From NCBI GenBank assembly GCA_026396065.1, contig JAPLXO010000006.1, positions 1,525 to 65,524 on the forward strand: 64,000 nt of DNA, given 5' to 3'. Below are positions 1 through 64,000 of the stretch, piece by piece (position 1 is the stretch's first letter; every line of letters begins with the position of its first letter). The notes beneath the pieces are model-generated. The model saw nothing but the letters and a program-made list of their open reading frames with translations, had not been told where the DNA came from and did no database searches. This stretch comes from Candidatus Nomurabacteria bacterium. Its GTDB lineage: Bacteria; Patescibacteriota; Minisyncoccia; Phycocordibacterales; UBA9973. The translations under genes were made by a program, and so were the position numbers.

Positions 1-40
1 TAGCTTACTTAATAGGTTACGATCTTTTGGAAAAAGATAA

Positions 41-1066
41 TCAAAGACTAAACTTTGAAATATTATAAAGCTCAGCTTCATCTTCTTGTTCATCTGCTTT
101 AGAGCTGTCGTCGAGTGGTGTGCCCGTCTCTGATAAAATATCGCCTGATACAGGCGCTTCTGCAGAAGAAATTTCGTCAGAAATTTCTTCTGCTTTATTA
201 GCTATAAAATTCTCCATCATTTCTGTACCGTTTTTATTATTTTCTATTTTTCCTAGCATATCCAAAATACTTCGAAGATCATCTGAAGAAAAATAATCTA
301 TTTTAATTTGTCCACCATTTTCTTTTCTCTCAATATGTACGCGAGTACCGAGTTTTTCCTGAAATTCTTCTTCTAAGTCACTGATTTCTGGATCAGGCAT
401 AAATTCTTTCTTGCGAACTCTGTCATAAGCAATCTTACGAGCAATTTTTTCTGCTTCACGCACTGTGAGCTTCTTATATAAAATTTCCTTAAATAAAACT
501 ATCTGCTCTTCTGGTCTATCAGCGAGCATGAGTATTGGGCGTGTATGCCCTTCTGAAATTTTTCCTTCAGACAAAGCATTCAAAATTTCTTCAGGTAAAG
601 TCAAAATACGCAAAGTATTGGAAACATGTTCACGACTTTTTCCGACTTTCATACCCACTTGTGCATGAGTAAATTTAAATTCTTCAATCAAACGAAAAAA
701 GGCTCGAGCACGATCGACAGAATTTAAATCTTCACGTTGTAAGTTTTCAATAATAGCGAGTTCGAGTTTCATCATAGAAGTATCACCTACACGAATGATA
801 GTAGGTACTTGGGATACTCCGGCTAACTTCGAAGCACGAAGTCGGCGTTCACCTGCAATGAGCTCGTATTCAGTGACTAACCCTCCATCTTCTTTTTCTA
901 CTTCAACACGAGAAACTGTAAGAGGTTGAAGTACTCCATATTGGCGAATAGAATCAGCGAGGTCACGAAGTCTTGCATCATCGAATTCTCGGCGTGGTTG
1001 ATATGGGTTTGGTTTGATTTTATCGACATCAACCCAGAAAATTGAATTGGAATATAAATTGGACAT
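41..1066 (-). CDS. parB: Chromosome partitioning protein ParB/Spo0J
   Basis: 341 aa ORF; ParB-box motif LIAGERRLRAS with conserved flanking residues and a C-terminal acidic tail. Confidence 0.85.
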   Translation of the reverse strand: MSNLYSNSIFWVDVDKIKPNPYQPRREFDDARLRDLADSIRQYGVLQPLTVSRVEVEKEDGGLVTEYELIAGERRLRASKLAGVSQVPTIIRVGDTSMMKLELAIIENLQREDLNSVDRARAFFRLIEEFKFTHAQVGMKVGKSREHVSNTLRILTLPEEILNALSEGKISEGHTRPILMLADRPEEQIVLFKEILYKKLTVREAEKIARKIAYDRVRKKEFMPDPEISDLEEEFQEKLGTRVHIERKENGGQIKIDYFSSDDLRSILDMLGKIENNKNGTEMMENFIANKAEEISDEISSAEAPVSGDILSETGTPLDDSSKADEQEDEAELYNISKFSL

Positions 1067-1153
1067 AAACCTATTCTAACATATTAGAAAATATTTATTA
1101 TATTGATTAAAGTACTGTTATTGTGTAAAATGTGTGAATTGCCTGGAATATTT

Positions 1154-1236
1154 GGCAATTGCCCCCGATCGCCTGTTCGCTTTGCTGACATCGGCGATTC
1201 TGAACTGATTGGGGGCAAAACAAAGCACTTTGTTTT
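1154..1236 (+). other. GC-rich nested inverted-repeat element plus 9-bp hairpin immediately upstream of tRNA-Leu
   Basis: 10-bp palindrome GGCAATTGCC; outer stem TTGCCCCC(1159-1166)/GGGGGCAA(1211-1218) enclosing inner stem GATCGCC/GGCGATC; then AAAACAAAG-ca-CTTTGTTTT hairpin ending at 1236. Confidence 0.4.
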
Positions 1237-1318
1237 GCCCGGGTGGCGGAATTGGTAGACGCGCACGACTCAAAATCGTGTCTCGTAAGGGGTGAGAGTT
1301 CGATTCTCTCCCCGGGCA
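1237..1318 (+). tRNA. tRNA-Leu (anticodon CAA)
   Basis: Cloverleaf by eye: acceptor GCCCGGG/CCCGGGC, anticodon loop CTCAAAA, long variable arm, T-loop GTTCGATTC. Confidence 0.85.
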
Positions 1319-1321
1319 CAT

Positions 1322-2644
1322 ATGAAAAAAATAAATACAACAATTAATTTTGAAATAAATGGAGGAAATAAACTTCATGGTTCTATTGCTACAAATGCTT
1401 CCAAAAATGGTTCCGTTGGTCTTTTGTGTGCATCTCTATTAAATAAAGGCAAAACGACACTACACAACATTGCACGAATAGAAGAAGTAAACAGAGTTAT
1501 AGAAGTATTAGAAAGTATTGGTGTAAAAATAAAATGGATCGGTCCTCAAAGTCTAATAATTACCCCACCAAAAAAATTCAAAATAGAAAATTTAGATTCA
1601 GAATCTGCTGTAAAAACAAGAAGTATTATAATGTTTGCGGGACCATTAATTCATTATTTAAAAAAATTCTCTCTACCACATGCGCAAGGGTGTAAACTAG
1701 GTAAAAGAACAGTTTCTGCTCATATTTATGGACTTCAAGAATTGGGAGTGAAAATAAAAGTTACTAATCAAAATTATGAAATCGATAGTGATAAACTAAA
1801 ACCTACAGAAATAATTATGTACGAATCTGGAGACACAGCTTGTGAAAATTTACTCACTGCGGCATCTCTTGTAGAAGGAAAAACAACAATTAAATTTACT
1901 ACTGCAAATTATATGGTACAAGAAATTTGTTTTTTCTTGGAACACTTAGGAGTAAAAATTGATGGCATTGGTTCTACTACTTTGACTATCCATGGAATAA
2001 AAGAAATAAATAAAGATATTGAATATTATAATAGTGAAGACCCGATAGAATCTATGATGTGGATCACTTCTGCTATTGCAACAAACTCTACTCTTGAAAT
2101 ACAAAAATGCCCAATAGATTTTTTGGAATTGGAATTATATAAATTAAAAAAAATGGGTTTGAAATATAAAATTTTAAAAAATTATAAGTCTAAAAACTCT
2201 CGCACAAATCTCGCAGATATAAAAATATTACCTTCAAAGTTGAAAGCATTGGAAGATAAAATAGAGGCTCGCCCTTATCCAGGGTTAAATATAGACAATT
2301 TACCATTTTTTGGCCTCATTGCTGCATGTGCAAAAGGTACTACCTTGATACATGATTGGGTTTATGAAAATAGAGCAATATATTTAACAGAATTAAATCG
2401 CCTAGGAGCTACTGTTCTTCTAGCTGACCCACACCGTGTATATATAGAAGGTCCAACTCAATTTAAACCTGCACAAATAGTTTGCCCGCCAGCACTTCGT
2501 CCTTCTGTGGTAATAATGCTTGCAATGCTTTCAGCGAAAGGTAAATCCATGTTGCGTAATGTATATATGATAAATCGTGGTTATGAAGATATCGTAAAAA
2601 GATTTCGCACTATTGGTGCAGACATAAAAGAAGTGCGTGACTAA
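1322..2644 (+). CDS. murA: UDP-N-acetylglucosamine 1-carboxyvinyltransferase MurA
   Basis: N-terminal GxxLxGxxxxxxSKNxxLxLLxASLL pattern; catalytic Cys in HAQGCKLGKRTV loop; start moved to the ATG at 1322 because the track ORF (1292) overlaps tRNA-Leu. Confidence 0.85.
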   Translation: MKKINTTINFEINGGNKLHGSIATNASKNGSVGLLCASLLNKGKTTLHNIARIEEVNRVIEVLESIGVKIKWIGPQSLIITPPKKFKIENLDSESAVKTRSIIMFAGPLIHYLKKFSLPHAQGCKLGKRTVSAHIYGLQELGVKIKVTNQNYEIDSDKLKPTEIIMYESGDTACENLLTAASLVEGKTTIKFTTANYMVQEICFFLEHLGVKIDGIGSTTLTIHGIKEINKDIEYYNSEDPIESMMWITSAIATNSTLEIQKCPIDFLELELYKLKKMGLKYKILKNYKSKNSRTNLADIKILPSKLKALEDKIEARPYPGLNIDNLPFFGLIAACAKGTTLIHDWVYENRAIYLTELNRLGATVLLADPHRVYIEGPTQFKPAQIVCPPALRPSVVIMLAMLSAKGKSMLRNVYMINRGYEDIVKRFRTIGADIKEVRD

Positions 2645-2651
2645 TTTAGAT

Positions 2652-3554
2652 ATGCAAAAAGAAAAAGTAATTGTCATTCTCGGGCAAACAGCTACAGGTA
2701 AAAGTAATTTTGCTGTAAAAATTGCAAAGCAAATTAATGGTGAAATAATTTCTGCTGACTCAAGGCAAATATATAAAGGTCTTGAAATTGGTTCTGGAAA
2801 AGTCACAGAGCGTGAAATGAAAGGTATACCTCATCACATACTAGACTTTGTAAATCCTAAGAAAAAATTCACAGTAGCACAATACAAAACTCTCGCTGAT
2901 AAAAAAATTAAAGAAATATTATTTAAAGGTAAAACTCCAATCGTTTGCGGTGGTACAGGATTTTACATCGATGCTGTGGTGAATAACATAGTTCTACCAG
3001 AGGTGAAACCAAATCTGAAACTTCGAAAAGAATTAGAAAAGAAATCAGCTGTCGAGCTTTTTAAGATACTTAAAAAGCTCGACAGCACACGTGCAAAAAA
3101 TATCGATGCGAAGAACAAGGTCCGTCTAATTCGTGCTATAGAAATAGCTCAAACTATCGGTAAAGTGCCAAAAATAAAAAAGTCCCCTGCCTTGTATAAT
3201 TTTACAAAAATAGGACTCTACGCTCCAAATGATTTTCTAGAAAATAAAATAACTAAACGCATTAAAAAAATGTTTGATAAAAAAAATAATGGTGGACTCG
3301 TAAATGAAGTAAAAAAACTTAAAAAATCTGGTCTTTCAGATAAAAGAATTACTGAGCTTGGTTTTGAATATTTCTACCCTCTCCTATTTATAAATAAAAA
3401 AATCACAGAGCATGAAATGATAGAGCGGACTATTTTAGGTAATATTCAATACGCTAAACGCCAAATGACGTGGTTCAAACGCGACCCAGAAATACAATGG
3501 ATTAATGTCAGCGAGCCTTTTAGCATAGAGAAAGTTAAAAAATCCAATAATTAA
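2652..3554 (+). CDS. miaA: tRNA dimethylallyltransferase MiaA
   Basis: P-loop ILGQTATGKS followed by EIISADSRQIYKGLEIGSGK, typical of MiaA; the track uses an alternative GTG start at 2637. Confidence 0.85.
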   Translation: MQKEKVIVILGQTATGKSNFAVKIAKQINGEIISADSRQIYKGLEIGSGKVTEREMKGIPHHILDFVNPKKKFTVAQYKTLADKKIKEILFKGKTPIVCGGTGFYIDAVVNNIVLPEVKPNLKLRKELEKKSAVELFKILKKLDSTRAKNIDAKNKVRLIRAIEIAQTIGKVPKIKKSPALYNFTKIGLYAPNDFLENKITKRIKKMFDKKNNGGLVNEVKKLKKSGLSDKRITELGFEYFYPLLFINKKITEHEMIERTILGNIQYAKRQMTWFKRDPEIQWINVSEPFSIEKVKKSNN

Positions 3555-3783
3555 TTACTCCCCACAGTAAAACAAGTGTGATAATAAGAGTATTAATAAA
3601 AATACCAATTTGGTTTGCATTTTTCCAAGCTTTGTAAGAACTATAAATCCAAAATACTTGGGATACCAAATTAAAAACTAGACCATATTGAGGAAGTTTT
3701 AATGAAGTAAGTAAAAATCCCAATAACGTAAAAAGAACTAAGCCAATTTGAGCGAAATTATTAATAGTGAAATTTTTTTTCAT
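3535..3783 (-). CDS. small hypothetical membrane protein (2 TM)
   Basis: 82 aa, two hydrophobic helices; no recognisable motif. Confidence 0.35.
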   Translation of the reverse strand: MKKNFTINNFAQIGLVLFTLLGFLLTSLKLPQYGLVFNLVSQVFWIYSSYKAWKNANQIGIFINTLIITLVLLWGVINYWIF

Positions 3784-3895
3784 ATAATTTTTATTTCTTA
3801 TTGTCTTTTATGCGCTACACCTTAATCCATAACAGATACAAGCTATTATAGCTTATTTCTTGCTTTTTTAACACTTTTATATTAGTATTGAACAC

Positions 3896-4054
3896 ATGTC
3901 ACAAGATAGACTAATAAAACTTGCGTGCGGGACTTGCAAACGAATAAATTACTGGTCCAGTAAGAACAAAAAACTCGTCACAAAAAAGATCGAGCTCAAT
4001 AAATTTTGTCGTTGGTGCCGTAAAGGAACTAAACATAAAGAAATTAAGAAGTAA
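3896..4054 (+). CDS. rpmG: 50S ribosomal protein L33
   Basis: 52 aa ORF absent from the ORF track (below its length cutoff): MSQDRLIKLACGTCKRINYW...ELNKFCRWCRKGTKHKEIKK with the L33 zinc-ribbon CxxC...CxxC; lies upstream of tRNA-Trp as in the conserved rpmG-tRNATrp arrangement. Confidence 0.8.
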   Translation: MSQDRLIKLACGTCKRINYWSSKNKKLVTKKIELNKFCRWCRKGTKHKEIKK

Positions 4055-4210
4055 TTTTCTCATTTCTAAACCTTTATGTTATACTTGTTTTGGCAGTAAA
4101 AGTTTACTGCTTGTTCTTTATATTTAGGTTATATCTTCGGGTATTTCCTATTAAGGACGTAACAATTATTTATTCTTATGTCCTCACCCTCCCCGTTTTA
4201 CGGGGAGCGT

Positions 4211-4281
4211 GGGCGATTAGTTTAGTGGTAGAACGAAGGTCTCCAAAACCTTTGGTGGGGGTTCGATTCCCTCATCGCCCG
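4211..4281 (+). tRNA. tRNA-Trp (anticodon CCA)
   Basis: Acceptor GGGCGAT/ATCGCCC, anticodon stem AAGGT/ACCTT with loop CTCCAAA, T-loop GTTCGATTC. Confidence 0.85.
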
Positions 4282-4285
4282 CAAT

Positions 4286-4324
4286 GATACGAAAAGAGAG
4301 CCTGAATGGCTCTCTTTTCGTATC
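4286..4324 (+). other. perfect 17-bp stem-loop directly 3' of tRNA-Trp
   Basis: GATACGAAAAGAGAGCC-tgaat-GGCTCTCTTTTCGTATC; no T-run follows, so it is not a canonical terminator. Confidence 0.6.
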
Positions 4325-4330
4325 ATCATT

Positions 4331-4427
4331 GAGTGGCTATTAGGGAAGCGAAAGCCGGAGCGCGTCGGCGCGAGGCGGGGTAGCGGAATTTTTCAGCAGA
4401 AAAATATCCGTGACCGATTCCCTAATC
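4331..4427 (+). repeat. tRNA-associated GC-rich structured repeat, copy A (candidate ncRNA)
   Basis: Closed by 9-bp stem ATTAGGGAA(4339-47)/TTCCCTAAT(4418-26); core GCCGGAGCGCGTCGGCGCGAGGC (4354-4376) and AT hairpin ATTTTTC-agca-GAAAAAT (4388-4405); ~90% identical over ~55 nt to copy B at 48823-48876. Confidence 0.5.
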
Positions 4428-4452
4428 TTTAAAGCTTTAGTATAATTAAATT

Positions 4453-4794
4453 ATGAAAAAATTTAAGATTATCAATATTAAAGATGTTCCCTTAGAAGGA
4501 ACACACGATCTTCCTAATTCACGAAAAACATTAGCAACTTCAGAAGATGTAGAAACAAACAATCTCGATGCTTTAACAAAAGGATTTCTTGAAAAAGGAA
4601 AGATATGGGATTGGCATAATCATGCTGGTCACGATGAATTTTGTATTGTTCTTAAAGGAAAAGGTGAATTTCATTGGGAATATGAAATGTCAGAATATAA
4701 ATTAGAAGATGTAATAATCATTCCAGCAAAGGGTAAACACAAGATAGTGGCAATTGAGGATTCCGAGTTTTATTTTGTCCGAATTGCAATTTGA
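4453..4794 (+). CDS. cupin-domain protein
   Basis: 113 aa; HNHAGHDEFCIVLKGKGEF and IIIPAKGKHKIVA resemble the two cupin beta-barrel motifs. Confidence 0.55.
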   Translation: MKKFKIINIKDVPLEGTHDLPNSRKTLATSEDVETNNLDALTKGFLEKGKIWDWHNHAGHDEFCIVLKGKGEFHWEYEMSEYKLEDVIIIPAKGKHKIVAIEDSEFYFVRIAI

Positions 4795-5022
4795 TTATTT
4801 TAATCCTTACTCCACAACAACTCAGTTCCAACAGCCAATACAATACCCGTATCTATTGCTTTTTAAGCTAAAATATTGTAATATAAAAATAATTTTGTAC
4901 TTTGAAAGTATGTTTTTTATTTGTAAAAAAATACAAGATTGGTATTTTGGACGTTATTATTTTAATTTCTAAAATATCGGTCTTGTATAACATGTAAAAT
5001 TTCCGATATAAAAAAATAAAAA

Positions 5023-5358
5023 ATGTCAGTAGGTATAGATTTATTCAGAACAGGTAGTGATATCAATATAAAAGTAGTTAATCTTGATGATATCACTCTA
5101 AACAAAAAGGATTTCGAAGCTCTTTTAGGTGTAACACTATTAGCAACGCCAATGGCACAATTTTACTTTGAAACTGTTGGTGAAGCAAAAGTTCCACACG
5201 GTGAAGCACTTGGTGGAAAACATCATTATTCATTTAAAGTACAAGAAGCAGTAAATGCTTTAGAAAAAGAAGGAAAAGATTCTAGTTTATGGAAAAAACT
5301 CGACCCAAAGCTAGAAGCACTTCTTATTGCTTCTGCCTGTGAAGTACAAACAAATTAA
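5023..5358 (+). CDS. hypothetical protein
   Basis: 111 aa ORF with a terminator just downstream; no recognisable motif. Confidence 0.35.
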   Translation: MSVGIDLFRTGSDINIKVVNLDDITLNKKDFEALLGVTLLATPMAQFYFETVGEAKVPHGEALGGKHHYSFKVQEAVNALEKEGKDSSLWKKLDPKLEALLIASACEVQTN

Positions 5359-5384
5359 TTGGCAAGAAAAAATCTTACCAAAAC

Positions 5385-5419
5385 AAAAAGCCAATTCCGA
5401 ACTCGGAATTGGCTTTTTT
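5385..5419. terminator. bidirectional rho-independent terminator
   Basis: AAAAAGCCAATTCCG-aact-CGGAATTGGCTTTTTT sits between convergent genes. Confidence 0.65.
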
Positions 5420-6560
5420 AAATAACAACCCTTGGTAGTAACGCACTCAAATGAGCTACTACTTCATAATTAATTGTTCCAATTTTTTCGGCAAGATCTT
5501 CTGCAGTTATTTCTAGTTTATTTTGCTTACCAATAATTACAACTTTATCTTCGGCACAGAGATCTTTGAGATGATTTACATCAACAACAAACATATTCAT
5601 CATAACGCGGCCGAGTATTTTACATCGTGTTCCACCAATAAGCACTTCCCCTTTATTTGAAAGTCTACGATCAAGACCGTCCGCATATCCTTGTGGAATC
5701 ACCGCGACCTTAGTTTCTTTTTTTGTTTTATAAGTAAGTCCATAGCCAACAGTACTTCCCTTTGAGAGTGTTTTTACTTGTGCAATTTTTGTTTTCCAAG
5801 AAAGCACTGGGAGTAAATTGAATTTTGGATGAATCTTTTTAAAAGTATTTTTTAATTCTTCTGATGGCCATAAACCATACAAACCGATACCGATCCGAAC
5901 AAGTGGATGTGCGTTCTCTTTTATTTCATAAGCCATCACACCTGAAGTAGCCGAGATGTGTGTTTGCAGGTTTTTGAAACCATATTCCTTTGCCAAATTC
6001 ACCGCCATACGATGTGTAGCAATTTGCTTATTTGCATGAGAAAAATCCGTAGTATCTTCTATGTTTGCAAAATGTGCATATATGCCAGTCAATTTTATAT
6101 ATTTTGATTTTTTTATTTCTGTAAATATTTCTGGTAGTTCAGTAAACAAAACCCCCTCTCGTCCAAGGTGCGCATCGACAGCCAAATGCACCTCTTGCAC
6201 TTTGTTAAGTTTTTTTCCGATAGCAGAGATGTTTAACAAATGCTCTCGTGAAAAAACTGATAGTACACAATCGAGCTTCATAGCTTTTGCCAAATCACTT
6301 TCCATAACATAACCCAAAACAAAAGTTTTCTTTTTTGTTTGTTTACGGAGCATTTCTAATTCTTCAAAACTATTTATCATAAAAGCATCAGTATATGATG
6401 CTAAAATATCTATAACTTCCTTTTGCCCATGACCGTATGCATTTGCCTTAATCGCAGAAATTATTTGTGTCTCTTTTTTCACCAAACTTCTAAATTGCTT
6501 AATATTGTGTATTAAGTTTTCTTTCGATATTTCTATATGTGATAAATAATTATTTTTCAT
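5418..6560 (-). CDS. alr: alanine racemase
   Basis: PLP-lysine motif AIKANAYGHG near the N-terminus; length 380 aa. Confidence 0.85.
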   Translation of the reverse strand: MKNNYLSHIEISKENLIHNIKQFRSLVKKETQIISAIKANAYGHGQKEVIDILASYTDAFMINSFEELEMLRKQTKKKTFVLGYVMESDLAKAMKLDCVLSVFSREHLLNISAIGKKLNKVQEVHLAVDAHLGREGVLFTELPEIFTEIKKSKYIKLTGIYAHFANIEDTTDFSHANKQIATHRMAVNLAKEYGFKNLQTHISATSGVMAYEIKENAHPLVRIGIGLYGLWPSEELKNTFKKIHPKFNLLPVLSWKTKIAQVKTLSKGSTVGYGLTYKTKKETKVAVIPQGYADGLDRRLSNKGEVLIGGTRCKILGRVMMNMFVVDVNHLKDLCAEDKVVIIGKQNKLEITAEDLAEKIGTINYEVVAHLSALLPRVVI

Positions 6561-6762
6561 TAGTATCCTTTATTTTATAGAGTAAAAAGTTAAAAGTCAA
6601 AATAGATGAGAGCTATTGAAAATTTAGATTAAGTATGGTAATGTGTGAAAAAGTAAAGTACCTTGAAAAAATGATTTTTATAGTTTTTGTTAGTTAATTT
6701 TCCGAGTTCCATATTTGGGCTTCAGAAAATTAACTAATACTAACAAAATAAAAAAACAAAAG

Positions 6763-7611
6763 ATGAAAAAAATAATTCTAACATTAGGTACCGTGATCAT
6801 GATCATTGGTGCTACGTTTGCAGATGATGTACACAAAAACACAGAACAAAAAGGTAAAGTAATAATTATCTACAATCTTCCATTGCCTGATAGTACAAAA
6901 GATGCAATGCAAGAAATAATAACAAAGTACAACAAAAGTTTTCCTTTAAATGACACACTGAGAATAGATTCAATGCCTTTGTTATATGAAGGTCAAAATT
7001 TTCAAGAAGTGGGTCCTGTTTTTGGAAAACCTGGAGGATTACTAATAGACAACGAACAATTACAAAAACTAAACTCAAGGGAAGTAAAAAGTTTTATAGC
7101 CGGTCAATTATTCCAAACATTAAGCCCAGTGGAGATTGATACTATTTTTACAAACTTTGAATTAGACTCAGGCATGACTGCAATTGGTTTTTCTGGACTA
7201 GCTACGCAAATTCACATTTCTAATTTTATAAGCTTTCTTACCCCAATGGAAACTGGAGCTGCGGAAGCATTCGCAAGAAAAGTATGTAAGGGATTTTATG
7301 TTGAAAGAGATTTAGATAGTTCCTATTTTAGATTAGGACATCTTATGACTTTTATCTTAGGTAATGGTTGGTTAACTGCAAAAGACTTAATTGATGCAGA
7401 AAAAACTAATAATGTACCAAGAATTGTCTCTTTGATATTAAAAAAGGAAGTTGAAAAAATTGATACAGATGATATCTATCTTATAATTAAATTATTTGAT
7501 GATATTTGTTTTAGTAAGAAAGAAGAATCATTGCAAGATTTACAATATGTATTTGAAGAAAGAAAAAAAAATGGAGATAATACTCCATACACAATTAAAT
7601 TAAAGAAATAA
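6763..7611 (+). CDS. hypothetical secreted protein
   Basis: Signal peptide MKKIILTLGTVIMIIGATFA; the track ORF starts at 6715, but the internal Met followed by the signal peptide is more plausible. Confidence 0.4.
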   Translation: MKKIILTLGTVIMIIGATFADDVHKNTEQKGKVIIIYNLPLPDSTKDAMQEIITKYNKSFPLNDTLRIDSMPLLYEGQNFQEVGPVFGKPGGLLIDNEQLQKLNSREVKSFIAGQLFQTLSPVEIDTIFTNFELDSGMTAIGFSGLATQIHISNFISFLTPMETGAAEAFARKVCKGFYVERDLDSSYFRLGHLMTFILGNGWLTAKDLIDAEKTNNVPRIVSLILKKEVEKIDTDDIYLIIKLFDDICFSKKEESLQDLQYVFEERKKNGDNTPYTIKLKK

Positions 7612-7653
7612 AAAAAGTCGTTCTTGGGTTTTCACTTAAGAACGACTTTTTTG
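7611..7653. terminator. bidirectional terminator
   Basis: AAAAAAGTCGTTCTT-(12 nt)-AAGAACGACTTTTTT between the 6715 ORF and tRNA-Tyr. Confidence 0.65.
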
Positions 7654-7657
7654 TTTG

Positions 7658-7740
7658 TGCGTCGGGAAGGATTCGAACCTTCGTAGACCGAAGTCGACAG
7701 ATTTACAGTCTGTTGTGATTGACCACTCCACCACCGACGC
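7658..7740 (-). tRNA. tRNA-Tyr (anticodon GTA)
   Basis: Reverse complement folds as acceptor GCGTCGG, anticodon loop CTGTAAA and long variable arm CGACTTCGGTCTAC; 83 nt. Confidence 0.85.
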
Positions 7741-7798
7741 GTAAATATAAAATAGCATAAAATGTCTTTTTTTGCATCTTTTGTATATTTTATTTTAC

Positions 7799-10459
7799 TT
7801 ATTTTTTCTCTACTTTGGCTTTTGATATAAAAGGACTTTTAATTTTTCCTTTTTTAGTTTCGATGAGTAGTTCGTTGTTTTTTACAGTTACAAAAACCTT
7901 ATCTCCTTTCTTAACACCTTTGGAAATAATATATGTCGCTACAGGATTAAGTATTTTTGTTTGAATAAGTCTATTTATAGGACGTGCACCGAAATGTGGA
8001 TCATAGCCTTCTTTTGCTAGATAATCTAATGCTTGCTCTGAAATTTCAAAACCAATTTCTTTTGCTTTCAATCTCTCAGCAACAACTTGAATTCTCAAAT
8101 TTACAATCTCGCGAATTGCTTCTGGAGATAAAATATCAAAAACAATAGTTTCATCTAGGCGATTCAAGAATTCTGGAGAAAAATGATCTTTCAAACTTTC
8201 CATTACCTTGTCTTTTGTTTGAGAATAATTTTCTACAGCAGAATTATTTGAGAATCCGATTGATTCCATTTTCTCTACAAATTGTGAACCGATATTTGAA
8301 GTGAGGATAATAATTGTGTTTTTAAAATTCACAATCCTACCCTTTCCATCTGTAAGGCGTCCTTCATCTAGAACTTGTAAAAGCATATTGAAAACTTCTG
8401 GATGAGCTTTTTCAATTTCATCAAAAAGAATCACAGAGTAGGGACGATGACGAACTGATTCTGTGAGCTGTCCAGCTTCTTCATAGCCGACGTATCCTGG
8501 TGGAGAACCTATAAGCTTTGAGACACTATGTCTCTCCATGAATTCCGACATATCTACGCGAATCAAAGCTTTATCATCGTTAAACATAAATTGAGCTAAA
8601 GACTTCGTAAGCTCTGTCTTTCCGACACCAGTAGGACCAAGAAATATAAAAGAGCCAATTGGTCTGTTTGGATCTGAAATACCAGCGCGGGAACGGCGTA
8701 TAACGTCTGCTACGCGAGTAATTGCTTCCTTTTGACCGACTACGCGTTTCGCCAATTCTTCTTCCATTCTGGCTAATTTTGCACGCTCCTCTTCAAGCAT
8801 TTTCATGAGTGGAATTCCTGTCCAACGAGCGACTACTTCTGCTATATCTTCAGCTGTAATTTCTTCTTTCAATATTCGGCGAGATTTTTGTAATTTTTTT
8901 AAACGAAGTAATTTTACTTCCAATTCTTTTTTTAATTCTGGAATTTTTCCATAACGAATTTCGGCAGCACGAGAAAGATCTGCGCGCATTTCTGCATTCT
9001 CTGCTTCCACACGAAAAGTTTCCAATTCTTTTTTAATTGCACGAATTTCAACTACAGTTCCTTTTTCATTTTTCCATTTTAATTCAAGTTCTTTTGTTTT
9101 CTCTTGCAAATTGCCGATAGCATTATCAATTTCTTTCACGCGACTTTTTGGATCATTTTCTTTTTTTAAGGCCTCTTTTTCGATTTCTAAACGCATTATT
9201 TTTCTATGTGCATCTTCAAGTTCTTGAGGTTTATTTTCTAAGGCAATTTTAAGTGATGAAGAAGCTTCATCTATCAAGTCGATAGCTTTGTCAGGGAGAA
9301 ATCTGTTGGTGATATATCGCGCACTCAAATTCACCGCAGACAAAATAGCATCATCTGTAATACGTACACCATGGAAAAGTTCATATCTTTCTTTGAGTCC
9401 TCGAAGAATTGCAATTGCATCTTCGGTATTTGGCTCATCAACATATACAGGCTGAAAACGTCTAGCCAATGCTGGATCTTTTTCAATATGTTTTTGATAT
9501 TCTTTTAAAGTCGTCGCGCCAATAGCACGAAGCTCTCCACGAGAAAGAGCCGGCTTTAGCATATTTGAAGCATCAAGAGTTCCTTCTGCCCCTCCTGCGC
9601 CGACGATAGTGTGTATTTCGTCAATAAACAAAATAATTTTCCCTTCTGCTCTTTCTATTTCTTTCATTAATCCATTCAAACGTTCTTCGAATTCTCCTCG
9701 ATATTTTGTTCCAGCAATGAGCGAACCTAAATCAAGGGAAACAATTTCTTTATCACGAAGAGATTCAGAAACATCGCCTTTTGCAATCCTATTTGCTAAA
9801 CCTTCTACTACAGCAGTCTTTCCTGTGCCAGCTTCACCGATAAGTATTGGATTATTTTTTGTACGACGAGAAAGAATTTGCATTATGCGCATAATTTCTG
9901 TATCGCGACCAATCACAGGATCAAGCTTGTCTTCACGGGCAAGCTTAGTAAGATTACGGGTATATTTATTTAGTAATTTATTTTTCTTTGGAGTAGAGAC
10001 ACTACCTTCACCATTTACACGAAGATCTTCTAATACTTTCAAAACATTTTCTTTAAATATTTTAAAGCGAGACAAAATTTCTCTAGCTTCACCTTGAATT
10101 TCTAAAATTGCAATAAAAAGATGCTCAGTCGATACAAATTCATCTTTTAAGATTTCAGCAATTTTTGCAGATTGTTCTAAAGTAGATGCCATGTCTGGAG
10201 TAAGATATATTTGATATGCAGGAGAAAGAGTAGAACGAGTTTCAGGAATTTCTATAGCTTCTAAAACAGAGTCTGTTAAAAGCATTGTGTCGATTTCCAA
10301 TTTATCTAAAATAGAAAGAACAATACTTTCGTCTTGTAAAAGTAAAGATGACAATAGATGTAAAGAAGAAACATGGTTTTGGCCACGTTCAATAGCTAGC
10401 TCGTGTGCTTTTTTAATTGCCTCTTTAGCTTTAGTTGTAAAACGATTTAATGGTGGCAT
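7799..10459 (-). CDS. clpB: ATP-dependent chaperone ClpB
   Basis: 886 aa; Clp N-domain, two AAA+ modules (GEAGTGKTA and GPTGVGKTE Walker A) and a long middle coiled coil. Confidence 0.9.
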
Positions 10460-10505
10460 ATAAGTTTATATATTAAAGAATAACACTAATTAAAAATAAG
10501 TCAAG

Positions 10506-11039
10506 CTACTGAACAACTGCTGGAATAATTGTATTGGTATCAGTATTTCCTGATCCCGATGTGGATGCAGTATCCACTGGAGAAAGTTCAACTACAGTAA
10601 AATCTTTATCCACTGTAAGTTTTGAAATTTTTTGTTCACCTAAAACACTTTTTACAACATATACTTCACCATCCTTAGGTTCAGAAATTACAGAAGCTAT
10701 TATTACTTTATCATTTCCTAAAAACAAACCTGTACCTAAAATTTTATCTTCTATTTTTTTATCTTTATCCCCCTTTAAAAACAAAGATACTGTAAGTGGC
10801 TGTATTGCTTTTAAATTTTCTAGAAGTTGTTGCTGATCTTGTGATAATGCTTCTTTATTGTCAGCTGGTACAATTTTTTCAATTGTTTGTTTTACAATAC
10901 GAGTAATAGGAGTGGTTACTGAAGATGGAGCTTGTTGCATTAATGTGACAGTCGAAATACCAGTAGCAATTGACGTCACAAAAGAAATCAGTAATGCAAG
11001 CAAAATAAGCTGTGATTTATTTAATTCTTTTATATCCAT
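10506..11039 (-). CDS. hypothetical membrane-anchored protein
   Basis: 177 aa, single N-terminal TM. Confidence 0.35.
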   Translation of the reverse strand: MDIKELNKSQLILLALLISFVTSIATGISTVTLMQQAPSSVTTPITRIVKQTIEKIVPADNKEALSQDQQQLLENLKAIQPLTVSLFLKGDKDKKIEDKILGTGLFLGNDKVIIASVISEPKDGEVYVVKSVLGEQKISKLTVDKDFTVVELSPVDTASTSGSGNTDTNTIIPAVVQ

Positions 11040-11042
11040 AAC

Positions 11043-12227
11043 TTAAGTATACCATTTTTTTAATTTAGACAAAATTTGAGCGAGAGATTTTAAAGTAAAG
11101 TCAATATCTTGTTTTGTAGTCTCACGTCCCATAGAAAAACGTATTGATCCATCCACTTCTTTATTTATTAATTTACCACCATATTCTGCTTCACGAATAG
11201 CCTGAATCACATGTGAAGCTTTTTCGTCGCCTGATTTGCAAGCACTTTTGGAAGAAACCATTATTCCCCTAGCTGAAAGCTCTATCACAAGTAAATCACT
11301 CGGTATTTTAGGAATAGTGACATTTATATTATTTGGTAGTCTTTCTTTTTCATCACCATTTAATAATGTCCCTACAAACTCCAGTTTGTTAGTATGTAAT
11401 AATTGTTGTATAAAATAATCACGGAGTTTTGTTAATCTTTTATTTTCTTTCTCTTTTATTTTTTCTGTAATTTTCAAAGCCTCAGCAAAAGCTAAAATAG
11501 CTGGTAGATTTTCAGTGCCGGCACGCATTCCATTTTCTTGATCTCCACCAAAAATTATTTTTTTAATTGGAGTTCGACGACGAATGTATAAAGCTCCTAT
11601 TCCCTTTGGTCCATATATTTTTCCAGCATTGAAAGACATTAAATCTATTCCTAGCTTTTCTACATTCATATCTAAATAATTCACAGCTTGTGTAGCATCA
11701 GTATGAAATAAAATTTTTGTATTATTTGTTTTATTAAAATGACGAATTTCTTTGGCTATTTCTTTTATTGGTTGTATTGTGCCAATTTCATTGTTTGCAT
11801 ACATCACAGAAACTAATTCTGTATCCAATGTAAGTGCCTTTTTTATTTTCTTCGGATCTATTATTCCATTTGCTTCAACTCCTACAAAAAAGATGCTTCT
11901 TAAACTACTAGGTTCTAGTATCGAAGCATGCTCTATATTTGTCGTAACTATATTTTTAAAATTTTGAATTACAAGATTATTACTTTCAGTAGAACCACTA
12001 GTAAAAACTATCTCATCACTATGCATATCGAAAAATCGTGCTATATCTTTTCGAGTATTATCCAAAAGTTTCTTATTTTCGACTGCATCATCATGAATTG
12101 CGCTACAATTAGCAAAATTCTGCTTCAATGCTTTATCCATTACTTTTAGAACGCTAGCGTCTATAGGCGTAGCTGAAGCATAATCTAGGTATATTTTATT
12201 TAGTTTTTTGGTTGATTTCGACATCAA
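11043..12227 (-). CDS. cysteine desulfurase (NifS/IscS family, class V aminotransferase)
   Basis: YLDYASATP start motif; PLP-fold layout; 394 aa. Confidence 0.8.
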   Translation of the reverse strand: MMSKSTKKLNKIYLDYASATPIDASVLKVMDKALKQNFANCSAIHDDAVENKKLLDNTRKDIARFFDMHSDEIVFTSGSTESNNLVIQNFKNIVTTNIEHASILEPSSLRSIFFVGVEANGIIDPKKIKKALTLDTELVSVMYANNEIGTIQPIKEIAKEIRHFNKTNNTKILFHTDATQAVNYLDMNVEKLGIDLMSFNAGKIYGPKGIGALYIRRRTPIKKIIFGGDQENGMRAGTENLPAILAFAEALKITEKIKEKENKRLTKLRDYFIQQLLHTNKLEFVGTLLNGDEKERLPNNINVTIPKIPSDLLVIELSARGIMVSSKSACKSGDEKASHVIQAIREAEYGGKLINKEVDGSIRFSMGRETTKQDIDFTLKSLAQILSKLKKWYT

Positions 12228-12247
12228 TATAGTATATATTAAATTAT

Positions 12248-12715
12248 ATGAATATAAAGCTCGACAATATTGTTTTCTTGGCTTTTTTTGTTTTAACCCT
12301 ACTTGGTCTATTTGCTATGCTATTTTGGATAGTGAAAACAGAAAAACGTTTATCTAAATTTTTCATGGGTAAAAAAGCTAAAGACCTAGAAGATACTATA
12401 GAATCTCTAACACAAGATATCAAGGAATTAAAAAAAGCCAAAGAATATGCTGAAAACGAAATTGTAGGAATAAACAAAAAGCTAAAGCAAAGTATCCGTG
12501 GAGTGGAAACAATAAGATACAACCCTTTCCCTGATCAAGGTAGCAATCAATCTTTTGCAATAGGAATGTTAAACGAGGAAGGAAATGGCGTCGTAATTTC
12601 AAGTTTGTATTCTCGTGAGAGAATGAGTGTATTTGCAAAGCCAGTAAAAAACGGAGTTTCAGAATTTGAACTCACAAATGAAGAGAAAGAAGTTTTGAAA
12701 AAAGCAAAGATCTAA
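12248..12715 (+). CDS. hypothetical protein (N-terminal TM plus coiled coil)
   Basis: 155 aa ORF. Confidence 0.35.
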   Translation: MNIKLDNIVFLAFFVLTLLGLFAMLFWIVKTEKRLSKFFMGKKAKDLEDTIESLTQDIKELKKAKEYAENEIVGINKKLKQSIRGVETIRYNPFPDQGSNQSFAIGMLNEEGNGVVISSLYSRERMSVFAKPVKNGVSEFELTNEEKEVLKKAKI

Positions 12716-12727
12716 TTAAAAAAAATA

Positions 12728-14230
12728 ATGGAAAATAAAAACGACAATCAAATAGAAAGACCGCCTATAGTAGCAGTGATGGGTCATATTGACCATGGTA
12801 AATCTACTATTCTTGATTATATAAGAAAGACAAATATTACAGAACGTGAAGCTGGTGGTATAACTCAACATATTTCTGCATACGAAGTAGTACACAAGGA
12901 TGAAAAAGGTAAAGACAAGAAAATTACTTTCCTAGATACTCCAGGACATGAAGCTTTTTCTAAAATGCGTGAGCGAGGTGCAAAAATTGCTGATATAGCA
13001 ATTCTAGTAGTTTCCGCTGAAGATGGAGTAAAGCCTCAGACTATTGAAGCATATAAAACAATTGTGGACAGTAAAACTCCTTGCATTGTAGCTATAAACA
13101 AAATAGATAAACCTGGAGCTGATATAGAAAAGACAAAAATGAGCTTGGCAGAAAATGAAATTTATTTGGAGGGCTACGGAGGAACTACTCCTTTTGCTCT
13201 AGTATCAGCAAAGACTGGAGCTGGTATAGATGAATTACTTACTTTGATCCTTGTTCTTGCAGAAATGGAAAGCTTCACTGGAAATGCAAATGCAGGTGCA
13301 GAAGGTTTTATTCTTGAATCAAATCTTGACTCAAAACGTGGTATACAAGCTACTTTGATAATAAAAAATGGAACTCTTAAAAAAGGAATGCTCGTAACCG
13401 TAGAAGATGCTATATGTGCTACTCGCATTATGGAAAACTTTTTAGGTAAAACAGTATCTGAAGCGACTTTCTCATCCCCTGTACGACTAGTAGGTTTCGA
13501 TAAGGTACCAAAAGTCGGTGGAGCATTTATTGGTTATCAAAATAAAAAAGAAGCAGAAGAAGCAGTAAAAAATTGGAAAAATAAAACTTCTGGAACATCT
13601 ACAGATAAAGCTGAAGATAGTGGAAAAAAGTTAATTCCGATTATTTTAAAAGCAGATGTTTCTGGCTCATTAGAAGCTATTGAAAAAGAAATTGGTAAAA
13701 TTAATACTGAAAATGCAGAGTTTAGAATCGTACAAAAAGGAGTAGGACCTATTTCAGAAAATGACTTAAAGGGTGCTGGTGGATTACAAAATATGATTAT
13801 AATTGGTTTCAACGTAAAGACTGATAAAAATGCTATCGAGTATGCAGATAGACTAGGTGTGACACTTTCAAGTTTTGATATTATTTACAAAATGACTGAT
13901 TGGCTAAAAGAAGAAATGGAAAAAAGACGACCAAAGATAGAAACAGTCCAAACTATTGGTAAAGCTAAAATATTAAAAGCTTTCAGCCAGACAAAAGAGC
14001 GCCAAATAGTAGGTGGAAAAGTTATCGAAGGAAATATTTTGATAGATCAAGTTGTAAAAATAATTCGTCGTGAAAATGAAATAGGACGTGCCCGAATCGT
14101 AAACTTAGAGAAAGGTAAAACAAAAACAAGCTCTGTAGAAGAAGGCACAGAATTCGGTATGATGATTGAATCAAAAATTGAAATCGTAGCTGGTGATGTA
14201 GTAGAGTGTTTTGCTCTTGTGCAAAAATAA
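12728..14230 (+). CDS. infB: translation initiation factor IF-2 (short form)
   Basis: G-domain [24 protein letters not shown] and NKID motifs; 500 aa (N-terminal extension absent). Confidence 0.9.
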
Positions 14231-14233
14231 AAA

Positions 14234-14557
14234 ATGACTGAACGAATAGAAAAAGTAAATAAATTAGTAAAAGGACTCACTGCGAATTTTTTAAATCGTG
14301 AGAGTACTTCGGCATCTCTAATATCTGTAACAGATGTATCAGTGTCGCCTGATTTAAAAAAGGCTAAAATACTTCTTTCTGTATTACCAGAATCACAAGA
14401 AAAAACTGCTTTACTTTTTGCCAAAAGAAAACTCGGTGAGATGAGAGATTATTTAAAACAAAATATGGAAACAAAGCACGTACCTTTTTTGGAAGTAGAG
14501 ATAGATAAAGGAGAAAAGAATCGTCAAAAGATTGACGAGTTGCTGAGGGAAAAGTAA
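14234..14557 (+). CDS. rbfA: ribosome-binding factor A
   Basis: LISVTDVSVSPDLKKAKI motif; lies immediately after infB. Confidence 0.8.
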   Translation: MTERIEKVNKLVKGLTANFLNRESTSASLISVTDVSVSPDLKKAKILLSVLPESQEKTALLFAKRKLGEMRDYLKQNMETKHVPFLEVEIDKGEKNRQKIDELLREK

Positions 14558-14592
14558 GATGGTTAGACACCTCACCCGCCTCAGTAGAGGCA

Positions 14593-14615
14593 CCCTCTCC
14601 TTATAAAGGAGAGGG
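14593..14615 (+). repeat. hairpin CCCTCTCC-ttataaa-GGAGAGGG (copy 1 of a repeated hairpin module)
   Basis: Near-identical to the terminator hairpin at 17269-17295; both are preceded by a CCTCACC motif. Confidence 0.5.
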
Positions 14616-14645
14616 TTAGGTGGAAAGCTAAAGCTTTCGATATTG

Positions 14646-14717
14646 GGCCTGGTAGCCAAGTGGTAAGGCATTCCTCTGCAAAAGGAATATACGGCGGTTC
14701 GATTCCGCCCCAGGCCT
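14646..14717 (+). tRNA. tRNA-Cys (anticodon GCA)
   Basis: Acceptor GGCCTGG/CCAGGCC, anticodon loop CTGCAAA, T-loop GTTCGATTC. Confidence 0.85.
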
Positions 14718-14764
14718 CAATTGTTAATTAAAAATATATAATTTATAATTAACAATACAAAGTT

Positions 14765-14835
14765 TGCCCGGATGGATGAAAAATAAACTGCTTTATTTTT
14801 CATCCGAGTGAAATGAGGAGGCCGCCATCCGGGCA
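14765..14835 (+). other. nested inverted-repeat element upstream of tRNA-Leu(TAA); its right arm is the reverse complement of the tRNA 5' end
   Basis: Outer arms TGCCCGGATGG / CCATCCGGGCA; inner perfect 14-bp hairpin GGATGAAAAATAAA-ctgc-TTTATTTTTCATCC; GGCCGCCATCCGGGCA complements the first 13-16 nt of the tRNA gene at 14884. Confidence 0.5.
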
Positions 14836-14883
14836 ATGATTTTGTTTACAAAATAGAAAATATGAAATATATTTTCTAAATAT

Positions 14884-14965
14884 GCCCGGATGGCGGAATT
14901 GGTATACGCGCACGACTTAAAATCGTGTCTCGTAAGGGATGTGGGTTCGACTCCCACTCCGGGCA
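14884..14965 (+). tRNA. tRNA-Leu (anticodon TAA)
   Basis: Anticodon loop CTTAAAA, long variable arm; paralog of the tRNA at 1237. Confidence 0.85.
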
Positions 14966-14993
14966 CAGTGCATTTATGCACCAATCTGATTAT

Positions 14994-15066
14994 GCGCCCA
15001 TAACTCAGCTGGTAGAGTAGCTCCCTCTTAAGGAGAATGTCGTAGGTTCGATCCCTACTGGGCGCA
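14994..15066 (+). tRNA. tRNA-Lys (anticodon CTT)
   Basis: Acceptor GCGCCCA/TGGGCGC, anticodon loop CTCTTAA. Confidence 0.85.
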
Positions 15067-15070
15067 CAAG

Positions 15071-15163
15071 ATTAAAAAGTTTACGGGGTAAAGTTTTTAA
15101 TTTGTGCGAGGCGGAGGCACGGAGGTGCCGAGCCAGGGTCGTACAAAAATTCACCAGAATTTT
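15071..15163 (+). repeat. tRNA-spacer structured element (weak third copy of the GC-core + AT-hairpin module)
   Basis: Hairpin ATTAAAAAGTTTA-cgggg-TAAAGTTTTTAAT; GC-rich GCGAGGCGGAGGCACGGAGGTGCC; AT hairpin AAAATTC-acca-GAATTTT mirrors the hairpin in copies A and B. Confidence 0.35.
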
Positions 15164-15178
15164 ATGTATGACCAGATT

Positions 15179-15260
15179 GCTGGAGTGGCGGAATTGGTAT
15201 ACGCGCTAGTCTTAGGAACTAGTCCCGCAAGGGTTGAGGGTTCGAGTCCCTCCTCCAGCA
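15179..15260 (+). tRNA. tRNA-Leu (anticodon TAG)
   Basis: Anticodon loop CTTAGGA, long variable arm. Confidence 0.85.
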
Positions 15261-15282
15261 CAAAATTTGTTATAATGGTGGA

Positions 15283-16422
15283 ATGAAAAAATTCCTTCGT
15301 TTATTTCCTGTTGAAGTATATGTCATCGTTATACCAACTATTTTATTTTTTCTTACCTTGGGCTTAAAACACCTTGACTGTTACATACAATCTGTAAATT
15401 TTTGCAATACGTTTCCACCAAAAGGTGATTACTTATCATCTCTTTTAGAAAATACGACTATTCCAGTAATAATGTCCTTCCTTTGTATATACCTAATATT
15501 CCACTTCGTTCTTTTAGTTTCAAAAAGAAGCCCGGACACCAAAGAAAAATCATTATTTAATATAAGAAGTTTTATATTTATTTTTGGATTACTTTACATT
15601 AGTGCCTTGGTAATAGCATTTGAGACAAAAACAATCTTTTTCACAGCAGATCCAATTCGCACAGCACAAGTCTCTGAACTTTTAATGCATACAGACAAAT
15701 TCTTATTTGGTTCATACGTACCATTTTCTCTCCATCATTTGATAAGCTCAAACATAGTGAGCCAAATATTTTATAATTCTTATATATATTTATTCCCTAC
15801 TATTTTTGTTATTATAATAATCTCTCTATTCTCTAATAAAAAAATATTTAGAAAATTCATGATTGCGTATTTTTTAGCTTTCTTAATTGCTTTGCCAATT
15901 TGGATACATTTTCCAGCGATTTCTCCAGATTCAATGTATCGTGCAAATATTTTGAATGCAAATATTCCTACAGAAATAAAAAAGGTAGTCGAAAATACAC
16001 CGATCTTACCAAGTATGCAAAAAAATATTTCTTAAATTGGAAAATTTTGGGTAGATCCAAAGGGTAACTCACTTGCTATAAGCACTTTCCCTAGTATGCA
16101 CGCAGCATGGGGAATAATTGCTTGTGTGGCTTTAATAGAAATTTGGGGACCGTTAGCGATCATTGCCATACCTTGGATAATTGCAGAGTTAATAGGAACA
16201 ATGTACACATTGGAACATTACGCAGTAGATGTAATATTAGGGATTATTATTGGATTTTTTGCTCTATGGATAACAAAAAGACTTTTAAAATTTGAAAAAC
16301 AATACTTTGTTGACCATTACAACCTTTTTTCTATTTTTGAACACTTAGAAAAACACTACAGAAATACAAATCAAAAAGTTAAGGAAAAAATAGATAAAAT
16401 ATCCAAAATAAGCTATAAATAA
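15283..16422 (+). pseudogene. polytopic membrane protein with a PAP2-like C-terminus, interrupted by an in-frame TAA at 16033-16035
   Basis: ORFs 15283-16035 and 16096-16422 share a reading frame. Read-through gives ...VDPKGNSLAISTFPSMHAAWG (PSGH-like) and EHYAVDVILG (HxxxD), the PAP2 motifs 2 and 3. Confidence 0.45.
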
Positions 16423-16472
16423 AGGGTTGATTCTGAGAATATGCTTCAAGGCTTAACGTACCTATTTAGGGC

Positions 16473-16501
16473 TTGACTTTTAAATTCATATATGCTATAC
16501 T
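16473..16501 (+). promoter_or_regulatory. sigma70-like promoter TTGACT-17-TATACT
   Basis: Consensus-like -35/-10 with 17-nt spacer, 7 nt upstream of the ATG at 16508 (possible leaderless mRNA). Confidence 0.5.
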
Positions 16502-16507
16502 TAAGGT

Positions 16508-17254
16508 ATGATGAATAAAATAATAAACAAAAATTCAATAATTTTAACTTTAGCAGTAATCTTGGCTTTCAGCACAATTGTGTTAATGCCAATGAAAGCA
16601 AGTGCTAATGGTAACTATGGTACATGGACATCTACTGGTGTATCTTATGGTGGTACTAATTCTGGTTCCCCTGATGGTGGTACTAACTATAATAATAATT
16701 ATAACAACAATAATTATTACACAAATCCTGTTCCAATAATTTATTCTATTACACCAAATTCTATGAAGACAGGAGATGGAATTGTACCAGTAGTTATCAC
16801 AGGAACAAACTTTGTTTCAGGATCATTGGTTCAAGTAAATGGTTCATACAAATCAACTAGTTACAATAGTTCAAATCAACTTACAGTAATGCTAAACAGT
16901 TCTGAATTACCAGCAGGAACTTATATCTTAGGTGTATTCAACCCTACACCAGGTGGAGGAAATTCAAACGGAGCATATTTAACTGTCACAAGTTCAGTAG
17001 CACCTTCAACAATTTCTACAGGAGCTACAACTACTGCTACAGCAGCAACTACAAGTGGTACAAAAGCAAAAGTTGCAAAGAAAGCTACATCAACTACAAA
17101 TAAAGACTTGACTGCAGGTGCAGGAAATGGATTCTTGCCTACAAACTTTATACAATGGTTGTTTGCAGCAATATTGATACTCTTGCTTGTAATACTATTT
17201 AGAAAACTTTATGTCACTGAAAAAGATAAACAAGCACCATTAAAACACGCTTAA
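16508..17254 (+). CDS. surface protein with IPT/TIG-like domain, N-terminal signal peptide and C-terminal TM anchor
   Basis: PIIYSITPNS...VVITGTNF...LVQVNG pattern of IPT/TIG; Asn/Tyr low-complexity linker; hydrophobic C-terminus. Confidence 0.5.
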   Translation: MMNKIINKNSIILTLAVILAFSTIVLMPMKASANGNYGTWTSTGVSYGGTNSGSPDGGTNYNNNYNNNNYYTNPVPIIYSITPNSMKTGDGIVPVVITGTNFVSGSLVQVNGSYKSTSYNSSNQLTVMLNSSELPAGTYILGVFNPTPGGGNSNGAYLTVTSSVAPSTISTGATTTATAATTSGTKAKVAKKATSTTNKDLTAGAGNGFLPTNFIQWLFAAILILLLVILFRKLYVTEKDKQAPLKHA

Positions 17255-17268
17255 GACCTCACCACCTA

Positions 17269-17299
17269 CCCCCTCTCCTTGTAAAGGAGAGGGGGTTTT
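17269..17299 (+). terminator. rho-independent terminator
   Basis: CCCCCTCTCC-ttgtaaa-GGAGAGGGGG followed by TTTT. Confidence 0.7.
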
Positions 17300-17315
17300 G
17301 GTTTCCAAATTTAGC

Positions 17316-17344
17316 TTGACTTTTTGTATTGTATATGATATACT
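17316..17344 (+). promoter_or_regulatory. sigma70-like promoter TTGACT-17-TATACT (paralog of the 16473 promoter)
   Basis: ~80% identical over 38 nt to the promoter module at 16465-16501. Confidence 0.5.
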
Positions 17345-17378
17345 TTGTGAGTAAAATGTTTTTTGAAAAAAGGTTAGG

Positions 17379-17450
17379 TTAGTTATGTTTAGCCGAGTCG
17401 CTCATCCCCTATTTTTTCTGGGAGATGAACTTTGGGCTAAACATAACTAA
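17379..17450 (+). promoter_or_regulatory. 5' leader stem-loop (perfect 16-bp inverted repeat) upstream of ORF 17490
   Basis: TTAGTTATGTTTAGCC ... GGCTAAACATAACTAA with a 40-nt internal loop containing a nested CATCCCC/GGGAGATG stem. Confidence 0.45.
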
Positions 17451-17489
17451 TAAATTAATAATTAAACTAATCAATAAAAAATAGAAATC

Positions 17490-18641
17490 ATGAACGTAAT
17501 AATAGTAAAAATCATTTGCCTCTTAGTGAGTGCATTAGCAACATTTTGTTTGTTTATTTCAATTAGAAGACCGCCACGTGGTTCAATGCAAGTAATTAGC
17601 TTAAGGGGAACATTCTACATGGTTATTTCAAACATACCCGGATATAGAATAAACAATCCTCGAACAGTAAGTTACGACCCGACTATTCCAGCTTGGGATA
17701 AAGTTCCATTAAAAAAAGGTGAAACAGGAAGATGGATTAATCTTTTCTTTTTACCAATATGGTTCTTCCAAATTGAAACGTATGAGTTCACTTATACGAA
17801 AGTAAAAAACGTAAGTAATTTAAAAGAAGATGACAAAAAAATATGGGATATCGATACAACAGAATGTATCATTGAACGTACAAATATGTCAGACCATTTC
17901 ATGCACCGCGAAGAATACGCCACTGTTACAAAAAATTTAGACCTAAGAGACCTAAAAGGTAAACTACACATGTATACCAATGTAGCAATGGAAATTTTCA
18001 ACGCAAAAGACGCATTGTATGAAACAAAAAGTTACATGCGTACTACTCGTTCCAGTTTTGATGGACAAATGGGAACTTTGGTAAGGTCAAAAAGCCTAAC
18101 ACAAGTGAACAAAATTAAATCTGAAGGAGTAGACAGTGCCTTCGAATCTTACATGGAATTAATTAACAAAAGTATTCCAGCTGTTCCAGCAGGAACAGGA
18201 ACACCTCCAACACCAGCAATAGCTGAACACATCGGCCTTGATAAATTTGGAACGAAAATTTCCAAGATAACTTTCATCGACTGGAAACCAGCAGATGAGG
18301 CTACCGAACTTTTGGCTGCAACTTATTTAAAAGTTGATAAAGCTAAACAGGACAAAAAAATCAAGATTACCGAAGCAGAAGCTACTGCAGCTGAAACAAA
18401 TTTAACAGGAGACGCAACCAATAGAATTGAGATGGAAAAATTGATCAGAACAGGTAAACTGAAGGTTGAGTTCAATGCTGATGGAAGTATTAAAAATACA
18501 ACATTAATTCCTGATGCAAACACAAAAATAACTGCTGAAAATCAAAAAGCAATAGCTGAGCAGTTAGCTAAGTTAGCAAAAGTAAAAGGTACACTTGTAC
18601 TGGGTGATGGAGTATTGAACACATTAAATTTAAAAAAGTAA
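17490..18641 (+). CDS. hypothetical membrane-anchored protein
   Basis: 383 aa, N-terminal TM helix, no recognisable motif. Confidence 0.35.
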   Translation: MNVIIVKIICLLVSALATFCLFISIRRPPRGSMQVISLRGTFYMVISNIPGYRINNPRTVSYDPTIPAWDKVPLKKGETGRWINLFFLPIWFFQIETYEFTYTKVKNVSNLKEDDKKIWDIDTTECIIERTNMSDHFMHREEYATVTKNLDLRDLKGKLHMYTNVAMEIFNAKDALYETKSYMRTTRSSFDGQMGTLVRSKSLTQVNKIKSEGVDSAFESYMELINKSIPAVPAGTGTPPTPAIAEHIGLDKFGTKISKITFIDWKPADEATELLAATYLKVDKAKQDKKIKITEAEATAAETNLTGDATNRIEMEKLIRTGKLKVEFNADGSIKNTTLIPDANTKITAENQKAIAEQLAKLAKVKGTLVLGDGVLNTLNLKK

Positions 18642-18642
18642 G

Positions 18643-19377
18643 ATGATGAAAGCAACAAGAAAAAACATCATTTTACTAAGTTCTTTAATCTTAGTACTTA
18701 TTGCGATCATTATAGTAATGTATTTTGCAGTAAGATACCATTCATGGAGTATCCCAACAATAATTTTTGTATATGGACCAATAGTAGGACTAATTATCCT
18801 ACTTATTGTTCTAGCAAAATCCAATTCGAGTTCCGGAAGGTCTAAACCGTCTTCTGGAACCACTGGAAAAAATTATTTTGCTTGGATAAAGAAAATAAAC
18901 TTTTGGATAGTTGGAATTGCACTTGGAGTATTAGCCCTTATTATTATTTTGATAATAGTATTTTCTAATAAAAGAAGTGCTGTAAATCAAAAAAGGGATA
19001 TTAATGCAACCTATGTTGCTCTAAAAATTACTACAATTTCAAAAGCACCTGTTGTAAAAACTACCCCAATCGTTATCGACTCTTTGAAAGAAGGTGACGA
19101 CACTTTGGTACTTGGTAACAAAATTATTATCTATATCGATCCTTTAAAAGGTTGGTCTAGAGCGTATATCTTACCACTAGGCGGACCTAGAAAGTTTGCT
19201 ACTGTTACATTCACTTCGGTGAGTAATCCATCACAATCATTTGATGATGATGGACATGGTACAAACATTCAAAAATGGTGGGCAATGCAAAAAGGTTACT
19301 ACATTGTAACGTTGCTTGAACCATCTAATCTAAAAATATGGTTCCGTTGGGCTGATTACAAAAAGTTCAACGACTAA
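18643..19377 (+). CDS. hypothetical membrane protein
   Basis: 244 aa, two TM segments. Confidence 0.35.
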   Translation: MMKATRKNIILLSSLILVLIAIIIVMYFAVRYHSWSIPTIIFVYGPIVGLIILLIVLAKSNSSSGRSKPSSGTTGKNYFAWIKKINFWIVGIALGVLALIIILIIVFSNKRSAVNQKRDINATYVALKITTISKAPVVKTTPIVIDSLKEGDDTLVLGNKIIIYIDPLKGWSRAYILPLGGPRKFATVTFTSVSNPSQSFDDDGHGTNIQKWWAMQKGYYIVTLLEPSNLKIWFRWADYKKFND

Positions 19378-19491
19378 CACACAAAATTTGAAGATCTATA
19401 TAATGCGGATACTTCAAAGGAACACAAAGCATTGTAAAACAAAAGCCTCTCGATTTTCATCGAGAGGCTTTTATCATTTTCAGAGTATCTT

Positions 19492-19857
19492 TTATTGTAG
19501 CAAACCTGCTGGTGGAGTAGGAGTATAAGTATTTAGGATTACTGTCCCATTTTCAGGATCTATATTAGTACCGCTAGTATTTATACCTAGTGTGTCTATA
19601 ATGACACCCATAAGCATAAACACAGCCATCATAATAACAAGACCTAAAATACCATACATCATATGCTTCTTACCTTCTGTCCTCTTTTCTTCATTTGTAG
19701 AATTTGTCAAAAATTGAAAAATTCCCCAAAGAAAATAAGCGAGAGCTAAAGCAAAAAGAAGTAAGATGAGTGGATTAATAATAAGATTATTTACCTTAAG
19801 AATAAATACATCCAAACTCTCACCTGCGTATGCTACATTTGTAAAGAATAAACTCAT
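19492..19857 (-). CDS. TrbC/VirB2-like pilin family protein
   Basis: Signal peptide, then two hydrophobic helices separated by the charged loop NEEKRTEGKKHM; typical of VirB2-like pilins abundant in CPR. Confidence 0.55.
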   Translation of the reverse strand: MSLFFTNVAYAGESLDVFILKVNNLIINPLILLLFALALAYFLWGIFQFLTNSTNEEKRTEGKKHMMYGILGLVIMMAVFMLMGVIIDTLGINTSGTNIDPENGTVILNTYTPTPPAGLLQ

Positions 19858-19870
19858 AAAAACTTTTTAA

Positions 19871-20260
19871 CTAACAAGTAACTCCAGGACTAGTGAAACA
19901 TGGAGTGTAGATATTTCCTGTACTTTGGCCAATACCAAGAGTAGTCTTCAAAATACTTACCAATCCCCAGATAGATACAATTATAACTAAAGCGATAAGA
20001 CCGTAGATAACCATGTTACGTCCTCTTTTCTTAGCTTCTTCGTCGTTTGCAATCATGTAAGTGATAACACCCCAAACGAAGTAAACGACTCCCAATGCCA
20101 CCAAAATAGGCATTATAGTAGCCAATAATACACTGATTCTACATAGAACATCTCCTAAACCAGCACTATTTCCTGTATTACAAGCACCTTGAGCTAAAGC
20201 TAAAAATGGAGTCAACGCTGCCAAACTAACTAATGGGATTAACTTTTTTACAATTTTCAT
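19871..20260 (-). CDS. TrbC/VirB2-like pilin family protein
   Basis: Same architecture: signal peptide, Cys pair, helix-charged loop (NDEEAKKRGRNM)-helix. Confidence 0.55.
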   Translation of the reverse strand: MKIVKKLIPLVSLAALTPFLALAQGACNTGNSAGLGDVLCRISVLLATIMPILVALGVVYFVWGVITYMIANDEEAKKRGRNMVIYGLIALVIIVSIWGLVSILKTTLGIGQSTGNIYTPCFTSPGVTC

Positions 20261-20385
20261 AAATAATTTTTTTAATTAATAATTAATAATAATAAATTTT
20301 TTAACGACCTTTTTTATAATTTTCCTAAATAATTAGGCAATTTAACACAGGTATATTGTATCATAAAAAACCATTGATTTGTCAA

Positions 20386-20793
20386 TTATGTGCCCTTAAC
20401 CTGTGGAATAACATACTCAATACCAAATGTATTTGCGAATATTGAAACGATACCCCAAATCGATACCATCACAGTGAGAGCAATCAATCCCCACATCATA
20501 AATTGCCTTCCCTCTTCACGCTTCTTTTCTTCATCTGAATTCATTAAATATTTAAGTACACCCCACACAAATGAAGCTACGGCCAAAGACATGACCAGAG
20601 GAATTATTGAAGAAATAATATTACAAGTCACAAAGTTTAAAAGATTTGCTACTTTTGGATGTGCAGTCAAAGTACAATTGCCTAATACGCCATGACCTAC
20701 TCCAGGATCTGGTGCTTGAGCTAAGGAAATCACTGGTATAACTGTGATAGCCAATACTGCTATAGAAAATATTATATGTTGTATTTTTGTCAT
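20386..20793 (-). CDS. TrbC/VirB2-like pilin family protein
   Basis: Paralog; loop NSDEEKKREEGRQFM between two helices. Confidence 0.55.
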   Translation of the reverse strand: MTKIQHIIFSIAVLAITVIPVISLAQAPDPGVGHGVLGNCTLTAHPKVANLLNFVTCNIISSIIPLVMSLAVASFVWGVLKYLMNSDEEKKREEGRQFMMWGLIALTVMVSIWGIVSIFANTFGIEYVIPQVKGT

Positions 20794-20809
20794 TTAATTT
20801 AAAATTATT

Positions 20810-21196
20810 TTATAATGCTAATACTGTCTCAGATATAACTTGCGCGAGTGCCCATGCACCTAGCAATATAGCTGCTCCGATAATTGTATACATAAAAGCA
20901 TCTTTTGCTTTTTTTAACTTTTCACTATTACCACTAGCTGATACAAAAAGAAAACCAGAATAAACTATTGCCAGAACAATAACTGGTATCCCGATTTTTA
21001 TTACTCCTACCAATATTGTTCTCAAAAATGCATCGAGGGTAGATGTAGAAATAGGATTACAGACTTTACCTGGTTCACAATTTGCTGGTGGATCTACAGC
21101 AAAAGTAAAAATTGGAAGTAAGAAAGAAAAAATTGATAAAGCTATTTTTGAAAAGTTTTTCTTAAAATTTATATTTAACATAGTCATATTATACAT
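20810..21196 (-). CDS. TrbC/VirB2-like pilin family protein
   Basis: Paralog; helix-SASGNSEKLKKAKDAFM-helix. Confidence 0.5.
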   Translation of the reverse strand: MYNMTMLNINFKKNFSKIALSIFSFLLPIFTFAVDPPANCEPGKVCNPISTSTLDAFLRTILVGVIKIGIPVIVLAIVYSGFLFVSASGNSEKLKKAKDAFMYTIIGAAILLGAWALAQVISETVLAL

Positions 21197-21200
21197 TATA

Positions 21201-22562
21201 TTAAAATCCTATCCAAGAACCATCATATCCCAATGTGGTTAATATTACATTAATAATGAGCCAAGCTCCCACAGCAAAGACAATACCTTTTATGACACTC
21301 ATTAAAACTTTTTTAGCTTTCGTTCTAGTATTTGCCTCGCCTCCACTAGTAATAAAAAGGAAACCGGAATAAGCAAACATCATAGCTGCTATTGGTATAA
21401 GCAGAATAAAAAGAATATAACGAACAACTTTATTTATTAAAGCCATAAGATCATTGAAGCCACAAGGATTTGTGACTTGTGAACCTACATTTACTCCGTT
21501 AATTTTTGTATCTTTTGGATATTGCTTTGTACCGCAAGGTACAAGACCACTGAAGCTGATACCGGATCCGCCTCCAGAACCGACATTACCTCCGTCACCA
21601 CCACCACCGCCTCCTCCTACTACTATTGGGTCTGTCATTAATGTCGTAAAAGAAATAGGTGCTACGGCATTTTCACCACCACCGTCAATAACATATCCTT
21701 TATAATTTCCTCCAGGTGTCAACCCAGAAAAACCAGCTTCTGCATTTCCATTAGAATCTGAAGTGACTCCACTTTGATTTTGATAATATGATGCTGTACC
21801 AGTATCACTATAAACACTAAATCCGTATTGTGAATTAGGAGTGAGTGCTGTTCCACTCAAAGTAACCAATGTAGATGTATAATCAGCACCTCCAACCCCA
21901 GTAGTAGTAGGACCTCCGGTAGGTACTGGAGGTGGATTCCCTCCACCAGATGAATTTATGGTGTAAGTGAAAGAAGCAACAGCAGAAGCTACTCCATGGG
22001 GATCACAAGCTATAGCTTTTATTGTTTTTGTAGTTGTAATTTGAAATGGATTTGTAGTGGAACCAAGAGAACAAGTAGGAGTAGACGCATCATCTACGTA
22101 CCTAAAAGATGATCCACTCGTAATACTAGAAAGAGTCACAGATTGAGTTGAAGTAAATGGACCAGCAAGAGGAGAAGGTGTTGCAGTAGGAGCAGAAGGT
22201 AATAAAGTTGTAATATCTAAAGTCGCAACAGTACCGTCAACTAAGTGTATTACTGATGCTGTATAGCTACCACCAGGAACAAGGCCAGAGAAAGGAGTAG
22301 ATGTTACAGCTGTACCTATATTATTTGAAGTTACTGATTGATTATTTGTATATGCTACAGTACCGGAATCAGAAACAAGCTTAATAGTATATTGTGTACT
22401 GACTTCTAAACCTGAAGCACTCAATGTAACGGATGTAGTTGTTATATTTAAAGTTGTAATAATTGCATCAGCAAAAACATTGTTTGCAAAACTAAAAGAA
22501 AAGAGAAATAAAAATACTATCGAAGTGAATTTCATAATAAAGTTTTGTTTTAATATTTTCAT
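21201..22562 (-). CDS. large surface protein with C-terminal VirB2-like pilin module
   Basis: 453 aa: signal peptide, Thr/Ser-rich beta-repeat region, Gly-rich linker (GGGGGGGDGG), C-terminal two-helix pilin module like its neighbours. Confidence 0.5.
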   Translation of the reverse strand: MKILKQNFIMKFTSIVFLFLFSFSFANNVFADAIITTLNITTTSVTLSASGLEVSTQYTIKLVSDSGTVAYTNNQSVTSNNIGTAVTSTPFSGLVPGGSYTASVIHLVDGTVATLDITTLLPSAPTATPSPLAGPFTSTQSVTLSSITSGSSFRYVDDASTPTCSLGSTTNPFQITTTKTIKAIACDPHGVASAVASFTYTINSSGGGNPPPVPTGGPTTTGVGGADYTSTLVTLSGTALTPNSQYGFSVYSDTGTASYYQNQSGVTSDSNGNAEAGFSGLTPGGNYKGYVIDGGGENAVAPISFTTLMTDPIVVGGGGGGGDGGNVGSGGGSGISFSGLVPCGTKQYPKDTKINGVNVGSQVTNPCGFNDLMALINKVVRYILFILLIPIAAMMFAYSGFLFITSGGEANTRTKAKKVLMSVIKGIVFAVGAWLIINVILTTLGYDGSWIGF

Positions 22563-22567
22563 AAATT

Positions 22568-23860
22568 TTATTTCTGTAGAAGAAGCCCAAGCTTAGATGA
22601 GGCATCCCCTATAGACTGATTAGATGATAAATTATTCGACAAAACATTTTCTACCATTTTTTGAAAAATAGTATTTGTCTCAGATGGTGAAGGGTCAACC
22701 CAGCTTTTCGCATATAAAGCAGAATTGTAAAAAACGGGTGCAAAAGAATTTGTAGGTTTACTTGCAAGTAAATCTCGTCTAGCTGGTGCTATGGAAAGAC
22801 TATTTGCAAACTCTTTAGCAAAATCACTAGTAGCTAAAATATTTGCAACACTAAATGCTAATGGTGCATTTTTTGTATAAGCGGAAATAGCTATAGCTTT
22901 TGTGTGCCCAAAAGTAAGTTTGAAATTTGAACTTTTAATTTGAGGAATAGCACTAACTGCAAAATTTTGATTTGGATTTTTAGCAGACAATGATGCTAGC
23001 TCGCTAGCATATCCAAAATAAAATGCTAAATTATCAGAACTAAAATAATTACGAGAATTTGGTAGAGATGCATTCCAAGAATAAAAACTATTAATTGGGT
23101 TAGAAAAGTTTGTGTAGAAATTTAAAGTCTCTTCTAAATTTCCAAAGGATAACTCACTCAAGGTTGAATAGAAGGCTTCGTTTTTTCTTAAAACAATAGG
23201 ATTTCCTGCTTGCATAAAAATGGTAGCTAGAATATCTTTCGCATGTTCTATATTGGCAAATTGTCCTAATGCAATAGTACTTTTTATTATATTTCCAGAA
23301 GAATCTTTTTTTGTTAAAGTAGGAACAAGATTACTAAGATCATCCCAATAAACTGGTGGATTTGGTATATTATTAGCATCTAAAATATTGCGATTATAAT
23401 ACATGACCATAGGGTCTATCGTTAATGGTAATGCTAGTATTCCATTATTATTTAAATATATTTCACCAGATTGTGCAAAAGTACTATTGAAAGATGAAGC
23501 CGGAAAACTAATGTAAGGTATTGGCATTATTTTGTTTTTATAATGAAAAATTAGATTATCTGGCAAAATAAACATGTCAGGGCCAGCGCTAGCAGCCAAA
23601 GCTTCTAATAATTCTTGATCAAAAGTTGTAGGATCTTTTTGTATATACTTAATAACTATGTTTGGATTATTCATAGCATAATAATTCAAAGCACTAGTTA
23701 AAACCTCTGTGGTTTCCGTACCCCACAAAACAACAGTACCTTTTAGCACAGCTTTATCTTTATTACCAATAGGTATCATTCCGGAAAAAACCAAAACACC
23801 GAAAACAGCTCCTGCAATAAATATTATTAAAACTATAAGTTGAAAATTGTTACCTTTCAT
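22568..23860 (-). CDS. extracellular solute-binding protein-like (ABC SBP family 1-like), membrane anchored
   Basis: N-terminal TM then VVLWGTE...NYYAMNNPNIVIKY...GPDMFILPDN, resembling sugar SBPs; weak. Confidence 0.4.
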   Translation of the reverse strand: MKGNNFQLIVLIIFIAGAVFGVLVFSGMIPIGNKDKAVLKGTVVLWGTETTEVLTSALNYYAMNNPNIVIKYIQKDPTTFDQELLEALAASAGPDMFILPDNLIFHYKNKIMPIPYISFPASSFNSTFAQSGEIYLNNNGILALPLTIDPMVMYYNRNILDANNIPNPPVYWDDLSNLVPTLTKKDSSGNIIKSTIALGQFANIEHAKDILATIFMQAGNPIVLRKNEAFYSTLSELSFGNLEETLNFYTNFSNPINSFYSWNASLPNSRNYFSSDNLAFYFGYASELASLSAKNPNQNFAVSAIPQIKSSNFKLTFGHTKAIAISAYTKNAPLAFSVANILATSDFAKEFANSLSIAPARRDLLASKPTNSFAPVFYNSALYAKSWVDPSPSETNTIFQKMVENVLSNNLSSNQSIGDASSKLGLLLQK

Positions 23861-23861
23861 A

Positions 23862-24386
23862 TTATTTCTTTCTAAATATCATACCATAATGATGTTCACC
23901 AGCGGAAATTTCTTTATCTAACATAAACAACTCTTCTGTAAAATGTTTGTGTGCATCTGGTTTAAGAAAAAGCATTTCAGATTTTGGACTAAAAGGAGAA
24001 GGAGTTTCAGACCAATCAATAAAAAGCACTCGCCCACCGGATTTTAAAATCCGGTGGGCTTCTTTTATGACTTTCTTTTTATTTTGTGCCATAAATAAAA
24101 CATTTGATAGTATTACAACATCTACAATATTTTCTGCAATATTAGTGCCTCCTATTTTTTCAATATCACCCCAAATAGTTTCTATATTATTAAGATTATC
24201 ACTTTCCGAATTAATTTTAATTGTAGTTAAAAAATCTTTCTGAATATCAATAGCATACACCTTACCATTTGGTACCATTTTTCCGGCATGAATAGAATAA
24301 AAACCACTCCCAGCTCCAAGATCGGCAACGATCATAGAATCAGCTAAGCCAAAGTTTTGTAAGATTTTAACTGGATCAGGAAACAT
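23862..24386 (-). CDS. class I SAM-dependent methyltransferase
   Basis: Motif I VADLGAGSGFYS, motif post-I, RVLFIDW. Confidence 0.7.
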   Translation of the reverse strand: MFPDPVKILQNFGLADSMIVADLGAGSGFYSIHAGKMVPNGKVYAIDIQKDFLTTIKINSESDNLNNIETIWGDIEKIGGTNIAENIVDVVILSNVLFMAQNKKKVIKEAHRILKSGGRVLFIDWSETPSPFSPKSEMLFLKPDAHKHFTEELFMLDKEISAGEHHYGMIFRKK

Positions 24387-24410
24387 CTATTTATTATACC
24401 ATTTTAAAAC

Positions 24411-24890
24411 TTAAACAACAGGTTTATAGCTTTTCCCAATAAACCTCCAGGATAGTTTTATACTAAATTCAGGAAATTGTTTTAGAACCCAATTTAAATA
24501 GGTATTACTATTTGGACCTCGCAGAGAATATGTTTGAGTATATGGATATAACTCTTTTGATTTCTCAATAAGTTCTAGACATTTCTGTGCAGGAGAATTT
24601 TCATCCCCTTCTAGAAATCCAAGTAAGTCTGAATCCCAATGTTTTTTTGAAAACGAAAACATTTTTACTCCTTGATATGGAGGTAATGCATTTAAATGTA
24701 AGTACCCGAAACATTTTTCAGGGCAACAATTTTTTTTATGAACGACTTCGTAACGCGAAATATTTCCTTTTTTATTTAATACAAACCACGGATGTCGAGC
24801 AAAGTTAAACGGAAAATAAGCAGGACAAGCAAAAACAAAAACCTGATATTTATCTTCTTTGATTAGTTTTTTAAATTCGTCTTGAGACAT
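24411..24890 (-). CDS. hypothetical protein
   Basis: 159 aa, Cys-rich (CCPEKC). Confidence 0.35.
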   Translation of the reverse strand: MSQDEFKKLIKEDKYQVFVFACPAYFPFNFARHPWFVLNKKGNISRYEVVHKKNCCPEKCFGYLHLNALPPYQGVKMFSFSKKHWDSDLLGFLEGDENSPAQKCLELIEKSKELYPYTQTYSLRGPNSNTYLNWVLKQFPEFSIKLSWRFIGKSYKPVV

Positions 24891-24897
24891 ATTAATT

Positions 24898-25830
24898 TTA
24901 AGATAATTTAGCTAAAGCATCCTTTAGGGTTGGAAGTAGGGCTTCCACATTTCCTTTTACATGTTCTTTATTTCTAAAAAATATTTTTCTTATTAAAACA
25001 GTTACTAAATATTTGATGACTATTGGGTCATTAGCCAATTCACCATAACCCTTTTTAAAAGCTTCTTGCTCTCTGGGATGTTGATGCGCTAAGCTTATAG
25101 CTATATCATATCGTGGATCACCAGCCATTAATGCCCCTAAATCAATAAGTCCTGAGATTTCAGTACCTTTTACAAAAAAATGTCCTCTGTGCATATCATG
25201 ATGCAATAGTGATGTCTCGTTCCCAATATTTAATAAACTAATTTCTTCATATGCTTTTTTAACTTTTTCAATATCTTCTCCTATTATATAATTCTTTTCT
25301 ACTGCAAAATCAAAAACTTTTTTACTATATTCTCCACGTGATTCATCGTATTCTTTATATGTTGAAAATTTACCAGCCAATTCTCCGTCCTCTACCTTTA
25401 AAGGACCATATCCTTTTAACTTAGTTTCATGGATTTTTTTTAACAACTTTCCTACATTTTCATAAACAATATCTTTTTCTTCTGGAGATAGCTTTAATTC
25501 AGGAATAATATTGCCTAGGGCCGAAGACATGATCATTGTCGGAAATCCTATTGATGGGGGATTTTCTTTATAAGCAATTATTTTTGGTACTGGTATTCCC
25601 TGCTCTTCAAATCTTTTATATCCGAGTAACTCTACTTCAAAAACCCTAGGGTCTTTGTTCATTCTTATGAAAACATTTTTATTTTCAAGATCTCCTTTAT
25701 AAACTTGATTAGAATATCCTTTTGTTATTTTTTCTGTATTTATAATTTCAAAACCAAAGTCATTTTTGATGGCCTTTTCTAATTCTTTACCTTCCAAGCT
25801 AGAAATATTATGATTATGTTTTTCAAACAT
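24898..25830 (-). CDS. phosphotransferase (APH/choline-kinase-like) family protein
   Basis: Brenner-type motif LLHHDMHRGHFFV and IDLGALMAGDPRYDIA. Confidence 0.55.
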   Translation of the reverse strand: MFEKHNHNISSLEGKELEKAIKNDFGFEIINTEKITKGYSNQVYKGDLENKNVFIRMNKDPRVFEVELLGYKRFEEQGIPVPKIIAYKENPPSIGFPTMIMSSALGNIIPELKLSPEEKDIVYENVGKLLKKIHETKLKGYGPLKVEDGELAGKFSTYKEYDESRGEYSKKVFDFAVEKNYIIGEDIEKVKKAYEEISLLNIGNETSLLHHDMHRGHFFVKGTEISGLIDLGALMAGDPRYDIAISLAHQHPREQEAFKKGYGELANDPIVIKYLVTVLIRKIFFRNKEHVKGNVEALLPTLKDALAKLS

Positions 25831-25848
25831 ATAATTTTCTCGAAACTT

Positions 25849-28317
25849 TTACGCGCAAGTAAGTGATGCAATACCATCGCCAGCGCGGAGGCGCATAATT
25901 GTGACACCTTGTGTTTGACGGCCGAGAGATGGAATATCTTTTAGAGCTGTGCGGATCACTTGACCCTTCTTTGACATAGCGATCAATTCTTCTTCCTCGC
26001 CAGTGATAACTTTTGCCACGATGAGCTTGCCAGTTTTTGGAGTCACTTTTGCAGTCTTAATTCCAGAGCCACCGCGATTTTGAACTTTATATTCTTTAAG
26101 TGAAGTTTTCTTACCGAGACCGTTTGCAGACATCGTGAGGAAAAATCCTTCAGATCCACCTTTTGCTTTTTTAATAACGTCGACACCTATAATAGTATCT
26201 CCTTTGCCAAGTTTCATTCCGCGCACACCTCCTGCAGTGCGACCCATTTCACGAATGTCGGATTCTTTAAATCTGATTGATTGACCTTCACTTGTAGCGA
26301 GCATGACTTCATCACCTTTTTCTACTATCAATGCTGACGCGAGTTCATCCCCTTTATCTAAACGAATAGCAATGAGTCCACTTCGGCGAACATCTTTAAA
26401 TGCTTCACCGGCCATTTTCTTTGTAGTGCCATCTTTTGTAATAAGCATTAATGAAATTGGATTCTTTTTCATTTCTTTCGGCATTGGTAAAATTGAAGTA
26501 ACTTTTTCTTCACCAGCTAGTGATAAGAAATTCATAATTGATTTTCCTTTTGTCGCACGACGGCCTTCAGGAATGTCATACATTTTTATTTGGTAAGCTT
26601 TTCCGAGATTTGTGAAGAACAATAAATCACTATGTGTAGAACCAGATACGAGCATTGTCACGAAATCTTCTTCTTTTGTTTCAAGGTCGACGACACCGAC
26701 ACCTCCACGCTTTTGTGATTTGTATTCACCTGGGTCAGTACGTTTTACATATCCGCCTGCAGTGAAAACGAGCATTGTTTCTTTTTCTGGAACGAGGTCT
26801 TCTTCGGAAATTTCTTTTACTCCGCCTTTTACTATTTTTGTTCGGCGTTCATCAGCATATTTCTCACGAATTTCTTTTAATTCATCAGATATAACTTTCA
26901 ACATTTTCTTTGGACTTGCAAGCAATTCTTTTATTGCTTTAATGAAATTTTGTTTCTCTTTCAATTCTTCTTCAATAAGTTTTCTTTCGAGACCTGCGAG
27001 CTTTTGTAATTTCATTTCCAAAATTGCTTGCGCCTGTAAATCAGAGAATTTAAATTCTTTCATCAATGCAAGCTTCGCAGTAGCTCCATCTTTTGATGCA
27101 CGAATAGTCTTGATAACTTTATCAATAAAGTCCAAAGCTTTTTTCAAACCGAGCAAAATATGCTCGCGTTCTTCAGCTTTTCGTAAATCATATAAAGACC
27201 TTCTTTTTACTACTTCTTTTCGGTGTTTTATGAATTCTGAAAGAATTGAAGTAAGTGACAAAGTTTGTGGAACACCATCTACAAGTGCAACCATATTGAA
27301 ATTAAAATTTTGTTCGAGTTGAGTATTTTTATAAATATAATTTAAAACTTTTTCTGGATATGCACCAGATTTTAAATCGATAACTACACGAATATCTTTT
27401 GTGGATTCATCACGAAGACCTTTTATACCTTCTAGTTTTTTCTCTTGCACGAGTTCAGCAATAGCCATTATCAAATTTGATTTATTTACACGGAAAGGAA
27501 TTGATGTAATTATAATTTGGAAAAGTCCACCTTTCATTTCGACAATTTCAGCTTCGCCACGACAAACGACTCCACCTCTACCTGTAGAATATGCATGAAG
27601 CATATCTTTATTTCCGAAAGCTATTCCGCCTGTTGGGAAATCGGGACCTTTTATGAATTGCATGAGGTCTTCTGTTGTTGCATCTTCATTTTCTGTGAGG
27701 TGAATTGTCGCGTCCAAAACTTCTGCGAGATTATGAGAAGGAATATTTGTCGCCATACCTACAGCAATACCAAGAGTTCCATTTAAGAGAAGTGCTGGCA
27801 CAGCGGATGGCAGAACGATTGGTTCTTTTCTTGTCTGATCGTAGTTTGGACGATAATCAACTGTTTCTTTTTCTAAATCACGAAGAAGTTCATTTGAGAT
27901 TTTAGACATTTTTGCTTCTGTATAACGCATAGCAGCAGCGTTGTCACCATCAATAGAACCAAAGTTTCCTTGACCAATAACTAACGGATAACGATAAGAA
28001 AATTCTTGCGCCATATTTACCATTGCATCATATACAGAAATATCTCCGTGTGGGTGATATTTCCCGAGCACATCTCCCACTACTGCAGCGGACTTTCTAA
28101 AACGCGCAGAAGAAGTGAGACCCATTTCATTCATAGCAAATAAAATACGACGGTGAACTGGTTTTAATCCATCACGCACATCTGGAAGTGCACGAGAAGT
28201 GATCACAGACATAGCATAAGCGAGATATGATTCTTTCATTTCCGCGACAATATTTATAGGAATTATACTTTCCCTTTTTGGTGCCTCACTTTCAACTGAA
28301 ATACTTTTTTTAGCCAT
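25849..28317 (-). CDS. gyrA: DNA gyrase subunit A
   Basis: [26 protein letters not shown] active-site region; C-terminal beta-pinwheel repeats; 822 aa. Confidence 0.9.
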
Positions 28318-28326
28318 ATAATTGGA

Positions 28327-28587
28327 TTATCTTACCACATCAGAAGATGGATTGGAAATACTTTTATATCCATCAACCATATTATCTTTTAAAACTGAAA
28401 ATGGTTGTAAACTTTTTTTAACAGAAATAGTAGTTTCTTCTTTTCCTAATCTTTGACCTAAACTACGAGCCCAAACTAAAACTAAAATAATAGTACATGC
28501 AATTATTGTGATACTTAAAATTTGCTCTCTAACCTCTTTTGGCTGTTGTCTTAATTTATGTACTGTTTTATGTATATGTTTAATCAT
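28327..28587 (-). CDS. small hypothetical membrane protein
   Basis: 86 aa, one TM. Confidence 0.3.
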   Translation of the reverse strand: MIKHIHKTVHKLRQQPKEVREQILSITIIACTIILVLVWARSLGQRLGKEETTISVKKSLQPFSVLKDNMVDGYKSISNPSSDVVR

Positions 28588-28598
28588 TTATTTTAAAA

Positions 28599-29225
28599 TT
28601 AATTAGCTTCTAAAATAACTACTTCGCCTTCTTTACCTTCTAAATCTTTTCTCTTTAATGTGAGCTTGTCTTCAGGTTTTTTATTTTCATCTCCAGCTTC
28701 TTTCAAGAATATTTTTAAAGAGTCTTTATCATAGTCCATCGGAATAATTAATTTTGGTTCTAGAGATGCTGCGAGTTTTGCTGCTGATTTTGGATCAAGC
28801 ATGTCTTTACCACCAACAGGAATAAAAAGAACATCTGGTTCATTTATAGCTTCACGAGCTTCTTTGGAAATATCAGCATTACTGAGTGCCCCGAGAAAAA
28901 CTATATTGATACCATCAATAGCCAAAGAATAAATCGTATTAATAAATTTTTTTCCAGCGATTTCAGATTCAGACATTGACCCTTTCACAAAAATTTCTTT
29001 GACTTCATAATCCCCCGGACCAGAAATAACAAATGGCTCACGCTCTCCGTGTGAAAGCTGAGCAATGCCGTTATAGTCGGGATGATTTGTCGTCACGAGT
29101 GCAATATCAGAGCCAAATTTTCCACTATTGAAAAACTTAGAATCTTTGCTGATAGGATTAAAGGCAACAGTCAAATCCCCTTGGCTTATCTTGAAAAACT
29201 GCTTTCCGAAATATGTGATTATCAT
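28599..29225 (-). CDS. metal-dependent hydrolase-like (UPF0173/MBL-fold-like)
   Basis: MIITYFGKQFFKI...VTTNHPDYNG resembles the UPF0173 N-terminus; degenerate His motif. Confidence 0.45.
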   Translation of the reverse strand: MIITYFGKQFFKISQGDLTVAFNPISKDSKFFNSGKFGSDIALVTTNHPDYNGIAQLSHGEREPFVISGPGDYEVKEIFVKGSMSESEIAGKKFINTIYSLAIDGINIVFLGALSNADISKEAREAINEPDVLFIPVGGKDMLDPKSAAKLAASLEPKLIIPMDYDKDSLKIFLKEAGDENKKPEDKLTLKRKDLEGKEGEVVILEAN

Positions 29226-29346
29226 GATCCTAGTATAACATTTTTAAGAAAATATCCAAACAAAAAATCCACCGATTTGGTGGATTTTTTGTTTGGATAT
29301 TTTACAGACTATAAAATATTATTTTCTCTATCTCAAAAAAGGGTTT

Positions 29347-30300
29347 TTACTTGGCACTATCACAATTTACCTTAGTCCAATGGGTGGGGGTTGTCTCACC
29401 TGGCTCAACATGTGTAGTCCAAGTACAATGCCAACAATCGCCAAACATACCATCTGTATCAAAATGAGAAGGCCAGATCCATTTTTTATTATTATCATAA
29501 CCACCTGCATCTCCTTCACTTATAAGAAAACCAGTATCCATACCTAACGAGATATTTCCAGTCAGAAAGTGACCTTTCTCACCATTAATATTTGTATTCT
29601 TTATGTATTTATTTGGAACTGTAAAAATATGCCCCGGTATCTTTTTACCATTAGTACTTACCCTTCCAACAAAATTTGTAGTTTTGTCTATATTATTAAT
29701 TTTAATATATTTAGCTATTTCATTATCAGCATACTTTACATAAGAATCATATTCATCTTGCGAATTATACAATGCTGCATCAAATGGCAACTGTATCTTG
29801 GAAGCAATATCACTTAATACTTTGTTCGGTAATTTCGGATTATTAGTAAGAGCTAAAAGAAATAATATTCTAGTTACTGCTACTTTTGCTCTTGTTGTCT
29901 TTGCATCAATATTTATAGTAGGAGAAGCTAATAATTTATTTAATTCAGCTACTTTTATTTTGTCGAGATTCGGAACAGTTGCTATTATTGCTTTTACTGT
30001 CGCTTCTGTTTGTGCAATTTCAATTGCATTCATAGTATCTAAACTTACAACACCAGAAAGTAGATCTACTGTACTATTAGTGACAGTACTAAGAGTTGAT
30101 ACTTTTTTTGCTATTGTGCCATTTGACGCAGATGCTGATGTAGGTTGTACGCTATTTACGATAGAAGCTGTCTGATTTTGAGTAGATACTACAGAATTCT
30201 TTGCAGAGCCGACTAAAAATATTATTGCTAAACTTACTACTACAATACCAGCACCTATTAAATACTTTGTATTTTTATTTGAATTTATATTATCTTCCAT
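29347..30300 (-). CDS. hypothetical secreted protein
   Basis: 317 aa, N-terminal TM/signal, C-terminal Cys/Trp-rich segment. Confidence 0.4.
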   Translation of the reverse strand: MEDNINSNKNTKYLIGAGIVVVSLAIIFLVGSAKNSVVSTQNQTASIVNSVQPTSASASNGTIAKKVSTLSTVTNSTVDLLSGVVSLDTMNAIEIAQTEATVKAIIATVPNLDKIKVAELNKLLASPTINIDAKTTRAKVAVTRILFLLALTNNPKLPNKVLSDIASKIQLPFDAALYNSQDEYDSYVKYADNEIAKYIKINNIDKTTNFVGRVSTNGKKIPGHIFTVPNKYIKNTNINGEKGHFLTGNISLGMDTGFLISEGDAGGYDNNKKWIWPSHFDTDGMFGDCWHCTWTTHVEPGETTPTHWTKVNCDSAK

Positions 30301-30491
30301 AAAGTTTAATTTTTAATTAAAAAATCTATTAATAAAATAAAGTATACCCCCCGACGCCACTTGGCAAGGAAAATATAAAGATTTGGTGGGGATAACTTGC
30401 ATTTTCCCCTCTTATATAGTAGTATCAAATGTATTAAAAGCACTTTTAGGTTAACACCCGAGGGAATACCCAAGGACGCCTAAATTTTAAT

Positions 30492-30517
30492 ATCCGCTTT
30501 TTGGCGGATTTTTTTCT
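30492..30517 (+). terminator. plus-strand hairpin ATCCGC-tttttg-GCGGAT plus T-run
   Basis: Stem followed by TTTTTTT; no plus-strand CDS upstream within 190 nt (possible sRNA or leader terminator upstream of rpsA). Confidence 0.5.
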
Positions 30518-30557
30518 TACTAAGGCTTGCCTTAGTTGAAAATATATAGAATAAATT

Positions 30558-31649
30558 ATGAAAAAAACAGTAGAAAAAGAAGAAGTAATAGTAGACGATT
30601 CACCATTGAAAATAATGTTGGATAAAAGTCAGAGTTGGCCAGAAATGGACGCTCTTGTAGAAGGTCCAGTTATTTTGATTCAAAAGTCTTCAGTCTATGT
30701 GGACCTTGCCCCTTTCGGTACAGGTATCATTTATGGACGTGAATTCATGAATGCAAAAGATATCATCAAGAAAATCGCTATCGGAGATATCATTAAGGCA
30801 AAAATAGTTGAAGCTGAAAATGAAGATGGTTATATTGAATTATCTTTGAAAGAAGCAAAACAAGCTCTCATCTGGAGTGATGCTGAAAAAGCAATCAAGG
30901 GCAAAACAATAATGGATTTAGAAATCAAGGACGCAAACAAAGGCGGACTTATTTTGGAATGGCAAGGTATCGCAGGATTCCTTCCTGCTTCACAATTGAA
31001 ACCTGAACATTATCCAAGAGTTGAAGATTCTGACAAAGATAAAATCTTAAAAGAATTGAAAAAATTAGTGGGTACAAAAATCTCTGTAATGATTATTTCT
31101 ACTCTTCCAAAAGAAGGTAAATTAATTTTCTCTGAAAAAGAAAACAACACAGAGGAAAAACAAGAAATCATGAACAAGTATGAACTTGGTCAAGAACTTG
31201 AATGTACTATTGCAGGACTTGTAGACTTCGGAGTGTTCTTGAAACTCGAAGAAGGTCTAGAAGGTCTCGTACACATTTCTGAACTCGACTGGGGCCTCGT
31301 AGAAGATCCTCGTACAATGTTTAAAGTTGGAGACAAAGTAAAAGCTAAAATTATTGAAATTAAAGAAGGCAAAATTTCCCTTTCAATAAAAGCCTTAAAA
31401 GAAAATCCTTGGAAAGAATTTGAAAGTAAATTAAAGAAAGGCGATATTATAAAAGGCGTAGTTATTAAATACAATAAACACGGTGCATTGGTTTCAATCA
31501 AAGAAGGTGTTGCTGGACTCGTCCACAATTCTACATTTGGTACAGAAGCAAAACTTCGTGAAAAATTGCAACTTGGAACTACTTACAATTTCCAAATTAC
31601 TCTTTTTGAACCAAAAGATCATCGAATGACTTTGACTCACTTAGAATAA
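30558..31649 (+). CDS. rpsA: 30S ribosomal protein S1 (short form with four S1 domains)
   Basis: Repeated S1 OB-fold units (GxV.G.V.....fGaFV pattern). Confidence 0.8.
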   Translation: MKKTVEKEEVIVDDSPLKIMLDKSQSWPEMDALVEGPVILIQKSSVYVDLAPFGTGIIYGREFMNAKDIIKKIAIGDIIKAKIVEAENEDGYIELSLKEAKQALIWSDAEKAIKGKTIMDLEIKDANKGGLILEWQGIAGFLPASQLKPEHYPRVEDSDKDKILKELKKLVGTKISVMIISTLPKEGKLIFSEKENNTEEKQEIMNKYELGQELECTIAGLVDFGVFLKLEEGLEGLVHISELDWGLVEDPRTMFKVGDKVKAKIIEIKEGKISLSIKALKENPWKEFESKLKKGDIIKGVVIKYNKHGALVSIKEGVAGLVHNSTFGTEAKLREKLQLGTTYNFQITLFEPKDHRMTLTHLE

Positions 31650-31660
31650 AAGTAAAATTA

Positions 31661-31687
31661 AAAAAACCTCCTTAAGGAGGTTTTTTT
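31661..31687. terminator. bidirectional terminator
   Basis: AAAAAACCTCCTTAAGGAGGTTTTTTT palindrome between rpsA and pth. Confidence 0.7.
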
Positions 31688-32270
31688 AATTATTATACAA
31701 ACTCATAGCTTTATCTTTCCCTTCTGTAAAAATCATTTGAATTGCTTCAGATATTTTTTTACTTTCTTTTTTAAGTATTACTAATTCTTCTTTTTTAAAT
31801 TCACCAAGCAAAAAATTTAATATTGCTTTCTCCCCTTTTGGTTTTTTTAATTTTCCTGTCGGAGTAATAGGACAAATACCAATTCTAATTCTCACAAATT
31901 CTTTAGATTTTAATTTTTTTATAACAGATTCTAGACCATTATGCCCACCAGAACTTCTGTTAAAAGAAAGTTTCACACTTCCAATAGGCAAATCGATATC
32001 ATCATATATGACTACAATATCTTCTAATTTCAATTTGTGTTTCTCTTTTACGTACAAAACTGCGACACCTGAATTATTCATAAATGTCATAGGTTTTATG
32101 TATTCAATAGGCTTATTACCAATCGAGTCTTTACAGAAAAGTAATTTTGTTCCTGAAGAATCTTTCCATTCAACTTTACCTAAAATAAAATCTAAAATAA
32201 TCTGCCCGGCATTATGTCGAGTCTTTTCATATTCACTTCCTGGGTTTCCAAGGCCTACGGCTAATTTCAT
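31686..32270 (-). CDS. pth: peptidyl-tRNA hydrolase
   Basis: MKLAVGLGNPGSEYEKTRHNAG N-terminal signature. Confidence 0.85.
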   Translation of the reverse strand: MKLAVGLGNPGSEYEKTRHNAGQIILDFILGKVEWKDSSGTKLLFCKDSIGNKPIEYIKPMTFMNNSGVAVLYVKEKHKLKLEDIVVIYDDIDLPIGSVKLSFNRSSGGHNGLESVIKKLKSKEFVRIRIGICPITPTGKLKKPKGEKAILNFLLGEFKKEELVILKKESKKISEAIQMIFTEGKDKAMSLYNN

Positions 32271-32375
32271 ATATCAAATAATAACATATTAATAAAAATT
32301 GCCCACTATTAATAAAATACATCCAACAACAGTAAACTCTATTGTGTCAAGGACAATGTATGTTAAAATACACAA

Positions 32376-32981
32376 ATGGAAAAAGAAACAAGTGAGGATG
32401 TTATTGTAAATAAGGACCTAGAAAAAAAACTATTATGGAAGCAATCATTCTGGGAACTCGTAAAATTTGCCATAATCGCAATTATAATAGTAATACCTAT
32501 CCGTGTATTTATAGCTCAACCATTTATAGTATCAGGATCTTCTATGATTCCTACTTTTCAAGATCGACAATATTTAATAATAGACGAAATCTCATACAGA
32601 TTTTCAGATCCAAAAAGAGGAGATGTGATTGTTTTCCATTATCCAAATGATCCATCAAAATTCTTTATAAAAAGAATAATAGGTTTACCAAATGAAAAAA
32701 TAGAACTAACAAAAGGAGAAGTCACTATTATAAACAATGATCGCCCAGAAGGTTTTAAATTAGATCAATCTTTTATAGAAAACCATTCTTACGAGACAGA
32801 TGCACCATATCAATTAAAAGACAAAGAATATTTTGTAATGGGAGACAATAGAAGTGGTAGTTATGATTCTAGAGCATGGGGTGCTGTTCCACAAAAATTA
32901 ATTACCGGACGCGTATTATTAAGACTTTTACCTTTAAATAAAATATCTACTTTCCCTGGAAATTATAAACAACTTAATTAA
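32376..32981 (+). CDS. lepB: signal peptidase I
   Basis: SGSSMIPT (Ser box), GDVIVF, GDNRSGSYDSR boxes. Confidence 0.8.
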   Translation: MEKETSEDVIVNKDLEKKLLWKQSFWELVKFAIIAIIIVIPIRVFIAQPFIVSGSSMIPTFQDRQYLIIDEISYRFSDPKRGDVIVFHYPNDPSKFFIKRIIGLPNEKIELTKGEVTIINNDRPEGFKLDQSFIENHSYETDAPYQLKDKEYFVMGDNRSGSYDSRAWGAVPQKLITGRVLLRLLPLNKISTFPGNYKQLN

Positions 32982-32996
32982 TTTGCAAAATCATAT

Positions 32997-34304
32997 ATGA
33001 CTAAAACAAATGCAGCAGCAATAAAAAAAGCAGGAAAAAATTTATCTTCTCCAAAAGGTATGCGTGATGTTATGAACGAAGAATATTACAGCTTCCAAGG
33101 CTTCTTTGAAAAAGCACAAGAAGTAGCTGTTTATTATGGCTTCAAACCAATCGAAACACCAATGATGGAACACGAAGAAACTTTCACTTCTGGAATTGGA
33201 GAAGGGACGGATATTATAGACAAAGAAATGTATACGCTTAAAACAAAAGGTGGTGACCACCTCGCTCTCCGCCCTGAACACACTGGTTCACTCATGCGTG
33301 CATATATTGAGCAAGGAATGCAGAATATGCCTCAACCTGTAATGTTCTACCAATATGGCCCAGTCTTCAGACACGACAATCCTCAAAAAGGACGTTATAG
33401 ACAATTCAATCAATTTGATCTTGATTCTCTTGGTAGTGAAAAAAGTATAATGGATGCACTAGTCATAAAAGCTGGAATGAGTATTTTAGAAGAAGCTGGT
33501 GCTACAAATCTTTCAATCGACATTAACTCAATCGGAGATAAGGAATGTCGAAATGGATATATAAAAGAATTGGTAAATTACTACAAAAAACATATGGGTG
33601 ATTTGCCTGCTATCGATCGTGAAAGATTAAAAACCAATCCACTTCGTATTCTAGATTCAAAAGATCCAAAGACAAAAGAAATAAATGAAAATGCACCTGA
33701 TGCAGTCTCATTCCTTTGTCCTGCTTGTAAAAAACATTTCAAAGAAGTATTAGAATATTTAGAAGAAATGGGAATTCAATATAATTTAAATAAATGCCTA
33801 GTACGTGGACTTTCATATTACACTCGAACAGTTTTTGAAATTATTGATGAATCAGAAAGTGAGACAAAAGGTATGGCTATTGCTGGAGGTGGTAGATATG
33901 ATTATCTTGGTAAACAATTAGGAAGTAAAAAAGATGTTCCTGCTGTAGGTATTTCTATATCTGCTGATCGTGTACTGCTTATGCCTTGGTATAAAAAATT
34001 AAATCCTCGTATTATCAAAAAACCAAAAGTATATTTCATCCAATTAGGTAGTGATGCGAAATTGAAAAGTCTAAATGTAACAGAAATGCTACGTAAGGCT
34101 CACATCCCTATGGCTCAATCTCTATCAAAAGATACATTAGGTGCACAGCTCGCAATAGCAGAAAAATTACAAATTCCTTATGCTTTAATTTTTGGATTAA
34201 AAGAAGCACTAGATAATTCTGTAATTGTACGCGACATGAGTAATCGATCACAAGAAACAGTAAAACTTTCAAAGCTACTGGAACATCTAAAAGAAATTAA
34301 ATAA
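32997..34304 (+). CDS. hisS: histidine--tRNA ligase
   Basis: Class II motifs including AGGGRYDYL; PKGMRDV start; C-terminal anticodon-binding domain. Confidence 0.9.
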   Translation: MTKTNAAAIKKAGKNLSSPKGMRDVMNEEYYSFQGFFEKAQEVAVYYGFKPIETPMMEHEETFTSGIGEGTDIIDKEMYTLKTKGGDHLALRPEHTGSLMRAYIEQGMQNMPQPVMFYQYGPVFRHDNPQKGRYRQFNQFDLDSLGSEKSIMDALVIKAGMSILEEAGATNLSIDINSIGDKECRNGYIKELVNYYKKHMGDLPAIDRERLKTNPLRILDSKDPKTKEINENAPDAVSFLCPACKKHFKEVLEYLEEMGIQYNLNKCLVRGLSYYTRTVFEIIDESESETKGMAIAGGGRYDYLGKQLGSKKDVPAVGISISADRVLLMPWYKKLNPRIIKKPKVYFIQLGSDAKLKSLNVTEMLRKAHIPMAQSLSKDTLGAQLAIAEKLQIPYALIFGLKEALDNSVIVRDMSNRSQETVKLSKLLEHLKEIK

Positions 34305-34309
34305 AAAAA

Positions 34310-34867
34310 ATGCAAAAAATTCTTCAAAAAGAAGAAAAGGTTTTAAGGCAGGTAGCTAAAGAGGTGCCTATAAAAGATATTAATACTCCTAAAATTAAAA
34401 AGGTGCTTGAAGAAATGATCTCGGCTTTAAAAAGCCAAAATGATGGTGTGGCTATAGCTGCACCACAGATTGGTCACTCATTAAGGATTTTTGTTGTAGC
34501 TGGTAAAATTTTTACTAAAGATTTTATGAAAGAAAGAGAAGATAGAATTTCAGGTAAAAAAGGAATTGGAGAAATTAATACAGAAGAAAAAATTCCTAAA
34601 AATTTAATATTCATCAACCCTAAAATTTCAAAACTTTCTCGTGATAAAAAATGGGTTCCAGAAGGTTGCCTTTCAGTTCGTTGGCTTTATGGTAAAACTC
34701 ATCGATCAAATAAGGCTACAGTAGAAGCTTATGATGAAAATGGAAAGAAGTTTGTGCGTGGTTCCAGTGGACTACTAGCTCAGATTTTCCAACATGAGAC
34801 AGATCATTTAAATGGAATTCTATTTCATGATCATGCAAAAGATTTAAAAGAAGAAGCTCCACAATAA
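34310..34867 (+). CDS. def: peptide deformylase
   Basis: GVAIAAPQIG, EGCLSV, QHETDHLNG motifs. Confidence 0.85.
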   Translation: MQKILQKEEKVLRQVAKEVPIKDINTPKIKKVLEEMISALKSQNDGVAIAAPQIGHSLRIFVVAGKIFTKDFMKEREDRISGKKGIGEINTEEKIPKNLIFINPKISKLSRDKKWVPEGCLSVRWLYGKTHRSNKATVEAYDENGKKFVRGSSGLLAQIFQHETDHLNGILFHDHAKDLKEEAPQ

Positions 34868-35700
34868 TGCAAAATAATAAAGATTTAAAATTTGTTTTTT
34901 TTGGCACACCTAGTGTTGCCAGCGAAACTTTGGAAATATTAAAACAGAGTGGTTTTTTGCCTTCACTCATAATCACCGCTCCGGATAAACCGGCTGGAAG
35001 AAAAATGATTATGACTCCGCCACTGGTAAAAACTTGGGCGATAGAAAATAATATTCCATTTATTCAACCAGAAAAAATAACTAAAGAAGAACTAAAAGGT
35101 CAATTTGATTTATTTATTGTAGTAGCATACGGAAAAATTTTATCTCAAGAAATTTTAGACATGCCAAAGTATGGCTCTATAAATATCCACTATTCTCTAC
35201 TTCCAAAATACCGTGGTGCATCCCCTGTCGAATCAGCTATTTTAAATGGGGATAAAGAGACAGGTATTGCTATTCAAAAAATGGTTTACAAAATGGATGC
35301 CGGGCCAATAATCGCTATGGAAAAAGTAGCTATAGATCCAGATGAACATACTAAAGAATTACGTAAAAAATTAATTAAAATAGGTGGTGAGCTTTTAGTT
35401 AAAACTTTAAATACAAATCCAACCCCTTATCAGGGACTTCAAATTCAAGATGAAACACAAGCTACAAACTGTAAGAAAATAAAAAAAGAAGATGGTCTTT
35501 TAAACGAAGCTGATTCTGAAGAACAAAAGTACAATAAATTTCGTGCATATTCCCTATGGCCTAGAACTTTCTTTTTTAAAAATGGAAAAAGAATAATTGT
35601 AACCGATGCTAAACTAGAAGATAGTAAATTTGTAATCAAAAAAGTACTACCTGAAGGTAAAAAAGAGATTACTTACATAGATTTTCTAAAAAATAATTAA
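34867..35700 (+). CDS. fmt: methionyl-tRNA formyltransferase
   Basis: INIHYSLLPKYRGASPV formyltransferase motif; 1-nt overlap with the def stop. Confidence 0.85.
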   Translation: MQNNKDLKFVFFGTPSVASETLEILKQSGFLPSLIITAPDKPAGRKMIMTPPLVKTWAIENNIPFIQPEKITKEELKGQFDLFIVVAYGKILSQEILDMPKYGSINIHYSLLPKYRGASPVESAILNGDKETGIAIQKMVYKMDAGPIIAMEKVAIDPDEHTKELRKKLIKIGGELLVKTLNTNPTPYQGLQIQDETQATNCKKIKKEDGLLNEADSEEQKYNKFRAYSLWPRTFFFKNGKRIIVTDAKLEDSKFVIKKVLPEGKKEITYIDFLKNN

Positions 35701-36080
35701 TATTTCGAAGTAAAAGGATTTCTTTTTGATAATCCTTTTAACATTTTTTTTACACTCGAAGCTCCTCGTTTAAATAAAGTCTGATTTCTGTCTTTTGTAG
35801 AAGTTAATGCACGGACAATTTCTTCTTTTGCTTCATCAATTGCTTTATACAAATCATCAGTCTCAGACACAGAAAAAGCTTTTGTATCTCCGGAGTCAAT
35901 TATTATTTCTGCTTTGTATACATCTCCATTTTTATGATGATTAGTTGTTTTACCAATTTCAACCTGAACAACAGCGTCTTTATTTTTTAAAAACTTTTCA
36001 ATACTAGAAAGTCTCTTATTTACATATTCTTGTAAAGAATCTACTAATTCAATATTTTTTGTTTTTATATTTATATTCAT
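35697..36080 (-). CDS. hpf: ribosome hibernation promoting factor (RaiA/HPF family)
   Basis: 127 aa; beta-alpha-beta-beta-beta-alpha pattern with VVQVEI...YKAEIII typical of YfiA/HPF. Confidence 0.7.
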   Translation of the reverse strand: MNINIKTKNIELVDSLQEYVNKRLSSIEKFLKNKDAVVQVEIGKTTNHHKNGDVYKAEIIIDSGDTKAFSVSETDDLYKAIDEAKEEIVRALTSTKDRNQTLFKRGASSVKKMLKGLSKRNPFTSKY

Positions 36081-36181
36081 AACTTAATTATAACACTAAA
36101 ATTAAGAAAAATAAAAAGAAATTTTATCCACTTTTTATAATAAAAACAATAAAACCCCGCCTGTATACACAGCGCGAGGTT

Positions 36182-37150
36182 TTATAAATGTTTAATAAAG
36201 TCTTTAATCCAGACTATTCTGGTAAGACTTTCTATGGTTCTGAATTTTACTATGTCGCCAAAACGACAAATTTCGTCTGTAAGTAGCTCTAAATCTGCAA
36301 TTTTTGCTACTGTTTTCAAATTTATACTCCCTCTTGCGTCAGCAATAACTCTGGAAGTTTTATTTAAAAAATCTATTTTTTCCAAATCATTACTATTATT
36401 ACTTCCATTTAAGGAAATAAGCCCTTCCATAACAAGTTTTTTTAAGTCAGGAATACTTTTTAAGTAATTCACACCTCTTAAATAAGAAGTGCAAATATCT
36501 AAAAGATATTTCTTGAAATTTTCATCGGAAATTTTTTTCTTTTTCTTTTTCCGATAAATAAAAATACAGATAGAAGGAATACTTGGGAATTTTTTCATGT
36601 GATTTTGTTGCCCAAACTCACTAGATTTTATTTGAAGTGGAACATTAATCCCAGCCACAAGGGAAACAAAGAGATCTACTCCTTTTATTGAATCTTGAAT
36701 TTCTGTAACTTCAATAACTCCAGAAATTATTTTTGAAAAATTTTTATCAGTTTTAATGAAATTTAATATCATATTTTTGACTTCAATTTCTACTAAAAGA
36801 GCAGATTTTCTTTGCTCAATTTCTGTTTTCAAAAAAGTTTCTATTGATTTTGGTGTACAATTTTCATTTACCAAAATCATAATTTCAAAATTACGATATA
36901 AAGCAATTTCAAAACGAGCCTCTTTTGGTGTTCTAATGGCTACCTTAAATATCACATCAAGGAACTTTTCCTTCATATACTCCACTTGATAAGCTAGAGA
37001 TTTATCAGTTTTTACTCGTTTTTTAAAACTAAGAATAACTTTTTCGTATCTTAAAGCTTTTAATATTTTATTTGCCTGAGTTTTAGAACCCAGGTCAATT
37101 GCATTGCTTACCTTGTAAGTTTCTGCAGTTTTTTGTATAACTGGGTTCAT
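36182..37150 (-). CDS. hypothetical protein
   Basis: 322 aa; internal poly-Lys run; no recognisable motif. Confidence 0.35.
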   Translation of the reverse strand: MNPVIQKTAETYKVSNAIDLGSKTQANKILKALRYEKVILSFKKRVKTDKSLAYQVEYMKEKFLDVIFKVAIRTPKEARFEIALYRNFEIMILVNENCTPKSIETFLKTEIEQRKSALLVEIEVKNMILNFIKTDKNFSKIISGVIEVTEIQDSIKGVDLFVSLVAGINVPLQIKSSEFGQQNHMKKFPSIPSICIFIYRKKKKKKISDENFKKYLLDICTSYLRGVNYLKSIPDLKKLVMEGLISLNGSNNSNDLEKIDFLNKTSRVIADARGSINLKTVAKIADLELLTDEICRFGDIVKFRTIESLTRIVWIKDFIKHL

Positions 37151-37306
37151 ATTTTCTTTTTTTTGAATTAATTTATATTAAATTTATTAGTTATCCTAAA
37201 GGTCAAAAAACCACTAGAAAAACCAATAAAGTCAATAAAATCAACCTTTTTCAAGAAACGGCCATTTGCCAAACAATAGCATATTTAATTTTAAAAGTCA
37301 AACAAA

Positions 37307-37933
37307 CTAAGTTCTATGGTCTTCTTTCTTCCATTCAATTAGCTTCCCTGCCTTACGCTCCATATTATCTGCCTTGCGAATAAATTTATTATTCTTTTTT
37401 GGAAAAATTAACTCATGTGGAGCGTCGTCTATCATTTGTGCTATATAATGTAAATTTTCTTTAGATGTAATCCATTTTGTTCCAAGTTTTTTGATATTAA
37501 AAGGTTTAGTAGAATAACTACGCAAACATTTTTTACCATTTGTATCATTAAAATATTCATGAAAATATGATAGTGCTAATTCACGAATATTTTTATAAAC
37601 TGGATCACGAAAGCGCAAAGTTGGATGATTTGTTTTACTTATAGCACCCCAGTAACCATTTCTTTTATAAATAGCTATTACATGATCAATATCACCTTCT
37701 GCTTTTAAATCTAATAACAATGGTTTTTCTCCATTTAACCAAAGTGCTACTCCTGCCAAAAGAGCACCTTCCAAGCAGTGTGCTTTTTTATTTAAAAGAA
37801 CTTCCCGTGGTGACATATATGTCTCTCCGTTTTTCTCCCAATTAATAGGTAAAGCATCTAAAAAATCTTGAATCTTTATTGGTGTTGAAAGTTTTTTAAA
37901 AATAGAAAGCTCTTTTTTTGAAAGTCCTAACAT
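37307..37933 (-). CDS. hypothetical protein (possible Cys-His-Asp hydrolase fold)
   Basis: Ordered AHCLEG...DHVIAIY...D suggests a transglutaminase-like triad; weak. Confidence 0.3.
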   Translation of the reverse strand: MLGLSKKELSIFKKLSTPIKIQDFLDALPINWEKNGETYMSPREVLLNKKAHCLEGALLAGVALWLNGEKPLLLDLKAEGDIDHVIAIYKRNGYWGAISKTNHPTLRFRDPVYKNIRELALSYFHEYFNDTNGKKCLRSYSTKPFNIKKLGTKWITSKENLHYIAQMIDDAPHELIFPKKNNKFIRKADNMERKAGKLIEWKKEDHRT

Positions 37934-38178
37934 CTTTTAATTATAACAAAAAAACCACCTGATAGTGATTTTTTTGTTATAATATTTATCTTCTTTTTTT
38001 ACTGGTTGCTTTTTTTGCAAGCATTGTTTTCTTGACAGCAATACGCTTCTTTGTCTTGTGAGAACGTCTTGATTTTGGTCTGATACTTAAGGTTGTATTT
38101 CTTTTTGCCATAAAATAAATTTGATTGATTATTAATAAGTTAAATCTATTATACTCTATATTGATTAATAATTCAATT

Positions 38179-39198
38179 CTATCTTTTTAAGATAAGAATC
38201 TTGTACATCTCTATTATTGAAATACAAAGAGATAATACTATCGGTCCAAAAATAAAACCAAGGGGCCCAAAGAATAATACTCCACCAAGAATTGAAAAAA
38301 GGATAAAGATAGGTGGTGCATCGAGTCCTTTTCCAAAAAAGTAAGCTGAGAGCATATTATCTACAAAAACCATTATTAAAACTCCAAAAATACCAAGACC
38401 AATTGCATAAAACATGCTACCACTAAGTACTAAATAAATAACAGCTGGTACAATTACAAAAGGAGTTCCAAGACCAGGAATTGCTCCTATAATAGCGGCT
38501 ATGCTTCCCCATACCATAAAATCTTGAATTCCAAATAAGTAAAATCCTACAGTAAAAAGAACCCAGCGAATCAATCCTACAAAAAGTGTACCTCTTATTA
38601 CTGAAGTAATAGCCCTATGCATTGAAGTTAAAACTTCTCTATTTTGTTCTTTTTCAAAAGGACTAAGTGCTATTAAAGAAGAAAATATTTTATCTCCATC
38701 TCGTAAAAAGAAAAAGAAGGTAAATAGAATAAAAAATATTTCAAAAAATATATAAACTGCCTGTGATAAAAACAAACCTAAATTACTTGAAATAAAATTG
38801 AGTACCATGGAAGCATAGTAAGAAATATTTAAAGTAAACGTTGGAAAGAAATTACGAATTACAGATTGTGCTGATTCTTGTATCTCTTGCATATGTTGCC
38901 CTTGACCATTTTGGATTAAAGTAAAAAAGTTTTGCATTTGTCCTAAAATTTGTACGCCAAAAAATAGGATTGGTATAATTAGAAAAACAAGAGAAATAAG
39001 AACGATCACAATAGCAAAAAAATTACTACCATTCTTATGGTGGCGCAACATTCTTTTATATAAAGGTCTAAATAATAAAGACAATATAGCAGCTAGGACT
39101 AGAATATTTAGAAATGGTTTAAAAACCAAAAAAGTTAAAATTAAAATTAATGTGCAAAGTACTAAAAATGATACTATTTCCAATCGCTTTTTTTCCAT
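38179..39198 (-). CDS. AI-2E family transporter (PerM/UPF0118)
   Basis: 339 aa; 8 predicted TM helices; the N-terminal pattern matches the family. Confidence 0.5.
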   Translation of the reverse strand: MEKKRLEIVSFLVLCTLILILTFLVFKPFLNILVLAAILSLLFRPLYKRMLRHHKNGSNFFAIVIVLISLVFLIIPILFFGVQILGQMQNFFTLIQNGQGQHMQEIQESAQSVIRNFFPTFTLNISYYASMVLNFISSNLGLFLSQAVYIFFEIFFILFTFFFFLRDGDKIFSSLIALSPFEKEQNREVLTSMHRAITSVIRGTLFVGLIRWVLFTVGFYLFGIQDFMVWGSIAAIIGAIPGLGTPFVIVPAVIYLVLSGSMFYAIGLGIFGVLIMVFVDNMLSAYFFGKGLDAPPIFILFSILGGVLFFGPLGFIFGPIVLSLCISIIEMYKILILKR

Positions 39199-39277
39199 AT
39201 ATTTATTGTACCATAAAATTTACTTTTATTAAAAATGGTATAATAAGATTGTTTAGTTTATAATTAATAAAAATATT

Positions 39278-39886
39278 ATGATACCATTTATTATCGCGCT
39301 TATTATAGGTTTAACAGGAAGCACGGCCTCTATAGCTGAAAAAGCTATACCGGGTGATTTTTTGTATGGGGTAAAAGTCCATATCAATGAACCAGTCGCT
39401 GGAATATTTTCTTTAACAAAAGAAGAGAAAACTGAATGGAAAGAACGTCTTGTAGAGCGCAGGCTCGATGAAGCTCAAAAATTAATTTCAAATAATAATT
39501 TTGATGAAAAAGTAAGAGTAGAACTTGAAAATAAAATAAATAATCAAATTGAAGATTTTAATAAAAGTGTAAGTGAATTAGCTTTACAAAAAAATAAATC
39601 TACAAATTCATCTAATTTGAATATAAGATTCCAAGCTTCTTTAGATGCTTACAATAACATATTTGGAAAATTAAATAATAAAGCAACAACAACAGAAGAA
39701 ACAAAAACAGAAACTACTAAATTGGTAAATAATATTATTATTGAAAATGTAAAGGTTCTTCCACCAGAAGAAACCAAAAAGGTAAATATACTCTCAAATG
39801 TTATAAAACGTGATGTAGAAGATGATATGGGTGAAAAACATTATGAAGATAACGATGAAAAAGATAACGAAGAATTTGACGATTAA
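39278..39886 (+). CDS. hypothetical secreted protein with acidic C-terminus
   Basis: Signal peptide, coiled-coil-like middle, DE-rich tail. Confidence 0.4.
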   Translation: MIPFIIALIIGLTGSTASIAEKAIPGDFLYGVKVHINEPVAGIFSLTKEEKTEWKERLVERRLDEAQKLISNNNFDEKVRVELENKINNQIEDFNKSVSELALQKNKSTNSSNLNIRFQASLDAYNNIFGKLNNKATTTEETKTETTKLVNNIIIENVKVLPPEETKKVNILSNVIKRDVEDDMGEKHYEDNDEKDNEEFDD

Positions 39887-39895
39887 ACATAACTT

Positions 39896-40393
39896 ATGAA
39901 AAAAATAATTTTATCTTCATTACTAATATTTAGTTTTGGCGCATATATATTACATGTGCGTATTTTAAGTTCTAACGCTCCTATCGCACTAACACAAAAA
40001 AATACTAAACCAAAAATAGATTTATCTATTCCTAAATACGATCAAATAGTAACAAATCCAATTGCACAAATTATAAAACCTACTCCTACTCCCCCACCAC
40101 CAGTAATAAATACTGGTAAATATAAAAATGGCACCTACACTGGTGATTCTGTGGACGCATCATATGGAAATGTACAAGTAAAAGTCGTCATATCTGGTGG
40201 AAAAATAGCTGATGTTCAATTTTTAGATCACCCACGAGGTGGAAATTCTACTAGAATAAATAATTATGCTATGCCCTACTTAATCAGCGAAGCTATTGCC
40301 TTACAAGACTCAAACGTCGACACTGTTTCTGGTGCATCATATACGAGTGAGGCATATCGCCAATCTTTGACTTCGGCACTAGCACAAGCTTAA
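39896..40393 (+). CDS. secreted FMN-binding domain protein (flavinylation target-like)
   Basis: Signal peptide, Pro-rich linker, FMN_bind-like core ending DTVSGASYTSEAY ([S/T]GA[S/T] flavinylation motif). Confidence 0.6.
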   Translation: MKKIILSSLLIFSFGAYILHVRILSSNAPIALTQKNTKPKIDLSIPKYDQIVTNPIAQIIKPTPTPPPPVINTGKYKNGTYTGDSVDASYGNVQVKVVISGGKIADVQFLDHPRGGNSTRINNYAMPYLISEAIALQDSNVDTVSGASYTSEAYRQSLTSALAQA

Positions 40394-40397
40394 AAAA

Positions 40398-41147
40398 ATG
40401 AGACAAGAACAAATTATAATGGGGACACCAGTTATTATTGAAATTAATGACAAAGAAGCAAGGCAAGAATTTTTTGATGAAGTTTTTGATTATTTTAAAT
40501 ATGTCGATGAAAAATTTAGCACTTATAAAGATACTAGTGAAATTACAGCAATAAATAAAAAAGAAATAGCAAAAGACACGATGAGCGATGACATGAAAAA
40601 AGTTTTTGAACTTTCAGAACAAACAAAAAAATTAACAGGTGGATATTTTGATATAGTGACGCCGGACGGATCTTATGATCCGTCCGGCCTAGTAAAAGGT
40701 TGGTCTATTTTTAATGCTAGTGAAATATTAAAAAACCACGGTGTGAAAAATTTTACAGTCGAAGCAGGTGGTGATATTCAGACTTCTGGAAAAAATGAAA
40801 ATGGTAATGTGTGGTGTATAGGCATTCAAAATCCTTTCAGTCAAAAGAAAGAAATTATAAAAAAAATATACGTCAGTGATGAAGGTATTGCTACTTCTGG
40901 AAATTATGTTCGAGGTAATCATATTTATAATCCAAAAGATAAAAATGATATAATAGAAGATATATCTAGCCTGACAGTAATTGGACCAAATATTTTTGAA
41001 GCAGATAGATTTGCTACATCGGCATATGCAATGGGAAAAGAAGGAATTTACTTTATAGAAAAGCTCGATGGTTTTGAAGCTTATATGATAGATAAAAATG
41101 GTATAGCGACAATGACGACAAATTTTAATAATTACACAAAACAATAA
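40398..41147 (+). CDS. apbE: FAD:protein FMN transferase (ApbE family)
   Basis: IMGTPV...FSTYKDTSEITAIN N-terminal signature and the GDIQ/ATSGNY region typical of ApbE. Confidence 0.7.
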   Translation: MRQEQIIMGTPVIIEINDKEARQEFFDEVFDYFKYVDEKFSTYKDTSEITAINKKEIAKDTMSDDMKKVFELSEQTKKLTGGYFDIVTPDGSYDPSGLVKGWSIFNASEILKNHGVKNFTVEAGGDIQTSGKNENGNVWCIGIQNPFSQKKEIIKKIYVSDEGIATSGNYVRGNHIYNPKDKNDIIEDISSLTVIGPNIFEADRFATSAYAMGKEGIYFIEKLDGFEAYMIDKNGIATMTTNFNNYTKQ

Positions 41148-41148
41148 T

Positions 41149-42675
41149 ATGAATTATATAGACAACTTTTTAAATAAAATAACAATGTATAGAATAGTTC
41201 TTTATGTACTAATTAGTTTTTTTGCTTTTTCTGTTGTTTTATCTATATTTAAATTTTTGCCATACACACCGATAGATCTTATTTCATCATTAATAATGAT
41301 TTTATTTATTTCATGGATATCAAATATTATTTTTGCTTATGTATATGATGCGCCAACAAACATTGAATCAGTTTATATTACTGCCTTAATTTTATTTTTT
41401 ATAATCACTCCCGCACAAGGAGGCGTATATTCAGAATTTTTACCATTCGCTTTTTGGGCTTCAGTATGGGCTATGGCTTCAAAATATATTTTTGCAATTG
41501 GCAGAAAACATCTTTTTAATCCAGCAGCTTTTGCTGTAATTTTAACAGCCTTTACAATAAATCAATTTGCCTCTTGGTGGATAGGTACACTATCAATGCT
41601 ACCGATAGTATTGATAGGTGGATTTTTAGTAATCAGAAAAATTCGTCGTGCTGATTTACTATTTAGTTTTATTATTTCAGCATTAATTACAGTGACAATA
41701 ATCACTGTATTAAAAGGCTCAAATATACAAACTGCATTATTTAAAACACTAGCAAATTCAGCTTTCTTTTTCTTTGCTTTTATTATGCTTACAGAGCCAC
41801 TCACCGCCCCTACTACTAGATGGTTACGCATAATCTTCGGAGTAATAGTAGGAGCTTTATTTACACCATCATTACATATTGGTGGAATTTATTCTTCTCC
41901 AGAGCTCGCATTGGTTGTAGGAAATATTTTTGCTTATTTAGTAAGTCCAAAAGAAAAATTATTCTTAAAATTGAAAGAACGTATCAATGTAGGCACAGAT
42001 ACTTATGATTTTATTTTTCTTAAAGATCGAAGTTTTTCTTTCCGTCCAGGGCAATATATGGAATGGACTCTAAAGCATCGTGATCCTGATTCTCGTGGTA
42101 ATAGAAGATATTTTACGTTGGCATCATCCCCTACAGAACCAGAAATACATTTAGGTGTAAAATTTTACCCAGAACCAAGTAGTTTTAAAAATCATTTATT
42201 AGTATTACCTATTGGTGGAGAAATTATTGCTGCACAAAAATCTGGTGATTTCGTATTACCGACAAATAAAGATAAAGAGCTTGTATTTATAGCTGGTGGT
42301 ATTGGTGTCACACCATTTCGAAGTATGATTCAATATTTACTCGATAAAAAACAAAAAAGGAATATCACTATACTGTATTCAAATAAAAAAGTTTCTGATA
42401 TTTCTTATAAAGAAGTTTTTGATAGAGCCAAAAAAGAACTAGGGATAAAGACAATTTATTCTATTACAGATAAAGGAGAAACAAATCTAGGTGAATCAAT
42501 GATAAGTGGAATTATTGATGCCCGCGTTATAGCAAAAGAAGTTCCTGACTATACAAATAAAGTATTTTATATATCAGGACCACATGGTATGGTAGATGCG
42601 TTTGAAAACACTCTCAAATCTATGGGTGTACCAAATAGTAATATTAAAATCGACTTCTTCCCTGGTTTTGCTTAA
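41149..42675 (+). CDS. fusion of NqrB/RnfD-like membrane domain and FNR-like FAD/NAD(P)-binding reductase domain
   Basis: ~7 TM N-terminus with HLFNPAAF and MLTEPLTAPTT (NqrB/RnfD-like TDP motif); C-terminus with RRYFTLAS (RxYS FAD site) and GGIGVTPF (NAD site). Confidence 0.6.
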   Translation: MNYIDNFLNKITMYRIVLYVLISFFAFSVVLSIFKFLPYTPIDLISSLIMILFISWISNIIFAYVYDAPTNIESVYITALILFFIITPAQGGVYSEFLPFAFWASVWAMASKYIFAIGRKHLFNPAAFAVILTAFTINQFASWWIGTLSMLPIVLIGGFLVIRKIRRADLLFSFIISALITVTIITVLKGSNIQTALFKTLANSAFFFFAFIMLTEPLTAPTTRWLRIIFGVIVGALFTPSLHIGGIYSSPELALVVGNIFAYLVSPKEKLFLKLKERINVGTDTYDFIFLKDRSFSFRPGQYMEWTLKHRDPDSRGNRRYFTLASSPTEPEIHLGVKFYPEPSSFKNHLLVLPIGGEIIAAQKSGDFVLPTNKDKELVFIAGGIGVTPFRSMIQYLLDKKQKRNITILYSNKKVSDISYKEVFDRAKKELGIKTIYSITDKGETNLGESMISGIIDARVIAKEVPDYTNKVFYISGPHGMVDAFENTLKSMGVPNSNIKIDFFPGFA

Positions 42676-42681
42676 ACTAGG

Positions 42682-43095
42682 CTATTCGAAATTAATTTTA
42701 AAACTATACATTCCCATTCCACAAACTCCTTTTAGTGGCTCGCCAGCTTTTGGTGTGCCGATGTCTATTTCTGTCTCCCCTGTTTGGGGTAACATTTTTT
42801 GATAATTAAGTGAATGAATTACGAGAGCTGAAGAACAACTAAAAGCTCCGTTTGTTTTCATAATTAATTTTGTAGGAATTCCAGCTTTGGCATTTGAAAC
42901 TGCAGGTGAATAACCATTTGTCGCATCGATTGTAATATATTGGATGCCATCTTTTACTGAAACATTTGAAACAAGTGATTGACCATATATTCCACCTTCT
43001 TCATTTTTAGATTTTGGACTTTTGGTAATGATAAAAATAATGCCGGCCAAAAGTGCGACTGTGACGACTATTGAAATAATTTTATTTGTATTCAT
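42682..43095 (-). CDS. secreted cupredoxin-like (copper-binding) protein
   Basis: N-terminal TM; Cys/His/Met-rich C-terminus (CSSALVIH ... GVCGMGMY) as in EfeO-type cupredoxin domains. Confidence 0.45.
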   Translation of the reverse strand: MNTNKIISIVVTVALLAGIIFIITKSPKSKNEEGGIYGQSLVSNVSVKDGIQYITIDATNGYSPAVSNAKAGIPTKLIMKTNGAFSCSSALVIHSLNYQKMLPQTGETEIDIGTPKAGEPLKGVCGMGMYSFKINFE

Positions 43096-43097
43096 AT

Positions 43098-44159
43098 TTA
43101 TATATTAAATAATGGATTAATAATACCAAGACCAGCCAGCCCTGCCAAGAGTGCAAAGATTCCAAGACCGAGAACAATCACACCTGCGGATTTGAAAAAG
43201 AGTGGCGCGTGTTTGGAATGTGCGAATGATACAGAACTGAAAGAAAGAAGTGCGAGCACAGGCAATGTGCCGAGGGCAAAGGCTAGCATAATTAAAAATC
43301 CAGAGGTAAAAGATCCGCTCGAGAGTGCCGAGACTTGCATTGATTGAGTGAAACCACAAGGCAAGAAAAATGTACCGATACCAATGAGAAGCGGGGCAAA
43401 AGTCGCATGTTCAGCTTTTCGAAAAAAAGAAAATATCCAACTTGGTAGTGTAAGTTTATTTTTTTTGATAATGCCGAGTAAATTTATTCCTAGTAAAATC
43501 ATCACGATAGATGCGATGAGTCCGAGGATTGCCGAGAAAATAAAATTGATGCCGATTGCTTTGCCGACGAGGCCGAGCACTCCGCCGAGTACAGCGAAGC
43601 CGAGCAATCGCCCTGCGTGGAAAAGGATAAAAGGTTTCTTTGTAGATTTTGGATTGCCTTGATCATCCTGCGCGACTTTGGCAGATAAAGAAAGGACCAA
43701 TCCGCCGACAATTGCGAGACAGCTCGAAAGCGAAGCGATAATTCCGATAATAAAACTCGTCGCTGGTGTCGTCTTTCCACCAATACCGAGATTCAAAAGT
43801 CCTGATTTTTGTAATAGAAAAAATAAAACCAAAAATACTAAGCCTATCGGTATAGCTTTCCAAATAACTTCATTATCTTCTTTTGAAGGTTTTCTTGTGG
43901 TGAGCTTGTCGAATCCATCTAGAGATAAAGTGTATTTATTTCCTTTAACTTTTTCATTTAAAATATTTACCAATTCCTCAACTGGTTTTTCACTATCAGT
44001 TTCAATCTCAACTATTTCTTTTTTCAAATCTACTTTCACACTTTTAACTAAAATTTGCTCGGCTTGTGGTGAGCTTGCCGAATCCATCAAAATATCTTCA
44101 ATCAATATCTTGCACGATGCGCAATGCGTCCCCGAAACATGTAATGTGTATTTTTTCAT
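43098..44159 (-). CDS. HMA-domain protein fused to CcdA/DsbD-like polytopic membrane domain
   Basis: N-terminal GTHCASC heavy-metal-associated motif; 6-8 TM C-terminal domain with a Cys pair. Confidence 0.55.
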   Translation of the reverse strand: MKKYTLHVSGTHCASCKILIEDILMDSASSPQAEQILVKSVKVDLKKEIVEIETDSEKPVEELVNILNEKVKGNKYTLSLDGFDKLTTRKPSKEDNEVIWKAIPIGLVFLVLFFLLQKSGLLNLGIGGKTTPATSFIIGIIASLSSCLAIVGGLVLSLSAKVAQDDQGNPKSTKKPFILFHAGRLLGFAVLGGVLGLVGKAIGINFIFSAILGLIASIVMILLGINLLGIIKKNKLTLPSWIFSFFRKAEHATFAPLLIGIGTFFLPCGFTQSMQVSALSSGSFTSGFLIMLAFALGTLPVLALLSFSSVSFAHSKHAPLFFKSAGVIVLGLGIFALLAGLAGLGIINPLFNI

Positions 44160-44166
44160 AAAATTT

Positions 44167-45030
44167 TTAATTAGTTTTTAATTTCAATAACTTTTTTTCT
44201 AAATCTTCTAAATAATAATAAGGTGCTGACTTTAATTTTATTGCCTGTCTAGTTTCTTCAAGAACTAGTTTATTGTTTTTCTTTCCAATTTTTAATAAAA
44301 ATGCAAAAAAAGTACAATTCTCATGTTTTCCTGTTTCTTTTACATTTAACATTTGAATTAAAATTGGTACTAAAATTTCCTTTGGAAACTCTAAAACTTT
44401 TGAAACAAAAACTTCGTCACTAAAAATAGTATCTCCTACATTTTTAATTTTTTCTACACTTTTTTTTAATTCAATAGCTTCTTTTTTAGAAAGTTTATCT
44501 AAATAATTTTTTATATTTATGCTTTTTTGATCAACAAATTCCTTTTCTAAAAGTACAACAACCCATTCTTTAGATAAGTTAACCAAACTATGAAAATTAC
44601 CCCAACCACTTTCTTTAACAACATAAAACCAGTTTTTCCAAGATTTTAATTGACTTTTACAGTATTTTTTAGAAAATCTAGCATAAAGAGAAGTTTTTTC
44701 TGTTGGGATGTTACGAGTTATTGCAAAGTCTAATCTTACTTCTCTGGTAATTGGTTTAAAACCTTTTTTCAACGGATTAATTTTGCCTAAAATTTTTACT
44801 CTTGCTTTTCTAGTTTCAGGATGAGGATTCAATAAATCAATTTCGTCACCAGCAAAACCATAAGGAGGAAATACAATAATTCTTTTTGTAAATTTTGTAT
44901 CTTCAACTTTTAAACGAATAAAAAAACATGCTGGTCTTACAACAATTTCAAAACTTTCTGTGCCAAGAAACTTTTTTACAGTTTCTTTAAATAAATAAGA
45001 CCCAGCAATTTGTTTAAAATTAAATTCCAT
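44167..45030 (-). CDS. hypothetical protein within copper locus
   Basis: 287 aa, no TM, no recognisable motif. Confidence 0.35.
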   Translation of the reverse strand: MEFNFKQIAGSYLFKETVKKFLGTESFEIVVRPACFFIRLKVEDTKFTKRIIVFPPYGFAGDEIDLLNPHPETRKARVKILGKINPLKKGFKPITREVRLDFAITRNIPTEKTSLYARFSKKYCKSQLKSWKNWFYVVKESGWGNFHSLVNLSKEWVVVLLEKEFVDQKSINIKNYLDKLSKKEAIELKKSVEKIKNVGDTIFSDEVFVSKVLEFPKEILVPILIQMLNVKETGKHENCTFFAFLLKIGKKNNKLVLEETRQAIKLKSAPYYYLEDLEKKLLKLKTN

Positions 45031-45033
45031 AAA

Positions 45034-47331
45034 TTATAATTTCTTAACCTTAATTCTAAGTGAATTCGACACGACACTGACACTACTAAAAGCCATTGCG
45101 AGGCCGGCGAAGACGGGGTTTAGGAGCCAGCCGAAGATCGGATAGAAAAGGCCGGCAGCGAGCGGAATGCCTACTATATTATATATGAAAGCCCAGAAAA
45201 GATTTTGTTTAATTCCGCGCATGGTGATTTTCGAAAGTTTGATCGCTTTGACGAGCTTGGAAATATCTCCGTGTAGAAGCGTAATCCCTGCCGACTCGAT
45301 AGCCACATCGGTGCCCGTGCCCATAGCGATGCCGACATCGGCTTGGGCGAGAGCGGGTGCGTCGTTCACACCGTCTCCAGCCATAGCGACGACGCGCCCG
45401 TTATTTTGCAATTCTTTTATCTTCGCGAGTTTGTCCGCAGGCATCACATGCGCCACGACTTCATCGATGCCGACGAGTGATGCCATATATTTTCCAGCTT
45501 TCTCATCATCCCCAGTGAGCATAATTACTTTGATGCCGAGTTTATGCAAATCAGTGATCGCTTGTTTCGATTCAGTTTTTATTTCATCAGCGACTGTGAG
45601 GAAACCAATTACTTCCATTTTTGTAGCGAGAATCACTGGAGTCTTTCCTTGCATTGTATATTGTTCGATTTTTGTCGCGTTAAAATTAATTCCCAAATCT
45701 TTTATCATTTTCACATTGCCGACAAAATATTCTATGCCGTTCACTGTACCCCTAATTCCCTTGCCTTCTATATTTTCAAAATTACTTATTTCTTCTATTT
45801 TTATTTTATTTTCTACTGCGTAGTTCACAATTGCATTTGCAATAGGATGCTCTGACTTTTTTTCTAATGATGCGATGATTGAAATGAATTCAATCTCTGG
45901 CTCCTCAAGGACGGTCCTTAAAGAAGTCCCAAAGGACCGTCCTTTACCCGCCAGTTCGATGTCCACCAATGTCGGCTTACCGATAGTTATCGTGCCTGTT
46001 TTGTCGACAATCACGGTATCAACTTTGTGAAGTTTCTCGAGTGTCGCTGCATCTTTAATTAAAATTCCTTCTTTTGCACCTTTACCGACGCCGACAATTA
46101 TTGCTGTCGGTGTAGCGAGCCCGAGCGCACAAGGGCAAGCGATCACCAGCACGCCAACAAAACACATGAGCCCGTATGAAAGTGCTTGTGAAAAGCCGAG
46201 CGGGCCTGAAGCAAAAAAAAGCCAAGCTCCGAGTGTGATGAATGCAATCACCAAAACAATTGGTACAAAGATTGCCGAAATTTTATCAGCGAGGGCTTGA
46301 ATCGGTGCTTTACTACTTTGTGCTTCTTCAACCATTTTAATAATTTGCGCTAGTAATGTTTCCCCTCCGACTTTTGTCGCTTTGAAATTAAAAGTGCCTG
46401 TGGTATTTATCGTCCCTGCCACGACATTATCCCCAATATTTTTCTTCGCTGGCATCGGCTCACCCGTCACCATTGATTCGTCGACAAAAGAATTCCCTTC
46501 TACAATAGTTCCGTCCACTGGAATTTTTGCTCCAGGTTTAATAATAATTATATCGCCATGCACAACTTCGTTTACAGAAATTTCAATTTCTTTTCCATCA
46601 CGAATAACGAGCGCGGTTTTTGCTTGTAAATTTAAAAGTTTTTCTATTGCATCCCCTGTTTTTAATTTCGAACGAGTTTCTAAATATTTACCAAGGGCAA
46701 TAAAAGTGATGACAATAATTGTGACGTCAAAATATGTCACGCCAACATTTGGAAAATCTTTTAATAAAGTTTCTTCAAAAGCACCTACCATGAAACTGTA
46801 AAAATAAGCGACAGAGGTTCCAAGTCCTATCAATGTATCCATATTCGCTTTACCTGTTTTTAGGAAACGATAAAAACCTTGTAGATAAGGTTTACCTACC
46901 ACAAAGAGCATATACGTCGCCATCAAAGGCAAAAGATGATGGAAAAATTCTTCCCAAACTAAAGGCATACTATACTGTGTTTTGAATTGCGCCAAAATAT
47001 CCCAAGTCATGACAAAAACACTAATTACGGCGAGTGGAATTGCTGAAATAATTTTTATCTTCATATCTCTAAGTTCTGCCAACTTTTCACTTTTACCTGT
47101 AGCAAGAACCGTTCTTGCTACAGGAATAATTAGAGAGTAGCCAAGTGACTCGAGTTTTGTATTTAAACTTTCTGGATTTGTTTTACTTTCATCATAAGAG
47201 ATTTTTGCACTTTCTGTTCCAGTGTTTACAGAGATTTCTTGCACGCCATCAATTTTCTTCACAGTTCTCTCGATAATACTAGCGCAAGATGCACAGTGCA
47301 TGCCTTTTACTTTATAAGTTTTATTTTGCAT
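45034..47331 (-). CDS. copA: copper-translocating P-type ATPase
   Basis: N-terminal HMA GMHCASC; TM CPC motif (ACPCALGLATP); DKTGTIT phosphorylation site; GDGVNDAPAL. Confidence 0.9.
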   Translation of the reverse strand: MQNKTYKVKGMHCASCASIIERTVKKIDGVQEISVNTGTESAKISYDESKTNPESLNTKLESLGYSLIIPVARTVLATGKSEKLAELRDMKIKIISAIPLAVISVFVMTWDILAQFKTQYSMPLVWEEFFHHLLPLMATYMLFVVGKPYLQGFYRFLKTGKANMDTLIGLGTSVAYFYSFMVGAFEETLLKDFPNVGVTYFDVTIIVITFIALGKYLETRSKLKTGDAIEKLLNLQAKTALVIRDGKEIEISVNEVVHGDIIIIKPGAKIPVDGTIVEGNSFVDESMVTGEPMPAKKNIGDNVVAGTINTTGTFNFKATKVGGETLLAQIIKMVEEAQSSKAPIQALADKISAIFVPIVLVIAFITLGAWLFFASGPLGFSQALSYGLMCFVGVLVIACPCALGLATPTAIIVGVGKGAKEGILIKDAATLEKLHKVDTVIVDKTGTITIGKPTLVDIELAGKGRSFGTSLRTVLEEPEIEFISIIASLEKKSEHPIANAIVNYAVENKIKIEEISNFENIEGKGIRGTVNGIEYFVGNVKMIKDLGINFNATKIEQYTMQGKTPVILATKMEVIGFLTVADEIKTESKQAITDLHKLGIKVIMLTGDDEKAGKYMASLVGIDEVVAHVMPADKLAKIKELQNNGRVVAMAGDGVNDAPALAQADVGIAMGTGTDVAIESAGITLLHGDISKLVKAIKLSKITMRGIKQNLFWAFIYNIVGIPLAAGLFYPIFGWLLNPVFAGLAMAFSSVSVVSNSLRIKVKKL

Positions 47332-47335
47332 AAAA

Positions 47336-47599
47336 TTATTTTCTTTTAAGCTGATACACTTTTAAAATTTCACCGACAGCTTTCGCTGTCTGTCCTTTTT
47401 TAATTTGATCAATAGCACAACAACCTAAATGATTTTCGAGTAATACATCTTCGATATTTGAAAGACCTTGCTTCACTGCAGAAGTTTGCGTAATCACATC
47501 AATACAATATTTATCTTTTTCTATCATATCTTGCAACCCCCTCACCTGCCCTTCAATTATTTTTAATCTACGTATTATTTTTTGTTTATCTTTATGCAT
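47336..47599 (-). CDS. csoR: CsoR/RcnR-family metal-sensing repressor
   Basis: RLKIIEGQVRGLQDMIEKDKYCIDVITQ...HLGCC with the conserved Cys/His ligand positions. Confidence 0.75.
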   Translation of the reverse strand: MHKDKQKIIRRLKIIEGQVRGLQDMIEKDKYCIDVITQTSAVKQGLSNIEDVLLENHLGCCAIDQIKKGQTAKAVGEILKVYQLKRK

Positions 47600-47608
47600 A
47601 TTTATAGT

Positions 47609-47626
47609 ATACCCCCTGGGGGGTAT
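47609..47626. promoter_or_regulatory. candidate CsoR operator (GC-rich inverted repeat)
   Basis: ATACCCCC-tg-GGGGGTAT 10 nt upstream of the csoR start; matches the TACCC..GGGTA type of known CsoR operators. Confidence 0.55.
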
Positions 47627-47710
47627 TAATGCAAGTCTATAAAAATATGGCTGTGGAAAACAAACAAAGCCGGAGATAAAATCTCCGGCTTGTTACAATT
47701 ACATTAATAA

Positions 47711-48565
47711 TTACTTCTTCCTTTTAAAATTGGAATCGTAATTAACTACAGATACCTTCCTGCTAACCTCATAAAACAATACAGCTTCCTGTTGATAATA
47801 TTCAGCTGTAAAATCCACGATTTTATTAATCTGCTTTTCAGTACAAAGAAGTTTTACAGGAATCATGCGTTCCTGATAGGTTATACCCTCTTTGTTTACC
47901 CAAGTACCACGGGTGGGATTTTCGATTGTTAATCCCTTTGTAATCTTTTGAACAAATTGGTCCCATTTTTTATGGTACTCAACTTCAACCTTCACATGAT
48001 TGTTGAAATGAGTTGGAACAAGAATTTCCCAAAGAACTTTTTCTGGCCTTCTGGAAGAAAGAAGCTTCTCGTTTAATTTTTTAAGAACAACCATAGGCAC
48101 TAAATGAGAAACAATTTTTTTCCAAGTTGGATCAATTCCAACCAAACTTTTTACAATTGAAGAGCTAATCGCCTTAAATTCAGGTAAACAGTGTACGAAA
48201 ATTGTCTCAACTTGAGGACAAATTTTTCTGTTTATTGCAGCGATTATTTCTTCATCAAGTAAATCTTTGTCACTTCTGATTCCACGGATTGTTTTCTTTG
48301 CACCTAAAGAGTAGGTGTATTTTACAGCATAATGATTTTTTAAAATTTCAACGCTGACATTAAATATGTGAGCGACAGATTTTTTAATCATATCTACCCT
48401 CTCTTCTGTGTTAAACAAAAATGTACTTTTCTTGTCCTGATTTACAGCAACAAGAATTATAAATTTATCATAACGTGGTGCCATCCTTTGTACTATATCT
48501 AAATGACCATTTGTAAAAGGATCAAAACTTCCAGTGAAAGTTGCTATTCGATTTTTAGGTTTCAT
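47711..48565 (-). CDS. coaD: phosphopantetheine adenylyltransferase (CoaD) fused to ~120-aa C-terminal domain of unknown function
   Basis: GSFDPFTNGHLDIV HxGH nucleotidyltransferase motif in the first 160 aa; an uncharacterised domain follows. Confidence 0.65.
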   Translation of the reverse strand: MKPKNRIATFTGSFDPFTNGHLDIVQRMAPRYDKFIILVAVNQDKKSTFLFNTEERVDMIKKSVAHIFNVSVEILKNHYAVKYTYSLGAKKTIRGIRSDKDLLDEEIIAAINRKICPQVETIFVHCLPEFKAISSSIVKSLVGIDPTWKKIVSHLVPMVVLKKLNEKLLSSRRPEKVLWEILVPTHFNNHVKVEVEYHKKWDQFVQKITKGLTIENPTRGTWVNKEGITYQERMIPVKLLCTEKQINKIVDFTAEYYQQEAVLFYEVSRKVSVVNYDSNFKRKK

Positions 48566-48589
48566 TATATATTAATTTAAATTTATACT

Positions 48590-48636
48590 CAGTGAATTAC
48601 TTCAATTTCCATATAGAAAAACAAAGTAATTCACTG
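48590..48636. other. perfect 13-bp inverted repeat in the coaD upstream region
   Basis: CAGTGAATTACTT-(21 nt)-AAGTAATTCACTG. Confidence 0.4.
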
Positions 48637-48771
48637 AAATACAATAAAAATCAAATACAACAAAGAACATACTATTAACAGCATAATATCATTATTATTA
48701 AAAAAGTCAATTTAAGTTAGATTAGAAAAATAGGGTTGTTTTTTATTGAAATTCTGCTAAAATAGTTTTAT

Positions 48772-48899
48772 TCGGGAGTTGGCAAGCGGTGGAGTGAGCT
48801 TGGGATGGGACCCAGGCGCAAGGCCGGAGCGCGACGGCGCGAGGCAAGGCTATAGAATTTTTCAGTAGAAAAATATCTGGAGCGTCGCCTGTTAATCTG
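48772..48899 (+). repeat. tRNA-associated GC-rich structured repeat, copy B, embedded in a degenerate tRNA-Asn-like leader
   Basis: 5' end TCGGGAGTTGGCAAGCGGTGGAG mimics the tRNA-Asn acceptor/D arm; core GCCGGAGCGCGACGGCGCGAGGC (48823-45); AT hairpin ATTTTTC-agta-GAAAAAT (48857-74); 3' end GTCGCCTGTTAA mimics the Asn anticodon arm; extended -10 TGCTAAAAT at 48755-63. Confidence 0.5.
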
Positions 48900-48919
48900 A
48901 ATAAAAAATGTAAAAACAT

Positions 48920-48991
48920 TCGGGAGTAGCTCAGCGGTAGAGCGGTCGCCTGTTAAGCGATTGGTCGTAGGTTCGATCCCTACCTCCCGAG
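48920..48991 (+). tRNA. tRNA-Asn (anticodon GTT)
   Basis: Acceptor TCGGGAG/CTCCCGA, D-arm GCTC/GAGC, anticodon loop CTGTTAA, T-loop GTTCGATC. Confidence 0.85.
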
Positions 48992-50662
48992 CATCGTAGA
49001 AAAAACAGAGTTAAACAGCTCTGTTTTTTCTTTTGAGCTTTTGTACACAACACAGTTTTTAGGTTCGAACTTCATGTTTTCTTCTTTTGCATGTTTGATA
49101 CCTTCAACGAGTTTGTTTACTGCAATACTGTTATGAATACTAAGTATTTCTTCATTCCAAACTAGGTTCGAACCAAGTTCTGATAACATTAATCTTTTTG
49201 TTTTTATTCCTCCAATTTCAAGATTTTCTTTAAGACAAGTAGTTAGATCAACAATTTTATTCATTTTAGAATACCAATCAACAGTTATCTTTTTCTCTGT
49301 GAGAGAATATCTTTTATTTAAAGATTCTAGGTCAGTTTTGTATTCTTCATTTGTAATTTGTTCGTCTCTAAGCATTGCACGAAGTCTTGTTTTTTTAGAT
49401 TCATATTCTAAATTGTCTATGGCTTCTTTTTCTTTTTTAAATACAACTTCATTTATTTCTTTATTTTTTAACTCAGTTATATATTGTCTTGACCAATCTG
49501 CTAATTCTTTAGAAAAGTTTAGATTACTGTCAACAAAACTGATTAATTCTTTAGATATAGTTACATCTGAAATAGAATTATATTTTTCTTTGTTTTTCTT
49601 TTTCTTAACATTATAGTAATAAGTAAAACTAAGATATTTAGGATTTTCTAACTCGGTAATTTTCCTTGCACATTTAGGGCAATGTGTTTTGTCTCTGTAG
49701 GCAAATTTAAATTTACAATCACATATGAGTTGAAACTTCACATCTTGTCCCATAGAGTCTTCTTTATCTGACTTTAAAAAACCTGAAAAAACTGTTTCAT
49801 GATGTTGAATCTTAGGAATGTTTTTACCAGAAAGAATTATTTTTATTTTGTTGTGTTGGTCCTCGGTAATAAGTCTAGGAAGTTTATTATCAAGCTCGTA
49901 TCTTTGTCCTCCTTGGAAGAAAAAACCAGCATATATAGGGTCTTTCAAGATTTCGTATATACGAGAAGGAGTAATTAAAGCCCCGCCAATTCTCTTTCTT
50001 TTTACAGTAGTTAATCTCATTTCTCTAACAGCGTACCTGTATAATTTTCCAGCTGAGTAGGTTCCTGTTAAAAACATATCGAAGAGTTTCTTTAGTGATT
50101 TTATTTTTACCTCATCTACCAACCAATCTCTGTTTCCTTTTTCTTCTGTTTTGTCATTTAAAAATCCTAAAGAAGCACAGCCGTGAGGAATACCCATACG
50201 TGCCTTTTTTTCTTGACCCCTTTTAACATTTATGGAAAGTTCTTTAATAAATTGTTTACCTTGACTGAATTCTATTGAAAGGACCATAACATTATCCCAA
50301 GGATAAAAAACTTTATCATGAGTAATAATTGCTTTTATAAAACCAGAACTCAAAAGATCAATTATCTTACCTCCCTCAGTCATATTTCTAGCTAATCTAT
50401 CAGCTTTCCAACAAACAATTGAATCTATTTCTCCTTTTTTTATCATTGACATCATTCGAGAGAACTCAGGTCTTATGCTTGCTGTTTTAGCTGATTTTGA
50501 TTCTTTAAATACCTCAACAAAAGGAGAAAGTTTATAATACTCTGATATTCTTTTAGCTTCATCAGTTTGAGAGTCAATAGAAAGCATTTGCTTATCTTCA
50601 GACTCTGAAGATTTACGGTTATAATTTCCTGGCTTTAATTGTGTAAAATCTATTGTATTCAT
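48980..50662 (-). CDS. large serine recombinase (phage-type serine integrase)
   Basis: N-terminal resolvase catalytic domain (LSIDSQ serine region, WKADRLARN); recombinase domain; zinc ribbon CDCKF...CPKCARK; C-terminal coiled coil; 560 aa; stop codon lies within the tRNA-Asn 3' end. Confidence 0.85.
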   Translation of the reverse strand: MNTIDFTQLKPGNYNRKSSESEDKQMLSIDSQTDEAKRISEYYKLSPFVEVFKESKSAKTASIRPEFSRMMSMIKKGEIDSIVCWKADRLARNMTEGGKIIDLLSSGFIKAIITHDKVFYPWDNVMVLSIEFSQGKQFIKELSINVKRGQEKKARMGIPHGCASLGFLNDKTEEKGNRDWLVDEVKIKSLKKLFDMFLTGTYSAGKLYRYAVREMRLTTVKRKRIGGALITPSRIYEILKDPIYAGFFFQGGQRYELDNKLPRLITEDQHNKIKIILSGKNIPKIQHHETVFSGFLKSDKEDSMGQDVKFQLICDCKFKFAYRDKTHCPKCARKITELENPKYLSFTYYYNVKKKKNKEKYNSISDVTISKELISFVDSNLNFSKELADWSRQYITELKNKEINEVVFKKEKEAIDNLEYESKKTRLRAMLRDEQITNEEYKTDLESLNKRYSLTEKKITVDWYSKMNKIVDLTTCLKENLEIGGIKTKRLMLSELGSNLVWNEEILSIHNSIAVNKLVEGIKHAKEENMKFEPKNCVVYKSSKEKTELFNSVFSTMLGR

Positions 50663-50853
50663 ATTGTTCTTCTATTTTATCATATTTTAATTTTTAAGTT
50701 TTCAGCCAAAGTATTAAGCAATAAAGATCCAATTTCGTTAATTTCTTGGTCGGAAAGAGAACTTCCAAAAACCTCTCCATATGATTTTTGGAGTGCAATT
50801 CTTAGATCTATTATTGCTTGTTTACTTAGCTGGAGAGGCATAAAGAATTTTAA

Positions 50854-53379
50854 TTAACTAGTAATTTCTTCATCCTCTTCGTCATCATCGATAGCGGCAC
50901 TTGTTCCTTCAATAACGCTTTTTAATAGGGACAGAGACTCCTTAGGGGGTACAGGGGCATTTAAAATGTTTGCAAATTCTTCAACCAAGAAATATAAGTA
51001 TGGGGCTTTTCCTGACTTATATGTCTCTAAATCTTTATAACAATCAAGTATTCCAAGTGCTTCTAATTCTTTTAGTGTTCTACGAATAGTTTTTGAAGAT
51101 TTTTTTATCTCTTTAGCAAGATCTGATGCTGAAAGACCACATTTAACTGTAAGTACTTTTAAAACTTCTGCTCGATCAACAGGCATAGTTGATAAAATAA
51201 CAGGTTTGATTGTTTTTATTTCTTCTTCAGTTATATTTTGTTGTCCATTTATAAAACACAATATTCGAAGTAAGGATTTTAATTGATTTAAAATTCTCCA
51301 AGGATGCTCTACTTGCCAGTCTTTTATTTCATAGAATTCAATTTTTTGACCCTTTTCATTTTCAAAAGTTGATTTACTGGTAATAGCAATACCACGAGCC
51401 TTACAAATAAACTGCGCAACGGAATTAATTTTATTTTGAATTTCTTTTGTTTCTGGTAGATTTTTATGTTCTTCAATCTTTTTAACTAATTGTGTTGCAT
51501 ATGAAGAAATAAGATGTCGAGTTTTTAAAACCTTTTCTTTTCGATTTGGCTCATTCCACGACTTATCAAATCCTACTGCCATTTCTTTTTCAGTTAAATC
51601 TGAAAGGCGTAAAAATAAGAATCGAGGACCAAGTTGTGTAGCGTAATTATAGTGTTTAATTAAAATAGAAGGAGTAATACATCCAATCATAGAAAAAAGA
51701 GAATGATATTCAACAAGACCTCTCGTTGCTGTGAATTTTTGGAACTTCCCGTCAAAAATACTAGTAAGATCTCCTAGAATCTTTTTTACCATTTCTTCAT
51801 TCATTGAAAACAAAGTGTTTAAGTCTTTTATGATAAAAGACTTATTATCAAGTAAAGGAAGTAAGTCTTGTGTTTCTGAACCGTCTGGAGGTACATATCC
51901 AGAACAAAAAGCATTTTCTGTAAGAGTATCTAATGTATAAACATCATCCATATCACTATAGAGTCCAACCAATTCAGTTTTAAAAGAAGATGGCACTCCT
52001 ATAAGAAATAACCAAAGTGGAGAACTAAGGCGCAACTGAGCTGATATTATTACTGCAGTTACTATTTTTAATGTTTCTTTATTTACTATCCCTATTTCCA
52101 ATACAGCATCATATGCCTCCTGGAAGTCTATGTCCCTATTAAGAATTAATGGTATTTTCTCTTCTTCTTTTTTTGCCTTTAATTGTGCTTGAAAAGATTT
52201 TATTCTTAAACTATTTACATAAGGAATATATTTTTTGGCATCTTCTTTTGTAATACCAAAATACTCTTTAATGTTGTGTCCAATAAAGATTTCTGCTGTT
52301 ATTTTATTAATCTCAATGAGTTTATTAAAAACAGGGCTAAGTACCTCCATTAATTTTAACTTTGGTGTATCTGACGGTATTTGTTTTAATATTTCCTCTA
52401 TTTGTTCTATTGAGACTGATTCTTCTTCTTTTTTAGAGATATCTTCCGGGTACATTTTTATAACAGCTTTTGCTGCGGCTTTAAAGTCCCCACTATGATT
52501 TAAAAAAGTAAATGTAGTAAATTTAGAATAACCTTTATTGGCTTGAAAAGGATGAGCGGATGTAGAAAATACATAAAACATAGAAATATCTCCATGATCT
52601 GTTGTAGCTGATATTCCTTGACCTTTTTCTTTGCCAGGTCTACGCCAATAGTTTTTACCTTCTTCTATCCATCCGTGTGGTTCTAATATCTCGTTCCAAG
52701 TAGCTTTCTTGTTAAATTTATCACCAGGACGATTCCCTGAAAGTGGCTCTCCTTGTTTCCACTCATATTCAGTTGCAGGTTCATCTTCAACTTCATTAAA
52801 GACTCTTAATAGATCAATTAATTCTTCGTGTATCTCGTCTGGTATTATAGGTAAATCTAAAAGACTTCCTTGTATAGTTGTATAACCACTTGAAGGTGGA
52901 ATAAGAGCATACCCACCATTGGCTTTTGTTTCTGCTGTTGTTACAATAATTCCTTTATTTTCTTTTTCATTAAATTCCACTCGTCGAGCAAGTTTTACTG
53001 TTGGCTGTGTTGTTTCTGTTCTATAACGTAAGTGAGTTCCTTTGTTTCTAGTAGTATTCTTGTGACACAAATCAACAAACTTTTTTTGTTCGTCTGAAAG
53101 CTTGTTATACCAGAGATCATACAATCCTGTATAATGCTTTTCGTCAAAATCCAAAGTGACTAGATTGTCGGAAACTTTACCTCCAGCAATAGCCCAAGAA
53201 GTAACACCTGCTTCAACCCATTTTTTAGCTTCTTCTTCTGTAGCTTTTGTGTATAAAAATTCATGTTCGTGATCTTTACTAAGACACACTGAATGTGGTC
53301 TCTTATCTCCTTCAGTAATTGGTATCACTGAAAGATTTGAATTAACTAATTTTATAATATATTCGTTTTGATTTTCCAT
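50854..53379 (-). CDS. replication protein: N-terminal bifunctional primase-polymerase (Prim-Pol) domain, helicase/DUF-like C-terminal region, wHTH near C-terminus
   Basis: NLVTLDFDEKHY and TRNKGTHLRYR (Prim-Pol core); RPGDKFNKKATWNEILEPHGW...WRRPGKEKGQGISATTDH (phage/plasmid primase region); 841 aa. Confidence 0.7.
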   Translation of the reverse strand: MENQNEYIIKLVNSNLSVIPITEGDKRPHSVCLSKDHEHEFLYTKATEEEAKKWVEAGVTSWAIAGGKVSDNLVTLDFDEKHYTGLYDLWYNKLSDEQKKFVDLCHKNTTRNKGTHLRYRTETTQPTVKLARRVEFNEKENKGIIVTTAETKANGGYALIPPSSGYTTIQGSLLDLPIIPDEIHEELIDLLRVFNEVEDEPATEYEWKQGEPLSGNRPGDKFNKKATWNEILEPHGWIEEGKNYWRRPGKEKGQGISATTDHGDISMFYVFSTSAHPFQANKGYSKFTTFTFLNHSGDFKAAAKAVIKMYPEDISKKEEESVSIEQIEEILKQIPSDTPKLKLMEVLSPVFNKLIEINKITAEIFIGHNIKEYFGITKEDAKKYIPYVNSLRIKSFQAQLKAKKEEEKIPLILNRDIDFQEAYDAVLEIGIVNKETLKIVTAVIISAQLRLSSPLWLFLIGVPSSFKTELVGLYSDMDDVYTLDTLTENAFCSGYVPPDGSETQDLLPLLDNKSFIIKDLNTLFSMNEEMVKKILGDLTSIFDGKFQKFTATRGLVEYHSLFSMIGCITPSILIKHYNYATQLGPRFLFLRLSDLTEKEMAVGFDKSWNEPNRKEKVLKTRHLISSYATQLVKKIEEHKNLPETKEIQNKINSVAQFICKARGIAITSKSTFENEKGQKIEFYEIKDWQVEHPWRILNQLKSLLRILCFINGQQNITEEEIKTIKPVILSTMPVDRAEVLKVLTVKCGLSASDLAKEIKKSSKTIRRTLKELEALGILDCYKDLETYKSGKAPYLYFLVEEFANILNAPVPPKESLSLLKSVIEGTSAAIDDDEEDEEITS

Positions 53380-53380
53380 A

Positions 53381-53450
53381 CCTGTTTGCTGTCTCTCATG
53401 ACGACCTCGGATAGCAAACAGGTGAGTTTTTATCCGAAGTCATCATGAAA
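53381..53450 (+). promoter_or_regulatory. overlapping inverted repeats with plus-strand terminator-like hairpin abutting the replication-gene start
   Basis: CCTGTTTGCT(53381-90)/AGCAAACAGG(53414-23) then TGAGTTTTT; alternative stems CGGATA/TATCCG and TCATGACGAC/GTCATCATGA. Confidence 0.4.
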
Positions 53451-53601
53451 AACAAATTAAATTTTTAAGCTTCTTCTGTGAAAGAATTACTTTTAATTTT
53501 AAACTTTAGGAAAATCATAAAAATATTACACTTTGTGACAAATAAAAAAATACCCCTATTTTGCAGAGTATTTTTAAGTAAACAAAATCAATATTCCCAG
53601 T

Positions 53602-54411
53602 TTATTTCTTTTTTGTGAATTGAATCATAAACCTAGGATTTAAATGATAGCCACGTTTGGGTTCATTTTTTATAAAATCATCAATGCTTGTTTTTCCTTT
53701 CACTATTAACTTTTTAATTTCGTTATTTATTGAGCTAATTCTGTTTTTTATATTTCCCATAGATGTAGCAAACTCTTTTGCTAGTATTTCTTTTTTGAAA
53801 CAATAATCCTTATCTTTCATATATTTGTAATATAAAAAGTGTATGATCTGTTTATCGGTGTTGTTAATTTTTTGTGATTTTTTTTTCTTATAGACAAGGT
53901 AATTGCCTTGTATTTTAATATCTAACGTTCTTAAATCTATTTCCTCTGTCATTTCAACCTCTTTAGTTCTATCGGAATCATTCCCTAGTAAATACTCTTC
54001 CATTGATTTACGTAAAATATCGTATTTTTCTTCTGTGTTTTCAAGTAGAGTATTTAGCTTATTTTTAAACTTCTTCCAAAGTTCTAAATTGTTCACTCGG
54101 ACATCTGGATGTAAAACTAAAAAATGATGTTTTGGGTTTACACGGAAAAAACATTCCACTATAAAAGTGTCTAGTTTATCGATCTCTTTATAAAATTTTA
54201 AGTGACCTGACATAAGATTTTTATCGTTGAAAGATAATCCGAATTTCCTTACATATTTTAAATATTCTCTTAAATAAATTAAATCATCTCCCTTTATCAT
54301 GTTTTGGTCTAGTGACGGAAATATACTTTCAGCTAATGTGTCTGGAAATAAAGCAAGAAATTTATTTATTTTTTCTTCATCTTTTTTCATACTATAAATT
54401 AAGTATATCAA
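53602..54411 (-). CDS. putative transcriptional regulator with C-terminal OmpR/PhoB-type winged helix
   Basis: C-terminal 80 aa (KQIIHFLYYKYM...ILAKEF...NIKNRISSINNEIKKL...KRGYHLN) fits the trans_reg_C pattern. Confidence 0.4.
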   Translation of the reverse strand: MIYLIYSMKKDEEKINKFLALFPDTLAESIFPSLDQNMIKGDDLIYLREYLKYVRKFGLSFNDKNLMSGHLKFYKEIDKLDTFIVECFFRVNPKHHFLVLHPDVRVNNLELWKKFKNKLNTLLENTEEKYDILRKSMEEYLLGNDSDRTKEVEMTEEIDLRTLDIKIQGNYLVYKKKKSQKINNTDKQIIHFLYYKYMKDKDYCFKKEILAKEFATSMGNIKNRISSINNEIKKLIVKGKTSIDDFIKNEPKRGYHLNPRFMIQFTKKK

Positions 54412-54522
54412 AAAAGAAGACTTTTAATCAATTTTCACAGTTTTAAAGGTAAGAGAATATTAAAAAATATCGATGTCCTTCCTTCACCCTCCCATCTAAA
54501 TGCTACTTTTCTAATATTTATA

Positions 54523-55257
54523 CTAAATATACTTACTTCGTTGTCTATTCCAATTAGAGATGATCTCTCTTTTACTGTTCCTATTCTCATGCTTTCTACG
54601 AATAGTATTAGCCTTATACTTCAGCCTTTCGATCCTAATAGCTCTTTTGGTAAGCATTCCCTTGTATAACGGCCTTTTGGTGCTCAAAATAGCATTTCTT
54701 AGCTTATTATTCAAATCCATTTCCTTTCCTAATTGGTCCACTTTGTTGTTCCTATTGAAATTAGATACCTTATATCTCAAATGCAAACATGATTTACATT
54801 TAAACTCTGTTCCATTAGAAGGAAGGAATAACTTCGCCGCCCTATAACCGCATTCACATCTAAAGAGTGTTCTTTCGCCATAGCGTAAATATACAGTAGT
54901 CAGCACTATTCTTTGTGGTTCATTATTCACTACACTTACAGTTAAAAACGTGTCAGCCTCGTATTCAGGCCAAAAGTAGACTACTGATCCCTTGTTAGTC
55001 GTAAACATATCATTTATATATTCCTTTTTACGTATTTGAGCAAAGACCCCCTTAAGCTTTTTAGAGTCTAGTATTACACAATCTTCAACGAATATTTTGT
55101 TACTTGTTGTCGGCATTATATGTGTATTATCCCATAAGTCTTTAGATTGGACCAAAATATTGAATTTTTTTAGAAAAAATTTTAGAGGGTCAACGATTTT
55201 TAAAAGGAGAATAATTCCAAATATTGGTTTTTCTTCCCAGCTAGCGATAGGTATCAT
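54523..55257 (-). CDS. hypothetical protein with Cys4 zinc-ribbon-like motif
   Basis: CECGYRAAKLF...CKSCLHLRY; basic C-terminus. Confidence 0.35.
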   Translation of the reverse strand: MIPIASWEEKPIFGIILLLKIVDPLKFFLKKFNILVQSKDLWDNTHIMPTTSNKIFVEDCVILDSKKLKGVFAQIRKKEYINDMFTTNKGSVVYFWPEYEADTFLTVSVVNNEPQRIVLTTVYLRYGERTLFRCECGYRAAKLFLPSNGTEFKCKSCLHLRYKVSNFNRNNKVDQLGKEMDLNNKLRNAILSTKRPLYKGMLTKRAIRIERLKYKANTIRRKHENRNSKREIISNWNRQRSKYI

Positions 55258-55553
55258 ACCCTAGATGGTACCTTGACTGACCTGTATTAAAAGGAACAAC
55301 CCCCCAATACCCCATATACCCACTTGTCACTTACTTCATTATCATACCAACCCAACACTAGTCATTAGTTTATTGTTATTAATATAGCCGTCATGTATAT
55401 ATAAATATTACAGTCATACTATCTAACATTATTACTACTTACTTTACTTAATTACAAAGAAAACTATTTTTTAGGATTGAAATTATACATCAATCCTTTT
55501 TAGCTTATCTAGTCCATAAGCTTTTTATTATTAACCATTATTAATTAAATCAA

Positions 55554-55871
55554 ATGCAAAGCGTAAAAGAATTTATGGAAGCCCCTGTGTCCTCATTTAC
55601 AGGATCTGAAGTAACAAAAAAGCTAATGGAAGAAGCTATTATTTCTCGATACGGAAGAGCAGAATTAAAAAATTTGGACTGCTACCATACCATGAGAACA
55701 TTCCATTCCTGGGTGAAGTTAGGTTTTAAGGTTCGTAAAGGAGAAAAAGCATTTAAATCAATTACATATATCGAGGTAAAAGATAGTGCTGGAAATGTGA
55801 TAAGGAAGATAAAGAGACCTTGCTTTCTATTTTATTACAAACAAATCGAGCCGATTTCTAAAACTGTATGA
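55554..55871 (+). CDS. hypothetical protein
   Basis: 105 aa; first gene of a 4-gene plus-strand operon with 4-nt overlaps. Confidence 0.35.
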   Translation: MQSVKEFMEAPVSSFTGSEVTKKLMEEAIISRYGRAELKNLDCYHTMRTFHSWVKLGFKVRKGEKAFKSITYIEVKDSAGNVIRKIKRPCFLFYYKQIEPISKTV

Positions 55872-56050
55872 AAACTCAAATGACAATTTCTTCTCAATAC
55901 AGAGAAAGAAAATCAAGAGACTTAGATATAGTTCCAAAGCTTGTTATAGCTAACCACTTTTTGAAAAATATCAGTGGTCTTTCGGTCTCAGATAGAATTA
56001 CAGTCGAGTATCTAAAGGAGGGTCAGATCATTATTACTAAATTAACATAA
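55868..56050 (+). CDS. small hypothetical protein (possible AbrB/MazE-like swapped-hairpin)
   Basis: 60 aa; PKLVIANHFLKNISGLSVSDRITVEYLKEGQIIITK resembles a SpoVT/AbrB-type domain; weak. Confidence 0.3.
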   Translation: MKTQMTISSQYRERKSRDLDIVPKLVIANHFLKNISGLSVSDRITVEYLKEGQIIITKLT

Positions 56051-56054
56051 ACAT

Positions 56055-56600
56055 ATGATAGATAATTATAAAAACAGTGTTCCTTCGCCTTATGGTAAAA
56101 CACAGGAGAAGAAAAGTCCTATACAAGAAGAATTAGATAAAAGTATTGGCACATTCAATCTTACAGCTATAGTAAAAGAAGATACTGACACGGCCAGTCA
56201 GCTTAGTCACATACCTGGACTAATCTCATTAATCTGTACACTTAAGCTTGGAGATAAAGTAATAGGTATTGGTAGAGGTAGTGCAACATTAAACCGCATG
56301 AATCGAGTTGTAGAGCGTGGAGTGAGATATAGCTTTGGCAATGCTTTAGTTGATGCAGTGGTCCGAGGAGTTAAAAACCTTGACACTTTATATTTCCAGT
56401 CAACTAATCAAGGAGAAAATAATTTTACTTCAAGTGGTGTTCTAGAAGACGAGCCAGCCTCTGATAAACAGAAGTCGTATTTACAGAAACTCATAACCCT
56501 AAACATTACAGATATAAAAGAACGTAATAAGTGGGAATTGGAACTCAATCAGCTAACGAAGAATCAAGCTTCAGACAAAATCAAAGCTCTTATTAATTAA
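56055..56600 (+). CDS. hypothetical protein
   Basis: 181 aa; no recognisable motif. Confidence 0.35.
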   Translation: MIDNYKNSVPSPYGKTQEKKSPIQEELDKSIGTFNLTAIVKEDTDTASQLSHIPGLISLICTLKLGDKVIGIGRGSATLNRMNRVVERGVRYSFGNALVDAVVRGVKNLDTLYFQSTNQGENNFTSSGVLEDEPASDKQKSYLQKLITLNITDIKERNKWELELNQLTKNQASDKIKALIN

Positions 56601-56610
56601 AATAATCATT

Positions 56611-56844
56611 ATGAATACAGTTATAAAAAATCGTGATAGATCTATTCGAGATTATAATTTCTTTATGGAAGATACTGATGAGCCAGGAATGGCTACAAGT
56701 ACACAAAAACGTACTCTCAAAGATTTAATAGTTCAAAATATCGACGATAGTGAAAAACAAGAGATATGCATTAACCAAATTCGAGATATTTCGCAAGACG
56801 AAGCATCTTTGTGGATAAGGGAGATGGAAAACGGTCTTTGGTAG
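56611..56844 (+). CDS. hypothetical protein
   Basis: 77 aa acidic protein. Confidence 0.3.
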   Translation: MNTVIKNRDRSIRDYNFFMEDTDEPGMATSTQKRTLKDLIVQNIDDSEKQEICINQIRDISQDEASLWIREMENGLW

Positions 56845-56846
56845 TT

Positions 56847-56899
56847 AAAAGGAAGGAAGTAATGCTAGGTACTTAGCAAAACTACCTTCCTTTTTTATT
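56847..56899 (+). terminator. rho-independent terminator of the 55554-56844 operon
   Basis: Perfect 10-bp stem AAAAGGAAGG/CCTTCCTTTT plus T-run. Confidence 0.65.
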
Positions 56900-56925
56900 T
56901 GGTCCTAAAATGCTATGCTTTAGGA

Positions 56926-57060
56926 GTACCCGCATTAAATAATGTCAGTTAAAAGTCCCTTAAATAGGGCTGAGTTTCCATTTGTGTACTGAAAGGGCAA
57001 CCTTGATGCGCATAAGTGGAAGCTTCGGCTGACATTAATGCGGGTACCATCAGGTTGCCC
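56926..57060. other. complex interleaved inverted-repeat structure (candidate ori/att site or structured RNA)
   Basis: IR1 GTACCCGCATTAA(ataa)TGTCAG (56926-48) / CTGACATTAATGCGGGTAC (57029-47); IR2 GGGCAACCTTGATG (56995-57008) / CATCAGGTTGCCC (57048-60), interleaved with IR1. Confidence 0.5.
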
Positions 57061-57104
57061 TTTTCTATGTTATCTGATGATTATTATTTTAACTAATAAT
57101 TTTC

Positions 57105-57989
57105 ATGAAAAAAAAACAATTACCGTTAGTTATTGTTATTGTTTTATTAGTTGTTCCACTAGTTGCTATAAGTGCATGGTGGAATCCTTTTCATTGGTTC
57201 AAGAAAAAAGAGATTCAAACTCCAGTAGTTCAGACCTTGGTCCCTATTGTTGTAAACGATAAGACCGTTTTAACTTCAAAAGAAAGTTCTACTATTCAGA
57301 CTGACTCAACTTTAGATTACACAACAACTACTGCATTTAAAAATTCTGTCTTTGCAGATCCTGGTATATTTCCTTTACTTGATACTACAATATATCTTTC
57401 TGGTGATGAAAGTGTTGTTAGGTCACGAGATGGACAGATAATACTACCAGTAAAATATGATTACAACCAATCAATCACAGCAATAGATACATTCTTACTA
57501 AATCAAACACTAGAGACTTTTAAAACATTTTGCAATAAAGCAAAAGAGTTACCTAGTATAGGTCAGAAGAAAGTTCTTAATGATACAAAGACGGATTTTA
57601 TTATGAAAGATAATACTTTGTATGACGATTATAATTTAGGAAAGTTATGTACTATCGCTCTTGGTCAAGATAAAAATTCATCTTATTATAAATGGACAAC
57701 ATATAGCCCCTCTTATTTTGTTACTTTTGATAATCCTAATGAGTCAGACAAAGCTAGAACACTTAAAATAAATTACAATGCTTTTTGGAAAAGTTTATCA
57801 GATTACAAATTAATAGGATTTGATATTTGGCAAAATAAAGATGCGGTTACCCCTAATCAAGTAATAGATAAAATGGTTAGTGTTAATAATGAGGCGTTAT
57901 TTTTTACCACTTTTAATAATGGCTTCTTTCTTGTGCCAGAAAAAATATTATCAAGTATCGAAGGACAGCTTAAGGTACATAATAAATAA
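57105..57989 (+). CDS. hypothetical secreted/membrane-anchored protein
   Basis: 294 aa, N-terminal signal-anchor. Confidence 0.4.
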   Translation: MKKKQLPLVIVIVLLVVPLVAISAWWNPFHWFKKKEIQTPVVQTLVPIVVNDKTVLTSKESSTIQTDSTLDYTTTTAFKNSVFADPGIFPLLDTTIYLSGDESVVRSRDGQIILPVKYDYNQSITAIDTFLLNQTLETFKTFCNKAKELPSIGQKKVLNDTKTDFIMKDNTLYDDYNLGKLCTIALGQDKNSSYYKWTTYSPSYFVTFDNPNESDKARTLKINYNAFWKSLSDYKLIGFDIWQNKDAVTPNQVIDKMVSVNNEALFFTTFNNGFFLVPEKILSSIEGQLKVHNK

Positions 57990-57994
57990 AATAT

Positions 57995-58870
57995 ATGAAA
58001 AAAATATTAATTACATTTATCGTTATTGTTTCAATATTCTCTATAACTCAAAAAGCTTCGGCTGTTCTTTTCTTCTGTCCTCCTCTGATGGATTTATCTA
58101 CATCACCTCAACAAACAGAAAGAATACAGATACAAATTCAAGGTATAGCTACAACTGATAACATTCCTTTACCTATTGGAACAACTATAAACTATAGCGC
58201 CTTACCTTTAAATTTTTCCGCATGTGGGAATAGTGACAAAGGAACAAATGGATCTTTTACTATTAATAAAGCAAATGGACAATATGGTCCAACATCAATA
58301 TCAGTTCCACTTAATACACCATATCTTTCTTTGGCACTTTACTCAATCCCTAAAGATTATTTAGCGGGTAGAGTTATTCAAGGTGATTCCTCGATGCAAT
58401 TTACAATTACACCTAGTATGGCAAACACTACAATAACTCAAAATCTTGCTTTTAAAGCAAAGTTAATAGTTCCTCCACCTATTCCACCACCATTACCTCC
58501 GTTACCATCTTTCCCAGAAGAACCACTGTACCCTAAACTCGGAGAAACATTACCACCACCAATGGATGATACAGCTAAAATTGAAATATGTAGAAATGCA
58601 AATTCTCGTTTCGATAAATTTGATAATCGTTGTACTTATTGTCCAATAGATTTTGTAGTAAGTAAGACTGGAACTAATTGTATTAAGAGCACTGGAGATG
58701 AGTATCTTAAAGTAGTAGAAATTGAGACTCCAGTTAAAACAAAAACACCAGTAATTAAAAAAGAGATTAAAAATACAGAAGTCGTAGCTCCTATTGTTTC
58801 TATCGCTAATACTCCACCAATGCAAAAACTTTCTTGGTGGAGAAGGTTTATTAATTGGATAAAAAATTAA
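57995..58870 (+). CDS. hypothetical secreted protein with Pro-rich segment and Cys-rich C-terminus
   Basis: Signal peptide; PPPIPPPLPPLP linker; CxxC pairs near the C-terminus. Confidence 0.4.
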   Translation: MKKILITFIVIVSIFSITQKASAVLFFCPPLMDLSTSPQQTERIQIQIQGIATTDNIPLPIGTTINYSALPLNFSACGNSDKGTNGSFTINKANGQYGPTSISVPLNTPYLSLALYSIPKDYLAGRVIQGDSSMQFTITPSMANTTITQNLAFKAKLIVPPPIPPPLPPLPSFPEEPLYPKLGETLPPPMDDTAKIEICRNANSRFDKFDNRCTYCPIDFVVSKTGTNCIKSTGDEYLKVVEIETPVKTKTPVIKKEIKNTEVVAPIVSIANTPPMQKLSWWRRFINWIKN

Positions 58871-59457
58871 AATATATGGAAAATAAAAAAGAAGAAGTTA
58901 CTAAAGGAAATAGTTTTAACCTTATTGTTATTATGATAATAGTATTTATAGGTTTTGCGATTTTTTTGAATCATAACGTTAAAAATTCTGACACTAAAGA
59001 TTCAACTGAGCCAAATAAAGCTCAAGTTGAAAATAAATTAAGTATTAATACAGATGAAACAAATATTAATACAAATGAAGCACAAGTAAAACCTAATTTA
59101 GAAATTACATATGATATGTATCAGAAAATTATAGATAAAATAAAATCGAGTCCAAATCAAGAAATTATTTCAGACAAATCTTTAGAGATTAGTGGAATGT
59201 CAATTGCTCTTATGTATGCTATGTATCAAAATCATTTAATTATTACAAGTACTATTACAAATAAAGAAACAGGAGTAAAAGAACCGAGTGCTAGTTTTAT
59301 TGACGAAGATTTAGATGGTTATCCTGATTCTTGGGTAGATGAAGGTAGTAATCAAAGAAATTTATTTGATAAAAATAGTCCTGAATATAATGATATTTCT
59401 CATCGTATTTGGGCTTCTTTTTTAGCATTTTTTAATAATAACATTCTTAATAATTAA
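58855..59457 (+). CDS. hypothetical membrane-anchored protein
   Basis: 200 aa, one TM. Confidence 0.35.
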   Translation: MDKKLKYMENKKEEVTKGNSFNLIVIMIIVFIGFAIFLNHNVKNSDTKDSTEPNKAQVENKLSINTDETNINTNEAQVKPNLEITYDMYQKIIDKIKSSPNQEIISDKSLEISGMSIALMYAMYQNHLIITSTITNKETGVKEPSASFIDEDLDGYPDSWVDEGSNQRNLFDKNSPEYNDISHRIWASFLAFFNNNILNN

Positions 59458-59461
59458 ATTT

Positions 59462-59683
59462 ATGCCATTATTTTATTTAGCAGGTTTAGCATTGTGTATT
59501 ATTGAACTTCATTTTTTTTATGTATGGTGGAACATTGGTTTGTTTATAGGAATTTTTCTTAGCCCAATCATAGCTCCGTTTTTTCCTTTTATATATTGGT
59601 TTAAGGAAGGAACTTTTCCAGTTTTTTATTTCATTATTTGGGGAGTAGGTATTGCAACATTTATTTTTAGTAATAGAGATTAA
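59462..59683 (+). CDS. small hypothetical membrane protein
   Basis: 73 aa, 2 TM, aromatic-rich. Confidence 0.3.
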   Translation: MPLFYLAGLALCIIELHFFYVWWNIGLFIGIFLSPIIAPFFPFIYWFKEGTFPVFYFIIWGVGIATFIFSNRD

Positions 59684-59688
59684 AAATA

Positions 59689-59910
59689 ATGAAAGAAACA
59701 TCATGCGATACACCATTCACTCAAGAAGAAATGGATAATATAATTGCATTAGGTGAAGTCTTACGTAGTATTAATAATCGGTTACTTAAGGAAGGTGTAA
59801 TTAGAAGAGAAAATTGTAAGACAGTTTGGCCGGAAAAGGCTTTGGAAGAACTTAAAACAAAGAAACGAGATGATCTCACTAAAAGAATTCAAAAAAGCAC
59901 TTCCTGCTGA
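59689..59910 (+). CDS. hypothetical protein
   Basis: 73 aa. Confidence 0.3.
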   Translation: MKETSCDTPFTQEEMDNIIALGEVLRSINNRLLKEGVIRRENCKTVWPEKALEELKTKKRDDLTKRIQKSTSC

Positions 59911-60088
59911 CTGTAATTTAACAGAAGAGGAAATATTGAAACTAAGAGAAAATCAAGATAAACACGCTGAGATTTTCTTTAACATGTGGCTTGAAGATAG
60001 AAAGAAAGGAAATATCTAACTCGTCAAGTATCATTGTATTTCTAAGGTAAAAAAGATATACTTTGTAATGTATATTTACGATAAATAA

Positions 60089-62035
60089 ATGAAAGACAAC
60101 TCACCTAAAATACAAAAAGTCTCAATGGTTTCAGAGAATATAGAGAACGAAAACTTACAGAAATTGCGAGAAGTTTTTCCTAATTTTGTGAAAGATGGAG
60201 TTATTGATTTTGATGCCTTACAATCTTTTCTTAAAAAAGACGGGGTCCTTGCAGAGGGTGAAAAATATGGTTTATCTTGGGCAGGGAAAAGTGATGCTTT
60301 TAAGGCCATTAGAACTCCAGCTACTGGCACATTAACTCCACAGGAAGACGAATCTAAGAACTGGGACAAAACAGGAAATATTTTTATCGAAGGCGATAAT
60401 TTAGAAGTATTAAAACTTCTTCAGAAGAATTATCGAGGTAAGATAAAAATGTGCTATATCGACCCCCCATACAACACTGGAAAAGATTTTGTTTATAAAG
60501 ATAACTTCACAAAAGGTGTATCAGACTACTATGAACAAACAGGACAGACTAAAGATGGAATAAAACTTACTACAAATTTTGAATCAAATGGAAGATATCA
60601 TAGTGACTGGCTTACGATGATGTACCCTAGACTTTTTCTTGCTAGAAATTTACTAAAAGAAGATGGTGTTATTTTTATTTCAATTGATGATCACGAAGTT
60701 GCAAATCTTCGTTTAATTATGGATGAGATTTTTGGTGAAGAGAACTTTATTGGAACAATTACTTGGGAAAAAAGAACGAAAGCTCAAAATACAGAAACAT
60801 CTAAAGAGCAGTTTCAGTCAAAGACAGAGTATATTATTGTATATAAAAAATCTGTTGAAAAAATTAAGTTCAATTTAGAAGTATCTGGTGAAAAAAGTTA
60901 TGACTTAAAAGATAAAAATGGAATATACAGACTAAAAGTTGTTGAAGAAATGTCTGCATTTGGAATGAGGAGTAGACAAACTATGATTTATCCAATTATG
61001 GGAATTATGCCAAAGACTGGTAATCAATGGAAAGTTGGAAAGGACTCCGTGAAGATATTTGAAGAACGTGGAGATATTGAAATTATTGAAGGTAAACCAT
61101 ATTTTAGAATGCGACCTAGCGACGAAGATGTTGAAAAATTTATTCCATTTTGGTCCCATTTTTTTGATAAAAATACTTATGGAACAGCAGAAACAGGAAA
61201 AGCAGAACTTGGAGATTTATTAGAAAAGAATAACCATGGATTTGAAACAGTTAAACCACTAAACCTTATTTTAAAACTTATTTCACATACTACGGACGTT
61301 GACGACATTGTTCTAGATTTTTTCGCTGGGTCTGGAACAACTGCACATGCTGTTATGGAACAGAATGTTAAAGATACTGGTAATAGAAAATTTATTTGTG
61401 TACAAATACCAGAAGTTCTTAATCCAGATAAAAAAGAAGATAAAGAAATGTATAACTTTTTACAATTAATAAATAGACCTACAAATATTGCAGAATTTTG
61501 CAAAGAACGCATTCTACGTGCAGGAAGGAACATAGAAGATAAAATAGATAGCGAAATGAGTAATCGTCAAATGACTGTGAATTCTGGGATGGCTGATGGA
61601 GACGAGCTTGAAATAAAAAAGGTACCTGATATTGGATTTAAAGCATTCTCTCTTTCTTCTTCTAATTACCGTAAATGGAATACTTTGACGGTAGAAGACG
61701 ATGAAAAAGCATTGTTGCAGCAAGCTAAGCTATTTACTGAAAAACCTTTGGTTGATAAATATGATAAGCAATCTGTCATTTATGAGATTCTTCTTAAAGA
61801 AGGATTTGATCTAAACGCTACAGTAATTGAAGAGATAAAGAAAAAAGAAATACCGCTTTATATAGTTACTGATTCTGAAAAGAAAATGGTTATTACTTTT
61901 GTTGATAAATTGACCAAAGAGCAGTTTGACTCATTAGAGATACAAAAAGACTATACTTTTGTTTGTTTTGATAGTGCACTAGACGACACAATAAAGGTAA
62001 ATATTATGAGAAATTTAACTGTAAAGACTATATAA
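60089..62035 (+). CDS. mod: Type III restriction-modification-like Mod DNA methyltransferase (beta-class N6A/N4C MTase)
   Basis: Motif IV CYIDPPYNTGKDF (~aa 125) precedes motif I VLDFFAGSGTTAHAV (~aa 410), with a variable region between; GNRKFICVQ after motif I; 648 aa as in Type III Mod subunits. Confidence 0.8.
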   Translation: MKDNSPKIQKVSMVSENIENENLQKLREVFPNFVKDGVIDFDALQSFLKKDGVLAEGEKYGLSWAGKSDAFKAIRTPATGTLTPQEDESKNWDKTGNIFIEGDNLEVLKLLQKNYRGKIKMCYIDPPYNTGKDFVYKDNFTKGVSDYYEQTGQTKDGIKLTTNFESNGRYHSDWLTMMYPRLFLARNLLKEDGVIFISIDDHEVANLRLIMDEIFGEENFIGTITWEKRTKAQNTETSKEQFQSKTEYIIVYKKSVEKIKFNLEVSGEKSYDLKDKNGIYRLKVVEEMSAFGMRSRQTMIYPIMGIMPKTGNQWKVGKDSVKIFEERGDIEIIEGKPYFRMRPSDEDVEKFIPFWSHFFDKNTYGTAETGKAELGDLLEKNNHGFETVKPLNLILKLISHTTDVDDIVLDFFAGSGTTAHAVMEQNVKDTGNRKFICVQIPEVLNPDKKEDKEMYNFLQLINRPTNIAEFCKERILRAGRNIEDKIDSEMSNRQMTVNSGMADGDELEIKKVPDIGFKAFSLSSSNYRKWNTLTVEDDEKALLQQAKLFTEKPLVDKYDKQSVIYEILLKEGFDLNATVIEEIKKKEIPLYIVTDSEKKMVITFVDKLTKEQFDSLEIQKDYTFVCFDSALDDTIKVNIMRNLTVKTI

Positions 62036-62039
62036 GGAC

Positions 62040-63191
62040 ATGATAAAAAATAAAAAAAATACAGAAGTATCAGATAAGTATCTTTTATACACACATACAA
62101 AAAAAATAAAAGAGAGTGATCGAGATGAAGAAAAAAAAGAAATAGATATTTTTTTGAAAGACAAATTTCAAAAATCCTTACAATCAGAAAATATTTTAAT
62201 TCTTACTGGTGCAGGTACTTCAATTGGTTTTGGTGGTAAAAGTATGCATGAATTGTGGAATAGTATAGAAAAAAATGTATCAGATTTTGCTAATATATTA
62301 AAGTCAGTAAAATACTCTGAAATTGAAAAAGAAAAGAAAAATCTTGAAAATTTATTGTCTATATTACAAATTAAAAAATTAAATATGGAAAATACATCTG
62401 GTCAAGCAAATCAAACTTCTCAATATATAGAATTGATAACAAGTAAAATATTAGAAGAGTGTAATTTTCAATATCCTTCTACTGGAACTCCCCACGAATA
62501 TTTTATAAAAAAATTATTAAAAGCACGCAAAAACTCTGATAAAAGAGTAAAAATATTTACTTTAAATTATGATACTTTGTTTGAAGAAGCTGCAGACAGA
62601 ACAGATGCTGTTCTTATTGATGGTTTTTCGTTCTCGCAAAAAAGAATTTTTAACTCTAATAATTTTAATTTAGACATAGTTCACCGAGAAAAAAGTCGTA
62701 TTCATAATGAAGAAAGTTTTTATAATAAAGTAATTCATTTATATAAAATTCATGGATCAATCAATTGGGACGACGTTGATAGTCATATATTAAAGAATGA
62801 ACATCCTAAAAAACCTGTTTTAATTTACCCCAACTCTTCAAAATACGAAAAAAGTTACGAGATGCCTTTCTTTGAAATGATGTCTCGTTTCCAAAGTTGT
62901 TTACGTGGAGAAAATTCTACATTATTAATTATAGGTTACAGTTTTAACGATGATCATATAAACAGAGTTTTAAAAGAAGCTATAAAAAATAATATCAATT
63001 TGGAAGTTTTTGTTATCAAACCTAATATTAATCGAACAACTCAAGATAGTCTAATTAATACTTTTTACAATGCTATTGATCAAGGTGTAACTGACTTACA
63101 TTTAATTTCTAGTACTTTTAATGATTTTGTTATTAAAATCCCAGAAGTAATTTTTGAAAATGATATATCTAACAGAGAGAAAATTATATGA
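62040..63191 (+). CDS. SIR2-like (SIR2_2 family) protein, partner of HerA
   Basis: LILTGAGTSIGFG Rossmann start, FTLNYDTLFEE (TTNYD.LLE-like) and YKIHGSINW motifs; 383 aa; 4-nt ATGA overlap with the downstream HerA-like gene. Confidence 0.7.
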   Translation: MIKNKKNTEVSDKYLLYTHTKKIKESDRDEEKKEIDIFLKDKFQKSLQSENILILTGAGTSIGFGGKSMHELWNSIEKNVSDFANILKSVKYSEIEKEKKNLENLLSILQIKKLNMENTSGQANQTSQYIELITSKILEECNFQYPSTGTPHEYFIKKLLKARKNSDKRVKIFTLNYDTLFEEAADRTDAVLIDGFSFSQKRIFNSNNFNLDIVHREKSRIHNEESFYNKVIHLYKIHGSINWDDVDSHILKNEHPKKPVLIYPNSSKYEKSYEMPFFEMMSRFQSCLRGENSTLLIIGYSFNDDHINRVLKEAIKNNINLEVFVIKPNINRTTQDSLINTFYNAIDQGVTDLHLISSTFNDFVIKIPEVIFENDISNREKII

Positions 63192-64000
63192 AACAATTTA
63201 GTCCGTTTGATAAAAATAAATTTATTGGTTATGTATCTAAAGTTACACCAGAACTTACAAAAATTCACTTTCCAAACTCTAAACTTTTAAAAAAGTTTTA
63301 TTACGATGGAGATGTTTTACACAGTGGTATAGTAAGAAGCTATGTTGTAATAGAGGGAGAAGGTTATGGTTTTTTAGGAAAAGTTATTTCTATTGAATTA
63401 CCAGAAAAAGAAAGAATGTTTTTAAGTGAAGCGTCTTTTCAAAATACTGATCTTCATCCAGTAGGGACTATTGAGATACAACTTTCTTTTAAAATTTTTG
63501 AAAAATTGAAAGCTCAAAAAGGACTTGATCAATATCCCCCAGTTGGAGCGAAAGTCTATGCTTGCTCACTAGATTTTTTAAAAAACTTTTTAGAAGATTT
63601 TGGTAAAGAAGATGATGAAATTGATGATCTAATAGAAATTGCTTCTTTACCACAAGATGAAAGCACAAATATAAAAATATCAGCTAACTCTTTATTTAGT
63701 AGGCACTGTGCTATTGTTGGAACTACTGGAGGTGGAAAAAGTTATACTGTAGCCAAAACAATAGAGGAACTTTTAAAAAAGAAAAAAATTATAAAAATGG
63801 TTCTCATAGATTCTACTGGTGAATTTAGTGAATTAGATCAAATTAATAGTTTTTATTTTGGTAAAAATGGATCTATATATCTCGATTATATTAATCTCAC
63901 AGAGTCAGATCTATTCGCTCTTTTTAGACCATCTGGACAAACTCAAGTTCCAGTTCTTCAAAAGGCAATAAAAAGTTTAAAACTCGCCCGAGCATTAGAA
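63188..64000 (+). CDS. herA: HerA-like ATPase/helicase (partial, truncated by window end)
   Basis: N-terminal HAS-barrel-like region (GYVSKVTPEL...YVVIEGEGYGFLGKVISIEL) then Walker A HCAIVGTTGGGKSYTV; open to the window end. Confidence 0.7.
   Translation, partial: MKQFSPFDKNKFIGYVSKVTPELTKIHFPNSKLLKKFYYDGDVLHSGIVRSYVVIEGEGYGFLGKVISIELPEKERMFLSEASFQNTDLHPVGTIEIQLSFKIFEKLKAQKGLDQYPPVGAKVYACSLDFLKNFLEDFGKEDDEIDDLIEIASLPQDESTNIKISANSLFSRHCAIVGTTGGGKSYTVAKTIEELLKKKKIIKMVLIDSTGEFSELDQINSFYFGKNGSIYLDYINLTESDLFALFRPSGQTQVPVLQKAIKSLKLARALE

Follow-up and report, generated by a model that had tools for sequence, protein, structure and literature searches.

What is the GC-rich structured repeat that stands beside tRNA genes in the 64-kb window analysed here (the window being the whole stretch of DNA under study), and what might it do there? 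An initial annotation had described such a repeat next to tRNA-Trp, with two further copies elsewhere, and had offered a small RNA, a tRNA-processing signal or a mobile mini-element at tRNA loci as explanations. All the features it described were found where it had placed them, and all three explanations are still live candidates. It had missed one key feature: the closing stem of the repeat is an inverted plus a direct copy of the end of the neighbouring tRNA. We consider the observation to be real. As far as sequence can tell, the repeat is a CPR-wide family of structured RNA with tRNA-derived architecture.

The module and its family

There are exactly three copies in the window, A (4346-4419), B (48815-48888) and C (15102-15177), and the conserved module measures about 62 nt in each of them. 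The core strings GCCGGAGCGCGNCGGCGCGAGGC and GAATTTTTCAGYAGAAAAATATC have two exact occurrences each within the window (in A and B), where shuffled sequences are expected to give none. Because a strict structural descriptor search recovered only about half of the known copies, a covariance model (R1) built from relatives was used. Applied to the window, it gave 93.5, 72.4 and 64.4 bits for the three copies and 13.5 bits for the runner-up. Since copies A, B and C are all in the training alignment of R1, the 64-bit score of copy C is not independent; independent support comes from compensatory base changes. Copy C had been listed as a weak form. It does belong to the family, and the resemblance is more than weak: the same architecture is kept through compensatory changes. 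When folding was compared with that of shuffled sequences, z was -7.2 for A, -9.2 for C and -4.0 for B. ARAGORN and Rfam place a tRNA gene beside every one of the three copies, just as had been claimed, and a scan of the whole window with Rfam 15 at gathering threshold returned eight tRNAs and nothing else.

The three copies share a common plan, which consists of a closing helix, hairpin P2, a 2-nt linker and hairpin P3 (Table 1). P2 is a GC-rich hairpin with a GGA/GA internal loop, in the order stem, GGA, stem, 4-nt loop, stem, GA, stem. What had been taken for a mirror-repeat core is actually this hairpin (GCC-GGA-GCGC-loop-GCGC-GA-GGC). P3 is a 16-bp hairpin made of 9 bp, an invariant bulged A, 7 bp and an ANNA loop. 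A locus-specific helix always adjoins the module, one purine upstream of P2. Two stems of the earlier description have to be reassigned accordingly. The "perfect 17-bp hairpin" after tRNA-Trp measures 19 bp (4284-4302 / 4308-4326) and is a locus-specific helix instead of a part of the family. The 9-bp stem ATTAGGGAA/TTCCCTAAT is present (4339-4347 / 4418-4426), but it is a locus-specific helix too and not the conserved part. Some relatives carry inserts between P2 and P3, and larger variants build an extra hairpin, whose GAAUACUUGGA loop is conserved, into a 4- or 5-way junction.

Table 1. Parts of the three copies and two of their partner tRNAs in the window.
Feature	Position	Strand	Remarks
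tRNA-Trp(CCA)	4211..4281	+	3' part from U54 (4262) onward is the sequence copied by the element
Copy A linker hairpin	4284..4326	+	19 bp, loop 4303-4307, locus-specific
Copy A antisense strand X' (GGCTATTAGGGAAGCGAA)	4335..4352	+	complementary to tRNA-Trp U54-C71 at 15/18 positions
Copy A P2	4354..4376	+	GCC-GGA-GCGC-GUCG-GCGC-GA-GGC; tandem G.A-type internal loop
Copy A P3	4379..4415	+	9 bp, bulged A4406, 7 bp, loop AGCA; holds the conserved G.U pair
Copy A decoy X_down (CGATTCCCTaATC)	4415..4427	+	decayed direct repeat of tRNA-Trp C56-C68 (CGATTCCCTcATC)
Copy C helix H	15063..15108	+	5' arm is tRNA-Lys nt 70-73 plus trailer; 3' arm is the inverted copy
Copy C P2	15110..15134	+	GGC-GGA-GGCAC-GGAG-GUGCC-GA-GCC
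Copy C P3	15137..15173	+	7 bp, bulged A15164, 9 bp, loop ACCA
Copy B decoy of tRNA-Asn 5' end (ATTCGGGAGT)	48770..48779	+	identical to 48918-48927
Copy B hairpin H	48798..48817	+	GCUUGGG-AUGGGA-CCCAGGC
Copy B P2	48823..48845	+	core string and R1 match
Copy B P3	48849..48883	+	bulged A48875, loop AGUA
Copy B 3' flank	48880..48902	+	GAGCGTCGCCTGTTAA matches tRNA-Asn nt 22-38 at 16/17 positions
tRNA-Asn(GUU), partner of copy B	48920..48991	+	ARAGORN/Rfam

Relatives were collected in two sets, one selected by P2 and the other by P3. Each scan fixed the sequence of one hairpin, so that the other hairpin provides an unbiased test of covariation. In an alignment that is mainly P2-selected, 96.6% of P3 cells are paired and double changes occur in 19 of 23 pairs; the alignment contains 153 compensatory cells, and none of 500 shuffles was as good. 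In the P3-selected set, double changes were found in all seven P2 pairs. The covariation check proposed with the first description thus comes out strongly for both hairpins. At the base of P3, 44 of 48 sequences retain a G.U pair, and isolated mismatches in closing stems (P1) are G.U rather than A.C in ratios of 19:1 and 29:4. This conserved pair and the excess of G.U over A.C indicate that the P2-to-P3 strand folds single-stranded. The simplest reading is that it folds as RNA; folding of single-stranded DNA would fit the bias too.

At least 119 genome contigs contain the exact 22-nt P2 core and, among the matches listed, belong to Patescibacteria/CPR save one; this single non-CPR match comes without P3 and is a chance hit. 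Hosts among the matches listed are Saccharibacteria, Paceibacterota/Parcubacteria lineages, Minisyncoccia and Berkelbacteria, and identical 22-mers are found in distant CPR classes. The P3 string was found in at least 120 metagenome contigs, many of them with groundwater-style names (Hainich wells). The family counts more than 250 examples and is conserved in related genomes, and it spans too many groups to be called lineage-specific in the narrow sense. It appears to be restricted to Patescibacteria (CPR) and is apparently uncatalogued. A covariance model of it could potentially serve as a lineage marker for Patescibacteria. A large part of bacterial diversity belongs to the CPR and, to our knowledge, almost nothing is known about the RNA biology of these bacteria.

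A known Rfam family, SRP RNA included, had been named as the outcome that would speak against a new element. Scans with Rfam 15 of positions 4100-4500 (E<=10) and of eight loci with other subtypes (E<=1) returned only tRNAs and chance hits far below threshold, which rules out SRP RNA, RNase P RNA, tmRNA, 6S RNA and the known ribozymes and riboswitches. There were no matches to the element in the viral collection IMG/VR, among INPHARED phages or among PLSDB plasmids, and a description of the module was not found in literature searches. A group I intron would interrupt the tRNA with a catalytic P3-P9 core of at least some 200 nt; here the module has 62 nt, the adjacent tRNAs are intact and intron models gave no match. 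By our own reading of the sequence, the bulge in the P2 loop has 0-1 nt and not the 3 nt of a K-turn or box C/D guide, and the linker strings that look like C and D boxes are not conserved. As far as these comparisons go, the module fits no known family or system.

Copies of tRNA ends around the module

In copy A, P2 starts 72 nt past tRNA-Trp and P1 is formed by pairing of positions 4339-4350 of the antisense strand X' with the decoy, the direct repeat that follows P3. The decoy has 9 exact nt left, matches at 12/13 positions and is decayed beyond 13 nt. Its A at 4424 (a C-to-A change) is compensated in X' (ATTAGGG), so that P1 stays paired. An intact ortholog of the decoy is present in L054, the counterpart of copy A, where the end of an ORF lies upstream of tRNA-Trp as it does in the window; in both we would read this ORF as rpmG-like (ribosomal protein L33). 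Relatives after tRNA-Ser and tRNA-Trp have CAAUGAU-hairpin-AUCAUUGCG at the position of the copy A linker hairpin. In silico, the full copy A precursor folds into cloverleaf, hairpin and junction, and when the decoy is removed, the centroid structure shifts to pairing between the antisense strand and the tRNA.

The same relation to tRNAs is found in the relatives. Of the 274 tRNAs in the fetched loci, 87 are followed on the same strand, at a distance of no more than 230 nt, by a P3-type hairpin, compared with 3/274 in the control orientation, and tRNA-linked modules are co-oriented with their tRNAs. P2 lies 13-115 nt from the tRNA, and the segment bounded by repeats has about 90-150 nt. At least 17 tRNA isotypes carry the element, patchily, and most tRNAs are without it; none of the tRNA-Pro and tRNA-Cys genes in the fetched loci has a module. 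The same tRNA positions are occupied across CPR classes (Lys(ctt)-element-Leu(tag), Trp and Ser). tRNA-Trp is followed by the element in the window, L054, L076, L101 and L182, that is, at five of nine tRNA-Trp genes; at a sixth, L231, another insert occupies the same layout.

The strand 5´ of P2, with one purine between, is antisense to the upstream tRNA. It starts at U54, the first base of the T loop, at about 45 of 86 loci, and at nt 70 at about 12 to 18 of the 86. The decoy starts exactly at C56, directly after P3, at 37 loci with a direct repeat of at least 15 nt (for example L014, L031 and L054). In the closed-junction type, the antisense strand and the direct repeat pair as P1, which closes a three-way junction around P2 and P3. 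In the permuted type (copy C, L016, L047 and others), the antisense strand pairs with tRNA nt 70-73 and the trailer as hairpin H, which amounts to a circular permutation of the closed junction. Where the two tRNA copies differ, the antisense strand agrees with the decoy alone at 21 sites and with the tRNA alone at 14, so both pairings occur.

Copy C exemplifies the permuted type. Its true extent is 15110-15173, or 15063-15173 with hairpin H, and it occupies the whole spacer between tRNA-Lys(ctt) and tRNA-Leu(tag), P3 ending 5 nt before the latter. H replaces P1 and a decoy is absent. The order tRNA-Lys(ctt)-element-tRNA-Leu(tag) is common to the window, L016, L090 and L100.

Circularly permuted junction forms are typical of hammerhead and twister ribozymes, and the module resembles these in its compact multi-helix junction, in substrate helices whose sequence is arbitrary and in naturally occurring circular permutations. 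One might imagine a small catalytic RNA or a nuclease ruler that helps to form tRNA 3´ ends, with the antisense helix placing the end of the tRNA or its trailer a set distance away from P2/P3. The existence of forms closed by P1 or by H would suit such a device, as would the exact filling of a tRNA-tRNA spacer by copy C and the permuted helix that starts at nt 70 in 12 independent loci, which puts N73 four nt from the junction. We nevertheless find this quite unlikely. The helix of the more frequent form begins at U54, a distance of 20 nt from N73, which leaves no single ruler; most tRNAs do without the element, and the long-stem copies described below have no tRNA nearby. Known ribozyme models did not match in the Rfam scans and, unlike in small self-cleaving ribozymes, the conserved nucleotides are in the hairpins and not in the junction. 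The likeness is one of topology only.

Copy B stands upstream of its partner, and its P3 ends 36 nt before tRNA-Asn. Together with L210 it has a mirror layout: decoy of the tRNA-Asn 5´ end, H, P2, P3, antisense, tRNA-Asn. CTGAAT (48897-48902) is antisense to ATTCGG, which is present both in the decoy and at the start of the real tRNA-Asn, and CGCCUG inside GAGCGTCGCCTGTTAA pairs with CAGGCG at 48813-48818. The loop type of H, RNGGGA, is also found in L023 and L152.

Antisense and decoy copies of tRNA ends tie this conserved, multi-copy structured RNA to tRNA genes. Tentatively, and with somewhat less than even confidence, we hypothesize that the module works in cis as an RNA domain of tRNA precursors and spreads through local duplication. 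Judging by orientation alone, it would be co-transcribed with the tRNA, and it is predicted to act as a domain in cis, probably as a platform that binds a protein or a ligand. Such a domain might control or exploit folding and end-processing of the tRNA precursor. In the closed junction, the antisense strand would be captured by the decoy as P1 and the real tRNA would be free to fold; the decoy would then keep the antisense strand off the real tRNA. In the permuted junction, the antisense strand would pair with the last 3-4 nt of the tRNA and the trailer. New copies could arise by local duplication or template switching. Several observations count against a cis-acting RNA domain. Many members are not near tRNAs and would need promoters of their own, the element in L182 lies behind the intrinsic terminator of its tRNA, presence is patchy with truncated, tandem and decayed copies, and the strand bias fits folding of single-stranded DNA as well. 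The module could represent a class of RNA that works on the folding or processing of tRNA precursors. Among structured orphan or RNP-type RNAs that often lie beside tRNAs or mimic parts of them are GOLLD, ROOL and the tRNA-like Y RNAs (YrlA). Those, unlike the module, are much larger or Ro-linked and are present in Rfam; none matches the module, and none is built from antisense and decoy copies of a neighbouring tRNA.

A more specific and, in our opinion, unlikely possibility is that tRNA maturation is gated by a cis-acting switch, with the module as its sensor. Stabilisation of the P2/P3 core by a protein or small ligand would let the decoy capture the antisense strand (P1), and the tRNA would fold and be processed; otherwise, the antisense strand would invade the T arm and the acceptor strand (the 5´ end in the case of upstream copies). 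Different inserts within the same bracket (14764-14836 of the window; L231) would possibly be different sensors. As in riboswitch aptamers, a conserved core is combined with a variable P1, one strand of which has an alternative partner, here the tRNA. Unlike riboswitches, the module flanks tRNAs and not mRNA leaders, and the 20-40-bp P1 of long-stem copies cannot switch. If true, such a switch would mean riboswitch-like control of individual tRNAs, built from tRNA copies, across the CPR.

Copies without tRNAs and signs of duplication

Many P3-selected copies form the tip of near-perfect, locus-specific stems of 18-40 bp in intergenic regions with no tRNA nearby. These long-stem copies ("class 2") share contigs with tRNA-linked ones, and most of them run antisense or convergent to the flanking ORFs. 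Their stems differ at every locus, and within a contig they represent diverged paralogues. We have considered the stems as spacer-like guides and rejected the idea, because they are diverged paralogues and have no second genomic match except in L238.

The orientation of both kinds of copies bears on whether the hairpins act as folded single-stranded DNA, for instance as a recombination or replication site, and not as RNA. The bias of G.T over A.C and the extrahelical base would suit hairpins of the attC type or those at IS200/IS605 ends. On the other hand, tRNA-linked copies follow the direction of their tRNAs while long-stem copies are mostly antisense to neighbouring genes, and a single replication-strand rule does not fit both. 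We regard such a role of DNA hairpins as very unlikely.

The lengths of repeats that flank long-stem copies are overall no different from control, so that a general target-site duplication, being no better than control, was dismissed. One long-stem subfamily (L128, L140, L149, L160 and L216) has conserved termini CTTTGAATTRCGAAAC. Three of its five copies (L128, L160 and L216) are flanked by direct repeats of 6-8 nt (AGAATAC, TCATATAC, TCATAC), and by its termini and these repeats the subfamily behaves like a MITE. In L128, one copy of the subfamily is present in each of three successive intergenic regions.

The module as a whole shares with REP/REPIN, ERIC, BOX, Correia and RPE repeats and with MITEs that it is short, non-coding, multi-copy and intergenic and has long hairpins; with MITEs, one subfamily also shares conserved termini and short flanking repeats. 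It differs from the REP, ERIC and MITE repeats in that its apex is conserved superphylum-wide and its stems are locus-specific, the reverse of the logic of terminal inverted repeats. Moreover, it is strongly associated with tRNAs and shows no general target-site duplication.

Beside tRNAs, the direct repeats have a fixed left end at C56 and a variable length, from 15 to about 62 nt, and they reach into the genomic trailer and even the terminator. For this reason we have discarded a copy of reverse-transcribed mature tRNA (of the PBS type), as the repeats continue into trailer or terminator rather than CCA. In L182, the repeat of about 62 nt around the module after tRNA-Trp (1299-1372, minus strand) includes the encoded CCA and an intrinsic terminator, and tRNA-Tyr of the same locus (1984-2070, minus strand) is followed by two diverged tandem units. 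Tandem or truncated units occur in L123, L182 and L005.

Two further loci deserve mention. In L011 (460-1660, minus strand), the tRNA next to the module is tRNA-Arg(tcg), but the one matched by the repeat that follows the module is tRNA-Arg(tct), 1.1 kb upstream; the 1.1-kb interval holds a 183-aa ORF, tRNA-His and tRNA-Arg(tcg). In L231 (2969-3200), tRNA-Trp has an antisense-insert-decoy arrangement with a different, two-hairpin insert. At the related tRNA-Trp locus L239 (4300-4546), a gene directly follows the tRNA, and the locus looks like an empty site for this reason. Since the insert of L231 is a different one, the pair bears on the decoy/antisense layout and not on the present module.

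These observations can be accounted for in quite another manner, namely by a selfish, non-autonomous mini-element that is duplicated or mobile. Its hairpins would be recognised in trans, as single-stranded DNA or RNA, by a recombinase, transposase or reverse transcriptase. Its homing target would be the T loop (between 55 and 56) or the 3´ end; target or att duplications would account for the direct repeats, and template switching for the inverted copy. The C56 boundary with repeats of variable length into trailer and terminator speaks for this, together with the tandem and truncated units, the patchy use of at least 17 isotypes, the repeat in L011 that matches a distant tRNA, the identical 22-mers in distant CPR classes and the subfamily with conserved termini and flanking repeats in three of five copies. 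The possibly filled and empty tRNA-Trp sites of L231 and L239 would fit as well, with the different two-hairpin module of L231 in mind. Against it stand the missing coding capacity, a consistent neighbouring enzyme gene that was not seen, the viral, phage and plasmid collections without a match, and long-stem copies that as a whole give no target-site-duplication signal over control. Paralogues on one contig are diverged, which argues against recent spread, and the same tRNA positions recur across classes. Compensatory evolution in P1, P2 and P3 implies long-term structural constraint. A selfish element is therefore, to our mind, a doubtful though serious possibility. If it moves, it would be a structured mobile element that homes to the T loop; if it is a selfish repeat, it would be a kind of bacterial interspersed repeat.

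Integrative elements that target tRNA genes reportedly have their att sites in the T loop or at the 3´ end, with sublocation classes said to come from Williams 2002. The module is like them in that a direct repeat of the 3´ part of the tRNA flanks an insert (37 loci) and the tRNA gene is left intact. We have thus considered that the copies are attR-type scars of integrase-mediated islands that once resided in tRNA genes. The direct repeat begins in the T loop and continues past the 3´ end of the tRNA, in the manner of tRNA att sites, and L011 has its 1.1-kb segment between tRNA and repeat. However, the bounded segment is usually 90-150 nt, where an integrase or recombinase ORF cannot fit, and covarying RNA structure with an inverted, tRNA-matched antisense piece is no feature of att scars. 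The 5´-side (mirror), permuted and tRNA-independent copies are left unexplained, and no phage or plasmid counterpart was found in INPHARED or PLSDB. Scars of this sort are the least probable of the explanations that we have weighed, and we would hardly expect them. The partial tRNA duplications left by the element can nevertheless confuse annotation of tRNAs and att sites in metagenome-assembled genomes.

A second bracket, leaders and 3´ ends in the window

Positions 14764-14836 of the window consist of GCCCGGATGG, a 12-bp AU hairpin, 21 nt and CCATCCGGGC (z = -4.8). Its 5´ strand repeats the opening 10 nt of tRNA-Leu(taa), a gene found 48 nt further downstream, to which the 3´ strand is antisense. 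The segment is a decoy/antisense bracket around a different insert, and R1 has no match there.

The leaders of tRNA-Cys and tRNA-Trp (14568-14622 and 4183-4207) share CCTCACCC and fold stably. That of tRNA-Cys forms a three-way junction from CACCU/AGGUG and two hairpins (z = -5.7). Each of the two leaders looks like a degenerate copy of the 3´ part of its own tRNA.

On the other side of copy A, a TATAAT box (window 4441-4455) precedes the ATG of a cupin-domain gene (4453-4794) by about 7 nt. Its placement suggests a leaderless or very short-leader mRNA for the cupin-domain protein that would start right after copy A.

CCA is not encoded in the six tRNA genes of the window that we have read (Trp, Cys, Leu-taa, Lys, Leu-tag and Asn). 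In these genes, C-A comes directly after the discriminator base, as in G73-CAA of tRNA-Trp and A73-CAAG of tRNA-Lys.

Follow-up and report, generated by a model that had tools for sequence, protein, structure and literature searches.

An NQR/RNF-like locus from a Candidatus Nomurabacteria genome with a predicted flavinylated carrier, an RnfD/NqrB-reductase fusion and a leaderless ApbE

The system termed 'NQR/RNF-like' was defined by Méheust et al. 2021 (eLife, PMC8238504) as a fusion of PF03116 and PF00175 located within five genes of ApbE and/or FMN_bind, and was reported mainly from Actinobacteria and CPR. VIT1 iron transporters were found in 6/127 of these clusters (PMC8238504). In an AlphaFold-multimer model of a Ktedonobacter complex (Huang et al. 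2024, mSystems, PMC11334425), the flavinylation site of the carrier lies on the extracytosolic face, close to where the membrane subunit would bind a flavin non-covalently, and the membrane domain of the class lacks the flavinylated Thr conserved in NqrB and RnfD. No experimentally characterised member of the class was found in the searchable literature. Here we compare with these systems a locus on a 64-kb stretch of DNA (hereafter the window) from a Candidatus Nomurabacteria MAG (Patescibacteria/CPR), which has a 100%-identical NCBI protein (P0001).

Locus organisation and class membership

ORF calling across the window identified four tightly packed genes on the + strand, spanning positions 39278-42675 and separated by gaps of 9, 4 and 1 nt. 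The FMN-binding protein, ApbE and fusion protein described in a first-pass annotation of this DNA were all present where it had placed them, each with strong Pfam matches:

39236..39244, +, perfect extended -10 TGGTATAAT, candidate promoter read from the sequence, 34 nt 5' of the first cluster gene
39278..39886, +, DUF5667 membrane protein, 202 aa, first gene of the putative operon (Pfam DUF5667, E=8.5e-9)
39896..40393, +, FMN carrier, NqrC/RnfG-like subunit, 165 aa (Pfam FMN_bind, PF04205, E=2.6e-9, 38 bits)
40398..41147, +, ApbE-type FAD:protein FMN transferase, 249 aa, short and leaderless (Pfam ApbE, E=1.4e-40, 139.9 bits)
41149-42675, +, fusion protein, 508 aa (NQR2_RnfD_RnfE + NAD_binding_1)

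The short gaps, together with the extended -10 ahead of the first gene, suggest a single operon. The extended -10 is itself only a suggestion of a promoter, and a consensus promoter scan found no enrichment over shuffles in this AT-rich cluster region.

With FMN_bind and ApbE as the two genes directly upstream of the fusion (gaps of 4 and 1 nt), the locus is a typical new member of the NQR/RNF-like class. Its architecture is identical and nothing essential differs; what it adds is a clade-specific DUF5667 gene and an adjoining copper locus. At least 568 matching stretches were found in a species-representative genome collection, and the locus counts given below were taken from the best 80 loci, the majority of which were labelled Patescibacteria-type. 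The FMN_bind-ApbE-fusion trio was kept in 72-73 of these 80 loci (73 for the carrier gene), usually in one order and on one strand, and the trio also occurred in a Ktedonobacterales locus (L082). Such conserved synteny, combined with the strong profile matches, shows that the cluster is not a chance arrangement. As the class has been reported mainly from Actinobacteria and CPR, the locus is characteristic of CPR genomes, and the first-pass view that it would be unexpected there did not hold.

Likeness to Na+-NQR and RNF was found in the fusion and the carrier. The membrane domain shares the RnfD/NqrB fold (TM-score 0.6-0.7) and the FNPA, T(D/E)P and N/E…T…P motifs, the fusion carries an FAD/NADH-type FNR domain as in NqrF, and the carrier has the FMN_bind domain type and flavinylation motif of NqrC/RnfG. 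Unlike those complexes, it comprises two subunits rather than six and lacks RnfA/E or NqrD/E; Fe-S clusters are absent, the FNR part of the fusion having no ferredoxin domain, and the electron path proposed here would run one way outward rather than in a semicircle. A polytopic domain followed by a C-terminal FNR-type dehydrogenase that passes electrons of cytoplasmic NAD(P)H outward is also the plan of NOX/FRE-type and MsrQ-like/PepSY-like oxidoreductases, and a full-length model of the fusion matched Streptococcus pneumoniae NOX (8qt6/8qta) in Foldseek through its dehydrogenase domain. However, the NOX/FRE-type membrane domain is an unrelated 6-TM di-haem ferric reductase domain rather than an RnfD/NqrB fold, and its transmembrane carriers are haems, whereas flavins are proposed here. 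We further propose a likeness to Listeria flavin-based extracellular electron transfer (Ndh2, EetA/EetB, PplA, FmnA/FmnB), in that both would use an ApbE-family enzyme, a flavinylated FMN_bind carrier outside the membrane and NAD(P)H as donor. The present system differs in that its ApbE is not a lipoprotein, electrons would pass through one fused polypeptide and, judged by Pfam annotation of the window, Ndh2, EetA/EetB and a quinone step are missing and the two systems are not homologous in these parts; no Ndh2-type, Pyr_redox-type or other respiratory Pfam match was found at E<=1e-5 among the ~49 window ORFs.

The carrier and the fusion protein

The domains and motifs of the carrier and the fusion are as follows:

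40328..40339, +, flavinylation motif S-G-A-S, carrier aa 145-148, within DTVSGASYTS
41149..41964, +, membrane domain, fusion aa 1-272, 10-helix RnfD/NqrB fold, predicted N-in/C-in
41356..41799, +, conserved membrane-domain motifs corresponding to the NqrB riboflavin pocket (the next three entries)
41356-41382, +, TNIES…T78; S74…T78…P88 against RsxD S77…T81…P91 (z=1.7)
41506-41529, +, KHLFNPAA with H121 and A126; FNPA (123-126) against RsxD FNPA (121-124) (z=6.0)
41791-41799, +, TEP with E216
41950..42675, +, FNR-type FAD/NAD(P)H domain on the cytoplasmic side, fusion aa ~268-508 (NAD_binding_1, NCBIfam, Foldseek)
42106-42117, +, R-Y-F-T, aa 320-323 (in the run RRYFT, aa 319-323), conservative variant of R-x-Y-[S/T] with Tyr->Phe
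42295-42315, +, GGIGVTP, aa 383-389, GGxGxxP motif
42574-42582, +, SGP, aa 476-478, [C/S]GP motif
C-terminal end of the fusion, +, FPGFA, FNR-domain motif

An N-terminal signal anchor (MKK followed by ~17 hydrophobic residues) is joined in the carrier to the FMN_bind domain by a Pro-rich linker. Among solved structures the carrier is closest to 8p2a (E=2.3e-17), an FMN-binding domain that is covalently flavinylated. Based on the hydropathy and K/R bias of the anchor, the protein is predicted to be membrane-anchored with its FMN_bind domain outside the cell. The SGAS motif reported in the first pass was recovered, and DTVSGAS fits the D-x-x-[S/T]-G-A-[S/T] flavinylation motif; FMN is predicted to be attached to Ser148 through a phosphoester. 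Conservation of [S/T]GA[S/T] was complete among the FMN_bind orthologues (73/73; SGAT 52, SGAS 19, TGAS 2), where the motif lies ~17-20 residues before the C-terminus.

The identity of the membrane domain, first described as NqrB/RnfD-like, was borne out by profile and fold. PF03116 (NQR2_RnfD_RnfE) matched aa 145-265 of the fusion (E=3.6e-10, 40.2 bits against a cut-off of 27.7). An AF2 model of aa 1-272 (pLDDT 82.5, pTM 0.82) was searched against the PDB with Foldseek, and all 12 matches at E<=0.001, as well as the top 15, were RnfD or NqrB. TMq was 0.64-0.71 for RnfD (9eri_D, 8rbq_D, 8ahx_D, 7zc6_D) and ~0.6 for NqrB; urea and ammonium transporters followed at E>0.4. Mean K/R was 14.7 in the predicted inner loops versus 1.6 in the outer loops, consistent with a predicted N-in/C-in topology in which the TM5-6 loop lies outside. 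This loop, which in RnfD/NqrB is flavinylated and ~40-75 aa long, is deleted in the fusion. In Clostridium tetanomorphum RnfD 'DGVTTATPL' directly follows 'MTSW', and the fusion passes from 'ASWW' (141-144) to TM6 in ~4 residues. The lack of the conserved flavinylated Thr described for the class also holds here, as no [STG][GS]A[ST] motif occurs anywhere in the 508 aa, and the flavinylation Ser/Thr sought in the membrane domain at first pass is therefore missing together with its loop. The FMN_bind protein would be the sole ApbE substrate of the module.

Riboflavin in NqrB is bound by T162, G198, N200, A205, F342 and D346 (Hau et al. 2023, PMC10643135), and NqrB 159-222 aligns with RsxD 78-141. 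The TEP noted earlier in place of TDP was confirmed, T215-E216-P217 aligning with T-D-P of RsxD and T345-D346-P347 of NqrB. H121, E216 and N124-P125 were invariant in 26 family members and T78 was T or S. We infer from these alignments that T78, H121 and E216 may be kept equivalents of the NqrB riboflavin ligands and that the domain may hold a flavin, with His for Asn200 and Glu for Asp346 as differences from NqrB. Sequence alone leaves it ambiguous how the N-terminal half lines up with RnfD, and the register used here is likewise tentative. Two registers were obtained (z=6.0 and z=4.7), and hhalign was not significant.

The C-terminal half matched PF00175 (NAD_binding_1) at aa 380-485 (E=1.2e-13, 52.1 bits against a cut-off of 22). 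NCBIfam models of flavohaemoprotein, NqrF and PaaE-type reductases covered aa 280-504, and Foldseek returned 4eh1 (TMt 0.84, ~245 columns), NqrF and the SpNOX dehydrogenase domain. These matches agree with the two-part architecture of the ferredoxin-NADP+ reductase superfamily, in which an FAD-binding barrel is paired with a Rossmann-like NAD(P)-binding subdomain. The FNR-domain motifs were invariant in the family (26 members). Thus four of the five profiles proposed at the outset (FMN_bind, ApbE, NQR2_RnfD_RnfE and NAD_binding_1) were matched, and FAD_binding_6 found no match in the fusion at E<=0.01.

Leaderless ApbE and the proposed electron path

The ApbE has the FAD/Mg2+-binding and catalytic residues expected of an active enzyme. 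Its closest solved relative is Listeria FmnB (7esa, E=1.7e-19), and the catalytic His of Vibrio cholerae ApbE (6nxi) lines up with a His here. The catalytic residues, set as a test in the first pass, are among the positions that were invariant in 70 orthologues (M8, S47/E48/N53, G97/K100/G101, D126, A165-T166-S167-G168, H175 and D203/T207), as were the motifs ATSG, DPSGxxKG and GGD. Characterised extracytosolic ApbEs typically carry a lipoprotein or secretion signal at the N-terminus, and this one has none. The ORF opens MRQEQIIMGT, just seven residues ahead of the conserved MGT, and M8-G-T aligns with residue 26 of mature FmnB. It cannot be extended upstream in the window sequence, and neither a signal peptide nor a lipobox nor a TM segment such as the carrier anchor was detected. 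The enzyme was also leaderless in 68/72 orthologues, those with an unambiguous start; the other four have ambiguous over-extended starts, and at the position of the conserved start all had a Met in frame. Two more divergent members, one from Ktedonobacterales, were leaderless too. No mention of this class-wide feature was found in the text of PMC8238504 or PMC11334425, and known leaderless ApbEs have cytoplasmic substrates, the documented case from Klebsiella pneumoniae modifying a cytoplasmic enzyme (PMC12052999). With the export signal missing across the class, the picture of a secreted carrier flavinylated outside is not straightforward, and a leaderless ApbE fits poorly with a carrier and docking face that are both predicted outside. 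No FAD-exporting ECF transporter was seen near the trio. The leaderless ApbE is the unexplained detail of an otherwise typical system.

We consider it likely that the locus encodes a self-contained flavin-only module, needing neither haem nor Fe-S, that moves electrons from NAD(P)H to an extracytosolic acceptor. The FNR-type domain (FAD) of the fusion would oxidise NAD(P)H in the cytoplasm, and electrons would pass into the RnfD/NqrB-fold domain, probably via a non-covalent flavin in the NqrB-riboflavin-like pocket (T78, H121, E216). They would next reach the FMN held covalently on Ser148 of the membrane-anchored carrier, loaded from FAD by ApbE, and from there the extracytosolic acceptor. The carrier FMN may sit where RnfD/NqrB have a covalent FMN of their own on the outer face. 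A CPR cell that ferments and is poor in respiration would most likely use the module to get rid of reducing equivalents (NAD(P)+ regeneration) or to reduce an external substrate such as Fe(III), flavins/quinones or O2. The first-pass proposal of a minimal NAD(P)H-to-extracellular-flavoprotein conduit is thus supported by the domain, motif and fold tests, which agree with the published proposal, and is strained by the missing ApbE signal.

That missing signal is an argument for placing all flavin chemistry in the cytoplasm, with the FMN_bind domain inside, within reach of ApbE, and a membrane domain that is not an outward conduit and serves as an anchor, an NAD(P)H-coupled ion channel or pump, or a route to a membrane-soluble acceptor. 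The general view is that CPR bacteria have no quinones, which counts against this reading. The K. pneumoniae precedent and the modest K/R bias of the carrier anchor (2.2 in the N-flank versus 1.0 in the C-flank) favour a cytoplasmic arrangement. However, the conserved MKK and hydrophobic segment are of the classical N-in signal-anchor type seen in NqrC/RnfG, the TM5-6 loop, whose RnfD/NqrB counterpart bears FMN, is predicted outside, and the published multimer model puts the carrier on the extracytosolic face (PMC11334425). We regard this arrangement as unlikely. An assimilatory or detoxifying Fe(III) or Cu(II) reductase, tied here to the adjoining cupredoxin, HMA-DsbD_2 and CopA genes, is quite unlikely. 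These genes begin 7 nt past the fusion stop codon. Two distant lineages (L041, L068) are among the 5/80 loci in which Cupredoxin and HMA-DsbD_2 occurred within 10 kb of the trio, and CopA did so in 10/80; the VIT1 clusters mentioned above also point towards metals. Yet the copper genes lie on the opposite, convergent strand, their association with the trio is rare and variable in position and orientation, and no metal transporter recurred among the conserved neighbours in the 80 loci. Moreover, Cu(II) reduction outside the cell would raise toxicity.

Two further readings start from the RnfD/NqrB fold. A minimal redox-driven Na+/H+ translocator descended from the RnfD/NqrB channel subunit, its carrier flavinylated by cytoplasmic ApbE before export, would draw on this fold, on an invariant Phe208 at the position of the NqrB gate residue F338 and on the acidic residue of T-E-P. 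We judge it very unlikely; if true, CPR bacteria that lack respiration would have in NAD(P)H a source of membrane potential. It is extremely improbable that the locus is a remnant or part of an RNF/NQR complex with RnfA/E/B/C or NqrA/D/E partners encoded elsewhere in the genome, as the fold and the NCBI label 'RnfABCDGE type electron transport complex subunit D' might imply. Searches with phmmer using Escherichia coli RsxA, B, C and E gave no matches, neither among the window ORFs (64 kb) nor among those lying within ±10 kb at the 80 loci, and against such a remnant also stand the absent flavinylated loop, the fused NAD(P)H-oxidising domain and the conservation of the three genes as a unit.

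Flanking genes

The copper-resistance locus highlighted at first pass does lie directly 3' of the fusion (Cupredoxin_1, HMA+DsbD_2 and a CopA-type ATPase by Pfam), with the Cupredoxin and HMA-DsbD_2 pair near the trio in just the 5/80 loci noted above. Neither it nor the DUF5667 gene is a conserved partner of the trio, and no terminal-acceptor gene recurred nearby across the 80 loci. The DUF5667 ORF, which lies within the interval of the first-pass annotation and was absent from its description, precedes the trio in just 9/80 loci, all close relatives, and is clade-specific and probably outside the core module. Its relatives are longer, at 310-392 aa versus 202 aa here. ECF sigma genes recurred in 15 of the 80 loci.

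Organisation of the locus and its class

Four co-directional ORFs, separated by gaps of 9, 4 and 1 nt, occupy positions 39278-42675 on the forward strand and encode a DUF5667 membrane protein followed by the trio of FMN_bind carrier, ApbE and fusion.

Features of the locus
39236-39244, ahead of the first gene: perfect extended -10 element, TGGTATAAT
39278-39886, +, first ORF: DUF5667 membrane protein, 202 aa
Second ORF, +: FMN_bind protein (carrier), 165 aa
Third ORF, +: ApbE, 249 aa
Fourth ORF, +: fusion, 508 aa, NQR2_RnfD_RnfE (aa 145-265) and NAD_binding_1 (aa 380-485)

The consensus promoter and terminator scan was otherwise uninformative in the AT-rich DNA here. NCBIfam reductase models (flavohaemoprotein, PaaE, NqrF, Fre-like) widened the FNR-type match of the fusion to aa 280-504. 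An identical protein in NCBI, from a Candidatus Nomurabacteria MAG, is labelled 'RnfABCDGE type electron transport complex subunit D'. The ORFs, the Pfam/NCBIfam domains and this identical protein bear out the factual description of the locus in the first-pass annotation, and its outline reading as a flavin-transfer module was also sound.

Such modules have been described before. Méheust et al. 2021 defined the 'NQR/RNF-like system' by a PF03116 + PF00175 fusion encoded in a flavinylation-associated cluster (PMC8238504). Huang et al. 2024 modelled the Ktedonobacter racemifer complex with AlphaFold-Multimer, reported that the flavinylated Thr of NqrB/RnfD is absent from its membrane subunit, and suggested that the covalent flavin of the carrier samples a non-covalent flavin site in this subunit (PMC11334425). 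The locus is a further member of this computationally defined class, whose existence, architecture and proposed function have all been published. No experimental characterisation of the class was found in the searchable literature, and the fused form is not mentioned in a 2025 RNF/NQR review.

A scan of species-representative genomes identified at least 568 stretches encoding relatives, and the best 80 of these were used for the locus comparisons. Separately, 364 clusters at 50% identity scored E ≤ 1e-30. Most of the 80 were titled as Patescibacteria-type, spanning many candidate phyla, and six were Chloroflexota. The module is therefore typical of CPR, rather than unexpected in a reduced CPR-like genome as initially supposed. 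The CPR/Patescibacteria are regarded as symbionts that live by fermentation and have next to no redox machinery in their membranes. The widespread trio is one of few candidates for electron transfer across their membrane, and the present locus is valuable as a compact, well-preserved example of its class.

Fold, topology and putative flavin sites of the fusion

The full-length AF2 model of the fusion (pLDDT 83.3, pTM 0.77) matched only FNR-type domains in the PDB using Foldseek, including flavohaemoglobin reductase, NqrF, cytochrome b5 reductase and the S. pneumoniae NOX dehydrogenase domain. Because this search returned the FNR half only, the membrane domain (aa 1-272) was modelled separately (pLDDT 82.5, pTM 0.82). 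All 12 Foldseek matches at E ≤ 0.001, and likewise the top 15, were RnfD (TM 0.64-0.71) or NqrB (~0.6), followed by urea and ammonium transporters at E > 0.4. The membrane-domain model contains ten helices. Across 26 family members, mean K/R was 14.7 in predicted cytoplasmic loops versus 1.6 in outer loops, which therefore points to an N-in/C-in topology with a cytoplasmic FNR domain and the TM5-TM6 loop outside.

No flavinylation-like motif occurs anywhere in the fusion sequence. Using E. coli RnfD (RsxD) as a bridge, Clostridium RnfD reads '…PVQMTSW-LDGVTTATPL…' followed by ~35 residues to TM6, whereas the fusion runs from '…NQFASWW-IGTL' directly into TM6 ('SMLPIVLIGGFLVIRK'); the fusion therefore lacks the flavinylated segment. 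The deficit is ~40 aa relative to Clostridium/Acetobacterium RnfD and ~75-80 aa relative to RsxD; a figure of ~115 residues relative to RnfD was wrong.

The riboflavin ligands of NqrB are Thr162, Gly198, Asn200, Ala205, Phe342 and Asp346, and the D346A substitution cripples the enzyme (Hau et al. 2023, PMC10643135). Ligands were mapped through the equivalence of NqrB 159-222 with RsxD 78-141, together with the shared FNPA, S…T…P and T(D/E)P motifs.

Proposed fusion equivalents of NqrB riboflavin ligands
Thr162: T78, T or S in the family
Asn200: H121, invariant in the family
Ala205: A126, inside the conserved FNPA motif
Asp346: E216, invariant in the family

This mapping supports a predicted non-covalent flavin site kept in the inner half of the membrane domain, with the register of the N-terminal half ambiguous by sequence. 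Smith-Waterman alignment with shuffles supported two registers of this half against RsxD (z = 6.0 and 4.7), and hhalign of the same pair was not significant and picked a different register. The collinear register is inferred to be the better one: both proteins have the same number of helices, their structures superpose over nearly the full length, and the motifs match.

The carrier, its ApbE and the proposed electron path

FMN_bind was found in 73/80 loci and ApbE in 72/80, mostly arranged as FMN_bind-ApbE-fusion on a single strand; loci missing either gene were mostly short contigs. Each of the 73 FMN_bind orthologues has an N-terminal anchor (MKK plus a hydrophobic segment) and an [S/T]GA[S/T] motif ~17-20 residues before the C-terminus (SGAT 52, SGAS 19, TGAS 2). 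The window protein carries DTVSGAS, with predicted flavinylation at Ser148, and the solved structure nearest to its domain is the flavinylated FMN-binding domain 8p2a (E = 2.3e-17). The window ApbE can be aligned to Listeria FmnB and to the V. cholerae and E. coli enzymes, with a His that falls on the catalytic His. Residues MG[T/M], S47/E48/N53, G97/K100/G101, D126, A165-T166-S167-G168, H175 and D203/T207 are invariant across 70 ApbE orthologues. Hence the NqrB/RnfD match, the ApbE catalytic residues and the conserved flavinylation motif, on which the first-pass annotation had staked its reading, are all present. In two close relatives ApbE is split (L003, at -751 and -184 relative to the fusion) or shortened to a 160-aa ORF (L004), which could reflect a frameshift, assembly error or gene decay.

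In the most likely mechanism, NAD(P)H would be oxidised at the FAD of the FNR domain, and electrons would pass to the non-covalent flavin in the RnfD/NqrB-like domain, then to FMN on carrier Ser148 at the outer face, and finally to an acceptor. Compared with NQR, the NqrB flavin pair would run in the opposite direction. Such a path would require no haem, Fe-S clusters or quinone, which would suit CPR metabolism. The module resembles NOX/FRE-type or MsrQ-like NAD(P)H-linked transmembrane reductases in logic, but not in ancestry. Homologues of RnfA/B/C/E were absent from the window and the 80 loci, and a partial RNF operon was therefore rejected; among the ~49 window ORFs scanned there was also no Pfam match to a respiratory or Ndh2-type enzyme at E ≤ 1e-5. 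On these grounds the module appears self-contained. Clustering of neighbours within ~7-8 kb of the fusion gene recovered recurrent MacB/HlyD-type ABC exporter, ECF sigma, histidine kinase and response regulator genes, with no redox enzyme or acceptor/partner gene among them; the terminal acceptor is therefore not readable from gene context.

The N-terminus of the window ApbE is MRQEQIIMGT, with MGT aligned to residue 26 of mature FmnB, and the ORF has no room to extend upstream, since the FMN_bind stop codon comes just 4 nt before it. A start of the form 'MKxTRIIMG[M/T]P…' (~248 aa) was found in 68/72 orthologues. The other four have an ambiguous first possible start upstream, but an in-frame Met also sits at the conserved start position. 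Of the six Chloroflexota ApbEs, five begin with the conserved form and the sixth is one of the ambiguous cases; ApbE is also leaderless in the divergent loci L082 (Ktedonobacterales) and L084 (another lineage). Characterised extracytosolic ApbEs are lipoproteins, and the known leaderless ApbE serves a cytoplasmic enzyme (PMC12052999).

This poses a puzzle, as the carrier anchor and the predicted topology of the fusion would place the flavinylation target outside the cell, at odds with a leaderless ApbE. Possibly the carrier is flavinylated in the cytoplasm with cytoplasmic FAD, before or during export, in which case an FAD exporter would no longer be needed. ApbE may instead be leaderless as the carrier is really cytoplasmic, its FMN_bind domain facing inwards and all flavin chemistry being cytoplasmic; this possibility would account for the ApbE start and runs against the anchor and topology. 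Export of ApbE by a route other than those known is also possible. No mention that the ApbE of this class is leaderless was found in the texts of either class paper (PMC8238504, PMC11334425) or of a review on ApbE. The class-wide lack of a leader is a testable puzzle on where and when the carrier is flavinylated, and bears on the 'extracytosolic' model.

Neighbouring genes and the remainder of the window

DUF5667 was rejected as a general fourth subunit, occurring in 9/80 loci, all close relatives. The ORF here starts inside its own TM helix, whilst its relatives (310-392 aa) have an extra N-terminal cytoplasmic segment (e.g. 7510-8688 in L004), and 15 related loci have ECF sigma-factor genes. 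The longer relatives and recurrent sigma genes suggest an anti-sigma-like protein, shortened in this Candidatus Nomurabacteria genome.

A copper-type locus (42682-47331, -) follows the module, encoding Cupredoxin_1, an HMA + DsbD_2 membrane protein, a 287-aa ORF without Pfam match and a CopA-type P-type ATPase. The first-pass annotation had noted a copper-resistance locus beside the module. Of the 80 loci, 5 had cupredoxin plus HMA-DsbD_2 at a distance of up to 10 kb and 10 had CopA, in varying positions and orientations, and a conserved copper link was rejected. The pair occurs with CopA in L001, L003 and L041 (Patescibacteria) and without detected CopA in L007 and L068.

Within 5 kb of the divergent family member P0271 (L083 5001-6539, JGI 3300048892) there is neither an ApbE nor an FMN_bind gene; it comes directly after genes for a Nif11-type precursor and for a lanthipeptide synthetase of LanM-like type (DUF4135 + LANC_like).

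Elsewhere, positions 48920-63191 look like a tRNA-integrated mobile or defence island, and GC falls to 0.27 at the window end.

Features of the putative island
48920-48992, +: tRNA-Asn, overlapped by the recombinase gene
48980-50662, -: large serine recombinase
50854-53379, -: Prim-Pol protein, then six ORFs without Pfam matches
60089-62035, +: N6_N4 DNA methylase
62040-63191, +: SIR2_2-domain protein

Three ORFs flanking the module (36182-37933, -, and 44167-45030, -; 322, 208 and 287 aa) have no Pfam match, and between 36 and 40 kb GC is 0.276-0.28, its second-lowest level in the window. In a 453-aa protein (21201-22562, -), a chitobiase/hexosaminidase C-terminal-like domain (CHB_HEX_C_1) is found together with a T4SS_pilin domain at the C-terminus.

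Follow-up and report, generated by a model that had tools for sequence, protein, structure and literature searches.

A family of self-folding palindromic elements with tRNA-derived flanks beside tRNA genes of Patescibacteria

We analysed a 64-kb stretch of DNA (64,000 nucleotides, hereafter the window) from a Candidatus Nomurabacteria MAG, in which a GC-rich repeat precedes the gene for tRNA-Asn. On balance, we read positions 48770–48895 as one copy (copy B) of a family, called family E, of non-coding, GC-rich, self-folding and palindromic elements of about 100–130 nt. E stands beside many tRNA genes of ultra-small Patescibacteria, in every case adjoining a partial copy of the tRNA concerned. 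Its fold is a junction of three or four helices, supported by strong compensatory variation, and copies occur at hairpin loops and at palindromic centres, chiefly within or beside tRNA genes. The core of copy B lies at about position 25/26 of an incomplete 5' copy of tRNA-Asn, with 24 nt separating the element from the working gene. Our leaning is that E is a small mobile palindromic element that would be co-transcribed with the tRNA and removed during processing.

Copy B joins a folded core to fragments of tRNA-Asn

The three sequences singled out by the first-pass annotation were located in the window: TCGGGAGTTGGCAAGCGGTGGAG at 48772–48794, GTCGCCTGTTAA at 48884–48895 and TGCTAAAAT at 48755–48763. 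The features of the locus are as follows.

48755–48763, + strand: extended −10-like motif TGCTAAAAT, putative promoter of the leader and tRNA-Asn (sequence)
48770–48794, + strand: partial 5' duplicate of tRNA-Asn, positions −2 to +23 (alignment, direct repeat D19)
48779–48790, + strand: 5' strand of the closing helix P1, partner 48884–48895 (pairing in sequence)
48795–48822, + strand: long-form 5' module, consisting of junction UGAG, hairpin P1a and junction GCAAG
48798–48804 with 48811–48817, + strand: P1a pairing, loop AUGGGA
48819–48884, + strand: core of element E, copy B (covariance model R1, 78.2 bits, E-value 4e-19)
48823–48825 with 48843–48845, plus 48829–48832 with 48837–48840, + strand: P2
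48849–48863 with 48868–48883, + strand: P3, an AU-rich hairpin
48880–48895, + strand: copy of tRNA-Asn positions 21–37, doubling as the 3' strand of P1 (alignment)
48896–48919, + strand: A-rich spacer of 24 nt from the element to the tRNA (sequence)
48920–48992, + strand: genuine tRNA-Asn(GTT), no encoded CCA (ARAGORN; Rfam RF00005, 70.6 bits)

Both flanks of copy B resemble tRNA-Asn beyond chance, as the annotation had proposed. Positions 48772–48794 align without gaps to tRNA-Asn positions 1–23 (18/23 identical, score 13), and 48880–48895 align with one gap to positions 21–37 (16/17 identical, score 14), the latter corresponding to the end of the D stem, the 5' strand of the anticodon stem and the anticodon loop to position 37. 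Against the 5' flank the window's seven other tRNAs scored 5–9, and against the 3' flank 4–9; a score of 13 was reached by 6 of 2000 dinucleotide shuffles for the 5' flank, and a score of 14 by 1 of 2000 shuffles for the 3' flank. The two matches are colinear, and an independent repeat search returned the 5' match as direct repeat D19 (48770–48794 versus 48918–48942, 80% identity over 25 nt). That the resemblance is a chance match in a GC-rich repeat has next to no probability. Taken singly, neither match is long (23 and 17 nt), but chance is refuted by the shuffle tests and by the flank scores of the whole family, the scores of other tRNAs are far lower, and the same relation to a tRNA recurs in the other two window copies, A and C, and in roughly 115 other tRNA-linked copies. 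The suggestion that the 5' half of tRNA-Asn was duplicated and disrupted by the repeat is borne out, the flanks being derived from tRNA-Asn and the same picture extending across the family. Two details required correction: the gap between 48895 and 48920 is 24 nt rather than 20 nt, and covariance model R1 finds three copies of the repeat in the window rather than two.

A functional tRNA mimic, which had also been suggested, finds no support in the sequence of the pseudo-tRNA upstream of tRNA-Asn. It has no 3' half, its D-arm-like bases are altered to pair with the anticodon-arm copy, and tRNA models do not recognise it: ARAGORN and Rfam return only 48920–48992, and Rfam gives no tRNA match at 48772–48899 even at E-values up to 10. 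The pseudo-tRNA departs from the real tRNA-Asn at five D-arm positions, four of which create pairs with the anticodon-arm copy. P1 of copy B comprises 11 pairs, including four G.U, plus one A.C mismatch, and the minimum-free-energy fold closes the element (−52.7 kcal/mol, z −3.8, 0/200 shuffles).

No empty site could be obtained for the tRNA-Asn locus among relatives of the flanking 284-aa ORF, because this ORF has no close orthologue (best, 43% identity over 57% of the query). The ORF has an exact protein-database match labelled pantetheine-phosphate adenylyltransferase and carries an N-terminal cytidylyltransferase domain; the exact protein was seen only on short Logan contigs of the same sample.

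Family E recurs in the window and across Patescibacteria

Three copies of E lie in the window, adjoining tRNA-Trp, tRNA-Lys and tRNA-Asn, and about 3/8 of the window tRNAs carry a copy. The two copies beyond tRNA-Asn have the following parts.

4326–4427, + strand: copy A, downstream of tRNA-Trp (4211–4282), R1 88.3 bits
4326–4352: antisense copy of tRNA-Trp 52–72 plus trailer, in copy A
4350–4415: core of copy A
4415–4427: 3' flank of copy A, a direct copy of the tRNA-Trp T-loop and the 3' side of its T-stem
15060–15178, + strand: copy C, divergent, between tRNA-Lys(CTT) (14994–15067) and tRNA-Leu(TAG) (15179–15261)
15106–15173: core of copy C, R1 52.5 bits, E-value 4e-12

In copy A the antisense flank matches at 22/27 positions (0/2000 shuffles) and the direct flank at 12/13 (3/2000 shuffles). 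A syntenic copy adjoins tRNA-Trp in locus L014, with miaA on the same contig, and tRNA-Trp-associated copies with miaA nearby also occur in L009, L064 and L083. At copy C, the 3' end and trailer of tRNA-Lys are mirrored at 15093–15108 (inverted copy 15/16, 0/2000 shuffles), and the order Lys–E–Leu is repeated in L145 and L102.

Family-wide, at least 220 pattern matches were found in 213 metagenome and Patescibacteria MAG loci (92 metagenome loci and at least 119 MAG loci), and the covariance model returned 142 matches in 663 kb. As far as the scans show, the family is confined to Patescibacteria (CPR). Viral contigs in IMG/VR contained no matches to E, and a viral origin was rejected on this basis. 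No family of Rfam 15 matches copies A and B even at E-values up to 10, while 32 related loci searched at the gathering threshold returned only tRNA, rRNA and one group II intron; a second element, E2, likewise matches no Rfam family. Weak Rfam matches to Transposase-2, miRNA and STnc families were attributable to terminator-type hairpins or noise. Literature searches, including a sequence-string search, produced no description of E, which appears to be new to Rfam 15 and to the literature searched.

The fold of E is maintained by compensatory change

In the core alignment A2, 97.3% of cells were paired, compared with 37–53% in slid controls. Fifteen of the 23 pairs had changed on both sides in a compensatory manner, a level reached by none of 500 shuffles. 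P1a, present in 53 long-form copies, has a median stem of 7 bp and covaries, with several pair types per position. G.U exceeded A.C by 79 to 3 in the core helices and by 59 to 9 in P1, and this excess on the tRNA-sense strand indicates that the fold is selected on that strand. E shows two generic properties of a structured RNA, namely compensatory changes beyond controls and strand specificity.

Several junction and loop bases are near-invariant: GGA...GAGG, the P2 loop GNCG, AUUUUUC/GAAAAAUA and a bulged A; one G.U is retained in 42 of 51 sequences. The motif GCC[G]GA...GAGGC is kept as a candidate tandem G.A, and in copy B the candidate pairs are flanked by both P2 segments. Its reading as a K-turn was set aside as a partial fit only, with a 1-nt bulge and C-G as the second pair. 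Five ribozyme classes were also rejected: by eye, the helix order of E does not suit the nested pseudoknot of an HDV-like fold and the hammerhead core CUGANGA is missing, and the Rfam models of twister, pistol and hatchet gave no match.

E tracks the orientation of tRNA genes and copies parts of them

A tRNA lay within 300 nt of 121 of the 220 listed copies, and E was co-oriented with it in 120 of these 121. E follows the tRNA also in 23 of 94 loci with neighbouring ORFs mostly on the other strand, on the strength of which replication strand was rejected as the main cause of E orientation. Divergent copies found with the covariance model show the same tRNA association and orientation behaviour.

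The flanks differ by arrangement. In the upstream type the core falls at about position 25/26 of a truncated 5' copy of the tRNA. Of 37 such copies, 30 repeat the adjoining tRNA directly in the 5' flank, extending in most of those listed from about position −9..+1 to 24–25, and the 3' flank is often a copy of positions 27–35/44; the 5' flank scored a mean of 23.9 against its own tRNA and 8.9 against control tRNAs. Downstream-type copies carry antisense and sense copies of the tRNA 3' end on either side. Here the direct copy in the 3' flank scored a mean of 13.6, compared with 6.4 for control tRNAs, and the antisense copy in the 5' flank 11.5, compared with 6.6. The antisense arms are exact reverse complements over up to 17–18 nt, and in L124 a 25-nt inverted repeat contains one indel. 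In L124, L197 and L122, perfect antisense arms of 14–18 nt to the tRNA persist although the direct copy has decayed. Direct repeats can extend past the tRNA 3' end, as in L013 (30 nt). E was seen only in arrangements in which an intact tRNA remains.

When the tRNA was compared with its antisense and direct arms together, 9 compensated and 7 uncompensated double changes emerged from the 16 loci, no more, that passed the ungapped filter; the excess of compensated changes is suggestive only.

E also occurs in other settings

In L053 one element is nested in the P3 loop of another and is missing from the corresponding elements of L005, L075 and L189, and tandem arrays occur in L167 and L015. A duplicated 5S gene carries two copies in opposite orientations. 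MurC of L131 contains a 36-aa in-frame E insertion that is present neither in eight homologues (59–75% identity) nor in solved MurC structures of the PDB; further copies lie within the uvrC and pheT reading frames, and others inside terminator-like hairpins. Among the locations of E are the T-loop, 5S loop C and the P3 loop, with a P1 helix, but what hosts E at a tRNA is a truncated duplicate of the gene.

Where they are not tRNA-derived, the arms are perfect inverted repeats of 20–25 bp unique to each locus. Constant terminal inverted repeats with a short target-site duplication were not found; the arms vary by copy and match local sequence, so E does not fit the standard model of terminal inverted repeats plus target-site duplication. 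No transposase, recombinase or reverse transcriptase was linked to the family in the flanks of the loci analysed. E has the properties of Rickettsia palindromic elements (RPEs) and MITE-like elements in that it is short, non-coding, multi-copy, and present or absent at homologous sites. We judge that E is, or was, mobile at the DNA level.

Possible transcription of copy B and its possible role as a leader

The extended −10 motif reported at 48755–48763 by the first-pass annotation is indeed present. A sigma-70 promoter scan called no + strand promoter at these positions because the scan requires a −35 element. An extended −10 lying in a spacer of 32% GC is weak evidence for a promoter. Hexamers resembling a −10 occurred upstream of 32% of pseudo-tRNAs, 32% of plain tRNAs and 56% of real tRNAs, a profile that is uninformative in AT-rich DNA; in L203, a related locus of the upstream type, the pseudo-tRNA is preceded by a complete TTGACC-17-TATAAT promoter.

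From its placement, a leader role for copy B is plausible, since it lies between a −10-like motif and a tRNA and since related copies occur in rRNA operons, in the spacer from 16S to tRNA-Ile. This location and the co-orientation with tRNAs are indirect signs that E may be transcribed. Many copies of the downstream type are cut off from the tRNA by a terminator-like hairpin, and co-transcription is therefore not assured there.

Proposed explanation and alternatives

In the mobile-element reading that we prefer, transcription would start at or near the 5' end of the pseudo-tRNA, probably from the original tRNA-Asn promoter. The resulting leader of roughly 150 nt would fold on itself into a four-helix junction of P1, P1a, P2 and P3. 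P1 is made from the tRNA-derived flanks, and its closure would thus keep these fragments from mispairing with the real tRNA. RNase P would then cut at 48919/48920 and free tRNA-Asn, the leader being discarded. The mode of movement, like any gain to the host, is something we infer. One body of observations runs counter to this reading: genomes with MiaA proteins of only about 50% identity have almost the same core, and all of them keep a copy of E at tRNA-Trp, not far from miaA. In a streamlined genome, DNA that is purely selfish is expected to decay or to be lost by direct-repeat recombination, and a near-identical, retained core therefore argues for a function at the host or RNA level.

Such a function is the substance of a possible, if in our view doubtful, alternative, in which E is not selfish DNA but a host-functional structured RNA module, either a protein-binding scaffold or a tRNA-specific regulator in cis or trans. 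Its copy-specific 5' arm, antisense to the neighbouring tRNA (over the anticodon arm or from the T-loop to the 3' end), and its 3' arm, a decoy of the same segment, would jointly control the folding, processing or turnover of that tRNA precursor. Consistent with this are the near-invariance of junction and loop bases over a phylum-scale range, the persistence of E both at tRNA-Trp near miaA and in the interval from tRNA-Lys to tRNA-Leu, the strict co-orientation with tRNA whatever the strand of neighbouring genes, the sense-strand G.U excess, the perfect antisense arms that outlast the direct copy at the three loci named above, and the share of window tRNAs that carry E. However, the same core sits in the murC, uvrC and pheT frames, within other copies of E, in both orientations in a 5S pseudo-copy and in terminator-like hairpins, a variety of sites that resembles insertion behaviour rather than a dedicated tRNA regulator. 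In copy A, moreover, a compensatory change from C-G to A-U keeps P1 yet departs from the tRNA-Trp sequence, indicating that selection there acts on self-closure and not on pairing with the tRNA, and no partner protein is known. It is unlikely, though conceivable, that the arms of E programme it as a mini-element or regulator that targets itself, acting as RNA or as folded single-stranded DNA. The copy-specific 5' arm (12–18 nt of exact antisense to the neighbouring tRNA or to local sequence, or 25 nt with one indel in L124) and the conserved junction might then, with low probability, serve as a guide together with an unknown protein; the outcome, to which we give equally little credence, would be either that the element inserts into the tRNA gene in question or that it binds and controls the tRNA.

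Two further alternatives invoke recombinases. In the first, which we consider distinctly improbable, E and its arms make up a very small integrative element whose recombining form is a folded single strand: the antisense/sense tRNA hairpin would mimic a double-stranded segment of the tRNA gene, as in the attP of CTX phage or the attC of integrons, and a tyrosine recombinase acting in trans would insert the element at the T-loop, the 3' end or position 26, yielding the observed layout of full tRNA, element and partial tRNA. The layouts are as expected if a small circle, with a tRNA segment next to E, integrated by a single crossover, direct repeats running past the tRNA 3' end (as in L013) point to a DNA-level event, and strand-specific, G.T-tolerant hairpins are compatible with single-stranded DNA. 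Junctions in the T-loop also favour it, the anticodon loop and T-loop reportedly being, in Williams's account of 2002, the crossover sites of integrases that target tRNA genes. Set against these points, no recombinase is linked to the family (92 metagenome loci), the unit is only about 130–200 nt, the insertions in murC, 5S loop C and the P3 loop have no tRNA-like target, orientation goes with the tRNA rather than with the strand of local genes, which would stand in for replication direction, and circular forms were not observed. The first-pass annotation had instead linked the pseudo-tRNA to a serine-integrase element, as a scar of its integration or excision. An att scar of the neighbouring serine recombinase and PrimPol element (48980–53379) is very improbable and has been largely refuted. 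A large serine recombinase with Resolvase and Recombinase domains and a PrimPol do lie immediately downstream of tRNA-Asn, and the short-read contig L001 stops inside the tRNA, at window position 48947, a hint of a polymorphic junction. Yet the repeat lies upstream of tRNA-Asn and the element on the far side, the supposed scar holds a conserved folded core that is found hundreds of times elsewhere, tblastn detected no homologues of the recombinase or PrimPol in the 92 metagenome E loci, and the tRNA-Asn 3' end is not repeated anywhere in the window. The crossover left by serine integrases is 2 bp, unlike the duplications of about 20 nt seen here.

The genomes of Patescibacteria are among the smallest and most streamlined of bacteria, and about 3/8 of the tRNA genes in the window are accompanied by a folded element of 100 nt that hardly varies and is assembled around pieces of their own tRNA. 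If selfish, E would be a new example of a gene-less parasite persisting in a minimal genome, hiding in tRNA transcription units and reading frames without breaking either; the annotation of tRNAs, pseudogenes and proteins in CPR MAGs would be misled as well, for instance through inserts of the 'RSAAARGRGIF' type in predicted proteins. If functional, its near-invariant core and tRNA-specific arms would point to an unknown RNA–protein system on individual tRNAs, and a guide, if true, would represent a new kind of nucleic-acid-guided system in minimal-genome bacteria. Either way, E is a ready-made Rfam candidate and a marker for Paceibacteria-type genomes.

Comparison with known systems

RPEs, reportedly described by Ogata et al. 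in 2000, are said to be non-coding, self-complementary, multi-copy elements of about 100–150 bp in a reduced-genome lineage. They occur between genes and in frame within protein-coding genes without destroying them; to our knowledge, no transposase is linked to them and they have not been described with tRNA-derived arms. E is likened to RPEs by description and not by sequence: it is short, palindromic, multi-copy, both intergenic and in-frame, and has no linked transposase. Unlike RPEs, it has a core of several helices that is strongly conserved and covaries as an RNA would, about half of its copies lie within 300 nt of a co-oriented tRNA, and its copy-specific arms are inverted and direct copies of the local target.

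Phages and ICEs reportedly have partial tRNA duplications at their ends (attL/attR), again according to Williams in 2002. E shares with them the order of full tRNA, inserted DNA and partial copy of the same tRNA, and its downstream-type repeats begin in the T-loop and can pass the tRNA 3' end. It differs in that the insert is only about 110–160 nt and has no integrase, that there is an extra antisense copy of the tRNA segment, and that in the upstream type the 5' part of the tRNA is duplicated, with the element inside the duplicate. REP/REPIN sequences with RAYT transposases are short, palindromic, non-autonomous repeats that are kept for a long time and are thought to act as single-stranded hairpins. 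E is similarly short, palindromic and kept over long times in bacterial chromosomes, but no RAYT/HUH gene was seen with it, and it is longer, branched and tRNA-linked, with target-derived arms.

Some RNAs arise from tRNA-type processing of a shared transcript, among them MALAT1–mascRNA, tRNA–snoRNA units and the 3'ETS of leuZ. Like these, E is structured and adjoins a tRNA or tRNA-like unit on the same strand, and RNase P or RNase Z would set one of its ends; they, in contrast to E, are not multi-copy insertions and contain no tRNA fragments.

Double-hairpin elements are hairpin-forming mini-elements of fungal mitochondrial DNA. GC clusters of the same DNA are presented as GC-rich mobile mini-elements (PMC4478555). 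Both resemble E as GC-rich hairpins in very AT-rich genomes that are mobile without an enzyme of their own and insert into each other, into variable regions of rRNA and between genes. They belong to another domain of life, are much shorter at 30–80 bp, and are not known to have a conserved three- or four-way junction, tRNA co-orientation or tRNA-derived arms. The intervening sequences (IVS) of bacterial 23S rRNA are sporadic stem-loops at the tips of native hairpins, with a long closing helix; they are transcribed with the host RNA and removed by RNase III without religation. E may be comparable as an extra stem-loop with a closing helix at the hairpin tip of a stable-RNA gene, and may likewise be transcribed and excised. 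Short insertions have been recorded in CPR rRNA genes, in a survey that lists no insertion of at least 100 bp in any 5S gene and makes no mention of tRNA (PMC11270868). Whereas an IVS interrupts a functional rRNA, E at tRNA loci lies in a truncated duplicate beside an intact gene.

A split duplicate of tRNA-Asn precedes the genuine gene

Features of the window, in coordinate order; scores for copies of E, the short folded GC-rich palindromic element, come from a search with its covariance model R1, run with filters off
4350-4415: E copy A, 68 nt after tRNA-Trp (88 bits)
15106-15173: E copy C, divergent, between tRNA-Lys(CTT) and tRNA-Leu(TAG) (52.5 bits, E 4e-12)
upstream of copy B, minus strand: CsoR repressor and copper ATPase
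upstream of copy B, minus strand: 284-aa ORF with an N-terminal cytidylyltransferase domain
48772-48794: tRNA-Asn-like 5' piece, TCGGGAGTTGGCAAGCGGTGGAG (sequence reading)
48819-48884: E copy B, before tRNA-Asn (78 bits)
48884-48895: tRNA-Asn-like 3' piece, GTCGCCTGTTAA (sequence reading)
48920-48992: genuine tRNA-Asn(GTT) (ARAGORN; Rfam, 70.6 bits)
48980-50662: large serine recombinase, downstream of tRNA-Asn
downstream of tRNA-Asn: PrimPol

Both tRNA-Asn-like pieces quoted in the first-pass annotation were recovered upstream of tRNA-Asn, with a GC-rich segment and an AU-rich hairpin occupying the interval between 48794 and 48884; the gap before the genuine gene, given there as 20 nt, measures 24 nt. 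Alignment demonstrated that the proposed resemblance is real: the 5' flank of copy B matched tRNA-Asn positions 1-23 at 18/23 without gaps, and the 3' flank matched positions 21-37 at 16/17 with one gap. These scores were attained by only 6 and 1 of 2000 dinucleotide shuffles, respectively, and the window's other seven tRNAs scored much lower. A direct-repeat search recovered the same 25-nt repeat at tRNA-Asn, and neither ARAGORN nor Rfam called a tRNA in the upstream copy. The suggestion that a tRNA-Asn 5' half had been duplicated and split by the repeat holds, the pseudo-tRNA being a truncated 5' duplicate that copy B interrupts near position 25/26.

The accompanying idea of an integration scar is unsupported, because no recombinase or PrimPol homologues were found in the 92 metagenome E loci searched, no tRNA-Asn fragment is repeated elsewhere within the window, and copy B and the serine-recombinase element lie on opposite sides of tRNA-Asn. 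The mechanical minus-strand ORF of the recombinase traverses the terminator-like hairpin after tRNA-Asn, and its stop codon falls inside the tRNA-Asn 3' end (48980-48992).

The extended -10 motif assigned to the pseudo-tRNA, TGCTAAAAT, is present at 48755-48763. A sigma-70 scan, which requires a -35 element, called a minus-strand promoter alone in the copy B spacer, and a position profile of -10-like hexamers gave no discrimination for pseudo-tRNA promoters; at another E-bearing locus, L203, a textbook promoter lies upstream of the pseudo-tRNA. We therefore infer that transcription of the copy B region ahead of tRNA-Asn in one transcript is plausible.

E has a conserved fold that is selected on the tRNA-sense strand

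The core alignment A2 (51 sequences) supports two helices. In P2, short helices of 3 and 4 bp bracket an invariant GGA/GAGG, which may form tandem G.A pairs, and the loop reads GNCG; P3, a hairpin of 16 bp, has one bulged A, and its upper part, AUUUUUC/GAAAAAUA, hardly varies. Overall, 97.3% of cells were paired and 15 of 23 pairs showed changes on both sides, whereas none of 500 shuffles attained any observed measure and slid controls reached only 37-53% pairing. The long form of E, which includes copy B, carries an additional GUGAG, a hairpin P1a (median stem 7 bp, several pair types per position) and CGCAAG. The flanks form a closing helix, P1: counted from the junction itself, 33 of 99 copies have an unbroken run of 8 or more pairs, versus 4 for a displaced control. 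The predicted folding energy of copy B is -52.7 kcal/mol (z -3.8). The count of G.U against A.C pairs was 79 versus 3 for the core and 59 versus 9 for P1, and one G.U was kept in 42 of the 51 sequences, indicating that selection on the fold acts on a single strand, the tRNA-sense one.

E is distributed across Patescibacteria

A search pattern derived from the core common to copy B and the copy beside tRNA-Trp matched 92 metagenome loci, many from 0.1-µm groundwater fractions, and at least 119 loci in GTDB species genomes. Among the matches listed, all GTDB loci with a taxon in the title were Patescibacteria; the taxa listed comprise Nomura-, Yonath-, Taylor-, Vogel- and Zambryskibacteria, Paceibacterota, Minisyncoccia and TPA records labelled Saccharibacteria. 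Viral contigs gave zero pattern matches, no Rfam 15 family matched even at permissive thresholds, and a string search of the literature found nothing. R1 returned 142 matches in 663 kb, about 40 beyond the pattern, including clusters of five copies in 8 kb (L117) and five in tandem (L167). It also raised the window total to three through copy C, which is absent from the first-pass account; here the P2 stem is GGCAC/GUGCC, replacing GCGC/GCGC, and the tRNA-Lys 3' end and trailer are mirrored directly upstream (15/16).

The flanking arms derive from the adjoining tRNA

In upstream-type elements, where E precedes its tRNA as copy B does, the 5' flank is a direct tRNA copy (mean score 23.9 versus 8.9 for unrelated tRNAs; at least 12 in 30 of 37), spanning in most listed cases about -9 to +1 through position 24-25, and the 3' flank often copies positions 27-35/44. 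These spans mean that E splits a truncated 5' tRNA duplicate near position 25/26, a rule that copy B fits exactly. In downstream-type elements, where E follows its tRNA, the 3' flank is a direct copy from the T-loop (~54-58) to the tRNA 3' end, sometimes past it (a 30-nt repeat in L013) and in some cases just the last few bases; the segment so copied recurs as its reverse complement in the 5' flank, exact over 12-18 nt, with a 25-nt inverted repeat containing one indel in L124.

The antisense arm of copy A is a mirror of tRNA-Trp 52-72 and five bases of its trailer (22/27); the arm and the terminator-like hairpin in between make up a single long inverted repeat. Copy A also has a double change, C-G to A-U, that preserves P1 while departing from tRNA-Trp, and four of five substitutions in the D-arm-like segment of copy B create pairs with the anticodon-arm copy; together, these changes show that the arms are under selection for self-closure. 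The antisense and direct arms may have arisen through folded single-strand recombination, through a template switch around hairpins, or by some guide-like route.

E lies within another E, a 5S-like copy and essential genes

Several loci give evidence of insertion. In L053, a second E is nested in the P3 loop, and counterpart elements in L005, L075 and L189 are without the insert. L059 372-760 has two 5S units in a row, a normal 5S rRNA and then a 5S-like copy that two E interrupt, one antisense in loop C and one divergent and sense. Locus-specific perfect inverted repeats of 20-25 bp enclose E in L033, L073, L131, L173 and L194. Three essential protein genes also carry E:

L131 3700-3830: in-frame in murC
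L171 7100-7240: within the uvrC reading frame
L085 2030-2130: within the pheT reading frame, antisense

The MurC insert of about 36 aa (e.g. ...DIRSAAARGRGIF...) is missing from eight homologues (59-75% identity) and from solved MurC structures; a distinct E-like peptide lies close to the N-terminus of one MurC homologue, P0013. This insertion behaviour matches that of Rickettsia palindromic elements.

E is co-oriented with tRNA genes

Among the 220 matches listed, 121 lay within 300 nt of a tRNA, and 120 of these shared its strand; for these co-oriented copies, the tRNA lay upstream of E in 82 and downstream in 38, and many tRNA species were represented. In the multi-copy loci mapped, most copies adjoin co-oriented tRNAs, clusters such as L117 being the exceptions. 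Surrounding ORFs were mostly on the opposite strand in 23 of 94 loci, where E still followed the tRNA; the orientation bias is therefore tied mainly to the tRNA rather than to replication direction. The Lys-E-Leu order of copy C recurs in L145 and L102. The placement of copy A beside tRNA-Trp recurs in L014, whose contig also carries miaA, and tRNA-Trp-associated E has miaA nearby in L009, L064 and L083 (MiaA identity 39-85%). The spacer from 16S rRNA to tRNA-Ile contains E in L142, L137, L150 and L068, where it is presumably transcribed within the rRNA operon.

We favour the view that a small palindromic, non-coding element, E, has spread among Patescibacteria. On this view, E would persist at tRNA genes solely where an intact gene remains, would be carried in the tRNA (or rRNA-operon) transcript, would fold on itself there, and would be cut away when the ends are processed in the normal way. 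The main rival, in which E serves the host as a functional RNA, is less likely, and it keeps the weight it has because the core is extremely conserved and E is retained at syntenic sites.

A second element family and other features

A second small-element family, E2, has a core unrelated to E (~ GAAGMCCTTGAGT...CGCACGGARCAAAGCGAGTACGRTAC...GGTGTACAG...CTGTAAGG), without an Rfam match, and the same tRNA-derived arm arrangement, its flanks being antisense and sense copies of the adjoining tRNA T-arm. It occurs at L145 530-640 and 880-960 and in the flanks of L012, L197 and L030; in L063 and L068, an antisense E2 piece follows E. Upstream of the E copy in L068, the 16S-tRNA-Ile spacer of this Patescibacteria rRNA operon contains a group II intron domain (1075-1188; Rfam D1-D4-1, 44 bits). 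ARAGORN reported two unusual anticodons: ACT, in a tRNA-Ser of MAGs L086, L095, L178 and L188, and TTA ('Stop'), in a tRNA at L117 7127-7200.

Within the window, the copper ATPase/CsoR segment (45000-47000) has 40-43% GC versus about 32% elsewhere and may be a horizontal acquisition. The protein database yielded no close orthologue of the ORF adjoining this segment; the 284-aa ORF protein has an exact match annotated in a Candidatus Nomurabacteria MAG. Over 44000-60000, cumulative GC skew reaches a minimum at ~55-59 kb and rises afterwards, with nearly all ORFs to its left on the minus strand; the minimum could be a replication origin or an integrated-element effect. Two short-read contigs from the window's own sample (Logan SRR20698644) break beside E, one (L001, 48566-48947) inside tRNA-Asn next to copy B and the other (L002, from 4233 onward) inside tRNA-Trp next to copy A; either breaks that the repeat induced during assembly or population variation at the two loci would fit.
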